This document shows positions 1 through 64,000 of a stretch of DNA of 64,000 nt, piece after piece. Location: contig NC_135815.1 of NCBI RefSeq assembly GCF_964213995.1, forward strand, positions 49,786,001 to 49,850,000. Reading direction: 5' to 3'. Source of the stretch: Mustelus asterias (taxonomy: Eukaryota). Numbering within the stretch: position 1 is the first letter of the stretch; each line of letters begins with the position of its first letter. A program made the translations under genes and the position numbers. Under the pieces are notes generated by a model, which saw nothing but the letters and a program-made list of their open reading frames with translations, was not told the DNA's origin and ran no database searches.

Positions 1-1805
1 TGATGTTCCATAAAATGAATATAAGATTGGTAGCTCTCTATGCCAATTCACAATGTTTACCAGAAGTTAGCATTCCATGTTGCTTACCATGAGGTGTAGC
101 AAAGTTTTAGGTCACATCACACTTACTGACCCTGCATATGCCAGTCTTATGCTGTTTGGCAGCTATAAGTATTCTTGGATTAGTTGGCACAATTCTGCAC
201 TTGTCTTTCTGCTGGCCAAGACGCTAAGGAGACAAATTTCCATTTCAAAATTTGCAGAAATGCTTGATGTCTTGCCCACTTGAGAATTATATTTTTATAA
301 GCAGAAAGCACATTTAAAAAATTTCTGACAAAGATGGTTCCAAATATTTTTATTATTCCTGGATTATGGATGGAAAAATCATCCTGAGTTCCTGTTAGTT
401 TAGTTGTTTTTCAGTGAATTCTGCTGGACGTTATGCGTGTGGGAACATCAGATGACCTTAGGCTGTGATGGCCTCTCAGTTGAATAATCTGACATCATGC
501 ATACTCTTGGTTATGCATGATTAATGGTGTCTTGGGTGAGGTACTAGATCATGCAGGTGAAACCATATCCTTACATGAATTAGCACTTACAAGAGAGAAG
601 AGGAGAAAATTGAAAAATACCATGCTAATTGTGTAAAGAGAATATAAGGAAGTGTCATATACTTTGGTTTTTGGGGAGGAAATAAGAGTCTTATGGAAAA
701 TTTCAATGTTCCCAAACATTGTATAAAAGTGACCTTAAATGTTTTCCAATGAAATAGATTTAAGTAGTCTTGGAATAATTTTGTCCATGGTAATTTGAAG
801 GTAATCATTTTTTGTTTTATTTTGCTGCTTAAATGAATTGACAGTATTTTTAATGAAAAAGTTTTAAGGTCAGTTACTAAACGACTATTTTGCTGTGATG
901 TGATTTAAAGTATACTTAGCTTAATATTTTTCCATTGTTGCATTTGAATTCTATTCAAAGAGCACCCCTCACAACAAATCTGTCTACTCTTTTGATCTGA
1001 CAGTTTTGCTGAATGGAATGTTTTGAATGGAATACTATATCGTAGTATGTGAAAGTAATGCAGTGGTTAACTCCTTTACAGCATGCTGTAGAATATTGGA
1101 TATCAGTAAAATTCATAGTTTTTGTTACATTTAGATTATCTCTATGTTGCTGCTTCTGCTGTTCTTCAATCAGCATTCAAATTAGTCTGCTGACCACAGT
1201 TTGACTGTTAATATTTCAGTTAGTATGCTGCCTGAATACAACCCTCTGACATTTGTAATATAAAAATAGTATTCAATAATAAATAAAGAGATGGGTCATA
1301 TCCAAGTTGAAGATCTACATTAATATGTTTCTCTGCACTGATTTAGAATAAACTATACCTCATCTGCAAGTATCATTTCACAAAACTCAAAAGAATTTCA
1401 AGTATCATGCTACATCAATGTGAACGTTTAATACTTATGAACACACTTAACATAGCAATAATGCCATCAAACTATCTTGTAATGTGGCCTAAGCACACTG
1501 ATTAAAATGTTGATATCTGACTCCTGCAGGCGCAGGTTTGAATATTCCCAGCACCAGCTAACACTAGACCTAAGCTGTCTTGCCTACCTGAATGAATGAG
1601 GTTGTGTAAGGATGAACAAAATAAATAAAATGATACAAAATGTCTTCCTTGTCTGTTTAGTTATATGATCAGAATGTGAATTTACTGTTTATAAAACAGC
1701 AAACCTGTTAATACCCTCAGTCACTATGCAATTATTTTAAAATCTTGAACAGCTGGTAAGAAACACTTAACATTGTATTATGTTTTAACTTGCTTTCCTT
1801 TGGAG

Positions 1806-1820
1806 GCAGGGAATTGTCAA
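1806..1820 (+). CDS. EML6: EML6 15-nt microexon, (R)QGIV(K)
   Basis: tttaacttgctttcctttggag|GCAGGGAATTGTCAA|gtaagt. Phase 2/2; peptide resembles the recalled EML5 linker insert RQGVVRGSR. GAG acceptor is atypical. Confidence 0.72.
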
Positions 1821-3177
1821 GTAAGTATTATGTATGCATATATTAAATAAAAGCACTTGTATTGATGTTATTTTAAAAAATTATCCGTGTAACACTATGT
1901 ATTAGGCATCCCGGTTTTGTCATTAATTATCAGGTGTTTTTGAATTTTTAATGATTCTTAAGGTTAGTGCATAATGTTGTGATCTCCCCAGAGACTTCTA
2001 GCTGATAGCTGAAAAAATGACACAATATTTCACATTCTAAAACTTTTACAGTAACAAATGACCAAAAGTGCCGTTGATTACATGCTATTTTATTTTTTGT
2101 ACACAAGTTGTACCTTAAAATACAGAAAGCAATGTTCCTCTTTATACTTATCACACATTGTACTTTCTAGAGAATTATAGTCCTTATAGCAAATAGACTA
2201 CAATTGCTCTCAGCTTCCATTCCCATATTCCCATTTTATTGAGTAGCAACTTTTAGTGACTGTCTCCAGATGCTTTCATCAGTTTTTGCAGAATTCCTTA
2301 AATCCACCACCAGCAGCAAAGCATATTCCAATTATTCTACTTCTTCCCCCAGCCATGTTAGAATGAATCTGCCAGAATCCATAGATGGCTGCAGGATACA
2401 TTGCTTCACTTAGAGACTGACCCAATCCGACATCTGGCTGTAGTAACTTGCAAAGCCAAGCAGCTTTTTCTCTCTCCTGACGTACAAAACCCCTGCTCTC
2501 TGTCCGAGATATTCATTGATTTGTAGGAAAAGCCTGTAACCTGGTCTAAAAATACTTCCTTTGCCCTCTTCCCACTGGCAATGTGAAACGCATTCACCTT
2601 ACATCCAGGTAAAAAATGCTGATTAGTTATTCTTGCCATCAATTATTTTTTAGCATAGAAGATTGCTTTACTTTGTGCTATAAACAGCATTCTTCTATTT
2701 TACATATTTACTGCTGATCATTTGACAAAAGCTAAGGCCTAAATAAGTAAATACTAGGGGCTGATACAAGTAGCAATTTATCAGAACCATTATTTAACTA
2801 TTCACTATAAATTTGAATATGTAATTAGGCTACCCTTGAACTCATTAAACCAATGGACTTGATATCTTTATAAAGTGCTTTTTATATAAATAAATACGCT
2901 AAGGCACATCACAATCATGGATAACAAAAACAGATCCAAAGTCAGGTAAGGAGATATGAGATTGAGTGACTGAAAGAGTTGAGTCTTGGCCAGGAGGAGA
3001 GAGGTTTGAGATGGCATTCTAAAGAGTGGAACTGAAACAGCTGAAAACTCTGCTTCCAAAGTGGACAAAATAGGAATAAGGTCAGAGTTAGAGAAATGGA
3101 GCAATAAGTAGGGGATGTGGGATTGGACGTGACCACAGAGATACGAATTTGACATGGACATGAAAAGATCTATACAC

Positions 3178-6100
3178 AACATAGGAACAGGAGTAGGCCA
3201 TTTAGCCCCTCGAGTCTGTTCTGTTAATCAATGAGATTATGGATCATCTGTGACCTAACTCCATATATCTGCTTTTGGCCCATATCACTTAAAACCTTTG
3301 TTTAATAAAAAATTATCTACCTCAGATTTAAAGATAGCAACTGATCTGGTATCAATTGCTGTCTGTGGAAGAGAGTTCCAAACCTCTACCACCCTTTGTG
3401 GGTAGAAATGCTTCCTAACATCTCTCCTGAATAGTCTGGCCCTAATTTTTAGACTATGCCCCCTAGTTCTAGAATCTCCATCCAGTGGAAATAGTTTATT
3501 TTTATTTATCCTGCCTTTTCCTGAAGACTTTGATCAGATCACCCCTTAATCTTGTAAATTCTGAAGAAATAAGGCCTAATTTGTATAATCTTTCCTGAAG
3601 TCCAGGTATTATTCTTGTAAACCTATGTTGTACTCCCTCCAACAACAATACATCCTTCTTAAGTTGTGGTGCCCAGATCTGGTCACAGTACTCAAAGGGG
3701 TTCTAACCAGGGTTTTGTATAACTGCAGCATAACTTCTGTGTCCTTATATGCCAGTCCTCTAGATATAAAGGCCAGCATTTCATTAGCCTTCTTGATTAT
3801 TTTCTGCACCTGTCCATGGCATTTTGTAGATCATGCACCTGAACCCCCAAGCCTCTTCGGGTATCCACTGTATTTAATATCATACCATCTAGAAAATGCC
3901 TTGATCTTCTTTGTCCAGAATGGATAACCTAACACTTGCTTACATTGAAATCCATCTGCCAGTTTTGCCCATTCACCTGGTCTATCAATATCCTTTTGTA
4001 ATTTTATGCTATCATTTACACTGTCTACAATGCTGCCTAACTTTGTGTCATCAGCAAATTTAATACATGACTTTCTATGCTATTATCTAAATTGTTAATA
4101 AATAATGTGAATAACTTAGGTCCTTGTGGGATACCACTAATCACATTCTGCTAATTTAAGTACTTATCCATTATCCCTATTTTCTGTGGTCTGTCATTCA
4201 GCCTATTTCCCAGCCATGTCAGCAGTTTGCCTTCAATTCAATTTTCATTGAACAAAATCGTTGCAGAATAAACAACATTCTCAAGCTTTATTGTTGAGTG
4301 TGAATTTTTTACTTGAGCAAATAAGATGTTAACATAAACTTTAAAATGTAAGAGAATTACATGAAGCAAAAACTTGTGGTTGCATTTCCAGGACATAGAA
4401 ACCTAGGGAACTCTGAAAGATTATAGTTAATCTACAACATGCTCCCTTACTTTCCTTAACACCTCTGATGGAAACTGTCAGGTCCTGAGGATTTGACACA
4501 TTTTAGTTCCATTAATTTCCTCATTACCATTGTTTTACTCACGTAAATTTTATTTAGACTCTGTCCCTGATCCATTATAAATTTCCTTGGGACTTCTGGC
4601 AAGCTATCCTCCTTTTCTACTGTAAATACTGAGGCAAAATAATTATTCAACATGTCTGTCATTTCCCCTAAGTCATTGACAATAGCTCCACTTTCAGTCT
4701 TTAGTGGGCCAACATTGCTTCTGACCACCTGCTTTCCCTTCATGTATCCATAAAATATTTTCTTGATTTTGATGTCCCTTGCAAGTTTCCTTTCATAATG
4801 CCTTTGACAAGGTACCAACCACATGGTAGGTTGTTGCATAAAGTTAAATCTCACAGGATCCAGGTTGAGGTATCCAAATGGATACAAAATTGGCTTCTTG
4901 ACAGAAGCCAGAGGGTGGTTGTAGAGGGTTGTTTTTCGAACTGGAGACTTGTGACCACCGGTGTGCCTCAGGGATCAGTGCTGAGTCCACTGTTATTTGT
5001 CATTTATATTAATGATTTGGATGAGGACATAGGAGGCATGGTTAGTAAGTTTGCAGATGACACCAGGATTGGTGGCATAGTGGACAGTGAAGAAAGTTAT
5101 CTCCGATTGTAACGGGATCTTGATCAATTGGGCCAGTGGGCTGACGAATGGCAGATGGAGTTTATTTTAGACAAATGCGAGGTGATACATTTTGGTAGAT
5201 TGAACCAGGGCGGGACTTATTCAGTTAATGGTAGGGCGTTGGGGAGAGTTACAGAACAAAGAGATCTAGGGGTACATGTTCATAGCTCCTTGAAAGTGGA
5301 GTCACAGGTGGACAGAGTGGTGAAGAAGGCATTCGGCATGCTTGGTTTCATTGGTCAGAACATTGAATACAGGAGTTGGGATGTCTTCTTGAAGCTGTAC
5401 AAGACATTGGTAAAGCCTCACTTGGAATACTGTGTGCAGTTCTGGTCACCCTATTATAGAAAGGATATTATTAAACTAGAAAGAGTGCAGAAAAGATTTA
5501 CTAGGATGCTACCGGGACTTGATGGTTTGAGTTATAAGGAGAGGCTGGATAGACTGGGATTTCTTTCTCTGGAGCGTAGGAGGCTGAGGGGTGACCTTAT
5601 AGAGGTCTATAAAATAATGAGGGGCATAGATAGGGTAGATAGTCAATATCTTTTCCCAAAGGTAGGGGCGTCTAAAACTAGAGGGCATAGGTTTAAGGTG
5701 AGAGGGGAGAGATACAAAAGTGTCCAGAGGGGCAATTTTTTCACACACAGGGTGGTGAGTGTCTGGAACAAGCTGCCAGAGGTAGTAGTAGAGGCGGGTA
5801 CAATTTTGTCTTTTAAAAAGCATTTAGATAGTTACATGGATAAGATGGATATAGATGGATATGGGCCAAATGCGGGCAATTGGGATTAGCTCAGGGGTTT
5901 AAAAAAAAATGGACAAGTTGGGCCGAAGTGCCTGTTTCCATGCTGTAAGCCTCTATGACTCATAATCCCTATTTGCAGCTCTTATAAGCAGCTTTGTGGC
6001 CCTTTGCTGGTCTTTGTATCTTTCCCATTCAGCAGTTTCTGTTTTTTGCATTTTTGTAAGCTCTTTCTTTTAGTTTTATGTTGTCCCTTACTCTTTAGTT

Positions 6101-6405
6101 GTCCATGACTGTGTTTTCTGAGTTAAATATTTCTTTAAACATCTTCCATTGTTCTTCAGTTGTTTCACTCATCAGCAGATTTTCCAGTTTACTGTGGACA
6201 GTCTCTGAATCATCGCATTAAAGTTGTCCTTATCGAAATCTAAAATTCTAGTAGCTGATTTGTGCTTTTAGCTTTCAAACACTACATTGAACTTGAGCAT
6301 GTTATGATCATTTGATAAATGTTTATGCACTATTAGGTTACTAATTAAATCCAGCTCATTGTTCATTACTAAATCCAATATTGCTCATCCCCTTGTAGCA
6401 TTCAG
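3178..6405 (-). mobile_element. Degraded CR1 LINE (ORF2 and 3' UTR), interrupted by a younger CR1
   Basis: Minus-strand peptides KKANEMLAFISRG..YKDTEVMLQLYKTLVR and MLNNYFASVFT..KSSGPD; 3' UTR near 3178. Boundaries approximate. Confidence 0.85.
4800..5959 (+). mobile_element. Young 5'-truncated CR1 LINE (RT C-terminus and 3' UTR) with 7-bp TSD
   Basis: GVPQGSVLSPLLF, KFADDT, RRRLRGDLIEVYKI motifs; single stop at 5110-5112; TCATAAT at 4793-4799 and 5960-5966. Confidence 0.95.
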
Positions 6406-7976
6406 GATAAAGATTTCAAAATTAAAGTTGGAAAACCATTGTTGGTCAGAGGTGACTGAGTGTAGGACGAAGGGGACAGAGTTAATAGGTGTGTGGTGGG
6501 AATATGCAACTGTGTTTAAGAAAATCTGAGTTTATCAAACTACAGATAGGGGAACAGCATGAAGTACATTAGAGTACTCAAACCTTAAGGTGATAAAGGC
6601 AGGAAAACCACTGTGGAGCTGAAGTGAGCGATGTTACAAATGTAGAAGTAAATTATCTTTTTGATAGACAGGGTATGGAGTGTAAGCAATGTTACCAATA
6701 ACCTGGCTCATCCTGAGACTGACTGGGAATAGGAGGGGCAACAATGGCAACGAAGCAGTTGTTCAAGTTGAAAATGATTGTATTGGTCTTCCTAAACTGA
6801 AGTTAGAGGAATCATGACTCATGTAAATATTTGATAGTGGACAAGCAGTTAGACAGCACAAACAAAATAAGGGTCAAGAGAAGTTGTGGAAAGATGGAAC
6901 TGCGCATTATTAATATACGTGTGAAAGCTCATCCCAAATGTACAAATAAAAAAAACTTCTTTGCGTGAACTTGTCCACTAGCTAATGTCCCCCTCAAACA
7001 TATTCAACATACTTTCTGCATGCCATTTGTACAGTATCAGTAAGCATTTTGCTATGATCGTCATGGAGGCCAATAACATGAAAATCAAACTTTCCAAATG
7101 ACCACAACAGAAAACCTGATGGATAAGATTTCACTTTTTTAAAACTTATACTGTAACAACCAAACCCAAAATCAACCTAAATTATACATAAACTACAGAT
7201 AAATAATGGTCAATTACAAACTATAAATTACATATTAAATAGCAAATACAACTAAGACAGATCTCTCAAGTTTACTCGGCAGTCCACTCAGCATATATGT
7301 CATCAATCTCAGTTCCAAATTCCTTCAAAACTCTGTTTTCCTCACAAAGAATTCCGGCTCCTCCTCTTCTAGGATTTAGCCTGATCCCCAGCCAACAACA
7401 GTCTTCAACCAACTCATGTTCCATGGGCATGGTCTTCACCAAAATGACACACCTCATTTTGCATTAACTTAACTTCAATTTAATTTTAAATTAGATAACT
7501 ATACCTCAGGAATTGTTACTTTGATTAAATGTACTTGTCACAAAAGAAGCTGCCAGTTGTTTATTCTTGAATATTTTTAAATGGAATGTTATTTAAAGAT
7601 TTGGTATTATTCAACATTTTTCTTTCCAGAAAATGCAAGTACAGTAAGTATCATTAAGTACCTATTATAGAGGGTAAACTGAACATAGTATTCCTGGGAA
7701 GCATTGACAAAGCTTCCTTCTTTTTTTCCTCCTTATTCTATAGGAGCTTAGTACAGAATTTTGCCGGTGATGCCAGGGTATGGGTCTTCTGAATTTGTGG
7801 ACTGGTGCGCTCTGATTTTTGGTTTTATTTGCTGGCATGATTGAGAAGCATGGTTTGTGCCACACAGGAATGTTTATTGAAACTGATGAAAGTGCCTGTG
7901 CATGTATTCAGTTATTTTATACATTTTTCCTAATTATACTAATTCTTTTCACTTGACATTATTTGCTGCTGGCAAG

Positions 7977-7985
7977 GGGATCCAG
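7977..7985 (+). CDS. EML6: EML6 9-nt microexon, (K)GS(R)
   Basis: atttgctgctggcaag|GGGATCCAG|gtaact. Phase 2/2; completes RQGIVKGSRPPVSR with the flanking exons. Confidence 0.75.
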
Positions 7986-8604
7986 GTAACTCACTAATTT
8001 TATTCACAGTTTTTAATAGTTTGTTTCCTGGATATGTTGTGTAACACTGAACTAGCATGTCAGTTGAATTTTCATTTAAAAAGTACCCAGTGTCCTTGTA
8101 GTTGTTTGCATCACTCCTTGGATAAGTATGAAAATTTGTATTCATAAAAAAACAATGTTTGATTTATAAACCACTGTTTATTTATGATTGATGAGAAACA
8201 TGAAAGTGATCTGCATTCACTGAAGCAGACAAAATTAAGTAAGGAACTAATGGAGGTGCTCACAATTTGACAGGGTATACAGGAAAGAATATTTCCACTG
8301 ATTAGTGAATCAGTAATATGCGGACACAAGTTTAGGAGATGGCATGAAAGGGGAGATTAAAAGATCCTGGAGAGAAATGTCCTTACCAGGAAGCTTGCAG
8401 AACAACCAATTAGCAGCTGCACCAGAAGGCCTTGTCTTTTTTAATGGATAGATCTCATTAACATTCCATCACTAGCTACTACTCAAAACAGGTGTCAAGA
8501 AGTAGTTTGCTGACTATGGACCTATAAAGCTTGGCAGCCTGAAGGACACTGAATTGACAGTCAGGTACATCTTCTGAGAGAGCTCAGAAATGAGGAGTGG
8601 TTGG

Positions 8605-9464
8605 TGTTATGGTTCAGGTCAGAAACTCCAAAGTGTTTTATGAAGCCCGCCTGAATCATAAGTTTTGTATCTTGAATTCGGCTAGGATATGCATGATATG
8701 TTCCACTTCAGGTGTGATTCAAAAGACCTACTAGGGAGCTTTTATCAAAGTTTATTTCAGAATATAGTTAACATGTATAGTAAGAAAAGTAGCAAGAACT
8801 TTTATCAATTACAAACAAGAAACAAAACAACCACTATAATATACAACCCTTAACAAATATTCCTAAGATGTTCTAATCAAAACCAAGCTTTCTTTAGACA
8901 AAACCCTTTAAACAGGTTCAACATAGCAAAGTCTAATGCTAACATGATACTGGAAATTGAGTCCTTTGGTTGGAGAATTGAAAACTCTCAGTCTAATACA
9001 CTTAGTCATATGAAGTCAGAAGTTGAAGTCAGAACAGCTTCCCAGAACATCAGGAACTTTAGGCAAACTACTAACAGCAGATTCTTTCCTTCAGGAAGGC
9101 AAAACCTTTAAGATCACCTTCAGAATTTCCAAAATAAAACAGGGAGAGAGAGACTTCTGTTCACCTTGCTATCCCTGTTAAAACCCAGCTGCAGCTCAGA
9201 ACTGAAAAAGAAACCTTAAACTCACTGGGAAAAAACCTGTCCAAAAACACATGGCTGTCTTCTTAACAATGCAGAATTGTAAAACTAATCCCAGAGTAAA
9301 CACAACCCCATTTAAGCCACTAAGTAGCAATAACAGAACTCATCGTAGTCAAACCGGCAACAATTACATCACTAAAGCTGTGAGCTAAGAAACCATTGAA
9401 GCTGTGAGCTGCAGATGTCATGTTTTTTTTAAAAACCTCTCTGAAAAGGCACACTAATATCACA
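8605..9464 (-). mobile_element. Solo LTR, 860 bp
   Basis: TGTTAT...ATCACA termini; 4-bp TSD TTGG (8601-8604, 9465-9468); minus-strand AATAAA at 8751-8756. Confidence 0.7.
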
Positions 9465-11539
9465 TTGGGGATCAGGTAAAGAATAGCAATAGCCCAAATG
9501 TTCTTTGTTGGGCCTAATGGAGCAAAGCTATGTGGCAATGCCATGAACTTATTACCTATAATTTTACAAAAGCAAAATACTGTGGATGCTGCAAATCTAA
9601 AATAAATGTAAATACTGGAACACTGTGAAGCATGAAACAGAGACGACTGGGAAACCTTTTACTTGCGAGGGTGAGGCATGTTTGGTAGCAAGTGAAAAAC
9701 CTAAAAGTCTGAGTTCCCCACATATGACTTTTGGTTGTAAGGCTGTAATGGGTTCTTGCATAGAAGTCAGCCTGACAGACAGATTTGGCTTCTAGTCGGG
9801 CTGGGAGAACTCTGGAGGACTCAACAGGATCAAGTAGGTCTGATCGCTAATCCCAGGTTTGGGGGCATGGAGTCCAAAGGGGGAGGTTCCAATCTCTACT
9901 TCGGGGTGGAAAGGGAGGGGATTTAATGCAATGTGAGCTTGGTTGGAGGGAGGCCAGGTGGAAGCACGCCTGCTCCTCTCGACCCACCTGAACTGCTGTG
10001 AAGGAACCTGCATTCTTCTTGAAGCTGTTCTCTCCTCGCTGCTACTGCTGGATTTGCTGAGGCCTGTAAAACCCATATAACTATGGTTACCCCAGCAAAG
10101 TAGGATAAATCTGAGGCTTCTAAATGAGGTAATTTGAGTAAGCCTGAAGCAAGTATAAGGGTTGTAGTTGCACTGCCTTTGGATCTGCAGTACAACAGGA
10201 AGATGGAACAAAGGCTTGGAGAGGGTAAGCTGTTCATGATGCCCTCTTGCCAAGTTGGAATCCAACTCCTCCATGTTTCTTGACAATGGCAGAGAGCTGT
10301 TTGGCAGGCCAGTCAATGCAACCAGTATCTCAGTGTCCATGCCCATCAGATTTATCTTGCATGTCACCCTATTGGAGGCCTATTTGAGTCATCTGTAGCA
10401 GAAATCATCTTCAACATTGCCCTCCAGTGAGATGGCAAATTAATCATCCTTTGCCCCTTGTTGATCAAGGCTCTGCTGTTTGATCTATTTGGTGAACACA
10501 AACTTACAAAATATCTGGAATTTGTTCAATCAAAATCAATCTTTATTTCATAAAATGCAAGTGACTATTCCTGTTCTAAAGTACCACGATCTATTCCCCA
10601 AAATAAGCAATACTTATCTTCCCGACTAAGATCAGTGAGTCAAGTGTGAGTCACGCTGACCAGGCACTAATGGATCAATTACCAGTGTTGTGGTCTCTGG
10701 GCTCCAAGCTTAGGGTTCTTTTTTTTCTTCTTCTTGCAATGGTTGTTCCCTGGTTGTCTCTTGCCAATGTTCTGTTCGCCAGTATATTTAAAACTTATTT
10801 CTCAAGGGGGTGTGTAACTCAGTACCTACATACCTGCATGTAGCAAGCCAATAAATCTTATAATTTCAACAGACACAATCTCATTATTTCAGTTAATCAG
10901 TGTATCTCTTGGTGTTTATCTCATCAGACAAGGTCTTGTTACTTCAGTTAATTAAGTTATCTTCTGTTGTTGAGCCTGTAGCTTGTACTGCCCATATTTG
11001 ATTAGAGCCACTTGACTCCTCAGAGTTGGCCACTTTTGCCAGCATGCAGTTCAATCTGGTTACAATCCTTCCTTTGATCCATTGTTTATTAATTTGGATT
11101 ACAAATTAATATCAACATGACTTAGTGACCCATCAATCCTCTCATAAAGGTAGCAATAACTAAGAAAACATCATAAATGCAAATACAGCAATGTTTTCAC
11201 TGTAACAACCCATCTATCTCTCATCTTTCCATTATCATTTCCGTTTGATGTTGCCATTGTAGCAATTTGATACAAAGTTAACATCATGACAATAATTACC
11301 ACATAAGAGGACAAATGTATCCATGGGTGAATTTGTACATTATTATCCCAAATATCATCCCACTACGTGGTCTCCTTAATCTCTTGTATTTCATTATTTA
11401 CCTCTTTTGTCTTATAATTATTCTAGTTTTTCATCCAATTTTGGTATATTAGCCAAATAAGTTTCATGGTAAAATTCCATTTTATTCCTTCACTCTTCTG
11501 TTTTTTTATGGCAACCTGTTCTCACCCTAGGTGGACTCT

Positions 11540-12125
11540 GTGATGCTAGACGATACAGTCTCTTTGCAGCATGCCCCAAGATACTGAGAGCTTTCTCCTC
11601 TATAGGGCTCAGGAGACATAGACATTCTTGTCCCCCTGTAATTCTGCCCAGTTCCTTTTTACTGTGTGCAACCTTGTCATTCAAGAGAGAGGGCAGAATG
11701 TCAGGGATTTTGTAACACTGCTTGTATGATGTACCTTACATAGCTGAATAGTTGGAGATATGTGGAAGTGGTGAGTAGTGGGTGTGAGGGTCAGGTGGAA
11801 TAGCTGACTATTAGTCCTGAGTTCCAGAGAATGTTGAAGAGATAAGTGATGTAAAAGTGATGCAATGTTGGTGTAACGGGTCAGAGATATCATGTGAAGA
11901 TACATTCAATGACCTTGGCCATCCACCTGAGTCACTGTTACCAGATCCTCGTGACCAGACATCTCTGGCCATCTTCTCCCATTCCTTGTGAGGCATGTTC
12001 TTGCAAGCCTCCTGACCCTTTCTAGAACTATACCATTCCTCCTCCTGCCCACCTCCACCACTAGTGTCTCCAGCACAGTGTTCAAATACACCGGGTAACG
12101 GGACATTTCTCCCCAAAATTCAATC
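11540..12125 (-). mobile_element. Decayed PIF/Harbinger Myb/SANT-like (ORF2) remnant
   Basis: Fragments LETLVVEVGRRR, WEKMARDV and ELGRITGG..LSPIEEKALSILG in different frames. Confidence 0.55.
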
Positions 12126-12842
12126 ATGGAGGAGTGAACTAGAGAAAAGTCACAGTGCACGGAACTGACAGATGGTTATAAGGAACTTCTTCTCCAATCA
12201 CAGTTTGTTTCTCTCTCTCACTTGCTTATTGATTGGAGGAGGAGTGGAAAGGTTAGCAGTGGTTTTCAACCTGAGGCCTGAGAACCAGAGTAGCAATGTG
12301 AGAGAAGCTGCAGGGCAGGGAAGGCAGTGAGGAAATGGTTGCAGGCAGGGAGATGCAGTGAGAAAGTGGCTATGGCAGGGGGAGGGAGTTAGTGAGAGAG
12401 GTGCTGCGGGATAAGAGGGGAATGCAGTGAAGAAGTGAGTACAAGGGGGGAGAGTTGGCAAGGAACCAGCTGCAGCAGAGGAGATTTAGTGAGGAACCGG
12501 CTGTATAGGGGGAGAGTTGGTGAGGACTGAATTTAAGAAACAGTTCTACACACAATGGGTGGTAGAAGTTTAAAACTGTTCTACAAACAGCAATTGATGC
12601 TAAATCAATATCAGTTAGGGTGATGACTTTTTGGGTGTAGAAGTGTATCAGTTATTATTACAAAAATCTTTTATTGCTAACTTATGTCTATTGTTGTGCC
12701 AATTTAAATATTGTGGTATCTAGGAAATTGATACTTGTGCATTGTGCCTTTAAGTATAAGAAGTATATTTAAGCATGGAGGGGTGATGATTACTGAGGAT
12801 ATTGATGAATTCTGGCAACTCTGCTTGTGGCCGAGTCCAAAT

Positions 12843-12957
12843 GTGCCGGTATTTTATGACCTCGCTCGGGCGAGGCTTGTAAAATCCCACCCGAGGCACA
12901 TGGAGAATTCCGTTCTGCGAGCTGCGCCCGGGGCGGGTGTGGTGGTGAAATTTCCGC
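12843..12957. mobile_element. Short GC-rich MITE related to 20374-20500
   Basis: Shares cccgaggc..ggagaattccgttct..gagc..gggcgggtgtg..gtgaaatt with the 20374 element. Confidence 0.6.
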
Positions 12958-13625
12958 AATGTTGTCAACACAAATGCAGAGGGTTAAGTTGCTATGTGAC
13001 TGCATCAGCAAATGAAGGAGTTGGTGCAAATGAAAAAGGAGCCTTGAATACCAAAATATAATCTCTGAAAATCAAAAGCAGCCCTTCAGAAAAGTTCAAA
13101 AAAATTTTTGACCCCTGCTTCAGCATAGCACCAATCACCCTGAAACCTTTTTCTGCTCTGTTGTTCCATTTTCCATGTTTTAAATTACCGCAACATTATT
13201 CTGTGCAATTTCCCTTTAATAGGGAATGGCTGCTTTAAGAACTGAAGGTTGGCTAAACCAGATGTTCTCAGCACAATGCTGTTCAGTTTCCTACTGAGCG
13301 AGAGACAACCAGCAGTGTAGAATCCACCTTGACCTTGCGCTACAATCATGATACTGAGGTGGCAGTATCAAATTAGCAAACTCACCTCCAACAGAACCAG
13401 CACAGGCAGATTGTGAATCATGATCCACATCCACAACACACAATAGGGGAAGTCACTAAAAAAAGTGTTAAACTGAAAAAAATTGGCAAATTAGCCTTTT
13501 GCTTCTTTAAGAGCTCTATTGCGGGTGGGAAAATGAAGTATACAGAATGATTCCATGTTAAGCAGATGAAAAATCATACTGTATCACATTTGAAATGCAT
13601 TTAAGTAAAGCTTTTGCACGCGTTA

Positions 13626-14203
13626 GGTAGAATTTAATGCCCTCCCACAAGACATGTTTGGAGGCAGGGGGTATTTAATCAGGCAGAGAATGCTGTTTGG
13701 GGATCTCATATCTTCCTACTATTATCCTGATTAAGTCCTGGCAGGAAGGCTTGGACCAGTGGAAGCTTGCTGTCAGGCACTGTGTCTCATTGGGGGACTT
13801 GACTTCGGGAAGGAGGGGGCCAATGAAAGCCATCACCCCAGCCATTTCTTCTTTCTTCCCCTGCAACTTCCTAACCAGAGACCTCTTCCAGGGGGCCCCT
13901 TCACTCACCTGTGACCTGATTCTTGTGCAGCTCCTGGGCCTCTGTTAGGTTTATTGCCAGAAGTTACTACCCCTTTGGTGGCATTGATGGCAATAAGGAT
14001 CAGCCGAGCTCTGTGTAGCCAGAGCTCTGGGGGGGGTGGAATTTCCACTTCAGAGATCTTCATCCCAAGAAAGGCCCGTTACCAGCCACTTAAGTACCTG
14101 AACAGCACAATGGGGAATGTCCTCCCCATAGAAGGTGACCTGGGGCTCTTGTCAGCTCTGCTGCTGGTGAGTGAAGCCCCCCTCGTTTGTGTTAAATTTG
14201 GCC
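13626..14203. mobile_element. Harbinger-like MITE
   Basis: Imperfect terminal inverted repeats GGTAGAATTTAA / TTAAATTTGGCC; GC-rich interior in AT-rich flanks. Confidence 0.5.
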
Positions 14204-14472
14204 TTTAGTGTAAGAACAATTTGGGCAAAAGAGGCAGAGGTCCAATTATATAACTTTCTGGATTTTTTAACTCCTGTTTTCCAGTACAATTCTTGCATCA
14301 TTGACTCACAAATTGCTAATCTATCTTGTGTTGAAAGGATTTTATAATTACATGGTTAGAAAATTGTCAGTACTTAGAGCTTTTCAAAATCCTGATCTAC
14401 AATTATTAGTGAACACATTTATAATGTTACACAGCAGTTACACAGTTATATTTTCCATTAATTTAATTGCAG

Positions 14473-14551
14473 ACCACCTGTCAGCAGAGCGGCTCCTCAA
14501 CCAGAAAAACTACAAAAGAACAATATTACCAAGAAGAAGAAATTGGTGGAG
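14473..14551 (+). CDS. EML6: EML6 exon, (R)PPVSRAAPQPEKLQKNNITKKKKLVE
   Basis: ttgcag acceptor, gtaaga donor, 79 nt (phase 2 to 0); matches recalled EML6 sequence preceding the third HELP motif. Confidence 0.95.
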
Positions 14552-15039
14552 GTAAGAAAATCCCTGGCACTGTTCTTTTTTTAAAAAAAACTTTTAATGT
14601 AGCTTGTCATCTTAAATCAACAGTTGATCAAATATCAAACACCACTGCATTAGTTTTGAAGTCCTAAAATTCACTAGTGGTGGAGCCATTTATAACAGAT
14701 GGACGACAGGTTTGGATTTGCCGCACCCCAAGCCATGTGTCTCATGGCAGCAGCCCCATTGGCCAGCAGTGGGATCTTCTGGTCCCACTGTTGTCAACAG
14801 GGTTTCCTGCTGTATGAAGCCCCACCACCAGGAAACTCATGGTGAGGGTTTGCTTTCAGAGGAACTGGAAGATCCTGCCAGTGTGAATGGCCAGAAAATT
14901 CTGGTCCTTGTCACCCCAAAACTCTGAAAAAAGTACTTGACGAGATTTTAATCAAATTTGTAAACTATTCCTCTTTGAAAGCTAGAGGTGCGTCGGTCAA
15001 AGGTGACTCACTTAAAAATTCATTTTGAACATTATAAGT

Positions 15040-15822
15040 TGATAAGATATATGAGCAGAATTAGGCCATTCAGCCCATCGAGTCTGCTCTGCCATTTGAT
15101 AATAGCCGATATGCTCCTCATCCCCATTTTCCTGCCTTCTCCCCATAACATAAGAACATAATATAAGAACTAGCAGCAGGAGTAGGCCATCTGGCCCCTC
15201 GAGCCTGCTCCGCCATTCAATAAGATCATGGCTGATCTTTTTGTGGACTCAGCTCCACTAACCCGTCAGCTCACCATAACCCTTAATTCCTTTACTGTTC
15301 AAAAATGTATCTATCCTTGCCTTAAAAACATTCAATGAGGTAGCCTCAACTGCTTCACTGGGCAGAGAATTCCACAGATTCACAACCCTTTGTGTGAAGA
15401 AGTTCCTCCTCAACTCAGTCCTAAATCTGCTTCTCCTTACCTTGAGGCTATGCCCCCGCCAGTGGAAACAACTTCCCTGTTTCTATCTTGCCAATTGCCT
15501 TCATAATCTTATATGTTTCAATAAGATCTCCCCTCATTCTTCTGAATTCCAATGAGTATAGCCCCAGTCTACTCAGTCTCTCCTCATAAGCCAACCCTCT
15601 CAACTCCAGAATCAACCGAGTGAATCTCCTCTGCACCCCCTCCCATGCCAGTATATCCTTTCTCACGTAAGGAGATCAAAACTGTACACAGTACTCCAGG
15701 TGTGGCCTCACCAGCAACCCTTCAACCCTTTACCAATTAAAAATTTGTCTAACTCCTCCTTAAATTTACTCATTGTCCCAGCATCCACCGCCCTTGGGGG
15801 TAGCAAATTCCACAGATTCACA
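15040..15822 (-). mobile_element. Two nested CR1 3' fragments (inner copy about 15150-15715)
   Basis: Two CR1 3' tails in series; ORF EGVQRRFTRLI..YEERLSRLGLYSLEFRRMRGDLIE. Confidence 0.85.
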
Positions 15823-16024
15823 TTATATTTTTAAATCAGTAACAACTGAATTCCAGGCATTAAAAGGGTGTTAGTAATTCCATCTCCTCTGTGGCTGCTC
15901 ATTCGTTCTGTGGTCGCACCCAGCACTGTCCCCCCTGGCTACATTTGTAAATTCCCCTTCAAGAAAGCATTCAAATTAATGCTTAGAAGGAATAAAATAC
16001 ATGCATATGAACATGCAAATTAGG

Positions 16025-16830
16025 ATCAAAACCAATTTCTCCCCAATCAATCTTTGAACCAAGCATTCAGCTGCCTAATCTTATTTATCCTATGCCAGTT
16101 TACTTGTGGCTCAGGTAATAATCCAGAGATTATTACCTTTGAGGTTCTGCTTTTCAAGCAGAATCACTGTCCTATTCCTGTCTATGTAGTTGATATGTGT
16201 GCGGACCATGACAACAGGATCTTCCTCTTCCCATTGCAAGTTCCTTTCCAGCCTCAAGTGGATGTTCCAAACCTTGGCACTGGACAAGCAACACAGCCTT
16301 CTGGTCTCTTGCTCATGGCTACAGAGAACAGTCTTCATCCCCCGACTATACTGTCCCTACTATCACTACCTTCCCATTAACTTGCCACCACTTAACTGGT
16401 TTCCAGCAATACATTGTGATGATCAGTTCACTCATCTACCCTGCAGGCCCCCACTCTCATCCACCCTGCAGGCCCCCACTCTCATCCATGCAAGCTGTAA
16501 GAACCTCAAACCTGTTGTACAATTACAAAGGCTGAGGCTCTTCCACTTCTACCTTCTCAATCCAAATACCTGCCTCACTCTCAATCACACCCTCCTGTCC
16601 CTAACTATGGACTAAACCAGACATCCTTAGCTTAAGAGGAATGACTGTCTTCTGAAATGAAGTGTGCACGGCAACTTTTCCTCTCCCTGTAGCTCTTCCT
16701 CCAGATCATTGACTCCGAGCTGAAGATCCTCAAGCTCCAGATGCTTGCAAACATGTTTGCCTTGGTTCACACAGGGGTCCAACAGCTCTCACATACTGCA
16801 ACTGCAACATCACCTGCCCAGCCAACTTTG
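16025..16830 (-). mobile_element. CR1 ORF1 (SGNH/esterase-like) remnant
   Basis: LCCLSSAKV..LQWEEEDPVVMV resembles the CR1 ORF1 CCLPGARV..EDPVVVVH block. Confidence 0.6.
16431..16488. repeat. 25-bp tandem duplication, about 2.3 copies
   Basis: CTCATCYACCCTGCAGGCCCCCACT repeated. Confidence 0.9.
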
Positions 16831-17064
16831 TGTTTTAATTAACTAATTAATTATTTACCAGAATAAATTTTAATTAATACCTCTTACATCTGCTTATATT
16901 CTTATTATTTCAATAAATATTCTACTTAACACAACTAAAATTTCCTATTTTAGATAAGGTAGGTGGGAAATACTCACCAGCCAATGATCTAACTGCTTAC
17001 CTATCATGTCATGCCTGGATTTTTCTTTACAAACGTGGGCTCTGACAGGCTCCTGGTGAAAAGT

Positions 17065-17400
17065 CTTCCCCAAAGTCTCAGTCTGCTCTCTGTGTTTCTA
17101 TCCTACAGTCTCACTCTGCTCTCTCAATGTTTCAATCCCTGGGATCTTGCTCTCCTCTCTTTCCATTTCTGGTCGCAAAGTCTCAATATCCACTCACTGT
17201 TTCCAGCCCCAAAGTCCTAAGTCTCAGTCTCCTCTGTCTCTGTAATTGACCCTGAAATCTCACCCTCTCACCTTTTCTGACCCCGAAGTCTTGTTCTCCT
17301 CTCACTGTTTCTGATTCTGAAGTCTTGCCCTCCTCTCTGTCTTTCTGGCCCCAAAGTCTCTCTTTTTCTCCACTTTTTCTGACGCAGATGTCTCTCGCTC
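17065..17400. repeat. Degenerate pyrimidine-rich minisatellite, unit about 38-40 bp
   Basis: Recurrent CCCCAAAGTCTC...TTTCTG motif. Confidence 0.55.
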
Positions 17401-18984
17401 ATCTCTCCTGTTGCTTTTTTTTAATCCCCAATGATTCCTCTCTTGCTATGCCCTGAAGAATGCATGATATTGTTAAATGTTGCTGTGTTCAGTGGTACTG
17501 GGACCCAGATCTGTTTTATTTTTCAGTATGTCTAGAGAAAGCGGTTTTCTGTAAAAGGAGTGATGTGGTTAAAGGCCTCAGGAGGGCAATCTTACTGGCT
17601 CGCCCTGCCAGTCGACTGGCGAGGCGAGCCACTAAGAGAGCGAGAGAGGGGAAAAATCAGCTTTGCACCCAGTTTCTCAGCCCTCACGATACGACCGGCA
17701 CAATGAAGCTGACGTGATTGGGCGTGAGGCTCAATATTTAAATTTGAATTTAAATATTATTAGTGAGCCCAGGACAGAGTTTGTGCCCAGTTGCTTTAAC
17801 GGCCTCGCCAGCGAAGGTCTTCACCGGTGAGGATCGGTATGGTTTCAGTTGTCGGTATGTCATGAGACTATAAAAAGTGTTAGAATACAATTCTTAGAGG
17901 ATGTAATGGCCTGATCATGCAAAGTTTAACTTTGAGAGAATTCATCTGATGTGTGCCTCAGAATATGAATGAAAAAACCATTGTAGGTGAAGGTTTGGAT
18001 GTGGAAGTACATCATCAAAAAGGAAACCTGTTAACTTAGAGGCACCCCTGCTCCTCCTGCCCCAGAAGCATTGCATAGGTAGTTACATGCTGGATCTGGC
18101 CTTTTTTGCATCTTTTCAGCTGCCAGAACATAGCTGCTAAATTTGAAAGTCTATAAAATTAGAAACATGGAACTTCATTAGCATATTGAAAGCAGGTTAG
18201 TCACCAGTACCCGTATCCACTTCTGTTTAAAGCAGAAGTGGGCATGTTTGAAGTTGGGTGGAGTCGGATTATGATTTTAAAAAATTTAACTCCCTCTACT
18301 CCCCACCTCATCAATCATGTGGAGTTAAAATTCCCATCTAATTAGATGATGTCACTGAGAGCCAGGACATAGGGGGAAAAAAAGAGATGGCCAAGGGAAC
18401 TTCAGAGGTAATGGTAAGGTCATAGAAGAGAAGTTTAGGAGGAGGATGCATGGTCAACCATGTCAAAATCTGGAGATTTGTCAAGAAGGTGAGGTGGGCA
18501 AGTGCACCATGGCCATAATCATAGATAATATAACATGAACTGGTTAGGGCCATTTCAGTGCTGCAACACTGGCAGAAATCTAATGGAGAAGAAAACAAAA
18601 AGGTTAAGAATGATGAGTGGTTTCAAACATCTGTCCTTAAACGATTTTTGTGGAACATGGGGCAGAGAATGAATCAGTTGGAAAATGGACCCGGGAATTG
18701 CAATGCACAATTAGCCCATGTCCGTTTGTTGCAATGTAGGCCAAATGCAAACTTTGTGTTGCCTGCAGCTTAAATCATGGTGGTGTTCAATCCAGTGCTA
18801 GTCTGAGTGATTGAATGCCTCAGCAGGGAACCCAAGCTCATGTAAGATTAATACCACTCTTGCACGAATTAAAGCCAGTGCCTTCCTTAAAGGTGAGGTA
18901 CATTCTAGATTCAACAGGTGCTGGAAATAGTTACAGAAGGATCACTGAACAAGAAGAAGATTGGAACTGTGAAGCAAGGCAAAG

Positions 18985-19200
18985 AATAGGCTCCAAGGTT
19001 CTCTGATGCAACACTGGAGGCCTTGCTATAGTAGGTGGACAGGAAGAGAAAGATCCTCTTCCCAAAGGGACCCTCTGTCTGAACAGTCACTAGGAAGGCA
19101 ATGAAAGCAGATAACCATCATGGTCAATGCCAACAGTCTCAAGCTATCAATGTTAGTGATGAGGCACAGGCAGAATTCAACTGTTTCTGGCTAGTAATGA
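18985..19200 (+). mobile_element. Harbinger Myb/SANT-like remnant
   Basis: gctccaaggttctctgatgcaacactggaggccttgcta translates to APRFSDATLEALL, then VDRKRKILFP, with stops. Confidence 0.55.
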
Positions 19201-19901
19201 TAAGAACAATTTCAGGGCCTTATAATATGAAAACAGGGTCCAATGGTGCAAAATTTAAGACGGTAAGGGAAATTTTCAACTTAAACTGCCATGCAGTTCA
19301 GCCACTTGTTATTGAATCAGCCAGATTTTCATTTCCATTGAAATCAAATTGGGAAGTACCAGTAATAGATATCTGATCTCCAAAAACAACTAAATGCCCA
19401 TTCAGAAAGTTGAAAACTTCTAGCAGTGTATAACTGATCTATATGGAACAAAAATATTACAAGTTTTGATTCCTGTGATAATCCAGCTGATTGTAGCCAG
19501 ACAACAGTGCTACGATTAACCTCAGCACTCCGGGCTTAGTGTCACAATCTCTGATAACTTTTGTTCATATTTATTTGAAGAGTTATACATTGCAAGTGTA
19601 TATCTCCTAACCCAACAACCATAATTTTAGTCTATATCTATACATGTTCAAGTGAATTTGCAATTACTGCACCTGCACAATTAAACACAAATAATATGTA
19701 ATGAACATACCATATCACTCTCAACAACCCCTGTTACCTTATCAAAAACCTCAATCAAGATAAATAAACTCTGTTCAGGTCTCAAATTTTGTGGCTACCG
19801 CAACACAAATTCTTCATTTATACAATCTTCACAGACTGAAGTATATAACATCTGCTTCAATGTGTAGTGTTCTTGATGTCAAATTCATCTTTTGCTTTCA
19901 G

Positions 19902-20031
19902 GAGATTGTCTTAGAACATGTTTTTGGATACAGAGGCTTTGACTGCCGCAACAATCTTCATTACCTCAATGATGGGACTGATATTGTTTTTCACACAGCT
20001 GCTGCTGGCATTGTTCAGAATCTGTCATCAG
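19902..20031 (+). CDS. EML6: EML6 exon with HELP motif, EIVLEHVFGYRGFDCRNNLHYLNDGTDIVFHTAAAGIVQNLSS
   Basis: tttcag acceptor, gtaata donor, 130 nt (phase 0 to 1); HELP signature LEHVFGYRG. Confidence 0.97.
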
Positions 20032-20119
20032 GTAATAAGTGTATGACTTTTCAACTCAATGAAAGTAGAATTCTGAACATCGGAATAGGAAGAATAAATG
20101 ATGCTATTCTGCCAGTTAG

Positions 20120-21270
20120 ATCATATAAGCATGAATCTTAACTCCATGGACCAGCCGTGATTGCATAACCCTTTGGACCTATGCCTAGCAAAAATCCACC
20201 ATCCTCAGTTTTGAATTTTCAATTGACCTGATCATAGTAGCATTTGGGGGGAAGAGAGTTGCAGATTTCCACACAGAGGGCAGAGAAGAAGTGCCTCCTG
20301 ACACCACCCCTAATTAGCTTAGCTATAATTTTAAGGTTATGCGCCCTTGCCCTGGACTCACCACAGAGAAATAGGGTGGAATTTTACTGGCATGTCCGCC
20401 CGAGGTTCGTACGATCCTGCACGAGGCCAACAGAGAATGCCGTTCTCCGAGCCGAGCCCGCCCCCGGAATCGGGGCGGGTGTGCCGGTAAAATTCCGGCC
20501 AAAGTTTATGTCTATCCTCTCAAATCCTTTAATCAGTTTGTAAAAACTCAGTTAGATTACCTCTAATCCTCTATATTCAAGGGATTACAAACCTAATCAA
20601 TGCAACCTTTCCTTATAAATTAATTTTTTAGCCCCTTATCATTCTGATGAATCTACGCTGCAACTCCCTTCAAGGCCAATATATCCTGCCTGAGATTTGC
20701 TGTGCATAAATAAATGCTAATAGGGTCGAACTAGAGCTTTATAACATTTACGTAATTTCAACCCCTTTGTATTCCAGCCCAACCTTCCATTAGCCTTTTT
20801 TTGTCACTGTTCATGAGTTTTAGTGATTCCTGTGTTTGGACCCCTACTTTCTCTTTATTTCTTCACAGTTCTTAACTTCTCACTCTTTAAAAAATACTCT
20901 GAACTCACACTTCACGCATTGGCCTCCATATACCACAGTTTTTCCCAATCGTAAAATCTACAAATGTTTCTTTGCACTTTCCTCTTCATTATTTACTGTG
21001 CCACCTAACTGGATGTCATCAGAAACCTTTGATATAGAATTCTCTATTCCTTTATCTAAATAATTCATAAATATGGCGAAAGGCAGTACAGATCATTTGC
21101 GACATCATTATTTGCATACTGCATTTTGAATACATATCCATTCCGACACCTTCCTCCTGACTAATTTCTTGCTCATGACAATAACTTGCCTCTAATTCCA
21201 TACACTTAATGTTATTAGCAATCTCTTGTATGGAAACTAATTGTTACCTTCTGGAAATTCATATAAATAG
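20120..21270 (-). mobile_element. Old CR1 fragment hosting a MITE
   Basis: Reverse-complement CR1 3' UTR and RT remnants. Confidence 0.65.
20374..20500. mobile_element. 127-bp Harbinger-type MITE
   Basis: About 28-bp imperfect TIRs GGGTGGAATTTTACTGGCATGTCCGCCC / GGGCGGGTGTGCCGGTAAAATTCCGGCC; CpG-rich. Confidence 0.8.
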
Positions 21271-21403
21271 CACTCCTACATATCTCTGTTAGTTGATGTT
21301 GTCATGTGTGTTCTGTCCAAAGATAGACTCTTAGCTTATTATCTGCTGTTTTCTTGGCAATTTTTTGCTAGTGGTGGTTTGCCATTGCCTTTCACTCTCA
21401 GGA

Positions 21404-21617
21404 TGTGGAGATGCCAGCGTTGGACTGGGGTAAACACAGTAAGAGGTTTAACAACACCAGGTTAAAGTCCAACAGGTTTATTTGGTAGCAAAAGCCACAA
21501 GCTTTCGGAGCCTTAAGCCCCTTCTTCAGGTGAGCTTAAGGCTCCGAAAGCTTGTGGCTTTTGCTACCAAATAAACCTGTTGGACTTTAACCTGGTGTTG
21601 TTAAACTTCTTACTGTG
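21404..21617. mobile_element. Penelope-derived fold-back mini-element with 14-bp TSD, inserted in a tRNA-derived SINE
   Basis: 87-bp inverted arms 21432-21518 and 21534-21620 (1 mismatch); TSD TTTCACTCYCAGGA at 21390-21403 and 21618-21631; arms match the end of the Penelope element at 40466. Confidence 0.88.
21496..21532 (-). ncRNA. Minimal type I hammerhead ribozyme motif
   Basis: Minus strand CAC-CUGAAGA-A-GGGGC UUAAG GCUCC-GAAA-GC-UU-GUG; AAGCUU palindrome at stem III. Confidence 0.75.
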
Positions 21618-23275
21618 TTTCACTCCCAGGACAGGGCAATGAAGCAAATGCCTTGTCTACCTCAGCCAGAATGAGAATCAAATGCATGCTATTACTGTTA
21701 TTCTGACCAACTGCTAGCCATCTAGCTAACTGAGCTAACCAGACCCCAAGTGTTAGTTGCCTCAAAAAATTAATCTAGGTTAATTAGACATGAATTATCT
21801 TTTACAAGTCCAGGCTTACTCACTCTTATTGGTTCATACTTATCCAGGTGCACACTCAATTTTCCAAATTATAGATTCTAGTAGCTTTCCCACAATAGAC
21901 ATTAGACTAATAGGATTATGATTTCCTTGATTATCTCTCCGACTAAGAATGAAGTGGTAGTCTGTTTTAATGTAATATTTTCAACTGTCTTTCCATTTTG
22001 AAAATTAATTAAATTCTTATCAATTGCAATGATAAAATTAGAAAATTACAGTTCCAAAACTTCTTCAACTAAGATAATCTAGAATCAGTGGTTTCAATTT
22101 ATAATGATTAATAGATTGCAATTTAAAATAATTGCAATAATTTGAAAATATTAAGGGTGAAATTGCATCACTTTGTGCTCATTTTCTGATCCAATTTAGA
22201 CAACCAACCTCCCATGTCTGAACAGCATCAGATGTAAGTCCAATACTATATTGGATCAAATGCTGTAGAAGCGTTCCTGGCTGTTACCTAAAACAGACAG
22301 TAAACCACTCGAATATGGTAATAAGGGGTATTAAATCTCCTCTAAGATACAGACCGGGAATTGGTTCTCCCTCGGTGTAGCTGATATTGCATCTCGGGCA
22401 TACTGGCTCCAGATACAGTTTAAAAAATACGTCCCTTGGTGTGGAGCAAGAGGAGAAACATTTACTGCCCAGATCCACATTAAAACTTCGAGCTGCTACC
22501 AGCTACTACTTGCTCTTTCCAAGAAAAGGTAATAAGGACTTAATACTTTTAGTTGTGTCTCTGAGAACTGATCTTGCTTCCCTCCTCCTATCATCGCCAC
22601 CCTCAATCTCCCAGCAGTTGGTATGTTGTCATTGTCACAGCAAATGACACCTGCAGTTCACTGTTACTATTCTAATTAAGCTGATAGACTAATTTACCAT
22701 GGGAAAGTAACACGCCTGCCCAAAATAGCAGCCTTCTTACGATATGAAAGTTAGGATCCAAGACTGTGCGTAGGACCCCAAAATAAAATTATCCCAGCTC
22801 CACCTGCTACCCACCCCCCTCCCCTCCCTCAGCATTGCCACCCCCTCCTTTAAGGTCCCACTTCGCTTTGGTTATGTGGATGAGCCACTGGATTTCCTAT
22901 CCTGGATTAGCATGCTGCTCACCAACACATGTTCAATGCTAATACCTCACTGAAATTATTCTTGGGAGGTTCCAGCCATGAAAGTTGGTTGGGCCTTACA
23001 CCAATACCATTAGGCTGGTAGATCCTGGTTTTAAATAAAAGATAATTATAATTTTGCACAAATAGTTTTGTAGGATCAACAATATCGCCTTTGTACAGAC
23101 AATGGAAAGCTAATGTACCAAATTGGTAGTTTCCAATATATGCTAATCTATTTGAATATTGAAGCACTTCAATGACTGTAATTGTATAATGCTGAAATAA
23201 TGTTGGCCTAATCTTTTAAATAAATATTTTATTTTGTATTTTTGCATTGTATCTGTTCTGTTGAAATTATTCTGA

Positions 23276-23422
<147 letters not shown>

Positions 23423-23689
23423 TAACTGGCTGAGTAATAGATTAATGTTTATACATTCACTTAAAATTAGACTAATAAATATGTTTTATGTAACAATCCA
23501 AATATTAATGTTAGTGCATTTGATTGATATTTTATGGGTATTTATTGAAATTATTGAGAAACCCAGAGACAGTTTGGCTCTTAACATTCTGCTTGAAGAG
23601 AAGGAAACTGAATGACAATAAAAAGATAAGAAAAGTTGTAACAGAAACAAAAGAGCTGTTGGCTGTGATCTAGCAGCCACACTATTACA

Positions 23690-24442
23690 GGCACGAATTC
23701 CATAATGGCCACTAAATCTCGGGAGAGGCCAAAAATGGGATTTGTGCTGGTGAGATTTCAGTTTCCCCCTCTAGTGACGTGATCAAGTTCACGCCCAGGA
23801 AGGGCGTGAGCCTGATGATTTGTATATATTTGCATAAATTAGAATCTCATTAGTAGACTTGATACTACTATTTCCACCCTCAACACATCTTCCCACCCAA
23901 CCAGTGTGACACCATGCCGGTGCGAATCACTTACTGGTTTTCAAAAACGAAAACCAGTCATGATGACCACGCCTGAGGTGCACAGGTTATTTTAGCCCTT
24001 GGGTGGTGAGGGACATGCCCTGGCACTGCCAATCTAGCAGTGCGAACCAGGGAGTGCCAGACTGGCAGTGCTGGGGGCAGACCCTTTGGGAAGCCCCATT
24101 TGGAGAGTTCCTCTTATGTGCGGTTGCTGGGGGGGGGGGGGGGGGGGGGTAGTGCCTTGATGCCTTTGAGGGAGGGGGTGCTCCAATTCTTGGTGGGGCG
24201 GGGAGGTGGTTGGTTGCTCTGATGCTAATAGGGGAGTCCTCCATGTCAGAGAGAGCCAGGGGAAATTTATTTCTTGCGCAGATTAGGGAGCCCTTTAAAG
24301 ATGGTGCCCCAGTCTCTATGGAACTGGTCTTACCAGCTGTATCAGGTCCTACCCGTCAGAATGCCAGAGAATCTGGAGTGAAAACACAGCTGTGCAGCCG
24401 GTTTTCAGTTTGAAACTGACAAATATTGGGAAGATTCCACCC
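23690..24442. mobile_element. Harbinger-like non-autonomous element with poly-G tract
   Basis: GC-rich block bounded by GGCACGAATTCC and GAAGATTCCACCC; boundaries approximate. Confidence 0.5.
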
Positions 24443-27400
24443 ATTGGGTATGTAATCACAGCTGTAGAACAGTACACTAACCTCTGCAAGCATGAATTTT
24501 CTAGAACTGATAAACCCAACTGTATGAAAATAACATTGATAGTAAATAAAGCAATATTTTCAAATTAAAAATTACAATCCCATGTAATATCACAAGAATA
24601 GTAAATTTGGCACATATGTCACGTTCAAATGTCATTCTCCAAATGTAAATATGAAGAAACAAGTATCTTTCCAGGAACACAAAATACCAAAATCAGAATG
24701 CCTATAGCCTTTTAACTGTCCTTTGTATGAACTAAAACACAAGTTACTTAACAGTAGTTAGACTTTGGAGGCTTGAAAGAGAATAGACATAGAGCAAGAA
24801 ATAATACACTTCTGTTTTGCAATGTATATTACTTACAAAATAGCACAAAGTTTTGTTTACTGTGAACAAACCAAGGTAAATTTACTTCAATAACAATAAA
24901 TATATCTAGTAGTATTTTGTCCATCACACTTTAGCTGTTGTTCATGTATTTGTGAAGATTTCTGTATCACATTTCCACATCATTACCTAAAATGCAACAA
25001 ATCAGAGGTATGTAGCGATGAGCAGTGCATATGTGAAAATGAATTAAACATATAACTCAAAATTATTCAAAATCCCAATATTGGCAAGAAATCAGTACAT
25101 TTAATTTAGTGGTGAAGAAAAATCTATCAATAAAAGAAAAGCAGGAATTTAATTAATACAATTTTATTTTAAATACAAAAAGAACAACAATTCAACCTCA
25201 GCAGGGCAGAAGACAGATAATAGCCAATCAGCTGCCATTATTTATTTGCCCAATTTTCTTTTCTATTGACTTCAGTTGAAAAGAAAATTAGACGTTGGGT
25301 ACAATGAGCTGCAATCTGCTACCGCACGCCCTGCCAATGGTGAAATTTATGTCTAAAGTCTTTTCAAATATTTTATTTTTCTTAGCAATGATGATATAAT
25401 ACTGTAAAAAGAAAATTTGTAAGACAAAAATGACATTTTATCATTACATAAAGTTACCTATATAATTGACTGGTTTGATCACATTTATTACTGTTTTTAC
25501 TCAGAGACCTTTCTCTCACTAACTCCTAGAGCACTTTTGTTTTTTGTTATACTCAATGTGAAAATAACCAATGCTTCAGCTGATTTATTTATGCAGCTTT
25601 GCTTTCAATGCATCTGTACGCCTGCAGTCAGTAAAAGAAGCACGTTTATTATTATCCAAGAACCAATCAAAAAACTTCACTGACTTAGAGAAAAATTGGG
25701 CAAATTCTGGTGCATTGCCCTGTGGTGAGTTTGATGATGTGGGCATTTAATCAGGTGGGAGGGTGGTAAATAAGAACCCTGCCACCTTCCTGCCTGCGCC
25801 CCAATTAAATCCACAGTCATTCTGCTCCACCATCAATTGAGGCCCTTAAGTGGACAATCAATACTTACTTCAATCAATATCCACTTAAAGGCAGCATCCT
25901 GCCACTGCACTATTAACAGTGAGAAGCTGGGGCGGTTTACCATGTGGGGTGCACGCCAAACTGACTTGCAGCCTCCTGGTTGGGTAGTCGGGGAAAGAGA
26001 GTGGAGACCCTCATTCAAAGGCACAGGGCTTAATCAAGAGACCTAGCATTGGAAAGGAAGGACCGCCACTCTTCCCTTATGCAGACAACTGTCCCCATAA
26101 TCCTCACCCTGCATCCTCTCTTCTGTCCTCTTTTGCCTGTGACTTGGGATCCAGCGCAGCCTGAGGTGGTTCTTGCAGCTCTACAACCTCGCCAGTGGCA
26201 CTATCTTTCAATAGAACTGCTGACCTCTGATTAGGCAGCAGCTATTTGGGCAAGTGGAAGCTCTGTCCCCAGGGTCCTTGATCCCAGGGGAAGATCTGCT
26301 ACTGGTCTGTCATGTTCCTCACTGGAACAAGACATGCTGGACTTCTCAAAAAGGCATTGTGCAATGCTCTTGCAGGCTCTGTTGCCAGTGAATGTAGAGT
26401 TATGCCTTGTGTTAAAGATATTGCCATGTTTATGTGATTATGAATCATTTAAGTACACCTTCATGAAGAACTACATAGTGTTTAAGATGTTAAATCCCAT
26501 CCCACCCCACCCCCATCAGCATTTTAGAGAATCATGACTAATAGAAAAAAATGGATAAATGTGATTCACAGGACCAAATGATAAAGGAGAGTCAATTCAT
26601 GAGATCACGAGCAGATGGCTTGCCACTAAAGAGAAGGCTGGTGCTAATGCAAAAAAAAAGAATTCTAGTGCAAGAACTTTGACAGAAAACTATGCCTTGC
26701 ATATAGCAAAACCTATTGAAGTCCAGTAAAATCACAGTTGGAGAGAAATCAAGGGCCTTGGTACTTCTCGTTGTTCGGGGCTCCTTATTCCCCATAATCA
26801 CCCCTCAACACTTAACCCTCCCCCTCAATCATGCATGATATTTTTCCCTTTTTCATGATTCACCAATCACAGAAATGTTCTAATAATATGATAACACCCA
26901 TTGTTGGCATCTAGTTAAAAATATCATCCAGTATAGATGCTGCATAAGTCATTAATATAAAGAGGAGCAACACTATAATGTGGTGTTAATTTGTGTGCAC
27001 ACAATATCAAACAATGCTGTTAATTTAACAGATTAAAAAACCTATTAGTTAATAACACCAATTTTGATGACAACCTCAGCCCTCATTCTGCAAATCGCAC
27101 CATATGAACACGGGGACAAATTCATATTTGGGGGAGAGATTCAATAATTGCAACCCAGATAAACAGCACAAGATCTTTGCCATTCTGAAGAAGAATTAGA
27201 AGACTTTCCCTGCCTGGGTGTATGATATTTTTCAATATCACTATTTCATTCTATCGTGTGAGATTACTATGATCAAATGACTCCTAAACAACAAAGTAGA
27301 ATAATTTAATGACATAGGTCCTCACTGTCAGTGAGAAGCATTGGAATCCTCAGGTGTTTCTGAGAGACACAACTTTTAAGAGCTCAGATGACAAAGATTG

Positions 27401-29759
27401 AATGGTTCATAATACAACTTTTCACGATATTTAATTATTCAAAAAGATCATGAAATCTCCAAGATAGAGTGGCATAATAGGTAAGTGGGCAAAAGGGTTG
27501 AAATCAATAGGAAGTACTCTTGAGAATCATTTGCAAGATAAAACAGGTTACTAGTATACCACGAGCTTAAAAGCACTCCTGTCCTGGCAATTTCACTCCA
27601 CAAAGCCTGCTCACAGTAACTTTCCATCAGCCACAAAATAAACAGAACTCCAGCATGACTCCATCCACTGTTCGCAAGATAATTATGAAAGATGAAGGTC
27701 ATTGGCCCAGCTCATCTCATCCATCTAGAATGACATATTAACATATGTATTAGGAACAGAAGTAAGCCATTCAGCACCTCACCTATTCTGCTATTTGTTA
27801 ACAATGCCTACATTATACCATTGACTGCAATTCAAAAGTATTTAATTCGCTGAAAAATGATTTGAGGCAACATTAAAGGTGCTGTATAAATGTAAGTTTT
27901 GTCTTTCATCACATCTGCATGCAGTACAGATAATGACTGTAACAGTGTTGAAATTGGAGGCCCAATGCTGATTCTCTACGGATAATCAAAGAATTTGATA
28001 CATTTACAAAGCAATTCAACTTTGTAGCTAATGCACCGTACCATTTTGATTTCTCTGGCACCAACCAACAATATACTATAAATGGCATCTGCTCCTTTTA
28101 CGTTAATGACACTATCCCAAAGATTTGTCAGACATCTACCAGTATCTCAGGAAAAATGTAGATCGAATTGTTGATCTGAATTTTTCAGAGTGGAATGATT
28201 AATGATATGGCCTTAACTCGCGAGCTAGATTGTTTCCCCGTCCACCAGAAGCTGTCATACAAATTGTGTTGTACACTGTGAATTTACTGTTTAAAATGGA
28301 AAAATGTAATTAATAAATAAGAAACTAACAGCAAGAGTACCACCCCACCTCCCAACCTCCCTCCAACACAACCAATCCTTCCAACACATTCACATACCCC
28401 ACCCCTCCAACATCCCCAACCTACCCTTACCCCATCCTCCCCAAGAGTTCCCAATCCCACCAACACCCAACCTCCTTCCCCCCCCCCCCCCCCCCCCCCA
28501 TCCCTCCAACACCCTTTAACCTCTCTTAATCATCTACCCTTCTCCCTTCAGCATCTAATTGGCTCTACACAAGAGATTTCACTTAACCATTTTTCAAGCA
28601 AGAACTCTCTATCAGTTGCTGTGCTGTTGCTGCTGATCTTTGACCAGCTTTTTTGGTTTCCTGGTGGGCTTTTAAAAAGAAAAATCAGAATCACAAAACT
28701 GTCCAATGATTGGGAACAACAGCACAGTAACTAGTGAAACTGACCTGAAAGACTGACTTGGAACTGTCAGCCTAAAAGTTCTTGGGGTGGGGAGGGAGCG
28801 GTGGCATCTTATCAGACTGGCAAGATCATAAGAGAAGCAAAAAACTAGGTTCATGCCCTGTTTCTTACCTCTCGCGATATTACTGACCCCAATCCATTTG
28901 CGGAATCAGCCTTGTGCCTTGGACCGATTATAATATTCATCTCATTTTAACGTGATTAGTTAGCCCAGAACTCATCCCCAGCAATGGGGACCAGACAGGA
29001 TGGCCTCGCAAATGGGATCGGAGGCCATTGAGATCCCTGGTATAGACAGGGGTAGACAGCCAGCTTGGCACCCTAGCTGTGCCCACCAGGCAGTACCAAG
29101 GGGCAGGGCCTAAGGGGAGGCGGTGGGGTCTGAAGGAGAGGCAGCACTGGGGGCTGTGACTCTTGACACAGTGCACTGGGAGATCAGGGTGCATACGCAA
29201 TAGCACCCTCTAGCAGCCAGCTTCCTGGCATGAATAGATTCCATCCACTCCCTTTACTGACGAGAATCACACTTTACCTTTTTTTTCCTAAGTGTCGTAA
29301 GATTTGATTTTTTTTCCCTTGCTGAAAAAGGTGGTCTGAAACGCAACCATTTTCGCGCTCATTTGGCACTTTGAATTTTTTTTGTAAGATAGTCTCCATG
29401 ATGTTTTTTAAAGTCAGTCTTTCAGGTCCACAGCTCTGCCTCTGTCTGCACAAATCTAGGGACAAGAAACTTAATTTCGAGCAACAAGCCTGCCCCCGGC
29501 CCTTCCCCAAGACCCCAGGTCGTGATATTTGGCAATGCCTGCCCCCATTTGCTGGGTCCTGAGTGACATAGGACATTTTACCAAGTGCTGCAGGTGTCAG
29601 ATATCAAATATTAATAACATTTGAGGCTGACATTTTAATAACTGTTAGCACGTGGAGTAAGGGATAAATGGAAATTTATCAGATGTCAATAACACTGAAG
29701 TTACCTTTGAACTTAATTTTAGGAGTATAGGTAAAAGTGCGAACACAAAATTTGCTGCA

Positions 29760-30000
29760 GATGCAAGATAATTAAATTTTGAAGTTAGCATATAGATAAA
29801 TTCTTTACTCAAAAAGTGTGATGAGAATGAGGAACACTGCATGAAGCTTATAGTTTAAATGAATTTATGGGGAAGCTGGACAAGCATATGACAGAGGATT
29901 ACGATGATAGGTTTGGATGAGGAAAGATGGGAGGAGCTGTGAATGGAGCATAAATCCCAACATGGACTGGTTGGGCTGAACAGCCTGTTTATATGCATAT
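29760..30000 (+). mobile_element. Old CR1 3' end
   Basis: ttctttactc..gggaagctggacaagcatatg..catggactggttgggctgaacagcctgttt. Confidence 0.6.
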
Positions 30001-33000
30001 ATCCTGTGAAAGGTCAGTGCTTAGAAACAGTGAAGTACAACAAAGTGTGTAAAGAAAAGTTTATTATCCTGGGGATGTACAATTTTAGATTTGCATGTGG
30101 CAAATGTAAGCTTATAAATTGAATTTACTGAGTGCGATGGGGATCTTGCCCACCAATGGGAGCCCTGCATTGCTTCTCTCAGATGAAATTACAAAGTAAT
30201 CAATGTAATCAAGCACTTATTTGGACAGTGTCAGGTCTCCCACTCGATTAAACATCCAGAAGGATAGAAATTAATTGATTCACTAGTTATGGCTGAGTGT
30301 GGACAGGATTAGGGTTTGCAGGGATGGGTTGTTAGTGAGGGGGTTGGTGATTTTAATAGGCATCTTCTTCCCGATGCTGGATCCCTTGATTAGGCAGAGT
30401 CTCACCTGGAGCTCGATCGGGGGAAATCAGGAAGGCAACGGGGTCACCACCCATACCCTCCACTTCAGCTGAATCAAACGGCTCCCCACCTCTGAACTTG
30501 CCAGGGGGAGAAACATTAAATTCCACCCAATACTGAATGTTAAGGCATCCATGCGGAGTGCTGCTATACCACACACACACACGATTAGAATTCTCCAGCA
30601 GGTAAATATAATGGAGTTGTTGAGAAACGTACTCAACCAATACAACGTGCAATGGTCTGATTTTCACTAATTTTGCCTATGAGGTGGGTGTTTCACTCTG
30701 GCATCAACCTTGCAAATATGTAGGATGGCCCTGAAATTGGGATGGATCCCCTGCTGGCTCAAGTCAATTATTACTCTTGTCCTGTACACATGGAAACAAT
30801 TCCCATCTGGGAGTCCAAAACTGGCCCCTACTTTGAGATGGTAACCTGTAGTTTTCACTTAAAATAATCCACCTCTCTGTAGTTTCCTCTTTCCAATCAG
30901 CCAACTCTGATTTTGATTCTTGTTTTGCCTTCTGTGATTTATTATTATAGCTATTTCTATTATAATTGCTCTCTAATTTTGTTACCCAAAACTAAGTCCA
31001 GTTTTACAGCATCTATTATATAGCATGTTAGATACCAATTCAAAAACATATTCTTCACAGCATTCTCAATATTTCTCTTAATTTAACCCCCATTATATTT
31101 ATTCCCAATAAGTTCACAATTTCTTTCAATTTTGTAGGATGTAAATGATAGTATATTTTGTAGCATGACCTTCATTTACCCTTTAGCTTAACACAGGGAT
31201 TATCAGCAAATTATTACTTGCAATATATTTCCTTTCTATTGTTGAATTATTTCCTTACAAAGTAATGCTACACTTCTCCATTTTTGCTCAAACCTCTTCA
31301 AAAAGTGATATAGCTTAAAATGCTTAGTCTATATGCAACATGTGAACCCAGATTTCAGTTAAAGCAACAAAATCATGTTTTATGCGGTTGTTGCTTCTAA
31401 TTCCCTTGATTTTATTTTATAATACTTACACTTTTTAGCTCTTCTCATTGCTATTTGTAACTTCTATTCATTCTCTGCTTCATTTTTCACTCCGAAATAC
31501 TTCTTGTTTGTTCTTCTTATGCCTACTGTACAAGTCACATTATCAGCTCATCTGACCATTTAAAAATTATTTTATGGGATGTGAGCCAACATTTATTGCC
31601 CATCCCTAATTGTCCTTGAGATGCTGGTGGTGAGCTCACTTCTTGAATAGCTGCAGTCCATGTGGCGTAGGATCACCCAAGGTGCTGTTAGGAAGGGAAT
31701 TCCAGGATTTTGACTCAGCAACAGTGATAGTATATGTGGCTTGGAGGGGAACTTTCAGGCGTTGTTGTTCCCATGTATCTGCTGCCTTTATCCTTCCACG
31801 TGGTATGGTCGTATGATTGGAAGAAACTTTCAAGTGTTATCTGGCTTTGTCATTTCTCCTATTGTTTGAAAGTTCTCTCTTACATCCTTTCTTGTTGGAA
31901 TTTTTATAGCCTGAACATTCCTAGCTCATGATCTCCCTTGCCATTCAAATTATATCCTTCATAATTAATCCTCTCGGAGAATAATCATGCAATTTCAAGA
32001 TAAAATGAAGTATCTAATTTCCATCATTTCTAGGTTGTGCCTCGATGCTCCCTAAATCTGAAAACTTCCCATCTGCTGTGTTCTTAAGCCTTTAATTTTC
32101 CTCTACGTAGGTAGCTCAGCCTGGGCTAAACACTGTAGTACAAAGGTCTGGCACATATAAGGTTAATGTGGGACTGAGTATAGTATGGTTCAAACATGAC
32201 CTGCACCCAGATCAGTCTACTGTTGGACAGAGCCTATGTACTAGCAAACATGTTGACACCTCCTAGCTTGTATCCTTTGGTGTATATTTGTAAATAATTC
32301 TCTAAGACTCAATAAAAACTTAGTTAACCTACATATGACTACGAAGACTTCTTCAGACCTAATGAACTGTAACCAACACCTTACAACATGGTAGGAGGTT
32401 GTGGAAAAACCCAAAATCTCACAAAAACTAAAATGCTGGAGGACCGAGGAAAAATTCAGCAAAACAGTCTGACCTGAAAAGAAGCTCCAGAAGCAGAGAG
32501 ACAGAGGCAAAATCATCAGCAAGAAAACTCCAAAGAAAGCATTGGGAGCTGGAGGCAGAAAGTTAAAATCCCTTATTGCAGCAGAACGCTCTATTGAATC
32601 TCCTTTGGAAGACCAGCTTCTAATCCCAGACACCTAGCAGGGTTAAGCTGAATCTTTTAAAACTCCAGGCTACAGCAAGTCCTGAGAAATCTTTAAATAA
32701 TTCAGAGTCAGAACTGCAGTTTGAAGAAAACCATCATTAAAGTCAGATCCCCGCGTCGGCGTCTGAAAATGTGGCATCAAAGCTTGCTCTGAAACAACAT
32801 AATCTGGGAGAATCATGATTTCTAAACTCAGCTGACAGAAAACAAAACCAGGATTCGGCAATTTGTGTCTTTAAAATAAAACGCTGAGCAAGAGATCTCT
32901 GCAGGCAGTCGATCCAGGCATTGGTTGTTGAATTTTTTTTTCAAGCAGAGTGCAATCACCATTATAGTGAGCCTGCCAAAACCAACAAGCGTGGGAAAGC

Positions 33001-34389
33001 CCTTTGTCTCCAAGCGATGCCATCTTGAATTTCAGAAAGCTCTTAAAGCAGAACCTACTCTTTAAAAATTTAACCATTGATCACTTCAGACTAGTCCAAG
33101 GTTCAGATCAGTCATATAATTGGTGACTTTTGAGAAAAAGATTCCTTGGACACAATATCACTGAGTTTAGATAAAAATTCGGAAGCAGAGCAGGTTTACA
33201 CACTGCTTTACCTAGTAGACCTGATTGCAGACAGCATTATTGCAAGATAGGGAATCAACAAATCATCTGTTAAATTTGAAGAAGTACTAAATCAAATTTA
33301 TTTTAATCGAAGGAAAAATAAAACATTTGAAAGAGCTAAATTTAACAAGTGAACCCAGCAGCTAGGAGAACCTGTTGATTCATTCATTAATAATCTGTAC
33401 AGGATGGCAGAAGGTTGTGACTATGGGGACTTAAAATTTAAACTCAAAGACAAAATAGTGGGTGACACACTCTCTGACCTCATGTAATCAAAAGGAAGAT
33501 CTAACCCTGGAAAAAGCAATCCAAATAGTTAGACAATTAGAGCTCCATGAACAGCATAGCCCATTTTAAGGGAAGAAAATACGGTGCAGAGGCCAACCCA
33601 TAGTTCAGCTAGTTAAGCAACAATGACATAGGGACAGTCAAGGCCAGGAAAAGCAATACCTGGGCTGACCAACAGAATGACCATGCCAATACTATGGAGC
33701 AAAGCGCCTCCACATGCAAGATTGACGTCCTGCAATTTTTGCGCAATGCTTTCAGTGCAACAGGATTGAATACTATGTGCAAAACAAAAACAATGCACAG
33801 AAAGCCCAAAGATTATCCACAAGGTCAAGACAGCAAGCCCTGAAGACAGACAGCCATGCTTCCTGGGTGAGGGCCAAGAACTCAGATTCTCATTTTGGAA
33901 TGAGGACATTTCCATCAATGACCATTTCACAAATTTTAAGTTAGACACAGGAACCACCAGAACAGTTCTGTTGGACTGAGAACCGTGGCTGAAAGACTTC
34001 TGGCTTCAAACAACAGACACGCCACTCAATGGTCCGGAGGAATCCAACTTCCGGTCATAGGCATGATCCTGGAACCACTAAGGTACAGTATCCAGACTGG
34101 GACTTCAGCTCTGAACTGGTGTCTCTCTTTGTGGACCAGGGTTGTCCATTCTCATTACAGGTGCTGAAAAACCTTCAACCAGTCAATCATTGAGGAGATA
34201 ACCACAACACCTCCAAGGAGGATGTAAAAGAGAGTGACCAGTACTCTAATGAGCCACAACCTCCAACGATGTTACAGCAGGTCAACACTACAACCACTCA
34301 ACTCCCAACCAGTACGCCAAAACCATAAAAGATGCTGAAACCTGGTAGCCGCTGCCCACTGCCAACAGCGAAACAGAGGTTAGTGTGCC

Positions 34390-35901
34390 TGTTGAGTTCC
34401 TATGACATGGAAAGAAACCCACCACTATATACTTGAAAACTTTATTGCCAGCTGAAACAAAGAAAATTAAGGCTTCTAAATCACATGATCAGAGGGTTAG
34501 CCCTATGTTTGGGAACTATCTCCAGGACTTTAAAGGACAAAAAAAATATTTTCTCAGTTTTGGAAATTCATATCTCATTATGCCTAGAGAGCTACGAATA
34601 GACACATATCACACCTAGGACTGTTCAGACTAATTTCAAAGGAAACTACAGGGTTGTTATTTGCATTGTGACCCTTAGGGAGTATGAGGATGTTTTAGGG
34701 TGGGGATGGGATTTCAATGGCGTGCAAGGCCTCCTGCCTTCATGGTCAAAAAGCCGCCATGATTTATGAATGTTGGACATTTGGACTAGGCGCTCTTTAA
34801 TGCTGTGTTTTCAGGAAGGGTTGGGGGTGGGATATGGAGAGGATGGTGAAGATTATGGTGGCACTTCTTTAGCTCCATTCATTACAGTGTGTGGAACTTG
34901 CTATCATGTGGAATAATTGAAGTGAAAAACTTCAGGTTCATTTGAAGGAAAAGGACTTGAGGGTAAAGGAATAGGGTTCGATGGAAATCAGTAGAAGGCG
35001 GCTCATGTGTAGCATAAAACACTAGCATAGAGCATTTGAGCCATGGCTTTTTTCAGTGCTGTTAATTCTGCATAAAAGCCAACCTTGCTAGCAGAGTCAG
35101 TGGTTCTGCTGAGACAATGGCCTCCCAAACACCAAGCCCTCAACATCGATTGCACTCCTTTTAACAACTTATGTCTGAGACATTAGCAGTCCTGAAACCA
35201 CATCCAATTCCAGACCCTGGATAAACATCCCTTTTGAAGTCATTGTCGAGAAGGAAGGACACATGATTCAAGCCTCCAGCCTTTTGGACAGTTTAATATT
35301 ACATCTCTGGTCTTCACAGCTAGACTGCTATTTTAACATCAATTGGACAGTACTCCAGCAACCAGGTTGGGTAAGCAGTCTCAACTCCACAAAGTCTACT
35401 TGATTTTTAAAAGTGTCTGATCCACCCTGGCCAAGTGGTCTAAGCACAGAAACGCCCCTCTTGCAGCAGCATTGTTTGTTTCAAGAATTTATTTTATTTA
35501 ACCAATCAGAAACTCATCAGAACAGAACCCAACCTCTGGACTATGGACCTCACATGAACTAATATTCACTTGTTTTTTTGGGGGGGGGGGGGGGTCTTTA
35601 ATAAGAAAACTTATTTTCTCTATCTCCCCCCACCACTTTTACTGTGTGAACGTGTGGAGTGGAAGGTGATTCAAAACTTTTTTTATCTCCGGGTTTTGAA
35701 TGTATAAAATAAACCAATCTTCTGTGTTAATCCTAACTTGAGTTTGCTGCTGATTATTAGTAAAATTGGATCACAAATCCAAGGGTATTGGAAAACGCAT
35801 CACTGCCTATTCTTTTAAAAACGAATTCAAAATACTACCTGTCCCTAAGTAGAAGGTAAGAGGAAATCAGTGCAATATGAACTATCCTTCTGTCCATAAC
35901 A
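34390..35901 (+). mobile_element. LTR-like insertion nested in the Gypsy element, 5-bp TSD
   Basis: TGTTGA...ATAACA termini; GTGCC at 34385-34389 and 35902-35906; AATAAA near 35708; contains an old CR1 3' fragment (about 34870-35070). Confidence 0.65.
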
Positions 35902-36547
35902 GTGCCACTCAATCTCATTCTAGTCAGAGGAATGGGCATCCTCTGCCACAGAGGACATTGCCATGGCCCACACAATGATGGAAGAAGCAAAAAAAAACAA
36001 GGAGACAAATACAGTGTTCACTCACCCCGCAATAAACGACTCAGGGTAGCCACCCCTAACGAGCACAGCAGCCAAACTGACCAAATGCAGTTCAACACGA
36101 AAGAAAAGGATGAAACCATAACCCAGATGCCAGATCAACCTCCAAGCCTACAGAAAGAACCGGCAGCAAGAGAGCCTACGATGACTCTGACAATAGCGCA
36201 AATTAATATGGAAAGGTCAAAGGCCTCTGGACCGCCTTAACCTTTGAATTCAAGGACTTGAAGGAGGGAGATGGAGTAGTGATAACCATATAAACGTATG
36301 ATAATAATATTGTATGGTAAACTATAATCATTTAAAATACATTGGATAGATAAAGACTTGGGGGGTGGGGGGAATACCATATCAAGGTCTGGCACATTAG
36401 GTTTAATGTGGGACTGCATGCAATATTGCTCACACAGTGATGTAAGAGAGCACATTACACACACCCAGGATAAATCTAGTGTTCAACAGAGCCAAGTGTA
36501 CCAACAAGCATGGAGACAGCTCTTAGCTTGTACCCTAAGAGTCCATA

Positions 36548-36742
36548 TGAAACCATAGAATCCCTACAGTGCAGAAGGAGCCCATTTGGCCTATTTAGTC
36601 TGCACTGAGTCTCCGAAGCAGCATCTTACCCAGGTCCACACCCCCACCACCCTATCCATGTAACCCCTTGCATTGCTAATCCATCTACCTACAGCTTTGG
36701 ACACCAAGGGGCAATTTAGCATGGCCAATCACATCTTGGGAC
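36548..36742 (-). mobile_element. SINE fragment with CR1-like tail (HE1-type)
   Basis: catagaatccctacagtgcagaagg tail and ggggcaatttagcatggccaatc body; interrupts the 3' LTR. Confidence 0.65.
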
Positions 36743-37039
36743 TCTCAGTTAAGCTAATTATGACTAAGATGATTTCTTCAGACTCACCAAACTGTAACCA
36801 ATACCTTACGTTGGGAAATTGGGATCTAAATTGGATAGCCCTCAAAACAGGTGAAGGGTTCATTATATATGAATTGAATTATAGCTAACAAATCAACTTT
36901 GTGTTCCATGGTCATCAGCATGATCTTTGCAGTCAGCACTATTGATTGGCCTCATGCATCACCTCATTGTGGCTGCAGCGAGTGCTGGGTCTTGTGGGAA
37001 GTGGATCTGTCCTGTGAAACATAGGGGAAATGACAAAAC

Positions 37040-37680
37040 ATGGGAGGAAATGAGTTCCAAGGTTTTTGGACATTGTATTAGTGTGAGAAATGGAGAGGAG
37101 GAGAGATACCCTGTACCCACGGGAGAGCTGAAGGCATTCAAGATACTAGCCCAAGGACAGTGAGAGAAAATAGCCATGGAGGTCAATACCAGGAGTCACG
37201 TTCAGAGGACCTGGAAGTGGTGACACAATAAGTTCAGTGGCTTCACACAAGTGATCAAGGTTAGTGAACATAAATTCAAATGTCATATCCTACTAACTGC
37301 ACCTTTAACCTCAGCCACTGCTCTGTACACTACAGCTCCTATTACTCACCTACCAACAATATTATCTAGAATTCATACTAGATTCATTGCACCCTCTCAA
37401 CTTAGCACTACTGAAAGGCTCACCCACATCTTTCCAGTTGCTCACGTTACCAGCTATTCAATCATGACCCAAACATGTTTGCACAACAGTAACTGATAAT
37501 CTTTCCTCTCTCTTGTAGGACAAGGGAACCATAGGTAGCAGGAATTAATTTGGGGGGACAGGTGCAGTTGCAAGTTCTAACCCCAGTGGAGCAGATGATT
37601 CTGGTTGCTATTGAAATAGCTGTTGCTGAGGTCATGACCAGTAGTAGAGGTGAAATCTCTGAGAATGATGGTATCCTCAT
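37040..37680 (+). mobile_element. Harbinger Myb/SANT-like ORF2 remnant retaining an intron
   Basis: Degenerate coding blocks separated by gttagt (37260) ... tctcttgtag (37519); second block GGQVQLQVLTPVEQ. Confidence 0.5.
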
Positions 37681-38294
37681 AACTAGACCTCTTCCTCCCA
37701 TCCGACAATCCCCTCATCCCGCATTCTCTGAGACAGTGCATTGATGAGTCCAAAATGGGATCGCTAGTGTCAAATCTGCACAACATGCTGATAGATGTCA
37801 TGACCTGCCTGCTTTACATGCATTTAGTGGATTATTACCACCATGCACTAACACCTTCACCAAAATGTCACCTAACAGTATTCATGGCAAAAGTGTGTAC
37901 AAATGCATCAGACACTTTTTTCATTCATGAATGGCACACATTGTGCCCAAACAGTGAGTACTAGCAAACCCAATTTTGTACTCTGGAAGGTCATATGAGC
38001 TTATTACCTTTCAAATTTTATTCTTTATCTTACATCCTAGCATTTCAAACACACACTGCAAAACATTTATTATGTTTTTATTTATATCATTGGCTCTGAC
38101 ATAAACCATGACTTCTAGATGATAATACTTCTTTCCAAAAAAATTTCAACCTGCTCTAGTATGTTCCTTGCACTGTCATTTGGAAAGCAACATGCCATTC
38201 TGGACTCCTGATTACAGCTTCAAAAACAATGTTTATTTCCTTATTTCCAAATACCATTTACAGTGACTTAGTATATAGATTGCTGTAAGAGAAA

Positions 38295-38640
38295 GGACTT
38301 GCTTTTATATAGTGCCTGTCATGACCTCAGGATGTCCCAACATGTTTGAACCAATGAAGTATTTTGCAATATATTCACTGTTCTGAGGTGGGGAACTATG
38401 ACAGCCAATATGCACACAAGATGATCTCAGAAACATGAAATAACCAGATTTTTTTGTGATGTTGGTGAAGGATTAATATAGGCCAGGATACTAAGAGAAC
38501 TTCCTTGTTCCTGCTTCAAATGATGGAATGGGATTTTTTCCCTCTCACAGAAAGGGTCTCAGTTTAATGTCTCATCTGAAAGACGGAACCTCCAACTGTG
38601 CAGACTCCCTCAGTACTGCATTAAAGCATCAGTTTTAAAT
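38295..38640 (-). mobile_element. Ancient SINE (Deu/SacSINE-like)
   Basis: ttatatagtgcc..gacctcaggatgtccc tail and cagtttaatgtctcatctgaaagac..cagtactgca core, recognised from memory. Confidence 0.55.
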
Positions 38641-39253
38641 TCTGTTCAATTTCTCAATAACCCCTGTTCAAATCTTAAAATGTTCAAGATATTTAACAAT
38701 GTCAATACCATCCCTTTAAGTATGCCATAAAATAAAACATTGTAACTACTGACCTCAGGAGATTGCAAGATTGCGTTAAACTGCTCATTTGATTCTTTAA
38801 TTTAGGTGAACAAAAGGAGATATAAAATAATGTTGTCATTTTTACTGGTCTTCAAATATAGCTCAGTATTCTTATTGTATTAGTGGTCAGTTTCCATTTG
38901 TACTGTTAAGTACAAGAAATTATTTACTTAGTGTGATAATTACTGTTTACGAGTGGAATAAGTACCTTATAATCTAAACCTCGTAAAATAAGTGACAATG
39001 ATTTAAATTGTGGTACATTTAACAGTCTAGTTTAGGTAATAAAGTTTTATCAATGTAATAATGAGTCATAATTGTATTTTAGCTTCAAATCAGAATTTTG
39101 CTTTTCTTAAAAACACATTTTACTTCATGTCCATTTTGCATGTTTAATTTATCAGTATTTCTCCTCTGATACTGTTGTATGATGCCTCAGGATCAGAGAT
39201 ATAATTTATCTAGGCTCAATATGTCCTCATTTGCAATTGCTATCTCAATGCAG

Positions 39254-39274
39254 GTGATATTACAGACACAACAG
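39254..39274 (+). CDS. EML6: EML6 21-nt microexon, GDITDTT(G)
   Basis: ttgcaattgctatctcaatgcag|GTGATATTACAGACACAACAG|gtaagg. Phase 1/1; same position and length as the recalled EML5 insert GDSADMSA. Confidence 0.82.
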
Positions 39275-39583
39275 GTAAGGCTATCAGCTCTTTCCCCTAC
39301 CCCAGTCATTCCCCCATTCTCTCTAGTTTTATTTGTGCAGTTTCACTGACTTCCTTGTCCAGGTGAAACTGTAGTAATGTATCTGCTCATAAAGCAGATA
39401 CATGTGGTTATGCAACCCATGATTTTGTTGAGTTCATTGCAGTGCTTAGTAGATAGCATTAGGATAAAACCCTTGGTGTATGTTTCTTGCCTGAACTATA
39501 TTAATTGACTGAATTTTCAGAAAATATGCAAGCAATTAATAAAAATATTTATACAAGGTGCTAAAAATCAGTTCAAGTTTTAA

Positions 39584-39829
<246 letters not shown>

Positions 39830-40465
39830 TAAAGCTTATTATAATTAGCAAACTATTTATTTATTTGTTCTATTTTACATAGCCACTGACCTACATTCAC
39901 CGATTTATGACAGGAGTTAAGGAACAGATTGTAGATACTGCACTAAATGCATCAATGCTATGTTATGATGTCTCAGTAGAAGGCAAAATGATTAACAAAA
40001 TATTTTGTCTTTTATTTCCTTCAGTAGCAATAGAACAGAGACTTTGTTTGGCTTTTTCTTTCATCCCATTATAGTCTGTCTTTCCACCCAGTCAGTTTCT
40101 GATTTTGGTACTTTGTGCCCTCAAGTATGATTGGCACAGACTTGAATGTATCTTGACATTAACATCCTTGTTACATCTGGCTAGACCACATAAAACCCTA
40201 TAGGGCCTTGATGTCCACTGCCAAAACCACATACTTCAGGATTATCCTGGACTGTAAAAATAACTCCTTGTCTCTTTTTGTCACAAATACGATCTGCTTA
40301 AATTTCTCTCTTGTTCACGGCATTTTTATCTCCAAGAACAAGTACAACAAGCTTATGAGCTTCTTGTCACTGAGATTGATACCATCCATTCAGAAGCCTC
40401 TGCAGCACCCATCCTTTTCCCTTGCCCAACAAGTTAGTCATCCTCAATGGTTCTCCCCACTAAGT

Positions 40466-42820
40466 AAGAGTTTTAACAACACCAGGTTAAAATCCAACAG
40501 GTTTATTTGGTAGCAAATGCCATTAGCTTTCGGAGCGCTGCCCCTTCATCAGATGGAGTGGATATCTGCTCTCAAACAGGGCATACAGAGACACAAAATC
40601 AAGTGACAGAATACTGATTAGAATGCGAATCTCTACAGCCAACCAGGTCTTAAAGATACAGACAATGTGAGTGGAGGGAGCATTAAGCACAGGTTAAAGA
40701 GATGTGTATTGTCTCCAGACAGGACAGCCAGTGAGATTCTGCAAGTCCAGGAGGTAAGCTATGGGGGGTTACTGATAGTGCGACATAAACCCAAGATCCC
40801 GGTTTAGGCCGTCCTCATGTGTGCAGAACTTGGCTATCAGTTTCTGCTCAGCGACTCTGCGCTGTCGTGTGTCGTGAAGGCCGCCTTGGAGAATGCTTAC
40901 CCGAAGATCAGAGGCTGAATGCCCGTGACCGCTGAAGTGCTCCCCCACAGGAAGAGAACAGTCTTGCCTGGTGATTGTCGAGCGGTGTTCGTTCATCCGT
41001 TGTCGTAGCGTCTGCATGGTTTCCCCAATGTACCATGCCTTGGGACATCCTTTCCTGCAGCGTATCAGGTAGACAACGTTGGCCGAGTTGCAAGAGTAGG
41101 TACTGTGTACCTGGTAGATGGTGTTCTCACGTGAGATGATGGTATCCGTGTCGATGATCCGGCACGTCTTGCAGAGGTTGCTGTGCCAGGGTTGTGTGGT
41201 GTCATGGTCACTGTACTCCTGAAGGCTGGGTAGTTTGCTGCGGACAATGGTCTGTTTGAGGTTGTGCGGTTGTTTGAAGGCAAGAAGTGGGGGTGTGGGG
41301 ATGGCCTTGGCGAGATGTTCGTCTTCATCAATGACATGTTGAAGGCTCCGGAGGAGATGCTGTAGCTTCTCCGCTCTGGGGAAGTACTGGCCGATGAAGG
41401 GTACTCTGTCCACCGTGTCCCGTGTTTGTCTTCTGAGGAGGTCGGTGCGGTTTTTCGCTGTGGCGCGTCGGAACTGTCGATCGATGAGTCAAGCGCCATA
41501 TCCTGTTCTTATGAGAGCATCTTTCAGCATCTGGAGGTGTCTGTTGCGATCCTCCTCATCCGAGCAGATCCTGTGTATACGGAGGGCTTGTCCGTAAGGG
41601 ATGGCTTCTTTAATGTGTTTAGGGTGGAAGCTGGAGAAGCGGAGCATCGTGAGGTTATCCGTGGGCTTGCGGTACAGTGAGGTGCTGAAGTGATCGTCCT
41701 TAATGGAGATGCATGTGTCCAAGAATGCAACCGATTCCGGAGAGTAGTCCATGGTGAGTCTGATGGTGGGATGGAACTTGTTGATGTCATCATATAGTTG
41801 TTTCAGTGATTGTTCACCATGAGTCCAAAGGAAGAAAATGTCATCGATGTATCTAGTGTATAGCATCAGTTGAAGGTCCTGTGCGGTGAAGAAGTCTTGT
41901 TTGAACCTGTGCATGAAGGTGTTGGCATGTTGAGGTGCGAATTTGGTCCCCATGGCTGTTCCGTGTGTCTGGATGAAGAACTGGTTGTTGAAAGTGAAGA
42001 CATTGTGGTCCAGGATGAAGCGGATGAGTTGTAAAATTGCATCTAGAAACAGGCAGTTGTCGGCATTGAGTACTGAGGCCGTTGCAGCAATGCCATCATC
42101 GTGGGGGATGCTGGTGTAGAGTGCCGAGACGTCCATTGTGGCGAGGAGTGCTCCTGGTTCAACTGCTCCATGTGTGCTGAGTTTCTGTAGGAAGTCCGTA
42201 GTGTCGCGACAAAAGCTGGGGGTTCTTTGTACAATGGGTTTCAGGATGCTCTCGACATAGCCGGAGAGGGTCCCATTGCCCGATACGATGGGACGGCCGG
42301 GTGTGTTTGCCTTGTGTATCTTCGGAAGGCAGTAGAGATCTCCAACGTGGGATGAGAGCACGGAGGGTGCTCTGAAGGTCCGGATCAAAGGTCTTGATCA
42401 GAGTGTTGAGTTGATGGGTGTGTTCTTTGGTCGGATCTGTGGGTAACTGTCTGTAGTGTTCCTCGTTGTTCAGTTGTCGGTACACTTCTTTGCAGTAATC
42501 CGTTCTGTTCAGTATGACGATTGCTTCTCCTTTGTCTACTGGTTTGATGACAATGTTGCGGTTGGTCTTGAGAGCGTGGATGGCGTTGCGTCGTGCTTGG
42601 GTGATGTTCGGGGCTGTCTTGTGAGTGCAGCTGATGAATTTGATGTTGACGCACCTCCTGACGGCTTGGGCATACATGTCAAGTCGAGGGCAGCAGCCTT
42701 CCGGAGGAGTCCAATTCGACTCTTTCCTCTTCGGTTGCACTGCGGATCTCTCTGTCGGCTGTTCCGGTTCATTGGCTGTCTCATTGTGTTCGCTGTTGGC
42801 CTCTTGGGGTTTGTGGAAGA
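40466..42820 (-). mobile_element. Penelope-like retroelement (RT plus GIY-YIG endonuclease), 5'-truncated, 14-bp TSD
   Basis: RT motifs LPKIHK..PGRPIVS, GTAMGT, RYIDD (41489-42388); GIY-YIG NVVYLIRC..YIGET..RMNEH (40769-41413); TSD TCTCCCYACTAAGT at 40452-40465 and 42821-42834; a few stops and frameshifts. Confidence 0.95.
40520..40556 (-). ncRNA. Minimal hammerhead ribozyme motif in the Penelope 3' pLTR
   Basis: Minus strand CCAU-CUGAUGA-A-GGGGC AGC GCUCC-GAAA-GC-UA-AUGG. Confidence 0.8.
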
Positions 42821-43303
42821 TCTCCCTACTAAGTCCCAATCTCATATTTCTCCAGATTCTCTCTCGTCTCCTCTCATCTTCCCTGGGCTTGTCTTCTATA
42901 CAAGATGCAATGTCTCTCCATTTCCACCAAACCAGTGACCATCCAAATCGCTTCCTTGTCCCATGCTAGTTGATATAAATGATTACAACGACACTGTCCA
43001 CCTCCCTTTCAAATCTGTCATCATCACTCCTCAAAAAAAAACATCTACAACCACGCTTTATAATTACTACCCCATTACCAATCTCCCTTTCTTCTAAAAA
43101 TTCCATGACATATTACCAGCTCACAAATTTGTGATCATCTGTCCCACAAATCTATGTCTGAAACTCTCCAACTTGGCTTCTGGCCCTGCTACAGCACTGA
43201 AACAACCCAATTGACCACATTTCTCAATCTGGCGTTTGTACATTCCCCATTTATTCATCCTACTCTTACAGTAGGTGTCTTCAACTGTCTAGGCCCTCTG
43301 GAA

Positions 43304-43437
43304 TCAAAGCAAATTACTGTGGATGCTGGAATCTAAAACCAAAAGAGAATATGCTGGAAAATCTCAACAGGTCTAGCAGCATCTGTAAGGAGAGAAAAGA
43401 GCTGACGTTTCGAGTCCAGACGACCCTTTGTCAAAGC
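43304..43437 (-). mobile_element. 134-bp Penelope-type terminal fragment of a second family
   Basis: Imperfect 13-bp direct repeats AGGCCCTCTGGAA (43291-43303) and AGGCTCCCTGGAA (43438-43450); related partial copies near 9571-9625 and 59648-59723. Confidence 0.7.
43401..43437 (-). ncRNA. Minimal hammerhead ribozyme motif, U3-A8 core variant
   Basis: Minus strand GCU-UUGACAA-A-GGGUC GUCUG GACUC-GAAA-CG-UC-AGC; GUC cleavage triplet. Confidence 0.72.
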
Positions 43438-44206
43438 AGGCTCCCTGGAACTTTGTTCTCTGCTTCTCCATAATATTCTTCAAGCCTATCACTTTGATCA
43501 AGCTTTTAATCGCCCCTTGTAACATCCTTCTTGGGTTTCTGTACTCTTTTGTGAAGCATCTTGGGATGTCTAATAAAGGTGCTATGTGGTTGAAAGTTGT
43601 TGTTGCAGTTAGTGTCACCAAATCAAGCACTGTAGGGTTTTAAGGAGAAGGTCCACTTTTGCCTCTCAGGTCACCAGTGAGTGTACAATATAATTGTGCC
43701 TTTGCCAGCATCACTTCCATCCTGAGAACAAATTTTATAAAAGCAATGTGTAACAACTGTCCCTGGTGATGGTAGGCTGATGCACCTTGGGAGCAGAGTA
43801 TAAATAAATTCCGATCAACATGTCTCTACCATACTTAGCAGTATAATGGGAAGAATGCATTCATGTCCAGTGAGTAGGACTGTAGGAAAAATCTGGGGGT
43901 CTCAAGTATCAATTGATGGAATGAGACTTCCAGCTAAGCCAAACTTTAGCTCTCAGCTGCACACCCTCTGTAAAAACTTAGTATTAATCTTAGCAGCTAG
44001 TTGCTGAATGCTTAGTTATTCTGCATTAATTTACGATGACCCCTATACACCTCACAGACATTGAATGTTATAGATTATTCACAATTGATCAAAAGAAAGT
44101 GATTCTGCAACTTTAGATTTATTTGTTAAAAATCAGGTGAATTTGTGGAAAAGTTGTAACTAATTAAATAACTAATGTGCAAAATATTGTTGCTCAAGTT
44201 AGATAA

Positions 44207-44641
<435 letters not shown>

Positions 44642-45783
44642 TGAGACTCGTCCTGCAATAAAACTTGGGAGTACATCAGCAACAGCACTGAAAAGGCCCC
44701 TTCACTTGATCTGACGCCTTATGAAGTTGTGATCTGCATTGTGTTGAGTCACTGGGTACAAGTTGGCTGTTGCCAGGCCAGTGGAAGAGGATAGTTCGTG
44801 TGCCAGCCCGCTGGAAAATGAGATTGCAAATGAGTTCTGCTACAGAGGACTTGAGGGGGCAGCATACAGGAGAATGCTGATGAAAGTGCACACTGAGATA
44901 TTAGGTACACTGCATGGCCTGGCAGGCAGCTTCCTGTCACTGTCAAGAAGCATAGAGGAGCTTGGCTCTAAATTGGCAGAAGGCATCACATAGAGCTGCC
45001 CTCTTTGCATCCTCTGCTCCATCTTCCTGCTCCTGATCTAAAGGCATTGCAACTACTGCCCCCATATGTGTTGTAGCCGTTTTGTGGGACGGTCACCAAA
45101 TCCTCTGCCCTCCCTGCGAGGAGGCAGTAATACTTGCTGACAAATCCCAGAATTCACCACAATACCTCCAAAAATATTCAACAGTACTCAGAGACTTTAC
45201 AATAGCAGAAGTTATTCTAAATTGCCTCACCTGCAACTTGGGTGCCCAGTGCTTTAAATAACCCAAAAGCTAAATCCCTCATACAACTGAATGCATGTTC
45301 TTTAGTAATGACAAGCAAATATGTTGAATGAACCTACATGGTACAAATTTATCAAATCTATCAGTAGGGCTATTTGACATCATGACAATACTAGTTTGCT
45401 GGTTTCTGGTGCATTCACGGGATGCACATTTGAGTGCTTTTCCTAACATGGGCACTATACTAGAAGTAGCTGCAGGACATACAAATTATGAGCAGGAGTA
45501 GACCACTCAGCCCCTTGAGCCTGCTCGCCATTCAATAAGACTATGGCTGATCTGATTGTAACCTCACATTCTTACCTACCCACAATATCCTTTCACGCCC
45601 TTGTTTTTAAAGAACGTATCTAGCCCTGCCTTAAAAATATTCAAAGACTCTTTTACCACTGTTTTTTGAGGAAGAGTGTTCCAAAGACTTATGATCAGAG
45701 AAAAATATTCTCATCTTAAATGAATAGCTCATTTTTAAACAGTGACCCCTAGTTCTAGATTCTCCCACAAAAGGAAACATCCT

Positions 45784-46657
45784 TTTGATTTTGATTTGAT
45801 TTGTCACATGAAATTTTGTTTCTTGCGTGCTATACAGACAAAGCATGCTGTACGTAGAGGAGAGGGTGCAGAATGTTGTGTTACAGTCATAGCTAGCGAG
45901 TAGAGAAAGATCAACTTAATATGAGGTAGGTCCATTCAAAAGTCTGATGGCAGCAGGGAAGCTGTTGTAGCCGGTTGGTACGCGATCTCAGACTTTCGTA
46001 TCTTTTTCCCGACGGAAGAAGATGGAAGAGAGAATGTCTGGGGTGCGCGGGGTCCTTGATTATGCTGGCTGCCTTTCCGAGGCAGCAGGAAGTGTAGACA
46101 GAATCAATGGACAGGAGGCTGATTTGTGTGATGGGCTGGGCTTCGTTCACAACCCTTTGTAGTTTCATGTGGTCTTGGACAAATCAGCAGCCATACCAAG
46201 CTGTGATACAACCAGAAAGAATGCTTTCCATGGTGCATCTGTAGAAGTTGGAGAGAGTAGTAGCAGACATGCCAAATTTCCTGAGCCTCCTGACAAACTA
46301 GAGGCGTTGGTGGGCTTTCTTAACTATAGTGTCAGCATGGAGGGACCAGGAACAGGTTGTTGGTGATTTGGACATCTAGAAAGTTGAAGCTCTCGACCAT
46401 TTCCATTTCATCTCCATTGATGTAGGTAGGGACATGTCCTTCACTACGTTTCCTGAAGCCGATAACTATCCCCTTCATTTTGCTGATATTGAAGGGGAGA
46501 TTATTGTTGTTGCATCAGTTCACCAGATTCTCTATCTCTTTCTTGTACTCCGTCTCATCATTGTTTGAGATCTGACCCATCACGATGGTGTCATCAGCAA
46601 ACCTGAAAATCAAGTTGGAGGGGAATTTGGCCACATAGTTATAGGTGTAAAAGGAGT
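45784..46657 (-). mobile_element. 5'-truncated Rex1/Babar LINE
   Basis: (ATCAA)n tail on minus strand; KLQRVVNEAQ..KAASIIKDPAHP. Confidence 0.88.
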
Positions 46658-48937
46658 ACCCTGTCAAGACCCATCAGGATCTTAAAGGTATCAACCAAGT
46701 TGCCTCTTACTCTTCAAATTTCAGTGAATGCAGACCTAACCTTTCAAACCTCTACTCATAACACAACCCACCCATTCCTGGTATTAGTCTAGTAAACCTT
46801 CTCTGATCTGCTTCTAATGTATTTGCATCTTTCCTTAAATAAACTGATACCTTCCAGATGTAGTTTCGCCAATGCCCTGTAGAACTGAAGCATAACCTTC
46901 CTACTTTTGTAAAAAAATTCCCCTCACAATAAATGATAACATTCTATTAGCTTAATGTACCTGTATATTAGCCTTTTGTGATTCATGCACGACACCCAGA
47001 TTCCTCAGAATGCCAGACCTCTGTAATCTGTCACCACTAGATAATAAGTTTTTTTTATTCTTCCAACCAAAATGGAGAATTTCACATTTGCCTGTGTTAT
47101 ACTCCATTTGCCAGATCTTTACCCACTCACTTAATCTATGTCTCTTGTAACCTCCTTATGTCCTCTTCACAATCTACTTTTCTACCTGCCTTTGCATCGA
47201 CAACAAATTTAGCAACCATATTTGATTTGATTTATTGTCACATGTATTGGTATACACAGTGACAAGTTTGTTTCTTGTGCGCTATACAGACAAAGCATAG
47301 TATTCATAGAGAATGAAAGGAGAGGGTGTAGAATGTAGTGTTACAGTCATAGCTAGGGTGTAGAGAAAGATCAACTTAATATCAGATAAGTCCATTCAAA
47401 AGTCTGATGGCAGCAGGAAAGAAACTGTTGAGTCGGTTGGTACATGATCCCAGACTTTTGTATTCTTTTTCCCCCCCAACGGAAAAAGGCAGAAGAGTGT
47501 ATGTCCAGGCTGTATTGGGTCATCGATTATGCTGACTGCTTTTCTGAAGCAGCGGGAACTGTAGGCAGAGTCAATGGATGGGAGGCTGGTTTGCGTAATG
47601 GACTGGGCTACATTCACAACCCTTTGTAGTTTCTTGCAGTCTTGGTCAGAGCAGGAGCCATACCAAGCTGTGATACATCCAGGGATGATGCTTTCTATGG
47701 TGCATTTGTAAAAGCTGGTGAGAGTCATGACGGACATGCAGAATTTTTTTAGCCTCCTGAGTACGTAGAGGCATTGGTGGGCTCTCTTAACTATAGCGTT
47801 GGCATGGAGAGACCAGGACAGGTCGTTGGTGATCTGGACACCTAGAAACTTGAAGCTCTTGATCAATTCTACTTCATCCCCATTGATGTAGACAGGGGCA
47901 TGCTTCCTGAAGTCAATGACTATCTCCTTCATTTTGCTGACATTGAGGGAGAGATTGTCATTGCATCAGTTCACCAGATTCTCTCTCTCTCTTTCCTGTA
48001 CTCCATCTCATCATTACAAGATCTGACCAACTACAGTGGTGTAAACAGCAAATTTGAAAATAGAGTTGGAATAATTTGGCCCCACAGTCATAGGTTTATA
48101 AGGAGCATAGTAAGGGGCTGATGACACAGTACCCAGGGCACCAGTCTTGAGGAAAATTGTGGAGGTGTTGTTGCCTATCCTACTGACTTCGGTCTGTGGG
48201 TTAGGAAGTCTAGGATCCAGTTGCAGAGGGAGGAGCCGACCCCAAGGCCATGGAGTTTGGAGATGAGTTTTGTTGGAACAATGGTGTTGAAGACTGAGCT
48301 ATAGTCAATAAATAGGAGTCTGACATAAGTGTCTTTGTTATCCAGATGTTCCAGGGTTGAGTGTAGAAGCAGGGAGATGGTGTCTGCTGTGGACCTGTTA
48401 CGGTGGGCGAAATGCGCACTGTAGTGGATCCAGGCAATCTTGGAGGCCGGAATTGATCCATGCCATGACAAACCTTTCAAAGCACTTCATAATGATGGAT
48501 GTCAGAGCCACCGAGCGATAATCATTGAGGCACGCTGCCTGACCTTTCTTTGATACAGGGATGATGATCATCTTCTTGAAGCAGGGTAGGGACCTCAGAT
48601 CAGTATAAGGAGAGATTAAAGATATCTGTGAATACATCCGCCAGCTGGTTTGCGCAGGATCTGAGTGCCCGTCTGGGTACCCTATTGGGCCAGTCGCTTT
48701 CTGTGGATTGACTTTCAAGAGGGTTGATTTGACATCTGTGATGGTGACCTCCGATACTGGTTCAGCTGAGGCTTCTGAGGGGGGGTTAGGGTATAGTTTC
48801 CAGTTGGAAAACACACGGATTTGCTTCTTTTGCACAAAGTCTTCTACATCTTACTAATGAAGTCTGTTACTGTAGTAGCATACTCATTCAGGTTGGTCAC
48901 TGAATTCTTAAATATTGACCAGTCCACTGACTCGAAG

Positions 48938-49474
48938 TGTTGGCATTCTCTTGGGTAACAGTAATCCAAAGGCACACTCAGTTGACTCTTGACACAAACA
49001 GCGCTGGACACCATGCATCCAATGCAAGGTCTTTAATTACTTGTGCACAAGTAAATTGAATGACCGGAGCGATTGAGGTCACAGAGAAACAGCTCAGCAG
49101 TTATAGTCAATCACAGCAAATCAAGAACAAGAGATTTTTAACATCTTTCATTGACATACATATCCACCAATCACAGCATAGCCCTTTCTTATCCAATAGA
49201 AAACTAATCCTTCATTAGCATAATATGTCCCCATATCTTGCTATTTGGTAATTGCCATGGTAATTTGTTCTTTGTTTTCATCCTGCTGTCCTAACCTGGA
49301 ATGCCATGTTTATGGAACAAGGTTTTAGATACACTCGCTTATCCTGCGTACGTCAGTGTTGGCCTTACTGAAGGCCGTGTTCGACTAATAATAATTTTTC
49401 ATTACTTGACAGAGTTTTTTTTTTGACAATTATGGAACTTTAATTTTCACAATTGTTGTAACCTAACTTCCACA
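48938..49474 (-). mobile_element. Solo-LTR-like insertion within Rex1
   Basis: TGTTGG...CCACA termini, non-coding, flanked by a 37-bp direct duplication of host sequence. Confidence 0.65.
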
Positions 49475-50807
49475 CTTGAATTTTTAAATATTGACCAGTC
49501 CACTGATTCGAAGCAGCCCCATAGATCATCTGATTCCTCAGACCAACATTGCATGACTTTCTTTATCAGATTCTCCCATTTCAGTTTTTGCTTGTAAGCT
49601 GGCAACAAGAGCATAGCCTTGTGGTCTGATTTGCCAGGGTGTGGGCGGGCAATAGAGCGATAGGCATGTTTGGTGTTTGTGTAGCAGTGGTCTAGGATGT
49701 TTAGGCCTCTGGTGGAACAGGAGATGTGTTAATGGTTTCTTGGTAGGACATTCTTGAGTTTGGCCTGGTTGAAGTCCCCAGCCACACTGAACAAGGCCTC
49801 GGGAAGTTTCGTCTCAAGGCTACTAGTGGTATATGTATTATCCAGCGCCGTCTTCACCAACGCTTGGGGTGGGATGTAAACTGCTGTCAGGATAACAGAG
49901 GTGAACTCCCGCAGAAGGTAGTAGGGGCAGCATTTCAGTGTCAGGTATTCTAGGTCCGGTGGCGGGCAGAAACTCGCCAGTTTGCTATGTCTGGGCACCA
50001 AGAGGTGTTGACTAGAAGGCAGATCCCATTTCCCTATCTTTGTCGGAGGCCGCTGTACGGTCCAGTGGAATGAGAAGCCCTCCGGTTGTAGGGCACAGTC
50101 CAGTGAAACAGGAGTGAGCCATGTCTCCGTGAAGCAGAGCAGACATCAGTCTCTTGTTCCTTTTGAAAAAAGTGAGTCTGGCTTTAAGTTCATCTAGCTT
50201 GTTTTCCAGAGATTGGATATTTGCCAGGAGTAAGTTGGAGAGGGGGGTCTTGGGACCTATGTTGTTTCACTCTCACCTGCAGGCCTGCGTGTTTCCCACA
50301 CTTCCTGGAGTGGCTGCTTCTTTTCATGCCTGGGAGATGGTGAGAGTAGTATTCGGTATGAAGGGTATAAGTGTGTCCAGTGAGGTTCTTCGCTTTGGTC
50401 GGTGTGTGGGTAGAGGATTTGTTGCCATGGTCACGGTTCCTGCGTCGGCAGTTCGGTCTGCGCAGTCGGGTGTTTGGGTCGCCGTCAGGCTGTGGTTTGA
50501 TTTCGGAGGATGTTCATACCATGCTCCGGCATGGACAGGTCGAAGGTCAGCAAGTGGATGGGGTCTCTGGGGTTACGATAATGGATGAGCCAATGGCCAA
50601 GTCCACGTGATAGGGTCCTCTGGGTCACTGCTAGGTCGGGGGTCTTCCTTCAGAGGATCTCTAGACCTGCAAGTAAATTTAAAAGAGCGGTGTTAGTAAT
50701 CTTTAAGCAGTAGAAGCACAAGGTCGCAGCTCTCTGGGTCAGAGGAGTTGGAGGCCGGGGAGTGAAGGCCCCAGCTCCAGACTTGCTGCTCTGGCTGTTA
50801 GGATTGA

Positions 50808-51164
50808 CACAGTAAGAAGTCTCACAACACCAGGTTAAAGTCCAACAGGTTTATTTGGTAGCAAATACCATAAACTTTCGGAGCACAGCTCCTTCGTCAG
50901 ATGGAGTGGATATCTGTTCTCAAACAGTGCAAACAGACACAGAAATCAAATTACAGAATACTGATTAGAATGCAAATCTCTACAGCCAGCCAGGTCTTAA
51001 ATGTACAGACAATGTGGGTGGAGGTTAAAGAGATGTGTATTGTCTCCAGACAGAACAGCTAGTGAAATTCTGCAAGTCCAGGAGGCAAGCTGTGGGGGTT
51101 ACTGATAATGTGACATAAATCCAACATCCCGGTTTAGGCCGTCCTCATGTGTGCGGATCTTGGC
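50808..51164 (-). mobile_element. Penelope 3' fragment with 9-bp TSD
   Basis: Closely similar to 40466-40836; TAGGATTGA at 50799-50807 and 51165-51173. Confidence 0.9.
50868..50904 (-). ncRNA. Minimal hammerhead ribozyme motif
   Basis: Minus strand CCAU-CUGACGA-A-GGAGC UGU GCUCC-GAAA-GU-UU-AUGG. Confidence 0.7.
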
Positions 51165-52658
51165 TAGGATTGATGCAGGCCCATATTCATAGGCCCTTCA
51201 TCTAAGTCATTTATATAAATTGTAAAAGTTGAGACCTCAGCACTGATCCCTGTGCCAACCAGAAAAGGGCCCATTTATGTCAACTCTGTATCCTGTTAGC
51301 TAGCCAACTTCTATCCATGCCAATATATAACCCTCGACACCGTGAGCTTTTATTTTCTATAATAACCTGTGATGTGGCACCTTATGGAAATCTAACTACA
51401 GTACATCCACCAGTTCCCCTTTATTCACAGCATGTGATTGTTCAAACAACTCTAATAAATTGGTTAGATATGATTCACAAAATCATGTTGACTCTGCCTG
51501 ATTGCTTTGAAGTTTTCTAAGTGGCCTGCTATAACATCTTTAAGAATGGCTCCTAACATTTTCCCTATGATAGATGTTAGGCTAACTGACCTCTTGTTTC
51601 CTGCTTTCTGTCTCCCTCCCTTTCTGAGAAGAGTTACATTTACTATCTTCCAATTTAATGGAATCTTCCCGAATCTAGGGAATTTTGGAAAATTAAGACC
51701 AATGCATCAACTCTCTCATTAGCCACTTCTTTCAAGATCTTAAGGTGAAGTCCATCCGGACCCAGGTATGTATCAGCCCACAGCCCCAACAAGTTGCTCA
51801 TACAACTTCGCTGGAGATTGTAATTTTCCAGAGTTCCTCCCTCCCTTCCATTTCCTTATTTACAGCTATTTCTGGCATGCTACTTGTGTCCTCCATGGTG
51901 AAGACTGATGCAAAATACCTGTTTAATTAATCCGCCATCCCTCCTTACTTTCCTTATCAATTCAAATTTGATAGTCAACTTTTTTTTAAGTTAACCACGG
52001 ATGGTGGGCCCTCACCTTGAAATTTTTATTTTCTCATTCGAATGTGTATATTTTCTGTATTCTGAAATATCTCTTTAAATGTTTGCCATTGAACCTCTCT
52101 AGACCTACCCTTTAACCACATTTGCCAGTTCACTTTGTATTTGCTAGCTCCACTTTCATACCTTCATAATTGTCCTTAAATTTAAAATACAAACCTTGGA
52201 CGCACTCTTCGCTCCCACAATTTGAATGTAAAATTCAATCATATTGTGATCTCTGTTCCCTAGAGGCACCTTCACAATGAGGTTATCAATTAATCCTATT
52301 TCATTATACAAGGAACAGCGTGCCCAATTTGGATAGTATGGCTTCTGTAGTACCGTCTCCAGCAGTGCCACAATTCCAAATTTTGTGTCCCAGTTCTTGA
52401 TTTTCTGTTTGCAATACCCAAAGAGATTGACTATTAATGATTTCAGACAAAACAACAATTAAAGAGCTGATGAAATATAATTTTTCATTGATAGACAACA
52501 AGACAAATTTGTGGCAAACCACGATATTTTCCTCCCAATGAACGATAAAGATTTATTATTGCCTTTGTAAATAAATGGAAGAATTTATTTTTGTTTTCAC
52601 CTTAAGTTTTATGACCAGTCTCTTCTTGACAATTTGTTCTTATACTACTCATTTATAG

Positions 52659-52817
<159 letters not shown>

Positions 52818-53571
52818 TAAGATACATTTTTATATGCTTTAATGTCTTTTTATGGAGCTTTATCTATCCGAATGAAAACATATCAAGTTAAAAACTGTTC
52901 TGTTTGCTATTTGACATAGACATGTGTTTAATTCTATCGATAGATTATATTAGTTATCCAAGAAAACTGTTTGCAATCTATAAGATTTGTTTAACTATTA
53001 GTACTGTAGGATATAAAGGCCTGGCAATTTGTCTGTGTAGCACCCAGTTCTTTTCATGCTGAAGAGCCTCATAAGCCCCTGTATAGTGGGCAGGCAGTAC
53101 ATGCACATTTCCCACTGAAAGTGTGCTGTCTGGCATATTGCATAAGGTCGATGAGCCGGTGGCAAAAGCACGTGTCAGAAACATTTAAAAGTAGAATCAT
53201 ATTTATTTGAATGGAATCTGCACAATGTGGACCTACCACATGCTTATCTGAATGTGCAGCTGGACGAAATAGAAGTAGGACATGGGCTTCTTCCCACTCC
53301 CAGCTATTGATTGTCCCCCAGTCTTCCCTCTTAACAATGATCGGTCACTTATTATCCCAAGTTAAACATCCCTGGTACCGTAATTCTTTTTTCATAGCAC
53401 CTGTGCGCAATATCATTTATCAATTGATGTGCCATTCTTTGTACTTCCTGGAAGGCAAGGATGATCGCCACATGGTACATTGTTCAGAAATGGACATAAT
53501 ACTCAATGTGAGGTGCTTATATTTAGCAACTCTCAAGAAGTATGACATTTTATGTTTGATTATATTTGCAT

Positions 53572-54076
53572 GAAAAAGTCCCAGTCTATCCAGTCTCCCC
53601 TTATGACTCAAACCATCAAGCCCCCGTAGCATCCTAGTAAATCTTTTCTGCACTCTTTCTAGTTTAATAATATCCTTTCTACAATAGGGTGACCAGAACT
53701 GTACAGTATTGCAAGTATAGCCTTACCAATGTCTTGTACAACTTCAACAAGATGTCCCAACTCTTGTATTCAATGTTTTGACCAATGAAACCAAGCATGC
53801 CGAATGCCTTCTTCACCACTCTGTCCACCTGTGACTCCACTTTCAAGGAACTATGAACCTGTACCCCTAGATCTCTTTGTTTTATAACTCTCCCCAACAC
53901 CCTACATTAACTGAGCAAGTCCTGCCCTGGTTCTATCAAAATGCATCACCACACATTTATCTAAATTAAACTCCATCTGCCATTCGTCAGCCCACTGGTC
54001 CAATTGATCAAGATCCCTTTGCAATCCTAGATAACATTCTTCACTGTCCATTATGCATCTGCAAACTTACTAACCA
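53572..54076 (-). mobile_element. CR1 internal RT fragment, same subfamily as 4800-5959
   Basis: QRDLGVQVHSSLKVESQVDRVVKKAFGMLGFIGQNIEY, nearly identical to the 5128 ORF. Confidence 0.92.
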
Positions 54077-54709
54077 ATCATTAACAATTTTAAATACATA
54101 GCAAGGTTCATCCTGGGAAAACACTGTCGATATTGCAAAATGCATTATGCATTAGATGTAGGATCATCAATGCCTGGGTTTCCTAAACGTATATCCAGCC
54201 GGTGAGGTTCCAGCCATCAGCAGAACTTAGTAAAAATTAACCTAATGCCATACAGTACTATAACTGAAATATTAATTAGAGAAAATATGGTTTGGTCCTA
54301 TTTTTATTATGTGGTCAGGTTCAGCAACCTCCCTCTCATGTCTGTTAAATTGTTTTATTAAATACACAATTATGAAGTGAATTGTGAAGTTTGATGAAAC
54401 TCCTAATATGGGGTCAAAAATAGTAAATGTAAATCAATAATCAATAAATCACGTACATTTGAAAATGAATGCAAATAATTAATCTAGACAGGTACATTAT
54501 TATACAGAAGGTTACAAGAATGACTAATTCTGGAAAAGCATAGCCATTCCTCTGAATATAAATTCATATGCATATAAACCACAGGAATAGAATCAGTTTC
54601 AAAGTTGTGTTTGTGATTTATTGAATGCAGGTGACAATTCATTATATTATTAATCTAACATGAAGAAGAAGTGTTAAAATAATTTGCATTTTATAGTAAA
54701 ACTGATTAA

Positions 54710-54877
<168 letters not shown>

Positions 54878-55404
54878 TAAAGTCTTTGCAATTAGATTTA
54901 TTCAAATAATTCTGACTCTACAAAAAAATGTTTAAAAGCCGTTGAGATTTTATGAGGTGTAATTTATTTTCAGAAGAAAAGGAAATCGAATTGCATAGGA
55001 AATAGGCAGTTGATTCACTATCACCGCTTTTGTGCTGCCGCACCTTGATGAATTTCACCCTCTGCTGTGATATCACAATAAGAAACCTTCAATTTAGTGA
55101 TTACATTTTTCACAGGACGAATATAAAATTGAAGTAACGATTAAAATTCTGGGGGTAAATGGTTAAGAATAGTTACAAAATTCTACTTCATCTCTATTTG
55201 CAATGCACAAAAATGTATTATTCCAATTATTCCAAATTGTTGATGGACATGCATCATGGAATTATTGCAAAACTGTGAGCAGAATTCTCCCATGGGTTCA
55301 ATGTTGAGCAGTGGGGGAAGAATTCAGTGGGAGGCCCAAAATCCAACATGAATTTCCTGCAAGATCTTCTGCTGGTGCCCACCATGGCGGATCAGGAATC
55401 CCGA

Positions 55405-56550
55405 GGGTTCAACATTGGGACTCTTGCTCTTCCTGATTTATATTAATGACCCAGACTGTGGTGTGCAGGGTATGATTTCAAAATTTGCAGCTGATACAAA
55501 GATTTGGAGCATTGCCAACTATGTTGAGGATATTCTTGTACTTAAAAAGGACAGACATATTGGTGAAGTGGGCAGACAAGTGGCAGATGGAATTCAATGC
55601 AGAGAAGTCAGAGGTGATTCATTTTGGCAAGAAGAATGTGGAGAGACAGTATGAAATAAACTCCAAGGAAAGTGCAGAAAATAAGAGACCTTGGCATAAA
55701 GTAAATAAAGTTGCCATAGTCTGTGAAGACCATTGGCTGCTCTCCCCTTTGAGAAAGAGAGCTGACTGGTGGTGATTTAATCTGAAAGTCACCGCATTCA
55801 GGGGAGGAGAAAGGTTAAGAAGGTGGGGCCTCCATGAAAACTTCAACCAGTATGGGAATTGAACCCGCACTGTTGGTGTTGCTCTGCATCACTAAGCTGT
55901 TGTCCAGCCAAGTGAGCTGAAGGTGGCACTGCATATTGAGAGAACAGTTAATAAAGCACATAGTATCCTAGGTTTTATTAATAGGAGAATTGAATACAAG
56001 AATGAGGAGGTCATGTTGAACTTATATACAACACGAGTTAGGCCTCATTTGGAATACTGTGTCCAGTTCTGGACACCCTATTTGAGGAAGGTTGTGAAGG
56101 TGTCGGAGACAGCATAGAGTGATTCACAAGAATTATTCCAGGGATTAACAACTGTGGCTATTAGGATAGATTGGGAAGATTAGATCTGCCTTCCTTGAAG
56201 AAAAGGCGGCTGAGATGAGACTTTACAGAATTATTCAAGATCCTGAGGGGAATGGACAGGGTAAACATTGAGGAACTGTTCCCTCTCAAGAGTACATAAG
56301 GACACATTCAAAATAATGGGCAAAAGGAGTAGAAATGATGTGAGGAAAGGTTTTTTTACTTAGAGGTTAGAGTCTGAATGAACTTCGAGAGGGTGATGGA
56401 GGCAAGTTCTATCAAGGTATTCAAAAGGGAATTGGATTTCCATTTGAAGTAATGTGCAAGGTTACGGGATGAACTAGAATGGTCTTTCAGAAAACCAGTG
56501 TAAACTCGATAGGCCGATGGCTTCCTTCTGCACTGTAAAGATTCTGTGAT
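55405..56550 (+). mobile_element. Degraded CR1 3' portion with inserted SINE
   Basis: LLFLIYIND..SKFAADTK, WQMEFNAEK, RPHLEYCVQFW; 3' tail near 56550. Confidence 0.88.
55697..55918 (-). mobile_element. tRNA-derived SINE
   Basis: Minus strand AGCTCACTTGG (A-box-like) and GGGTTCAATTCC (B-box-like); interrupts the CR1. Confidence 0.7.
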
Positions 56551-57581
56551 TTTGTAGACAAAGTGCTACAATTGCAACCAATTTCATGGTGATTCCTTTA
56601 GAGTTACCTGTGTAAAAACATAAGAAATAGCAACAAGAGTGGACCTCACAACGAGTTGAACCTCCTTGTGCCATTCAGTAGGATCTCATTGCTAATCTTC
56701 AGTTTCAACTTCACTTTCCTGTCCACTCCCCATACCTGCTGATTCTTTAAGAGACCAAAGTATAGAGACAAAGAATTGGGAAAGTGCAGGAATCTTAACA
56801 ATGGACTCAAAAAATACTGGGCTAAATGGCAGGGTGTTGTTTCTGGTGAGAAAACCAGAGAAACAGATCAGTTTTCTCCCCAGATCTTACGACACACTGC
56901 CAAAACAAAATCAAGGTGGTGTGTTTCACACAGTCATACTGGGGTGGGGGGGGGTCGGAGCCTAAACACACCATAAAACCCAGCTGCGCAGAGATCAGGG
57001 TATCCTGATCATAACCTGTTTAAACTTCCCCCAGAGTAGAACAGAGGTCTCAGGGGCTCCCCTGTCCAACCATGATCAGAGTCGGCCCCATCCCCCCCAC
57101 TACAGTCAGTGGCCCCCTTCTCTTCCCCCAACCCCCCACTTCCAATCATCAGCCCCTTCTCTTCAACAGTCTGAGTCGGCAAAGTGGTCTGTAGTTGGGA
57201 GGGAGTTGCTGTGGGAGTCCTCAACATTTATTCCGGATCCCATGATATGTCATACATCAGATCAAACATGGGCAAAGAAACCCCTTGCTTATTACCAAAT
57301 ACCAGTGGTAGAAAAGGGAAAAGTAGAATTTTTAGTTGCATAAGGATATGTTCATGGATTTATGAGAAAAAGTTGGCCAGAATTTTCAGGATGGCAAGTG
57401 CTCATCACCTGCCATCCTGGGATACGGTGTTATACCCATCCACTCAGACCCCGACATTGATTGGCAGCAGGCAGGACTTCCATCCACTCTTGGAAGGAAG
57501 TCCCACCTTGGAAAGCTGTTGGCAAATCAGATTGCCACCCCATCATGACCCCCTTCGTGATCCAACCCTGCACAACCCTTC

Positions 57582-58692
57582 TTGATTTGATTTATTATTG
57601 TCACATGTATTAACATAGTGAAAAGTATTGTTTCTTGCGTGCTATACAGACAAAACATACCATTCATAGAGAAGAAAACGAGAGAGTGCAGAATGTAGTG
57701 TTAGTCATGGCTAGGGTGCAGAGAAAGATCAACTTAATGCAAGATAAGTCCATTCAAAAGTCTGACAGCAGCAGGGAAGAAGCTGTTCTTGAGTTGGTTG
57801 GTACGTGACCTCAGACTTTTGTATCTTTTTCCCAAAGGAAGGTGGAAGAGAGAATGTCGAGGGTGCGTGGGGTCCTTAATTATGCTGGCTGCTTTGCCGA
57901 GGCAGCGGGAAATGTAGACAGAGTCAATGGAAGGGAGACTGGTTTGGGCTACATTCACGGCCTTTTGTAATTCTTTGTAGTCTTGGGCAGAGCAGGAGCC
58001 ATACCAAGCTGTGATGCAACCAGAAAGAATGCTTTCTATGGTGCATCTGTAAAAGTTGGAGAGAGTCGTAGCTGACATGCCAAATTTCCTTAGTCTTCTG
58101 AGAAAGTAGAGGTGTTGGTGGGCTTTCTTAACTATAGTGTCAGCATGGGGGACCAGGACAGGTTGTTGGTGATCTGGACACCTAAAAACTTGAAGCTCGC
58201 GACCCTTTCTACTTTGTCCCCATTGATGTAGACAGGGGCATGTTCTCCTTTATGCTTCCTGAAGTCGATGATAATCTCCTTCATTTTGATGACATGGAAG
58301 GAGAGATTATTGTCACCACACTAGTTCACCAGATTATCTATCTCATTCCTGTATTCTGTCTCGTCATTGTTTGAGATCCGACCCACTACGGTGGTGTCGT
58401 CAGCAAACTTGAAAATCGAATTGGAGGGGAATTTGGCCACACAGTCATAGGTGTATAAGGAGAATAGTAGGGGGCTGAGAACACAGCCCTGTGGGGCACT
58501 GGTGTTGAGGATGATCGTGGAGGTGTTGTTGTTGCCTATCATTACTGATTGTGGTTTAAGTTCAGGATCCAGTCGCAGAGGGAGGTACCAAAGCCCAGGC
58601 CACAGAGTTTGGAGATAAGTTTCGTGGAAATAATAGCATTGAAGGCTGAGCTGTAGTCAATAAATAGGAGTCTGACATGTGTGTTTTTGTTC
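57582..58692 (-). mobile_element. 5'-truncated Rex1/Babar LINE
   Basis: APQGCVLSPLLFSLYT, FKFADDTTVVG, FYRCTIESILSGCITAWYG; (ATCAA)n tail. Confidence 0.92.
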
Positions 58693-59373
58693 CGCATAGC
58701 CCCCCCCCCGCCACCAACCCATCCAGGCTCGACGCCCCAGCACTGCCCCAAGAGTAGCTGATGTCTGCTACCGAGTCCGCTGCTGTGGTGTCTGATGGGC
58801 ACTGCCAGGTGGGCACTGTCCAGCCAGGCTCTTGACTGCAGACCAATAACGATTCACACCAAGACATCTTGCTGGAGATGGGAAGCATGCGTTCCGGACT
58901 TCCTAATGATATTGAAATATAAATCAATCTCATGTTAATAAGCTTTCTGCCCTTTCTGGGTGCAAAGCAATTTGCGCCATTCCAAGGGGCAAGATAGCAA
59001 ATCTTTTGCGCCAGGCACAAATCGGATTTTTAGCTACACCGCTATTTGTAGCCAGGATAGAGAACACACTTCTGTTTTTAAGGACTCCTTAGTTCAAGTT
59101 AACCACAAAATGAAGTTCTCTACAACAACAATCTACCTTTGCCCAAGTCTCAAAATAGCTGTGCCTATTGTACTAGAATTCAGGCCGCCTTAAAATATGT
59201 TGCATCTGCCACTTATTTATTGCTCGATACATTAAAAAAGGCACCTCACTATTCAAACAACAAAATCTTAATCTGTGCAATGCTATGTGATTTGTTTTTA
59301 CTTTAGACCTTCAGCATTTTTGTAGATATTTCTTTGCATTTTACACTGCTTACTTCCTAATAATTATTGTTGA

Positions 59374-59583
<210 letters not shown>

Positions 59584-60011
59584 TAAAAAAAAGCAGCATT
59601 CCTAAATATTGCTGATTTTCTGCCTTCAAAAGAAGTTAAATATAATACTGAAATAGAAAAAGGAAAATGCTGGCAGTACTCAGCAAATCAGTTAGAATCT
59701 GTGGAGAGAGAACCAAAGTTAACAGGGAGAATTTCCCCCCAAAAATTGTAAGTTGCATAACAGCGTGTAAACAGGGGTCCTCCATGTTGGTCTTTTGTGC
59801 GAGTTCGGCACTGCAATCTTCCGGCACAGTGTCAGTTTTTCTGACAGCTGGGAGGTGGGGGGGGAGAAACGGAGCCCAAGTACACCGAGGAAGCAGCTTC
59901 AGAGTGCTTGGGCACCATTATGCAGGGCATCCCGAACTGCCAGTGAATCGGGAGGCCTCCTCATACCCCCATCACAGATATCGGACCTCTCAAGCACTGT
60001 ATGTTATCAAA

Positions 60012-60368
60012 ATGGTTTAATTGATTTATTGTCACATGTATTGGCAGACAGTGAAAAGTATTGTTCCTTGTGCACTATACAGACAAAGCATACCGCACAT
60101 AGAGAAGGAAAGGAGAGAGTGCAGAATACAGTGTTACAGTCATAGCTAGGGTGTAGAGAAAGATCAACTTAACGTGAGGGAGGTCCATTCAAAAGTCTGA
60201 TGACAGCAGGGAAGAAGCAGTTCTCGAGTTGGTTGGTACATGATCCCAGACTTTTGTATCTTTTTCCTGATGGAAGAAGGTGGAAGAGAGCATGTCCGGG
60301 ATGCGTGGGGTCTTTAATTATGATGGCTGCTTTTCCGAGGCGGCGGGACGTGTAGACTGTGTCAGTGG
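60012..60368 (-). mobile_element. Rex1/Babar 3' fragment
   Basis: KAAIIIKDPTHPGHALFHLLPSGKRYKSL plus the shared 3' UTR. Confidence 0.88.
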
Positions 60369-61402
60369 GAGATTGGTTTGAGTGATAGACAATGGCTGGA
60401 TGACTGAAAGTATCTATGCAAATAAAAGTGGGAAGAATCATAATAAAAAAAGATTTAAGACATAAGAGAGAGACAAAGAACATAATAGCTGAGACGGTGG
60501 AAGATAAAATCAGGACTGAAATGGAAACGGGGAAGTTGTGACGTGATAGCCTGAAGTAAAGAAAAACAGGCTGTTGACTTTTGCACCAGCACCATGTTCT
60601 GATGGAGTGTCTGCAGTAATTGACATCAATGAATTCAGATTTTATATTAGCCTTTCACTTCCTATGGGAAAGTAAAGACTTATAATGTATATACCAGCAT
60701 TCAGTCTTGTCTGAAGCTGAAGATTTCCCTGTCAGAGTGGGAGAGTACTACTGTGACTTCCATCTTCTCATCAGAATGGCTATCTTTGTGGTTACCTATT
60801 GATGAAGCTTCCTGTCTCAACTATTTGACTTATTGTCACATGTATTGGGATACAGTGAAAAGTTTCTTGTACTCCTTAAAATATAACAGAAACTTCAAGC
60901 ACTTGAAATATCTTTCTTTTGTGTAAATAAACATTGTGAACTTGACAAAATAGAGCAGAGAGCCAGAGCTGTCAATCAAGCAATGCTTTCCCTGGGGTGC
61001 AGCTGTTTCAACACTAATGGATATTTGGGCTCTCAGCCAAGCTTTGTTATGTGTGGGACATGGGGAGTGTGGGGGGCATAGCTTGGCATGGGGGACATGG
61101 GTAAGATTTTTTGAACTTTCATAGCCTGAACCAGCCTGCATCCTTAGATGTTACCAGTTAAAGTCTGAAACCCAAGGAATAGACTTGAGAATCTCAGAGT
61201 TGGCTCCCAGCTACCATTTTTACACTTCTACAGAGTCCCCCTGACTGCAAGAAAATCAAGTCCAGTGTCACCCTATTAATAGATAGAATCAAATCCAAAT
61301 TATGAAATTTAAAACTGCAATTTTGCAAATATAAGCATGATATGAGCTCTGTGGTATTGTAACCTATTTTAAATTGTACTCCTGAATTTTCCCCAAATAT
61401 AG

Positions 61403-61639
<237 letters not shown>

Positions 61640-62516
61640 TAGTGACATCAGAATTAACCAATTAAAAAAGTCAGCAGGAGTACAAACCCATCTTCCTATT
61701 ACACTTGGTCACCAGAATACTGATACAACACCTAAACTACCTCTTTACCAACTCAGTGCAAAGAATTCCAGACAATACCAAACATCTCAACATCATCCTG
61801 AGGTTCTCACCATCACAAATGATAACCTTTAACCAATTTGATTCACCCCCTTATGGTCTCAAGAAACAGCACCCTGATGCAGCAAGGTTTTGTCAAAATC
61901 TGACTGTAATGCAGAAGACCTAATGCAGTGCTCTAGAACTAGTCACAGCCCTCACCACACTGTTCTAGTACAGCTCCAACAATGCAAAAATGGATCCAGG
62001 TATTTTTTGACCACAAAAAGCAGGTCACATCCAACCCAGCCAATCAGCAGTATTTTACCAAGTCTGGCAGCAAGGAGACCTGAATATGGGGATCAGAGGG
62101 AAAACTCTACAGTGGCTGGAATCATAAGTGGCACAATGGAAGATGGATGTGGCTGTTGGACACCGGTCATCTCAAGCCAGGATATTTTAGCTCGTGGCCC
62201 AACTACCTTCAATTGTTTCATCAATGACTTCCTTACATCCTTCAGACTAAAATCGGCATGTTGACTGACGATTAAACAATGTTGACCCCGATTTGTAATT
62301 CATTAGATAATGGAGCAGTGCTTGCTCACATGCAGCAAGACCTGAACAACATTCAGGTTTGTGCTGATAAGTGGCAAATACCACTTGTATTACACAAATA
62401 CAGTCTCCAATAAGAGAGGATCTAATCACCTTTGCTTGACATTCAACTGTATTACCATTGCTAAGTCCCTCACCATAAACATCCTGTGGTTTACCATTGA
62501 CCTGAACCTTAACTGA

Positions 62517-63310
62517 AAATGGAATTTAATCCAGACAAATGCAAGATGATGCATTTTGGTAGATCCAATTCAGGTGGGAGCTATAAAATAAATGGCAGAA
62601 CCATCAGGAGCATAGACACACACAGAGGGATCTGGGAATACAGGGTCCACAGATCCTTGAAAGTGGCAGCACAGGTGGTAAAGGTGTTGAAGGAGGCATA
62701 TGGCGTGCTCGCCTTCATCTGGACATAGAGTATAAAAGTTGGCAAATTATGTTACAGTTATATAAAACGTTGGTTAGGCCACATTTGGAATATTGTGTCC
62801 AATTCTGGTTACCACACTACCAGAAGGACGTGGAGGCTTTGGAGAGAGTACAGAAAAGGTTTGCCAGGATGTTGCAGGGTATGGACGGTATTAGCTATGA
62901 GGAGAGATTGAATAAATTGGGATTATTCTCCCTGGAAAGACAGAGGCTGAGGGGCGACTTGATGGAAGTTTATAAAATTATATGGGGTATAGATAGGGTG
63001 AACAGTTGGAAGCTTTTTCCCCAGGGCAGAAATGACAATTACAAGGGGGCATAAGTTCAAGATAAGGGGGGAAAGATTCAGTGGAGATGTGCGGGGGAAG
63101 TTTTCTTTACACAGTGGGTGGTGGGGGCCCGGAATGCACTGCCAAGTGAAGTGGTTGAGGCAGTTATGTTAGCCACATTTAAGACTTATCTTGATAGGCA
63201 TATGAACAAACAGGGAATAGAGAGATTATAAGCAGTTGGTCTAGATAGGACAACGTGATCGGCGCAGGCTTGGAGGGCCGAGGGGTCTGTTCCTGTGCTG
63301 TTCTTTGTTT
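62517..63310 (+). mobile_element. 5'-truncated CR1 inserted in an older LINE (about 62070-63465)
   Basis: MEFNPDKC, LYKTLVRPHLEYCVQFW, RLRGDLMEVYKI; host resumes at ggactagccac. Confidence 0.9.
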
Positions 63311-63671
63311 GGACTAGCCACGTAATTACTGTAAAGACAAGAGCAGGTTTTGAAGGTTAGATGATCTGGTGTGTGACTCCCCAAAGCTTCTCCAGCATTT
63401 ACAAGGCATACATTTCTCTAGCATTTACAAGGAGTGTGATGAAAAATGCTCTACTTGCAATTTCACATGTTGTTGCAGTTTATAACAGTTAAGTTCTCTG
63501 TAGTTGACATGGGAAGACAGAACATAAGCCAGGGATGGGTAAGGACCAGGATCCAATGGGAGGAGGAAAACCCAAGTGTGGGAAAAAAAGGGAAACCATA
63601 CTCTGTACCTCTCTTATCCTATCCAAGTTCTAATTCCTTCCATCTTTAGGGGAGGAGAGGAGGGCGGAGGG

Positions 63672-64000
63672 CCAGGATGTTGCCTGGTCTGGAGGGTATT
63701 AGCTTATGAGGAAAAGTTGGATAAACTCAGTTTGTTCTCACTGGAACGACGGAGGTTGAGGGGCGACCTGATAGAGGTTTACAAAGTAATGAGTGGCATG
63801 GACAGAGTGGATAGTCAGATGCTCTTTCCTAGGATAGAAAAGTCAAGTACTAGGGGACATAGGTTTAAGATGCGTGGGGAAAAGTTCAGAAGAGATGTGC
63901 GAGGAAAGCTTTTTATACAGAGGGTGGTGAATGTCTGGAATGCACTGTCCGAGGAGGTGGTGGGAGCAGGTACTATAGCAGCATTTAAGGGGCATCTGGA
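63672..64000 (+). mobile_element. CR1 3' fragment running off the window
   Basis: RRRLRGDLIEVYKVM..SSTRGHRFKMRG. Confidence 0.9.

Follow-up and report, generated by a model that had tools for sequence, protein, structure and literature searches.

Can a stretch of nine nucleotides within an intron of more than 15 kb be a regulated exon, and what would its inclusion do to the encoded protein? The question is raised by positions 7977..7985 of a 64,000-nucleotide stretch of the Mustelus asterias genome (G000:C15:49786001-49850000, hereafter the window), which is the EML6 locus of this shark; all window features described below lie on its + strand. We consider it very probable that this stretch, here called microexon B, is a 9 nt microexon of shark EML6 and the last member of a 24/15/9 nt tandem cassette contained in one 15-kb intron, that it is likely skipped by default, and that it is likely switched on by SRRM3/4 in neurons and photoreceptors. 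The exon, its partner, the sharing with EML5, the isoform models and two SRRM_C genes are documented by sequence and database records.

Tandem microexons in one intron of shark EML6

The RefSeq model P0125, labelled EML6 of Mustelus asterias by NCBI, matches the window exons at 85-100% per tblastn block, values below 100% coming from blocks that overrun exon edges. A quick tree built from 20 proteins puts P0125 within the EML6 clade (SH-aLRT 100), together with EML6 and not with EML5. The upstream constitutive exon, identified by its match to P0125, ends 885 nt before the window (around G000:C15:49785115). The downstream constitutive exon (14473..14551, PPVSR...KKKKLVE) lies directly before the third HELP motif, matches P0125 at 100%, and is joined to the next exon in contigs X1, X3 and X6 from related species. 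The intron between them is 15,357 nt long. P0125 splices the upstream exon straight to 14473, skipping three microexons of 24, 15 and 9 nt; microexon B thus corrects this gene model.

Microexon B consists of the letters GGGATCCAG, flanked by AAG and GTAACT, with an AAG acceptor at 7974-7976 and a CAG|GTAACT donor. It is stop-free, in phase 2-2, and adds the residues GSR. It is a frame-preserving exon within the 3-27 nt range with AG/GT sites and, judged by inspection rather than with a splice-site score, combines a weak 3′ site, a distant branch point and a good 5′ site. The 15 nt microexon A (1806..1820) adds QGIVK and has a GAG acceptor, a UGC at -15 and a GTAAGT donor. The junctions of the upstream exon, A, B and the downstream exon are all in phase 2 and preserve the frame. 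An earlier note on this DNA had placed A, B, the downstream exon and four motifs around B at positions that all proved correct on re-reading. Within A, an internal CAG could provide an alternative, frame-shifting acceptor for an 11 nt exon (1810-1820); the mouse Eml5 15 nt exon MmuEX0016814 is listed with 11/15 nt alternative acceptors (PMC8797185).

The AG-9nt-GT[AG] pattern occurs 127 times on the + strand of the window and is therefore frequent by itself. Stop-free candidates with GT[AG] donors number 27 of 9 nt, 25 of 15 nt and 23 of 24 nt in the EML6 intron. Among the 127 patterns, all 7 scored features come together at 7977 alone, the runner-up having 3, a contrast that is inflated because the features were picked after viewing the 7977 site. 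The chance of finding a single motif in the scored windows is 0.054 for TGCATG, 0.021-0.024 for each ACTAAY and 0.007 for TGCTGC. The candidates at 1806 and 7977 encode exactly the isoform peptides of other species. Judged from sequence, it is this exact agreement with isoform models, together with the presence of the same pair in EML5, that is decisive for A and B, and not the motifs.

The earlier note was right about A and B but overlooked a 24 nt exon in the same intron. The best of 4 candidates for this third microexon (845..868) adds SIFNEKVL, has TGCTGC upstream and an AAG|GTCAGT donor. Its peptide matches catshark models P0133/P0134 (SIYNEKVL) and skate models P0145/P0146, which all carry 8 extra residues ahead of the A/B insert. 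No counterpart was found among 4 candidates in shark EML5, nor among the fetched EML5/6 models of bony vertebrates.

We surveyed isoforms in 234 fetched EML5/6 proteins, 50 of them without anchor, which are annotation models rather than raw reads and were listed at up to 15 members per cluster. The plain junction of the skip form is the commonest class (115/234). EML6-type forms comprise RQGIVKGSR with both exons (17), RQGIVK with the 15 nt exon only (8) and RGSR with the 9 nt exon only (4: P0008, P0036, P0043 and P0129), and EML5-type forms comprise RQGVVRGSR (16), RQGVVR (4), RQGIVRGSR (1) and RQGIVR (1); the remaining anchored models show 17 other or odd forms. The EML5 peptide given in the earlier note, RQGVVRGSR, was accurate: the proteins carrying it include human P0178, and 7 of its 9 residues are identical to shark EML6. 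Four linker isoforms had also been predicted. They do exist in EML6 models across species, but any one species has at most three among the models listed, and no species has all four. Both Chiloscyllium plagiosum and Polypterus senegalus show three (both exons, 9 nt only, none). Frog EML6 models contain either the 15 nt exon only (3: P0016, P0018 and P0203) or no insert, and never the 9 nt exon, possibly through loss or sampling.

Presumed-RNA contigs of relatives, from 8 of 24 listed runs, were mapped to positions 14380-14650. Contig X1 shows the skip junction only. Contigs X3 and X6 end 4-7 letters short of exon 14473 and are thus uninformative on inclusion; the X6 contig fits from 14470, which is consistent with 9 nt inclusion on the strength of a single letter. 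From X7 came a 36 nt piece unrelated to the exon, and X2, X9, X12 and X14 gave no match in this interval. An inclusion junction was thus not found in the contigs of these 8 runs (1 skip, the others uninformative), and contigs can drop minor splice forms.

Could the 8-residue insert come from one 24 nt exon or an alternative acceptor instead of two exons? The bamboo-shark model P0122 does fill 8 residues by another route, but mouse Eml5 lists separate 15 nt and 9 nt exons in a single intron, and a common 24 nt source was rejected: 0 of the 23 stop-free candidates of that length encode the peptide, which the 15 nt and 9 nt exons do in both paralogues. We regard such an origin as extremely improbable. 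The proposal that the insert is built from two separate microexons 6.2 kb apart is borne out by the 15 nt and 9 nt candidates and by the models that include one exon alone. Alternatively, B could be a silent relic that this species never includes, as might be thought from its skipping in P0125 and from the lack of an inclusion contig in the relatives' runs. Against this, B retains intact splice sites, an intact UGC element and nine coding letters identical to those of mouse, and models of catshark, bamboo shark, sevengill, skate, ray and chimaera include it. We find this second alternative very unlikely.

The EML5 paralogue and the age of the pair

Shark EML5 lies on C18, minus strand, where the matching intron is 7,415 nt long and contains a 15 nt exon (G000:C18:65081657-65081643) paired with a 9 nt exon (G000:C18:65078121-65078113). 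Mouse Eml5 likewise has separate 15 nt and 9 nt exons (the latter at chr12:98819860-98819869) annotated in one intron (PMC7821500). The pair thus occupies the same intron in both paralogues. UGC is found at -13/-10 before both 9 nt exons and at -15/-14 before both 15 nt exons. The 100 nt upstream of B align between EML5 and EML6 better than 500/500 shuffles, and the other flanks are at chance level, with the score reached by 404/500 shuffles upstream of A, 208/500 downstream of A and 63/500 downstream of B. An ACUAAU downstream of B is common to both genes (+19 in EML5, +8 in EML6). As opposed to EML6, the EML5 intron has no GCAUG within 150 nt of B, no ACUAAU upstream of it and no 24 nt exon. 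Since EML5 of the same genome has the same 15+9 structure, the pair predates the EML5/EML6 duplication. The earlier note had suggested as much but understated the age.

Amphioxus models take the pair further back. The 15 models listed from a 58-member amphioxus cluster comprise RKGIVKGSR (4), RKGIVK (4), the plain junction (6) and a partial form (1), the amphioxus and shark inserts being identical at 8 of 9 residues. In the 20-protein tree, amphioxus falls outside EML5+EML6. Because amphioxus has models with 5 and 8 added residues and branches outside both paralogues, the 15+9 pair was likely already in place in the chordate ancestor. In lamprey, 15 listed models show RGTR (2), an odd predicted insert (2) or none (11). 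Exon structures and motifs in amphioxus, lamprey and teleosts are deduced from proteins. The insert peptide is absent from the anchored models of 1 tunicate, 22 echinoderms/hemichordates, 21 protostomes and 5 non-bilaterian or unlabelled outgroups, although with so few invertebrate models this absence carries little weight. Brittle-star models P0427, P0502 and P0505 have an optional insert of 15 unrelated residues at this point of the linker, which suggests that an alternative exon arose there independently.

Conservation of SRRM3/4 microexons in general has been described in PMC8797185 as dropping fast outside vertebrates, even in amphioxus, whereas the EML5/6 tandem pair appears common to amphioxus. 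The pair is thus a good test case for microexon conservation, since it appears to have been kept from the chordate ancestor despite the reported fall-off. A chordate-level age was not found in the literature searched, though it may already be on record elsewhere. This age and the third, 24 nt exon of cartilaginous fish are modest additions to what is catalogued. The main remaining value concerns evolution, in that a cassette of two exons was, to judge from protein models, kept through the gene duplication into EML5 and EML6.

Candidate regulatory motifs and probable control by SRRM3/4

A UGCUGC at 7964..7969 (UGC at -13 and -10) is the likely SRRM3/4 element of B, lying between the branch point and the 3′ AG as in EML5. 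The likely branch point region, 7930..7943, contains CUAAU (-47) and ACUAAU (-39, ACTAAT at 7938), and may be a dual QKI/SF1 site; no AG is found from -66 to -3. A second ACUAAU (+8, 7993..7998) is a possible QKI site, so that ACUAAY motifs of QKI type stand on both sides of EML6 B, as compared with the downstream side only at EML5 B. The UGCAUG at 7899..7904 (-78), a possible RBFOX site, is one of three upstream GCAUG (7835, 7848 and 7900), and one more occurs downstream at 8055 (+70). GCATG is found 70 times in the window, and the four within 150 nt of B compare with about 0.3 expected. Exons of the RBFOX-enhanced class have a conserved downstream (U)GCAUG; the UGCAUG of B is upstream, with none near EML5 B. 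The RBFOX and QKI motifs reported in the earlier note are thus present, but UGCAUG and the upstream ACUAAU are not common to EML5 and by their position would repress rather than enhance. Two models, P0122 and P0266, read through the intron before B and give LLLSR and LLLTR, which fits a UGCUGCUG acceptor kept in other species, an indirect indication drawn from peptides and not codons.

In the literature, UGC is the SRRM4 element, RBFOX sites upstream of an exon are expected to repress it, and QKI and SF1 are rivals for ACUAA branch points (PMC13004596). UGC is described as neither sufficient nor strictly necessary for the SRRM4 response (10.1101/2024.09.17.613571). We propose that the tiny size, AAG acceptor and distant branch point of B would make it too weak for default recognition, that SRRM3/4 bound at UGCUGC would rescue its inclusion in neurons and photoreceptors, and that upstream RBFOX, with QKI at the ACUAAU branch point, might damp it in other cells. 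The SRRM_C domain (PF15230) is found above cut-off at two loci of the shark genome, C12 and C13.

Direct evidence on regulation comes from orthologues. The mouse Eml6 exon MmuEX0016830 (chr11:29764950-29764958, 9 nt) is classed as eMICdep in table S2 of PMC8797185, a class defined by a drop of inclusion on Srrm3/4 loss. In PMC7821500, which lists it as chr11:29764949-29764958, it has 279 reads and a conservation score of 3.8, and is missing in GENCODE but known elsewhere. Gene, intron and length correspond to those of shark B, and the supplement row gives the same bases at 9/9 positions (PMC7821500). Inclusion and SRRM3/4 dependence have been measured in mouse, whose transcript lists no 15 or 24 nt partner (two rows in PMC7821500, neither with a 15 nt exon). 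Mouse Eml5 MmuEX0016814 is eMICsens (PMC8797185). The human EML5 15 nt exon HsaEX0022381 has a PSI of 89 in retina versus 10 elsewhere, responds to SRRM3/4 expression by +16 to +73 in 4/4 measured conditions, and is modelled in an exposed coil (PMC9303857; 12/18 supplement files). SRRM3/4 control, as had been proposed for the shark, is thus backed by mouse and human tables: splicing-in (mouse reads) and SRRM3/4 dependence (B in mouse, EML5 A in human and in mouse) belong to orthologues and by analogy would extend to the shark.

Microexon B is accordingly real but not new. It is a rediscovery of a known exon of a known class, already present in VastDB-derived and MicroExonator tables for mouse and in the gene models of other sharks. 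It resembles SRRM3/4-dependent neural and retinal microexons in its 3-27 nt in-frame size, the UGC near its 3′ site, its cytoskeletal host gene and its deep conservation. Our full-text literature search found no main text naming EML5/EML6 microexons. Neither gene appears in the supplements of PMC12626424 (12 files) and PMC12626420 (12/13 files), and those of PMC7935315 (12/19 files) hold one eml5/eml6 expression row only.

The splicing pattern of B in the shark might instead depend chiefly on QKI and RBFOX, with a contrast such as muscle, heart or glia against neurons and only a minor part for SRRM3/4. The flanking ACUAAU motifs, the GCAUG cluster and the downstream ACUAAU common to EML5 speak for it, and a Snap23 muscle microexon reported to be under QKI/RBFOX2/MBNL control offers a precedent. 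A mouse embryo table, moreover, does not flag the 9 nt Eml6 exon, covered in <10% of samples, as brain-differential (PMC7821500). This also speaks against our main reading, as does the Eml5 15 nt exon, which that table puts in an 'included' cluster, not a neuronal one. However, inclusion of the mouse orthologue of B drops when Srrm3/4 are lost, as its class is defined, and UGCUGC is the best conserved element between the paralogues, GCAUG and the upstream ACUAAU not being conserved. We consider this unlikely and favour SRRM3/4 control.

The EML6 linker and other features of the locus

With A and B included, the basic segment that precedes the third HELP motif and TAPE domain, likely a flexible linker, grows from 47 to 55 residues, its K+R count rises from 10 to 12 and one serine is added. 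By analogy with EML4, a longer and more basic linker may tune binding to tubulin tails or partners. According to 10.1101/466979, EML1 and EML4 bind tubulin tails through a basic region ahead of the TAPE domain, and whether EML5/6 bind microtubules is left unclear; the basic linker is a concrete handle on this question. We found no solved structure covering the EML6 linker, the closest being EML1 4CI8. Dctn2 is likewise reported to have adjacent microexons (9+6 nt) in one cytoskeletal gene unrelated to EML, and a microexon in DAAM1, also unrelated, extends a linker with a tested function, whereas none was found for EML5/6.

Regulation may be as described and the added residues still hardly affect EML6 function, the insert being a tolerated spacer. 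The dominance of the skip form, the occurrence of other inserts at the same junction in brittle star (3/22 echinoderm/hemichordate models) and the weak phenotypes reported for most single microexon deletions in zebrafish agree with this. Conversely, the identity of 8/9 residues between amphioxus and shark and of 9/9 bases between shark and mouse points to selection on the sequence, part of which may be splicing signal. Such neutrality seems to us possible, if somewhat improbable. More doubtful, and offered tentatively, is a fuller functional reading. The 15+9 pair would have come down intact from the chordate ancestor as a tandem cassette, among the few that amphioxus also has, with the third exon added in cartilaginous fish. 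It might then act as a graded dial of charge and length on the basic segment, giving EML5/6, which do not have the microtubule-binding N-terminus of EML1-4, a neuron- and photoreceptor-specific microtubule binding.

Elsewhere in the window, a further optional exon of 21 nt (39254-39274) adds 7 residues in TAPE3; it has a counterpart in the shark's own EML5 (around G000:C18:65063940-65063920) and in lamprey models, and is absent from the amphioxus models listed. A profile-library search returned mostly fragmentary matches. LINE fragments with reverse-transcriptase-like frames, which we take to be CR1-like, occupy introns at 4705-5886, 55350-56110, 62510-63230 and 63540-64000. A highly similar repeat, with translated blocks mostly 80-100% identical, occurs at about 41200-42330 of the window and in an EML5 intron (c18rc ~30530-31650), and is probably a recent mobile element.

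Follow-up and report, generated by a model that had tools for sequence, protein, structure and literature searches.

A short intronic hairpin with a hammerhead motif as a probable head-to-head stub of a Penelope-like element

Introduction

How does a non-coding hairpin that carries a hammerhead ribozyme motif come to lie in an intron of Mustelus asterias, and does it belong to a mobile family or record a single event? The hairpin was noticed in a 64,000-nucleotide stretch of genomic DNA, referred to here as the window. An original prediction, made from the letters of the window, offered two readings: an extreme truncation-inversion product of a Penelope-like element (PLE), or a member of a non-autonomous, ribozyme-bearing family resembling retrozymes.

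Insertions of the rotifer Pen2a_Av type likewise have a head-to-head inverted 5'-truncated copy, a hammerhead in the pseudo-LTR, a target-site duplication and a 30-40-bp tail on one end only (PMC3846280; PMC8557442), and the head-to-head tailed layout is therefore already published. How the inverted structures and tails of Penelope arise has been called undefined (PMC8557442), and for a single element studied in vitro, PAc (Poseidon of Anolis carolinensis), the later insertion steps were left unvalidated (PMC11167929).

Architecture of the insertion

The features of the locus are collected in Table 1. Alignment of the arms (21432-21518 and 21534-21620, 87 nt each) and folding of the sequence both reproduced the hairpin as it had been described, with 86/87 positions paired, a lone mismatch at 21445 and a 15-nt spacer. 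The fold energy of the hairpin is -181.6 kcal/mol (z = -22.7 against 200 shuffles), and the two strands are predicted to fold similarly (about -180 kcal/mol, z about -23). The long and short arms join at about 21533/21534, with microhomology of 1-3 nt. The mismatch at 21445 was considered as a sign of two templates and rejected, since the C allele occurs in 1/93 long arms and T is the norm.

Table 1. Features of the hairpin locus and its host gene (positions in the window)
Feature	Position	Strand	Remark
CAA variant of the target motif	21385..21387	-	2 nt outside the left duplication
Left target-site duplication copy	21390..21401	+	12 bp by the family motif; to 21403 (14 bp) if a 2-nt tail overlap is included
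Single-copy tail of the Penelope-like element	21402..21431	-	Lies between two inferred reverse transcription (RT) start sites
Long (tailed) arm, 3' part of the pseudo-LTR	21432..21518	-	Element sense on minus
Minimal type-I hammerhead motif	21496..21532	-	Predicted cut between 21499 and 21498
Spacer/loop, by which the long arm extends further 5'	21519..21533	-	Contains CUGAAGA
Short (untailed) arm, inverted pseudo-LTR copy	21534..21617	+	Element sense on plus
TTT	21618..21620		Belongs to both the short arm and the duplication
Right target-site duplication copy	21618..21629	+	Single T/C change relative to the left copy
CAG target motif	21632..21634	+	2 nt outside the right duplication
Open frame with the nearest identified downstream exon of the EML5/6-type gene	39584..39829	+	Fixes the host strand

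An insertion of 214 bp flanked by a 14-bp duplication had been proposed. Both the insertion and its duplication are real, but the copies of the direct repeat (21390-21403 and 21618-21631) match at 13/14 positions and are thus not identical. Judged by the target motif of the family (described below), the real extent of the duplication is probably 12 bp (21390-21401 and 21618-21629) and that of the insert 216 bp; given CAG on the right and CAA on the left, a 12-bp duplication fits at this locus. Reads of the family likewise lose their match at 21402. The stretch 21402/21404-21431 is not filler; family copies show it to be the single-copy tail of the element.

On the pre-mRNA strand, the loop at 21526-21534 (+) reads CAG/GTGAGC, a near-consensus 5' splice site; the antisense strand of the family usually reads CAG/GTGAGT. 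The site could serve as a cryptic donor in host introns. Elsewhere in the window, a 48-bp GC-rich imperfect palindrome (17590-17637, 87.5%) is unrelated to the Penelope family. At 21655-21750, contigs of all four runs accumulate with loose ends, which suggests an old dispersed repeat fragment to the right of the insertion.

The host gene and the empty site

Exons for an EML propeller lie on the plus strand at both sides of the insertion, with a convergent reticulon gene beyond them. Both paralogous EML loci have a reticulon neighbour, but the two genes are convergent only at this one, an arrangement that matches that of human EML6-RTN4. The original prediction had named EML6 as the host. An EML5/6-type gene on the plus strand is borne out, and EML6 in particular is plausible by this synteny. 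With the host gene on the plus strand, the pre-mRNA carries the antisense of the complete hammerhead.

A contig of 1,289 nt from organism B (run X3, depth 5.84) connects the two flanks through one copy of the duplication, without the element. Record positions 284-787 hold the left flank, up to 21403, and positions 30-294 the right flank from 21621 onwards; the flanks differ from the window at 9/504 and 13/265 letters, and this relative is about 2-3% diverged. In contigs of runs X12 and X13 the match starts at 21618 and continues for hundreds of letters without the end of the element, consistent with empty sites. The empty-site evidence comes from these three runs, X7 having no left-flank cover and X21 too little. 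In a contig of run X1 (organism A, possibly the source sample) the right junction is the same, with 0 differences. The long duplex on which ADAR or Drosha/Dicer might act, as originally proposed, is predicted, but the insertion is young and its site is empty in a close relative.

The parent element

The long arm and 21402-21431 match a very abundant repeat at 96-100% identity, a range taken from 40 scored out of 1,380 candidates, and a 17-mer from the arm has 6,052 exact matches in the 3.68-Gb genome. In longer copies the end of an ORF precedes the pseudo-LTR/tail sequence and the start of an ORF comes after it; in L005 the order is pseudo-LTR, tail, then an ATG with a long reading frame. An ORF piece from L012 matches RVT_1 (E 4e-8), and an overlapping piece from L082 matches GIY-YIG (E 9.5e-4, below the Pfam curated cut-off). 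No full-length single ORF of the parent element was recovered, and the coding evidence comes from these overlapping pieces. The Penelope-like origin that had been suggested is thereby upheld: the arms are 3' pseudo-LTR pieces of an abundant element with RT and GIY-YIG domains.

In the L082 peptide, a Cys cluster precedes the VVY...YIG motif, in the linker between the RT and endonuclease (EN) domains. A Zn-finger-like Cys motif in this linker marks the Neptune and Nematis clades (PMC8557442). A Poseidon-clade label was rejected once the Cys-rich linker was found, and by this feature, which Nematis has too, the parent would be a Neptune-type EN+ PLE.

Between 14 and 36 nt upstream of the anchor, 5' ends are in broad excess (29 in a span of 23 nt versus 34 in 164 nt), and a TATA-like box sits 29 nt before an initiator-like CCACTC in the element. 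A sharp transcription-start pile-up was rejected, as the excess is broad; we hypothesize that it may nonetheless mark the transcription start of the element.

Sister fold-backs, tails and target sites

Tight fold-backs are common in the genome. With one anchor pair, 47 + 133 = 180 were found versus 0.15 expected, and with the inner anchor pair there are at least 1,465. A set of 99 hairpins was assembled from the complete list of 47, a further 50 taken from the 133, and 4 same-junction loci, after removal of a duplicate (L096) and a locus that failed the pattern (L033). At a tail-call threshold of 20 of 26, one arm is tailed and the other untailed in 93/99, none is doubly tailed and 6 are without a tail. 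The same is true of 38/40 in a second set, the first 40 of the 1,465 inner-pair fold-backs, where none is doubly tailed and 2 have no tail. A third sample was drawn from chromosome 1 as 88 position-ordered 17-mer loci, from which 4 segmental duplicates were removed; an inverted partner lay within reach in 50/84, and 44/50 of these pairs are tailed/untailed; of the other six, 1 has two tails, 1 has none and 4 have a damaged end. An inverted 5'-truncated copy with a one-sided tail and a duplication is present at the locus and in 93/99 sister hairpins. Truncation and inversion were correctly predicted, but the product is neither extreme nor rare; it is the routine insertion form of this family.

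The target sites are symmetric. The duplication is at least 8 bp in 87/93 hairpins and 12-14 bp in 69/87. At the 32 sites with a duplication of exactly 12 bp, CA is found at +3/+4, 2 nt outside the duplication, in 50/64 ends (background 0.074), and CAG in 34/64 (background 0.019). A second sample, which has one locus in common with the first, replicates the motif (CA in 27/34 and CAG in 11/34 ends). The target is therefore mirror-symmetric, with CA/CAG 2 nt outside both duplications, and the spacing between CTG and CAG peaks at 16-17 nt (38/86 sites, one element-versus-element match left out). Element ends gather at two sites that lie about 35 nt from each other. A crude motif test gives a second end of another kind in 18/53 chromosome-1 insertions with a resolved duplication, which means that inversion is not obligatory. 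Four independent insertions (L031, L122, L178 and L183) share the same 12-bp spot of another repeat, with the same duplication sequence and similar flanks; this fits sequence-directed target choice. Family copies on chromosome 1 with identical ends (L208-L210, L178-L179 and L201-L202) are spaced about 16-33 kb apart and are probably local segmental or tandem duplications.

The hammerhead motif

Read from 21532 to 21496, the minus strand is CAC-CUGAAGA-A-GGGGC-UUAAG-GCUCC-GAAA-GC-UU-GUG, the full layout of a minimal hammerhead. The CUGANGA/GAAA core, stem II, the palindromic 15.2-16.2 element and NUH, which define the minimal type-I motif, are all present. Position 17 is U here, as in 203/228 family hammerhead copies tabulated. 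The plus arm lacks CUGANGA and holds just the GAAAGCUU half; on both strands the sequence agrees with what had been predicted. An Rfam scan of the locus gave no hammerhead family match and returned just miRNA hairpin models under the gathering cut-offs, which were set aside as generic hairpin matches. The window also holds two older untailed copies of the same family with intact hammerheads, at 40463-40900 (-) and 50807-51170 (-). Their stem I is CAU/AUG rather than CAC/GUG, a compensatory pair, and CCAG lies about 14 nt beyond the end of the second copy.

Predicted probabilities of the hammerhead helices are 0.82-0.99 in isolation versus 0.0 within the whole fold-back. In any transcript of the locus, the hammerhead is predicted to be locked in the 87-bp duplex and unable to fold; it is a passenger of the insertion. 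Since both arms cross the predicted cut site, the template RNA of this insertion was uncut. In a sister subtype, 13/31 arm ends between -2 and +4 sit exactly at the predicted cut (p about 2e-4; one more end was excluded as a point-mutation artefact). This pile-up of cDNA ends hints at a trace of cleavage by parental hammerheads, while a GT repeat at the cut site could likewise favour that joint. The subtype of the locus has no cut-site peak, with 5 arms at the site, 5 at +1 and 5 at +2. In earlier work, no Anolis reads were reported to end at the hammerhead cut site (PMC11167929), and the in vitro activity of minimal PLE hammerheads was low (PMC4209133). If the hint is correct, the pile-up in the sister subfamily would be genomic evidence for in vivo cleavage by minimal PLE hammerheads.

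Origin of the inverted arms

The mechanism that we favour uses two nicks and one RNA. An element dimer would nick each strand 2 nt 5' of CA(G), with the nicks 12 nt apart and two 3' overhangs, a geometry that yields a 12-bp duplication and a mirror-symmetric CTG-N16-CAG target. The tailed arm would come from one 3' end that primes at the outer RT start site, and the untailed arm from the second 3' end, which would use an inner site of the same RNA, about 35 nt further 5'. Both cDNAs would halt early, at this locus near the 5' side of the hammerhead, which is maybe the 5' end of the transcript. The cDNA ends would then be joined via 0-6 nt of microhomology or filler and the gaps filled. Taken together, the clustering of ends, the symmetric target, the asymmetry of the arms and the sharing of alleles favour a pair of nicks together with a pair of start sites on a single RNA. 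We regard as probable the account as a whole, that of a non-coding head-to-head PLE stub made in one event with both cut strands priming RT on one RNA. The one-RNA, two-nick mechanism, all of whose steps are read from genomic end-points, is fairly likely. We lean only slightly towards the wider proposition that such stubs record Penelope insertion itself, with a dimer nicking CTG-N16-CAG to leave 12-nt 3' overhangs whose ends prime two fixed sites on one RNA. Two in vitro findings for PAc speak against the model: the RT start site was the same for both strands, and the preferred nick was ATT, not CAG, in this case for a different clade and one target (PMC11167929).

An assembly fold-back artefact is scarcely credible. 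While the central junction is spanned by no listed read-derived contig, the artefact does not account for the duplication, the family target motif at both ends, the asymmetric tail and the one arm mismatch; the right junction is present in X1, the site is empty in X3, and raw DNA reads of a relative show recurrent strand-switch joints within the repeat family. The retrozyme-like reading, in which a non-autonomous ribozyme-bearing hairpin family was mobilized, draws on recurrent centres. A genome search for the identical caggtga/gcttaag junction, which had been proposed as a test, found 4 loci, this one included, and a hot centre, GTGAGTCAC, occurs in 17/107 loci listed (hand count). Yet the other 3 same-centre loci are mirror images, with the tail on the arm without CUGAAGA and the other stem-II allele on the full-hammerhead arm, and they therefore formed separately from this locus, probably via the shared 1-3-nt microhomology. 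The GTGAGTCAC centre occurs in two subfamilies, with A/A, G/G and mixed stem-II alleles, and both orientations are represented (5:1). It coincides with the 5' edge of stem I in the hammerhead and is 29 nt below the TATA-like box (e.g., L094, L106, L111, L122, L128, L142 and L143), and both cDNAs at these loci seem to stop at the same base, perhaps the 5' end of the transcript. With distinct centres in 94/99 hairpins, no tandem array, and a hammerhead predicted unable to fold in the hairpin, the mobile family put forward in the original prediction is largely refuted and very improbable. The insert is almost certainly a dead PLE copy, a doubly 5'-truncated head-to-head terminal-repeat stub that formed independently.

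The remaining alternatives differ in how the second arm was made. In one, a single target-primed RT was followed by fold-back self-priming, and the endonuclease trimmed the second arm at the tail boundary; the self-priming idea is close to that in PMC3846280. It would suit the common palindromic or microhomologous centres (GAATTC, CTTAAG, AAGCTT), the almost constant agreement of the arms in subfamily and allele, and this locus, where the tailed arm contains the entire untailed arm plus the loop. It is nevertheless unlikely. In the chromosome-1 sample, the untailed arm extends further 5' in 26 of 44 pairs, sometimes by >200 nt, and the tailed arm does so in 9, the remaining 9 being tied or out of range; the reference copy aligned up to 244 nt upstream, longer arms being unranked, and BLAST may miss very small untailed arms, which would bias the 26:9 count. 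Among 59 tight subfamily-A hairpins, the untailed arm is longer in 14, the tailed in 15, and 30 are within 3 nt; the 14 are not older by arm divergence. Post-insertion deletions at hairpin centres could produce part of this asymmetry. In pairs whose untailed arm is longer 5' while only the tailed arm has the tail, neither arm can have been copied from the other; each then holds sequence absent from the other, which a single fold-back cannot yield. Self-priming also fits poorly with an identical target motif at both ends and with the many centres whose loop is too short to fold or that contain filler. Two separate RNAs, one per subunit and each primed at one nick, are quite unlikely. This reading is suggested by L032 and L092, which combine subfamily features, and by hairpins whose arms differ in the stem-II A/G allele, as they do in 11/165. 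These mixed hairpins exceed the 2-3% mutation background (p 0.0005-0.012), and the arms of some hairpins may come from two RNAs. However, the allele is common to both arms in 154/165, where random pairing would give 71 mixed loci, and free choice of site predicts 25% doubly tailed insertions against 0/99, 0/40 and 1/50 seen. Two RNAs would thus require that the dimer be asymmetric and that both RNAs stem from one source locus; in that form, they fit the data equally well as the one-RNA, two-nick mechanism. A directional allele bias (tailed G, untailed A), seen at first in 6/7 mixed loci, was not reproduced (6:4 of 11, with 1 unclassified). In L142 and L151 the arms are identical over 70 nt with a shared minor variant, yet differ at the stem-II A/G position.

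Relation to known elements

Compared with the rotifer insertions (PMC3846280; PMC8557442), both copies here are ORF-less and form a near-pure hairpin, the duplication is 12-14 bp rather than 8-10 bp, and the target motif is symmetric, which is not described for those insertions in the parts of the two papers drawn on here. PAc nicks and extends both strands in vitro, its RT starts at two sites bounding the tail, a dimer is predicted, and its minimal hammerhead is protein-assisted, with cleavage unnecessary for insertion (PMC11167929). The two end clusters about 35 nt apart resemble the two RT start sites of PAc. The family differs from PAc in its Cys-rich, Neptune-type RT-EN linker, its CA(G) rather than ATT nick context, and a hammerhead about 100 nt before the ORF start, which in PAc lies over it (PMC11167929). 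The sections of that study considered here draw no link between the two start sites and inverted arms.

Metazoan PLE hammerheads share with this one the CUGANGA core, an extra base before stem II, a short stem I and a palindromic 15.2-16.2 element without helix III, and opposite-strand hammerhead pairs 100-700 bp apart have already been noted (PMC4209133). Unlike those motifs, the hammerhead here lies inside its own 87-bp antisense duplex and has U at position 17. Non-LTR retrozymes are likewise non-coding, hammerhead-bearing and derived from PLE pseudo-LTRs, but they are tandem head-to-tail monomers reported to be depleted from introns (10.64898/2026.07.22.740005). The locus is instead a single inverted unit, intronic and not amplified, and lacks the tandem monomers and the amplification of retrozymes.

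A related process is L1 twin priming, where internal priming on the same RNA by the second target 3' end leaves a 5' inversion and a duplication. L1 inversions are not known to overlap, and their second priming site is variable. The family studied here has a fixed second site, about 35 nt away from the first, and arms that overlap nearly fully. The symmetric target motif and the two-nick, two-site model were not found in the literature searched, where the supplements of PMC11167929 may hold target-site data and the parts of PMC12910113 considered contain nothing on Penelope target choice.

Implications

If the two-nick, two-site model is true, a single step would account for the duplication, the tail at one end only and the inverted arm. 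The locus itself is minor, a young non-coding stub among thousands. The family is a test bed, as thousands of young hairpins give the target motif, the stagger and the pair of start sites for an in vitro assay, and it implies that introns in these genomes carry a large load of near-perfect duplexes.

What the first reader, a model, noticed from the sequence alone, without database searches (positions are those of the whole stretch)
39137..39280. 21-nt microexon inserting 7 residues into a WD40 loop
Seen: three TGC motifs within 22 nt of the acceptor, TGCATG at 39137-39142, CAG/GTAAGG sites and phase 1/1, giving QIG-DITDTTG-TTPSIH. Recalled: EML5 reads QVG-DSADMSA-TAPSIH while human EML6 reads QIGTTPSIH. 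Inference: an ancestral microexon retained, and probably alternatively spliced, in shark EML6.
Basis: partly seen in the sequence, partly recalled or inferred. Interest (0 to 1): 0.7.

Follow-up and report, generated by a model that had tools for sequence, protein, structure and literature searches.

The report
Conserved optional mini-exon in shark EML6
A 21-base exon in the shark EML6 gene is real and optional, adds seven amino acids to a surface loop of a tubulin-associated protein, dates back to early vertebrates and is already in public gene annotations, so it is an ordinary member of a well-known class.

Summary
Confirmed. Window 39254-39274 is a 21-nt, phase 1/1 cassette exon of shark EML6. 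It adds 7 residues to a beta-hairpin loop in the third TAPE domain.

The same insert is already in public predicted isoforms of sharks, rays, chimaera, bony fish, amphibians, squamates and birds, often beside a skipped isoform from the same species. EML5 carries it at the same place, and so does the lamprey gene. None of 48 non-vertebrate or unnamed homologues examined has it. It therefore arose early in vertebrates, before the EML5/EML6 split.

It is not a shark relic. Only placental EML6 lacks it (10 of 10 readable records), and loss there is unproven. Spliced contigs of relatives show skipping directly (2 of 4 runs) and inclusion only indirectly (1 of 4).

Neural SRRM3/4 control is inferred from UGC motifs and a conserved flank, not shown; several published microexon tables do not list the gene. 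Two further microexons lie in the window (1806-1820, 7977-7985). I found no paper on this exon and no earlier scan note on it. Ordinary biology, low interest.

The parts
39254..39274 (+). 21-nt cassette microexon of EML6, phase 1/1, net +7 residues
   Evidence: orthologous inserts
39249..39253 (+). 3' splice site TGCAG (contains the third TGC)
39275..39280 (+). 5' splice site GTAAGG
39232..39240 (+). two TGC motifs (39232, 39238), candidate SRRM3/4 enhancer
   Evidence: function inferred from passages
39226..39230 (+). candidate branch point (YTNAY) inside the AG-free zone 39214-39251
   Evidence: inference only
39137..39142 (+). TGCATG, RBFOX-type motif 112 nt upstream of the exon; weak alone
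39074..39249 (+). conserved upstream intron flank: 170 of 176 letters alike, no gaps, in a relative whose flanking exons differ at 7 of 102 and 4 of 178
   Evidence: table 8, run X3 records 29 and 24
39275..39429 (+). less conserved downstream flank (record covers 39251-39429, 17 other letters, 6 gaps)
   Evidence: run X3 record 30
23280..23378 (+). upstream coding exon (99 nt), ends in phase 1
39648..39821 (+). downstream coding exon (174 nt), starts in phase 1
1806..1820 (+).
7977..7985 (+). 9-nt microexon of the same gene; with the 15-nt exon it gives the 8-residue linker insert

Best explanation
A conserved, frame-keeping cassette microexon of EML6. When included, it lengthens the hairpin loop between two strands of a WD40 blade just after the third HELP motif by 7 mostly acidic or small residues, leaving the TAPE fold intact. 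When skipped, the loop is short, as in the protein's first two TAPE units and in invertebrates. It arose once in early vertebrates, before EML5 and EML6 separated (inferred by parsimony). Inclusion is most likely driven by SRRM3/4 at the upstream UGC motifs in neurons or related cells and skipped elsewhere (inferred). The likely effect is to tune binding of tubulin or another partner at that surface (inferred).
For: Shown: splice anatomy and chance tests. EML6 records with the 7-residue insert: chondrichthyans 12 of 31 (14 skip, 1 other, 4 no junction), amphibians 16 of 28 (9 skip, 3 none), sauropsids 9 of 27 (14 skip, 2 other, 2 none); ray-finned fish 35 of 105 (51 skip, 17 other, 2 none). 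Lamprey 9 of 15 (4 skip, 2 other). EML5 156 of 201 (22 skip, 10 other, 13 none). Both forms are annotated within one species in Callorhinchus, Hemitrygon, Amblyraja, Acipenser ruthenus, Rana, Ascaphus, Petromyzon and Lampetra. Short loop in 35 of 35 non-vertebrate or unnamed homologues (29 named, 6 unnamed) and 13 of 13 oyster-cluster records. Direct skip joins in runs X2 and X3; in X1 the spliced contig extends to 39643 with one mismatch, which fits the microexon's end (1 mismatch) and not the upstream exon's end (2). Upstream flank as conserved as the coding exons. The model puts the insert between strands 78-84 and 96-101, local pLDDT 73-81 against a mean of 87; best fold match is the EML1 TAPE domain 4ci8, TM 0.88. 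A 15-nt EML5 microexon, matching window 1806-1820 by length and position, responds to SRRM3/4 (PMC9303857 supplement rows).
Against: No tissue data at all. No contig piece showed the inclusion join directly, and none of the four runs laid held all words of the stretch, so they are probably relatives. Searches for eml5/eml6 in the supplements of three zebrafish microexon papers and one mouse microexon paper gave 0 hits. One SRRM4 paper marks EML5 as not in its microexon set. The retina tables list no 21-nt EML5 or EML6 event. The EML5 copy is included in most records, which looks close to constitutive, though that set was fetched with an insert-bearing query. The region has no unusual RNA fold (z 0.36). 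The protein records are predicted models, and near-identical records are not independent.
Confidence: 0.6

Rival explanations
1. A real alternative microexon, but not SRRM3/4-neural: controlled by other factors (for example RBFOX repressing from the upstream TGCATG, or muscle or testis programmes) or included broadly at intermediate levels.
For: Absent by gene name from four microexon supplements; EML5 copy mostly included; TGCATG lies upstream, the repressive side, inside the conserved block.
Against: 3 TGC within 22 nt of an AG occurs at 12 of 4304 AGs; UGC near the 3' splice site marks most SRRM3/4 targets (57 of 73 and 51 of 71; passages); a neighbouring microexon of the paralogue is SRRM3/4-responsive. 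Gene naming or coverage may explain the blank tables.
Confidence: 0.33
2. The exon is decaying or silent in this particular shark although used in relatives.
For: The exact peptide read here was not among the 54 distinct inserts fetched. The closest protein record (Mustelus) and several other shark records skip it. No direct inclusion join was seen.
Against: Intact strong splice sites, open frame, and a peptide one residue from the skate and sawfish insert; flank conserved; X1 fits inclusion.
Confidence: 0.05
3. Chance splice-like motifs in a long intron.
For: 8 YAG-3n-GTRAG candidates exist in this intron by pattern alone.
Against: Only this one matches an insert conserved from lamprey to birds.
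Confidence: 0.01

Closest known systems
Annotated EML6 isoforms of other cartilaginous fish (e.g. Scyliorhinus canicula XP_038665843.1, Hemiscyllium ocellatum XP_060686923.1, Amblyraja radiata XP_032881107.1, Callorhinchus milii XP_007890604.2)
   Same: Same gene, junction, length and near-identical insert.
   Different: One to three residues of the insert differ; these are predicted records with no tissue or functional study that I found.
The EML5 insert at the same junction (human XP_016876553.1; shark, fish and bird EML5)
   Same: Same position and length, related sequence; skipped forms exist and change the junction residue as a phase-1 exon predicts.
   Different: Far more uniform in sequence, included in most records, and kept in mammals.
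SRRM3/4-dependent neural microexons (3-27 nt), including EML5 HsaEX0022381 (15 nt; PMC9303857 supplement rows)
   Same: Length, frame keeping, UGC near the 3' splice site, strong donor, conserved flank, surface-loop position.
   Different: Tissue pattern and SRRM dependence of the 21-nt exon are untested; it is not in the tables I could search.
EML1 TAPE domain (PDB 4CI8)
   Same: Same fold (TM 0.88). EML1 has a long loop at this very place, one residue longer than the included form in the alignment.
   Different: The loop sequences are not similar, so this is a likeness of length only; whether EML1 encodes its loop in a separate exon was not examined.

Membership tests
EML6 (EML5/6 class, three HELP-WD units) | Exons match EML6 better than EML5 | tested here: met
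   86-100% identity to Mustelus EML6 against 61-82% to a rodent EML5; one search separates the EML5 and EML6 clades (quick tree).
Cassette microexon | 3-27 nt with canonical AG/GT sites, frame kept | tested here: met
Cassette microexon | Skipped transcripts exist | tested here: met
   direct joins in 2 of 4 runs (X2, X3; relatives); X21 starts at the same place.
Cassette microexon | Included transcripts exist in this species | tested here: inconclusive
   indirect in X1 only; annotated isoforms in related species.
SRRM3/4-dependent neural microexon | UGC motif(s) close upstream of the 3' splice site | tested here: met
   two informative TGC plus one in the acceptor.
SRRM3/4-dependent neural microexon | Highly conserved flanking intron | tested here: met
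   170 of 176 upstream letters alike in run X3 (one relative only).
SRRM3/4-dependent neural microexon | Inclusion high in neural, low in other tissues | not testable with these tools
   Runs carry no tissue labels and are contigs.
SRRM3/4-dependent neural microexon | Inclusion depends on SRRM3/4 | tested here: inconclusive
   Not listed by gene name in the supplements searched; only the 15-nt EML5 exon is listed as responsive.
RBFOX-regulated exon | Conserved (U)GCAUG positioned to act on the exon | tested here: inconclusive
   One motif 112 nt upstream, inside the conserved block; per-base differences there were not shown; about 5% by chance.
Shark-specific retained relic | Absent from EML6 of bony vertebrates | tested here: not met
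   Present in fish, amphibian, squamate and bird EML6.

The most novel reading that the evidence does not exclude
One microexon, born at the base of vertebrates, switches the third TAPE domain between a short loop and a long loop of nearly EML1 length, and took different paths after gene duplication: almost fixed in EML5, optional and fast-changing in EML6, and lost from placental EML6. That would be a clean natural test of how duplicated microexons divide or lose their roles.
Probability: 0.35. Interest if true: 0.4.

Novelty: already known. Interest (0 to 1): 0.2.

Why it matters
The exon is already in public gene models, and conserved microexons in surface loops are a large, well-studied class whose single members usually have mild effects when deleted (PMC12626424, abstract). 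What I did not find in print is its history across the EML5/EML6 pair and its apparent absence from placental EML6. If confirmed, that gives a tidy example of microexon fate after duplication and points to a loop worth testing in two little-studied microtubule proteins.

Tried and rejected
No whole genome is held for this window, so the rest of the gene could not be read. The run search listed no holder on record as RNA; spliced joins show that at least X2 and X3 hold mRNA-derived contigs. The joint table was filled by repeat artefacts (274 rows not shown), so the inclusion join could not be read directly. The profile search of 50%-identity representatives was mostly unrelated WD40 proteins and exon-only fragments; it gave only the lead to an oyster homologue. 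RNA folding of 39130-39330 gave nothing beyond shuffles. The careful tree did not finish; the quick tree puts lamprey with EML5 but flags lamprey composition, so lamprey orthology is left open. A nested acceptor would give a 9-nt variant (39266-39274); no matching 3-residue insert was seen in the proteins. Paper searches for EML6+microexon, EML5+microexon and EML6+alternative splicing+exon inclusion gave 0 papers; searches listed nothing on this exon. Earlier scan notes: none by place; those by words concern other genes. No skipped-form model and no complex prediction were run, as no partner is known.

Full report
Setting. The window holds the 3' part of an EML6 gene on the + strand. tblastn places nine coding exons between about 14471 and 61580, with 86-100% identity to Mustelus asterias EML6 and 61-82% to a rodent EML5. 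The source is therefore a shark close to Mustelus (inference). No genome is held. EML5 and EML6 consist of three HELP-WD units, and an intact TAPE domain can bind soluble tubulin (PMC4761370, passages).

The exon is 39254-39274, with TGCAG before it and GTAAGG after it, in phase 1 on both sides. Inclusion and skipping both keep the frame. The TGC and TGCATG positions are as stated. Three TGC within 22 nt of an AG occurs at 12 of 4304 AGs, but the third is part of the acceptor itself. TGCATG occurs 22 times in the window and is weak alone. Among 58 AG-21nt-GT stretches in the intron, only this one matches the vertebrate insert profile (11.6 bits, next 3.2).

The exon is already annotated. A search with the downstream exon alone and cluster look-ups (15 members listed per cluster at most) returned EML6 proteins with a 7-residue insert at this junction. 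Counts with insert: chondrichthyans 12 of 31, amphibians 16 of 28, sauropsids 9 of 27, ray-finned fish 35 of 105. The remainder skip, carry a different insert (probably model errors), or lack the junction; the full breakdown is in the For line. Both forms are annotated within single species, including chimaera, stingray, skate, sturgeon, frogs and two lampreys. These are predicted records and not independent of each other; that such isoform models usually rest on RNA alignments is my own knowledge.

History. EML5 has the insert at the same place in 156 of 201 records (22 skip, 10 other, 13 no junction). That set was partly fetched with an insert-bearing query, so its inclusion share is inflated. 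Skipped EML5 forms change the junction residue just as a 21-nt phase-1 exon predicts. Lamprey has it in 9 of 15 records. A quick tree separates EML5 and EML6 and groups lamprey with EML5, with a composition warning. The loop is short in 35 of 35 non-vertebrate or unnamed homologues and in 13 of 13 oyster-cluster records. Only one amphioxus and one tunicate record were seen, so the lower date is soft. One origin before the EML5/EML6 split is the simplest reading. Placental EML6 skips in 10 of 11 records (1 lacks the junction), against 64 of 80 mammalian EML5 records with the insert. No marsupial, monotreme or human EML6 record was fetched and no mammalian intron could be read, so loss is suggested, not shown.

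RNA. Four coded runs were laid on 23200-39900 (4 of the 24 listed). In X2 and X3 one contig joins 23376 to 39646 with nothing between: the skipped form. X21 starts at 39646 as well. In X1 a 7245-nt contig with the same depth on both exons extends to 39643 with a single mismatch. The microexon's last five bases give one mismatch there and the upstream exon's give two, so X1 fits inclusion, but its other piece was not printed. In X3 the intron just upstream (39074-39249) matches at 170 of 176 letters without gaps, as well as its coding exons do (7 of 102 and 4 of 178 differ). No tissue can be read from these runs.

Structure. I folded a snake EML6 third-TAPE protein that carries the insert (P0166; alignment of 47 rows). 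Mean pLDDT was 87.1. The insert (86-92) sits in the loop between strands 78-84 and 96-101, with lower local confidence. The best fold match is the EML1 TAPE domain, TM 0.88. By the usual WD40 strand naming this is the b-c loop on the propeller's top face, a common binding surface (recalled convention). EML1 has a loop one residue longer than the included form at this place, while the first two TAPE units of EML5/6 have the short loop. The loop sequences are unlike, so I take this as a likeness of length only.

Mechanism. Shown: the exon, skipping in relatives, conservation, loop position. Inferred: SRRM3/4 act at the upstream UGCs to include it in neurons. UGC near the 3' splice site marks most SRRM3/4 targets but is not strictly required (10.1101/2024.09.17.613571, passages; PMC12871342, passages). 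Upstream RBFOX binding tends to cause skipping (PMC10551640, passages). In favour, a 15-nt EML5 microexon is retina-enriched and SRRM3/4-responsive (PMC9303857, supplement rows only); by length and position it corresponds to window 1806-1820. Against, the gene names gave no hits in the supplements of PMC12626424, PMC12626420 (12 of 13 files), PMC7821500 and PMC13281805, and PMC7935315 marks EML5 as outside its microexon set (supplement rows; one scanned file unread). The supplement of PMC12871342 could not be read, bioRxiv supplements are closed, and VastDB was not available; any of these may list this exon. I put the full mechanism at 0.6 and the exon's reality near certain.

Two more microexons. 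Alignment showed an 8-residue optional insert in the linker before the third HELP motif, shared by EML5, EML6 (including a lemur) and amphioxus. In the window it is two exons, 15 nt at 1806-1820 and 9 nt at 7977-7985, each with TGC upstream. Records with only one of the two exist.

Verdict. Real, conserved and already annotated. No paper on this exon turned up, which cover only the open-licence library. Interest 0.2.

Noticed in passing
window 1806-1820 and 7977-7985: Two further EML6 microexons (15 and 9 nt) that together give the 8-residue linker insert; the insert is also in amphioxus, so it is older than the 21-nt exon appears to be. A TGCATG lies at 7899.
   Followed up: partly
window 39266-39274: A nested CAG inside the microexon could give a 9-nt in-frame variant with the same donor; no matching protein record was seen.
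   Followed up: partly
proteins P0037, P0045, P0076, P0077, P0119: Some teleost EML6 records carry a 12-residue insert (7 + 5) at this junction, suggesting an extended or second small exon.
   Followed up: no
teleost EML6 records: Teleosts show two EML6 types by the residues after the junction, and both carry the insert in some records.
   Followed up: no
window 21425-21629: A 205-nt palindrome (93% self-complementary) whose arms resemble 40463-40552 and 50807-50884; possibly a small transposon.
   Followed up: no
window 45805-46656, 47220-48339, 57585-58691, 60013-60390; 5075-5567 with 53572-54056: Dispersed repeat copies, about 80% alike in the first group and 90% alike and inverted in the second.
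   Followed up: no
window about 31585-31740 and 36550-36730: Short stretches with very high contig depth in all four runs, typical of an abundant short interspersed repeat.
   Followed up: no
run X1 record 7: A contig ends exactly at the microexon's first base (39254) and runs into the downstream intron; unexplained, may be chance at low depth.
   Followed up: no
cluster 6: The sturgeon EML6 cluster also holds ubiquitin-S27a proteins, pointing to a chimeric gene model in the database.
   Followed up: no
PMC9303857 supplement, chicken sheet: Chicken EML6 has a separate 126-nt retina-enriched exon (GgaEX1022401); not looked for in this window.
   Followed up: no

Follow-up and report, generated by a model that had tools for sequence, protein, structure and literature searches.

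The question raised by this locus is whether a short repeat unit that begins with a variant hammerhead ribozyme motif is an element in its own right or a fragment of a larger one, and whether the unusual core of the motif reflects selection or decay. The unit lies on the minus strand of the window, the 64,000-nucleotide stretch of Mustelus asterias DNA that was analysed as a whole. From position 43437 the minus strand reads GCU UUGACAA A GGGUC GUCUG GACUC GAAA CG UC AGC, letter for letter as given in the initial annotation, with its U3-A8 pair, GUC triplet and ACGU stem III all present between 43437 and 43400. On the basis of sequence and folding this segment (43400..43437) is a minimal type I hammerhead with a 3-bp stem I (43437-43435 pairing with 43403-43401), a core box U3 U4 G5 A6 C7 A8 A9 (43428..43434, with U3 at 43434 and A8 at 43429), an extra A between positions 9 and 10.1, and a 5-bp stem II with a 5-nt loop (43412..43426, pair probability 0.99) that includes the G10.1-C11.1 pair (43426/43412). 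These are followed by the GAAA box, the palindromic, loopless stem III and the GUC triplet (43404..43411); ACGU occupies 43408-43405 and C17 is 43404, with the predicted cut between 43404 and 43403. Judging from what is described for such motifs in PMC4209133, the loopless stem III would require a dimer. An Rfam scan of this copy returned no hammerhead at E<=1.

The unit as a whole (43304..43437) corresponds to positions +2 to +135 of a repeat family, numbered from the first A of stem I, and belongs to the start of the 5' leader of a Penelope-like element (PLE), as described below. In this copy 8 of 135 positions depart from the family majority and the +1 A is missing, leaving a stem I of 3 bp as against 4 bp in the family. 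The imperfect 13-bp direct repeats that had been described around it are indeed present: 43438..43450 on the 5' side and 43291..43303 on the 3' side agree at 11 of 13 positions and are likely the two copies of a target-site duplication (TSD). The 3' repeat opens with letters that the element itself would continue with, possibly a case of priming microhomology, so that the 3' end of this copy is uncertain by about 5 nt. Its TSD score is 6 (the cut-off used was 8), and TSDs are general in the family, occurring in 20 of 40 short non-inverted copies as against 1.7% of 520 shuffled flank pairs. A check of the window flanks for an empty site gave one weak match, to the 5' flank only. The last ~35 nt (43304..43338) form an optional tail between two clusters of copy 3' ends, comparable to the tail described in PMC11167929. 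The copy has no TATA box and is probably an inert, dead insertion. Elsewhere in the window, short or decayed pieces resembling the family tail or older relatives lie at 9569-9602, 10025-10061 and 59658-59712. At four further loci of the genome (L018, L026, L073 and L004) stubs of the family sit inside copies of one other short repeat, and their TSDs start with letters matching the element's continuation behind +135, which suggests microhomology-aided priming at these sites.

A DNA search of the 3.68-Gb genome of origin recovered 2,882 candidates, of which 40 were scored, at 93-96% identity. The 28-nt core pattern has 4,278 exact genome matches and its reversed control has none, so the core motif is not a chance pattern; a 34-mer behind the core has 9,360 exact matches, again with none for the control. 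Among 178 core-bearing copies, 49 run on upstream of the motif and 129 are short (89 with an inverted arm and 40 plain). In the long copies the motif is preceded by a 3' UTR of ~385 nt and, before it, the end of a GIY-YIG frame, and longer copies also carry an RT, the whole unit measuring ~3.3-3.6 kb. The clearest examples are L319, in which a 732-aa open frame with RVT_1 (E 6e-7), a CX4CX2C linker and a GIY-YIG domain (E 0.006, below the Pfam cut-off) is followed by the U3-A8 motif, and L323, in which the pLTR-ORF-pLTR insertion is complete, with flanks bearing a matching repeat and 3,620 bp between the motifs. The motif is found in both pLTRs of L323 and behind the ORF in L319, L317 and L316. 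No copy was intact among 150 scored RT matches, the longest open frame being that of 732 aa. The five full-length copies open their leader with the motif and have the main ATG at about +172.

The best named homologues of the frame are from rays and a shark (~61% identity) and are annotated as GIY-YIG/RT. All three natural frames checked have a CX2-5CxxC linker between RT and EN, which is common to, and according to PMC8557442 defines, Neptune and Nematis. The family resembles these EN+ PLEs, as PMC8557442 describes them, in its single frame with RT and C-terminal GIY-YIG, and in its partial tandems, inverted 5' copies and tail of 30-40 bp at one end; with the TSDs, all of these EN+ PLE features are seen in the family. 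Vertebrates are reported to hold Neptune and Poseidon (bioRxiv 10.64898/2026.07.22.740005). The element thus appears to be a Neptune-type EN+ PLE, the clade being read from the linker motif alone, and it may already have a name in repeat databases. The earlier proposal of a further Penelope-type family with a ribozyme, separate from the CUGANGA families of the window, is upheld by the long copies with RT, GIY-YIG and the U3-A8 core. Two observations concern the larger copies: L133, L134 and L135 have kilobase-long head-to-head arms, each with its own terminal tail, and represent a long form of the two-ended insertion; and at least 15 loci (L139-L144, L151, L153-L157, L160, L161 and L163), mostly on small contigs, have more than 1.4 kb in common at 98.5-99.9% around a 5'-truncated ORF piece of the PLE, and would be either a young large repeat or a segmental duplication carrying that piece.

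With the family's 3' letters fixed, the genome contains 3,255 cores with U3-A8, 56 with C3-A8 and 41 with U3-G8. The single variants, at 1.7% and 1.3%, are close to the per-site transition rate among copies (median 1.3%). Two samples drawn independently of the core give the same picture: among 96 copies selected by their tail, 78 reach the core and, two being left out for indels, 67 of the remaining 76 have U3-A8 and none has C3-G8; and among 30 loci picked by ORF sequence, 25 of the 26 that bear the motif have U3-A8. As these samples agree with the genome-wide counts, U3-A8 is the master state of the family and the single variants represent neutral decay. The family majority is therefore U3-A8 and not the C3-G8 of CUGANGA, the consensus that the initial annotation had weighed against its own reading. 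Covariation is provided by a C3-G8 sister family. The linkage among copies that the initial annotation proposed to tabulate at positions 3 and 8 is a weak test, as the copies decay neutrally. The other hallmarks of the minimal hammerheads (min-HHRs) of PLEs described in PMC4209133 are likewise present, namely the extra nucleotide (A9.1 in 72 of the 76 indel-free copies), the G10.1-C11.1 pair (G10.1 in 71 of the 76), the core boxes with a Watson-Crick 3-8 pair and GAAA, an NUH triplet (GUC), the palindromic, loopless ACGU at 15.2-16.2, and a short stem I. Descriptors built on CUGANGA miss this family of more than 9,000 copies.

A C3-G8 core with the same stem II has 54 genome matches, and 28 of 30 such loci that were fetched differ in the triplet or in base 1.1, have a tail and UTR of their own, and constitute a sister family. 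The other two, L041 and L059, bear the GUC triplet and tail of the U3-A8 family and have a strong predicted misfold; they are possibly intermediates, recombinants or double reversions. When the majority of 26 sister copies is set against that of 39 family copies, four of the 39 motif positions (3, 8, 17 and 1.1) differ, and all four differences are compatible with the fold. In a simulation of four random changes all changes were fold-compatible in ~2% of runs, and a Watson-Crick double at 3 and 8 arose in 0.3-1% depending on the CpG weighting; that the simulation is post hoc, and that G8 belonged to a CpG, tell against this evidence. As the more distant relatives in the fetched loci, read by eye, are mostly C3-G8, the swap likely ran from C3-G8 to U3-A8. 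The covariation gives moderate grounds for selection on the fold, as distinct from proof of catalysis, and we are fairly confident that the swap occurred once in the master lineage and was retained because the fold matters. With U3-A8 the core also becomes an interrupted palindrome of 11 nt (family positions +3 to +13; 43436-43426 on the minus strand of the window), which the C3-G8 sister does not have; several inverted joints and small duplications involve this palindrome.

Copy ends were surveyed in 96 of the 9,360 exact tail matches, those that come first, in unbroken order, on contig C1; they represent 85 loci, 11 of them two-armed, and a single copy of the 96 starts at the cut site. Genome-wide, the cut-site junction pattern has 54 matches as against 58 for a control placed two bases on, and the 30 cut-site matches that were fetched include no plain junction (16 are inverted joints and 14 substitutions or deletions). 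Eight to 11 of the 30 are inverted joints that share AGCT with an arm reaching +1; these could stem from cut RNA or from plain microhomology and amount to at most ~0.2% of copies. Since the pattern is no commoner than its control and plain junctions number 0 of 30, cut RNA appears to add little or nothing to insertions in the U3-A8 family, which does not in itself make the ribozyme dead. In the other hammerhead family of the window, for which 76 copies came up incidentally, about three start at their cut site, all at inverted or complex joints, these being read by eye and too few for a contrast. That second, very common PLE-type repeat family has three C3-G8 minimal hammerheads in the window, at 21489-21563 (both strands) and at 40552 and 50900 (minus); the first, a head-to-head palindrome, is mistaken by Rfam for mir-879 at less than the gathering score, and no TATA box is evident at -30 before any of the three.

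In ViennaRNA a misfold that sequesters the core is preferred over the hammerhead in both monomer and dimer (-22.8 vs -16.1 kcal/mol), and the same holds for C3-G8 copies; as the hammerhead is favoured in neither family, thermodynamic folding does not discriminate between them. A predicted core-blocking helix with GUC/A in natural copies has -9.4 kcal/mol in U3-A8 as against -13.4 and -13.9 kcal/mol in C3-G8. Min-HHRs are reported to cleave weakly and as dimers (PMC4209133), and in PAc, the Poseidon of Anolis carolinensis, unprocessed RNA is reported as the substrate and cleavage as needing protein (PMC11167929). For the present motif we lean, by a small measure, towards slow cleavage that occurs only as a dimer or with the help of protein, the cut RNA rarely or never serving as template.

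A different interpretation of the core is that U3-A8 is unselected, CpG decay having produced A8 and a chance transition U3, and that the motif survives, dead or nearly so, as a relic within a leader retained for protein binding. This would accord with C7-G8 being a CpG, with the lack of a cleavage footprint in the copies and with the predicted misfold, and Naiad PLEs are reported to thrive without canonical hammerheads (PMC8557442). It requires, however, a double change that reached only ~1% of simulations even at 10-fold CpG weight, and the same swap recurs in Schistosoma PLEs and in other natural hammerheads according to PMC4209133 and PMC3088659. We regard a relic as doubtful, although it is the least improbable of the competing explanations.

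The ends of the copies point to the origin of the unit. In the survey 31 of 96 copies begin exactly at +1, the A of stem I, and 52 begin between +1 and +4 (10 of them at +3), the remainder being spread over the next 45 positions (17), -6 to -1 (7) and points more than 6 nt upstream (20). Of 26 long copies, 24 have a TATAAAT box (at most one mismatch) at -30, as do six of eight sister copies, and the box is identical between the families at 7 of 7 positions as against 10 of 23 and 7 of 15 in the adjoining sequence. The 3' ends fall mainly at +96 to +104 (32 of 96) and +126 to +142 (39 of 96), and in 10 of the 11 two-armed insertions one arm ends at about +100-110 and the other at about +135-145; the clusters at +99 to +105 and +135 to +142 are likely RT start sites. 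These observations suggest that the start of the stub is likely the transcription start of the element rather than the predicted cut. As read from the DNA, the TATA box in the 3' UTR/pLTR probably drives transcription from +1; a pLTR with a TATA box and an initiator is already known from Adineta (PMC3846280), and the promoter of D. virilis Penelope, though TATA-less, likewise places the start in the upstream pLTR (PMC2377424).

The same boundary might instead be set by structure or microhomology, with RT stalling or folding back at the AGCT palindrome and the adjoining interrupted palindrome, the element itself being the same. Half of the core-bearing copies (89/178) are short with an inverted arm, their joints are often centred on AGCT, and 39 of the 54 copies whose start lies between -1 and +5 form an arm of an inverted pair, in which AGCT can itself set the joint; only 13 of 43 non-inverted copies in the survey start at +1 to +4. 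An extra G before +1, sought as the mark of a cap, was present in 5 of 24 copies and was not enriched (p = 0.63). Against this, plain TSD-flanked copies also begin at +1 to +3, and in a larger set of short non-inverted copies 24 of 40 start at +1; a second AGCT at +36 draws almost no ends; short copies of the sister, which has no interrupted palindrome, nevertheless mostly begin at +1 or +2; and the TATA box stands at exactly -30 in both families. A boundary of this kind is accordingly unlikely.

We therefore favour, with reasonable confidence, the view that the stub is a short 5'-leader copy of an abundant PLE, made by internal priming near +135 on uncleaved RNA and by run-off at +1. The observations on which this explanation draws are the membership of the unit in the family, the fixation of U3-A8, the existence of a C3-G8 sister, the concentration of starts between +1 and +4, TATAAAT, the 3'-end clusters, the TSDs and the read-through past the cut site. 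Transcription directed by the TATA box of the pLTR would begin at +1, the first base of hammerhead stem I, after which the element's protein would bind the leader and its GIY-YIG nuclease nick both strands of the target. The RT would prime at about +100 and +135, copy through the uncut hammerhead and run off at +1, leaving plain stubs or head-to-head pairs, while priming in the downstream pLTR would give long copies. By analogy with PAc, cutting of both strands by GIY-YIG and priming at these two sites, with either product, is the step that we hold as highly probable.

A further finding speaks against run-off from +1: the 5' ends of four of the five full-length copies pass +1, extending 28-170 nt beyond it, and a linear RNA starting at +1 would give no such extensions without a template switch, read-through or a circle. 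In the model of Cervera and De la Pena an active ribozyme releases the unit by cleavage in both pLTRs, ligation closes it into a circle, and RT working on this circle yields long and more-than-unit copies, the stubs coming from linear RNA. This would account for the partial-tandem 5' extensions of those four copies, religation would leave no footprint at the cut site, and all four changes in the motif between the families keep the fold. The extensions fit template switching or read-through equally well, however, and ribozyme mutants of PAc are reported to insert normally in vitro (PMC11167929), and we consider a circular intermediate improbable in the present family.

It is far less probable still that a 3' splice site defines the boundary: the sequence before +3 does consist of a pyrimidine tract and a closing AG, and a D. 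virilis intron end maps to helix I (PMC4209133), but most stubs retain the AG (31 of 96 start at +1 as against 10 at +3) and they share no common upstream exon, and we have rejected this reading. Least tenable is the notion of a non-autonomous retrozyme or SINE with its own master, and with it that of a separate 134-bp unit, as first read here: sharp ends, TSDs and the prevalence of short copies (~7 in 10 core-bearing copies) would suit it, but the short (121) and long (65) copies have identical majorities and the same 3.8% divergence, none of 363 cores in the fetched loci stands head-to-tail with another within 600 nt on one strand, the tandem arrangement that had been suggested for examination, and stubs lack a TATA box, so the unit is a stub of the 5' leader/pLTR of the PLE, and a stand-alone retrozyme, with neither tandem units nor a separate lineage in the short copies, was rejected.

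Comparison with known systems places these features in context. The U3-A8 core is not new, ~1,300 U3-A8 min-HHRs being reported in the PLEs of Schistosoma mansoni (Cercyon elements; PMC4209133). The min-HHRs described there are also similar in their location in pLTRs, their mostly solo, truncated copies and their U3-A8 covariation. In the alignment given in that paper, in contrast, the vertebrate rows are all C3-G8 and no shark is listed, and the present case differs in having U3-A8 fixed throughout a single homogeneous family, whose close sister is C3-G8. Natural hammerheads other than PLE min-HHRs are described in PMC3088659 as showing U3-A8 covariation too, with activity in vitro stated for them. 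PAc (PMC11167929) offers a parallel in its two internal RT start sites that bound the tail, the extension of both strands and the use of uncleaved RNA as template, with no reads at the cut site in the data presented there. Unlike the U3-A8 family, with its downstream ATG, PAc belongs to the Poseidon clade, has C3-G8, and starts its ORF inside the hammerhead. The stubs recall animal non-LTR retrozymes (bioRxiv 10.64898/2026.07.22.740005) in being short, non-coding and pLTR-derived with a type I hammerhead, whereas retrozymes are defined there by tandem units. In the literature consulted, we found no report of this family or of a TATA-anchored pile-up of copy starts.

The core variant and the class of element were thus already known; new are a family in which U3-A8 is fixed beside a C3-G8 sister, and the TATA-anchored pile-up of copy starts. 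The role of the hammerheads in PLEs is described as an open question in PMC8557442, and the two families, with U3-A8 and C3-G8 set in almost identical 39-nt motifs of a single genome, can serve as a natural test pair. They also offer evidence that the fold is under selection and, at the level of DNA, a record of uncleaved RNA having been copied in vivo. If +1 is the transcription start, solo hammerheads in vertebrates would be numerous as run-off copies of the first 100-135 nt of the RNA. A more tentative and rather improbable reading is that the stubs are a fossil map of the 5' end of the RNA, and that the ribozyme, instead of taking part in copying, is a switch that limits the element or makes circles and was re-tuned by the compensatory U3-A8 change to a form whose cut RNA never inserts. 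Were this so, the hammerhead would begin at the very first transcribed base, cleavage at the 5' pLTR would clip off a capped leader of 35 nt and cleavage at the 3' pLTR would sever the priming sites from the ORF, and the swap to U3-A8 would also weaken the core-blocking helix that C3-G8 forms with GUC/A.
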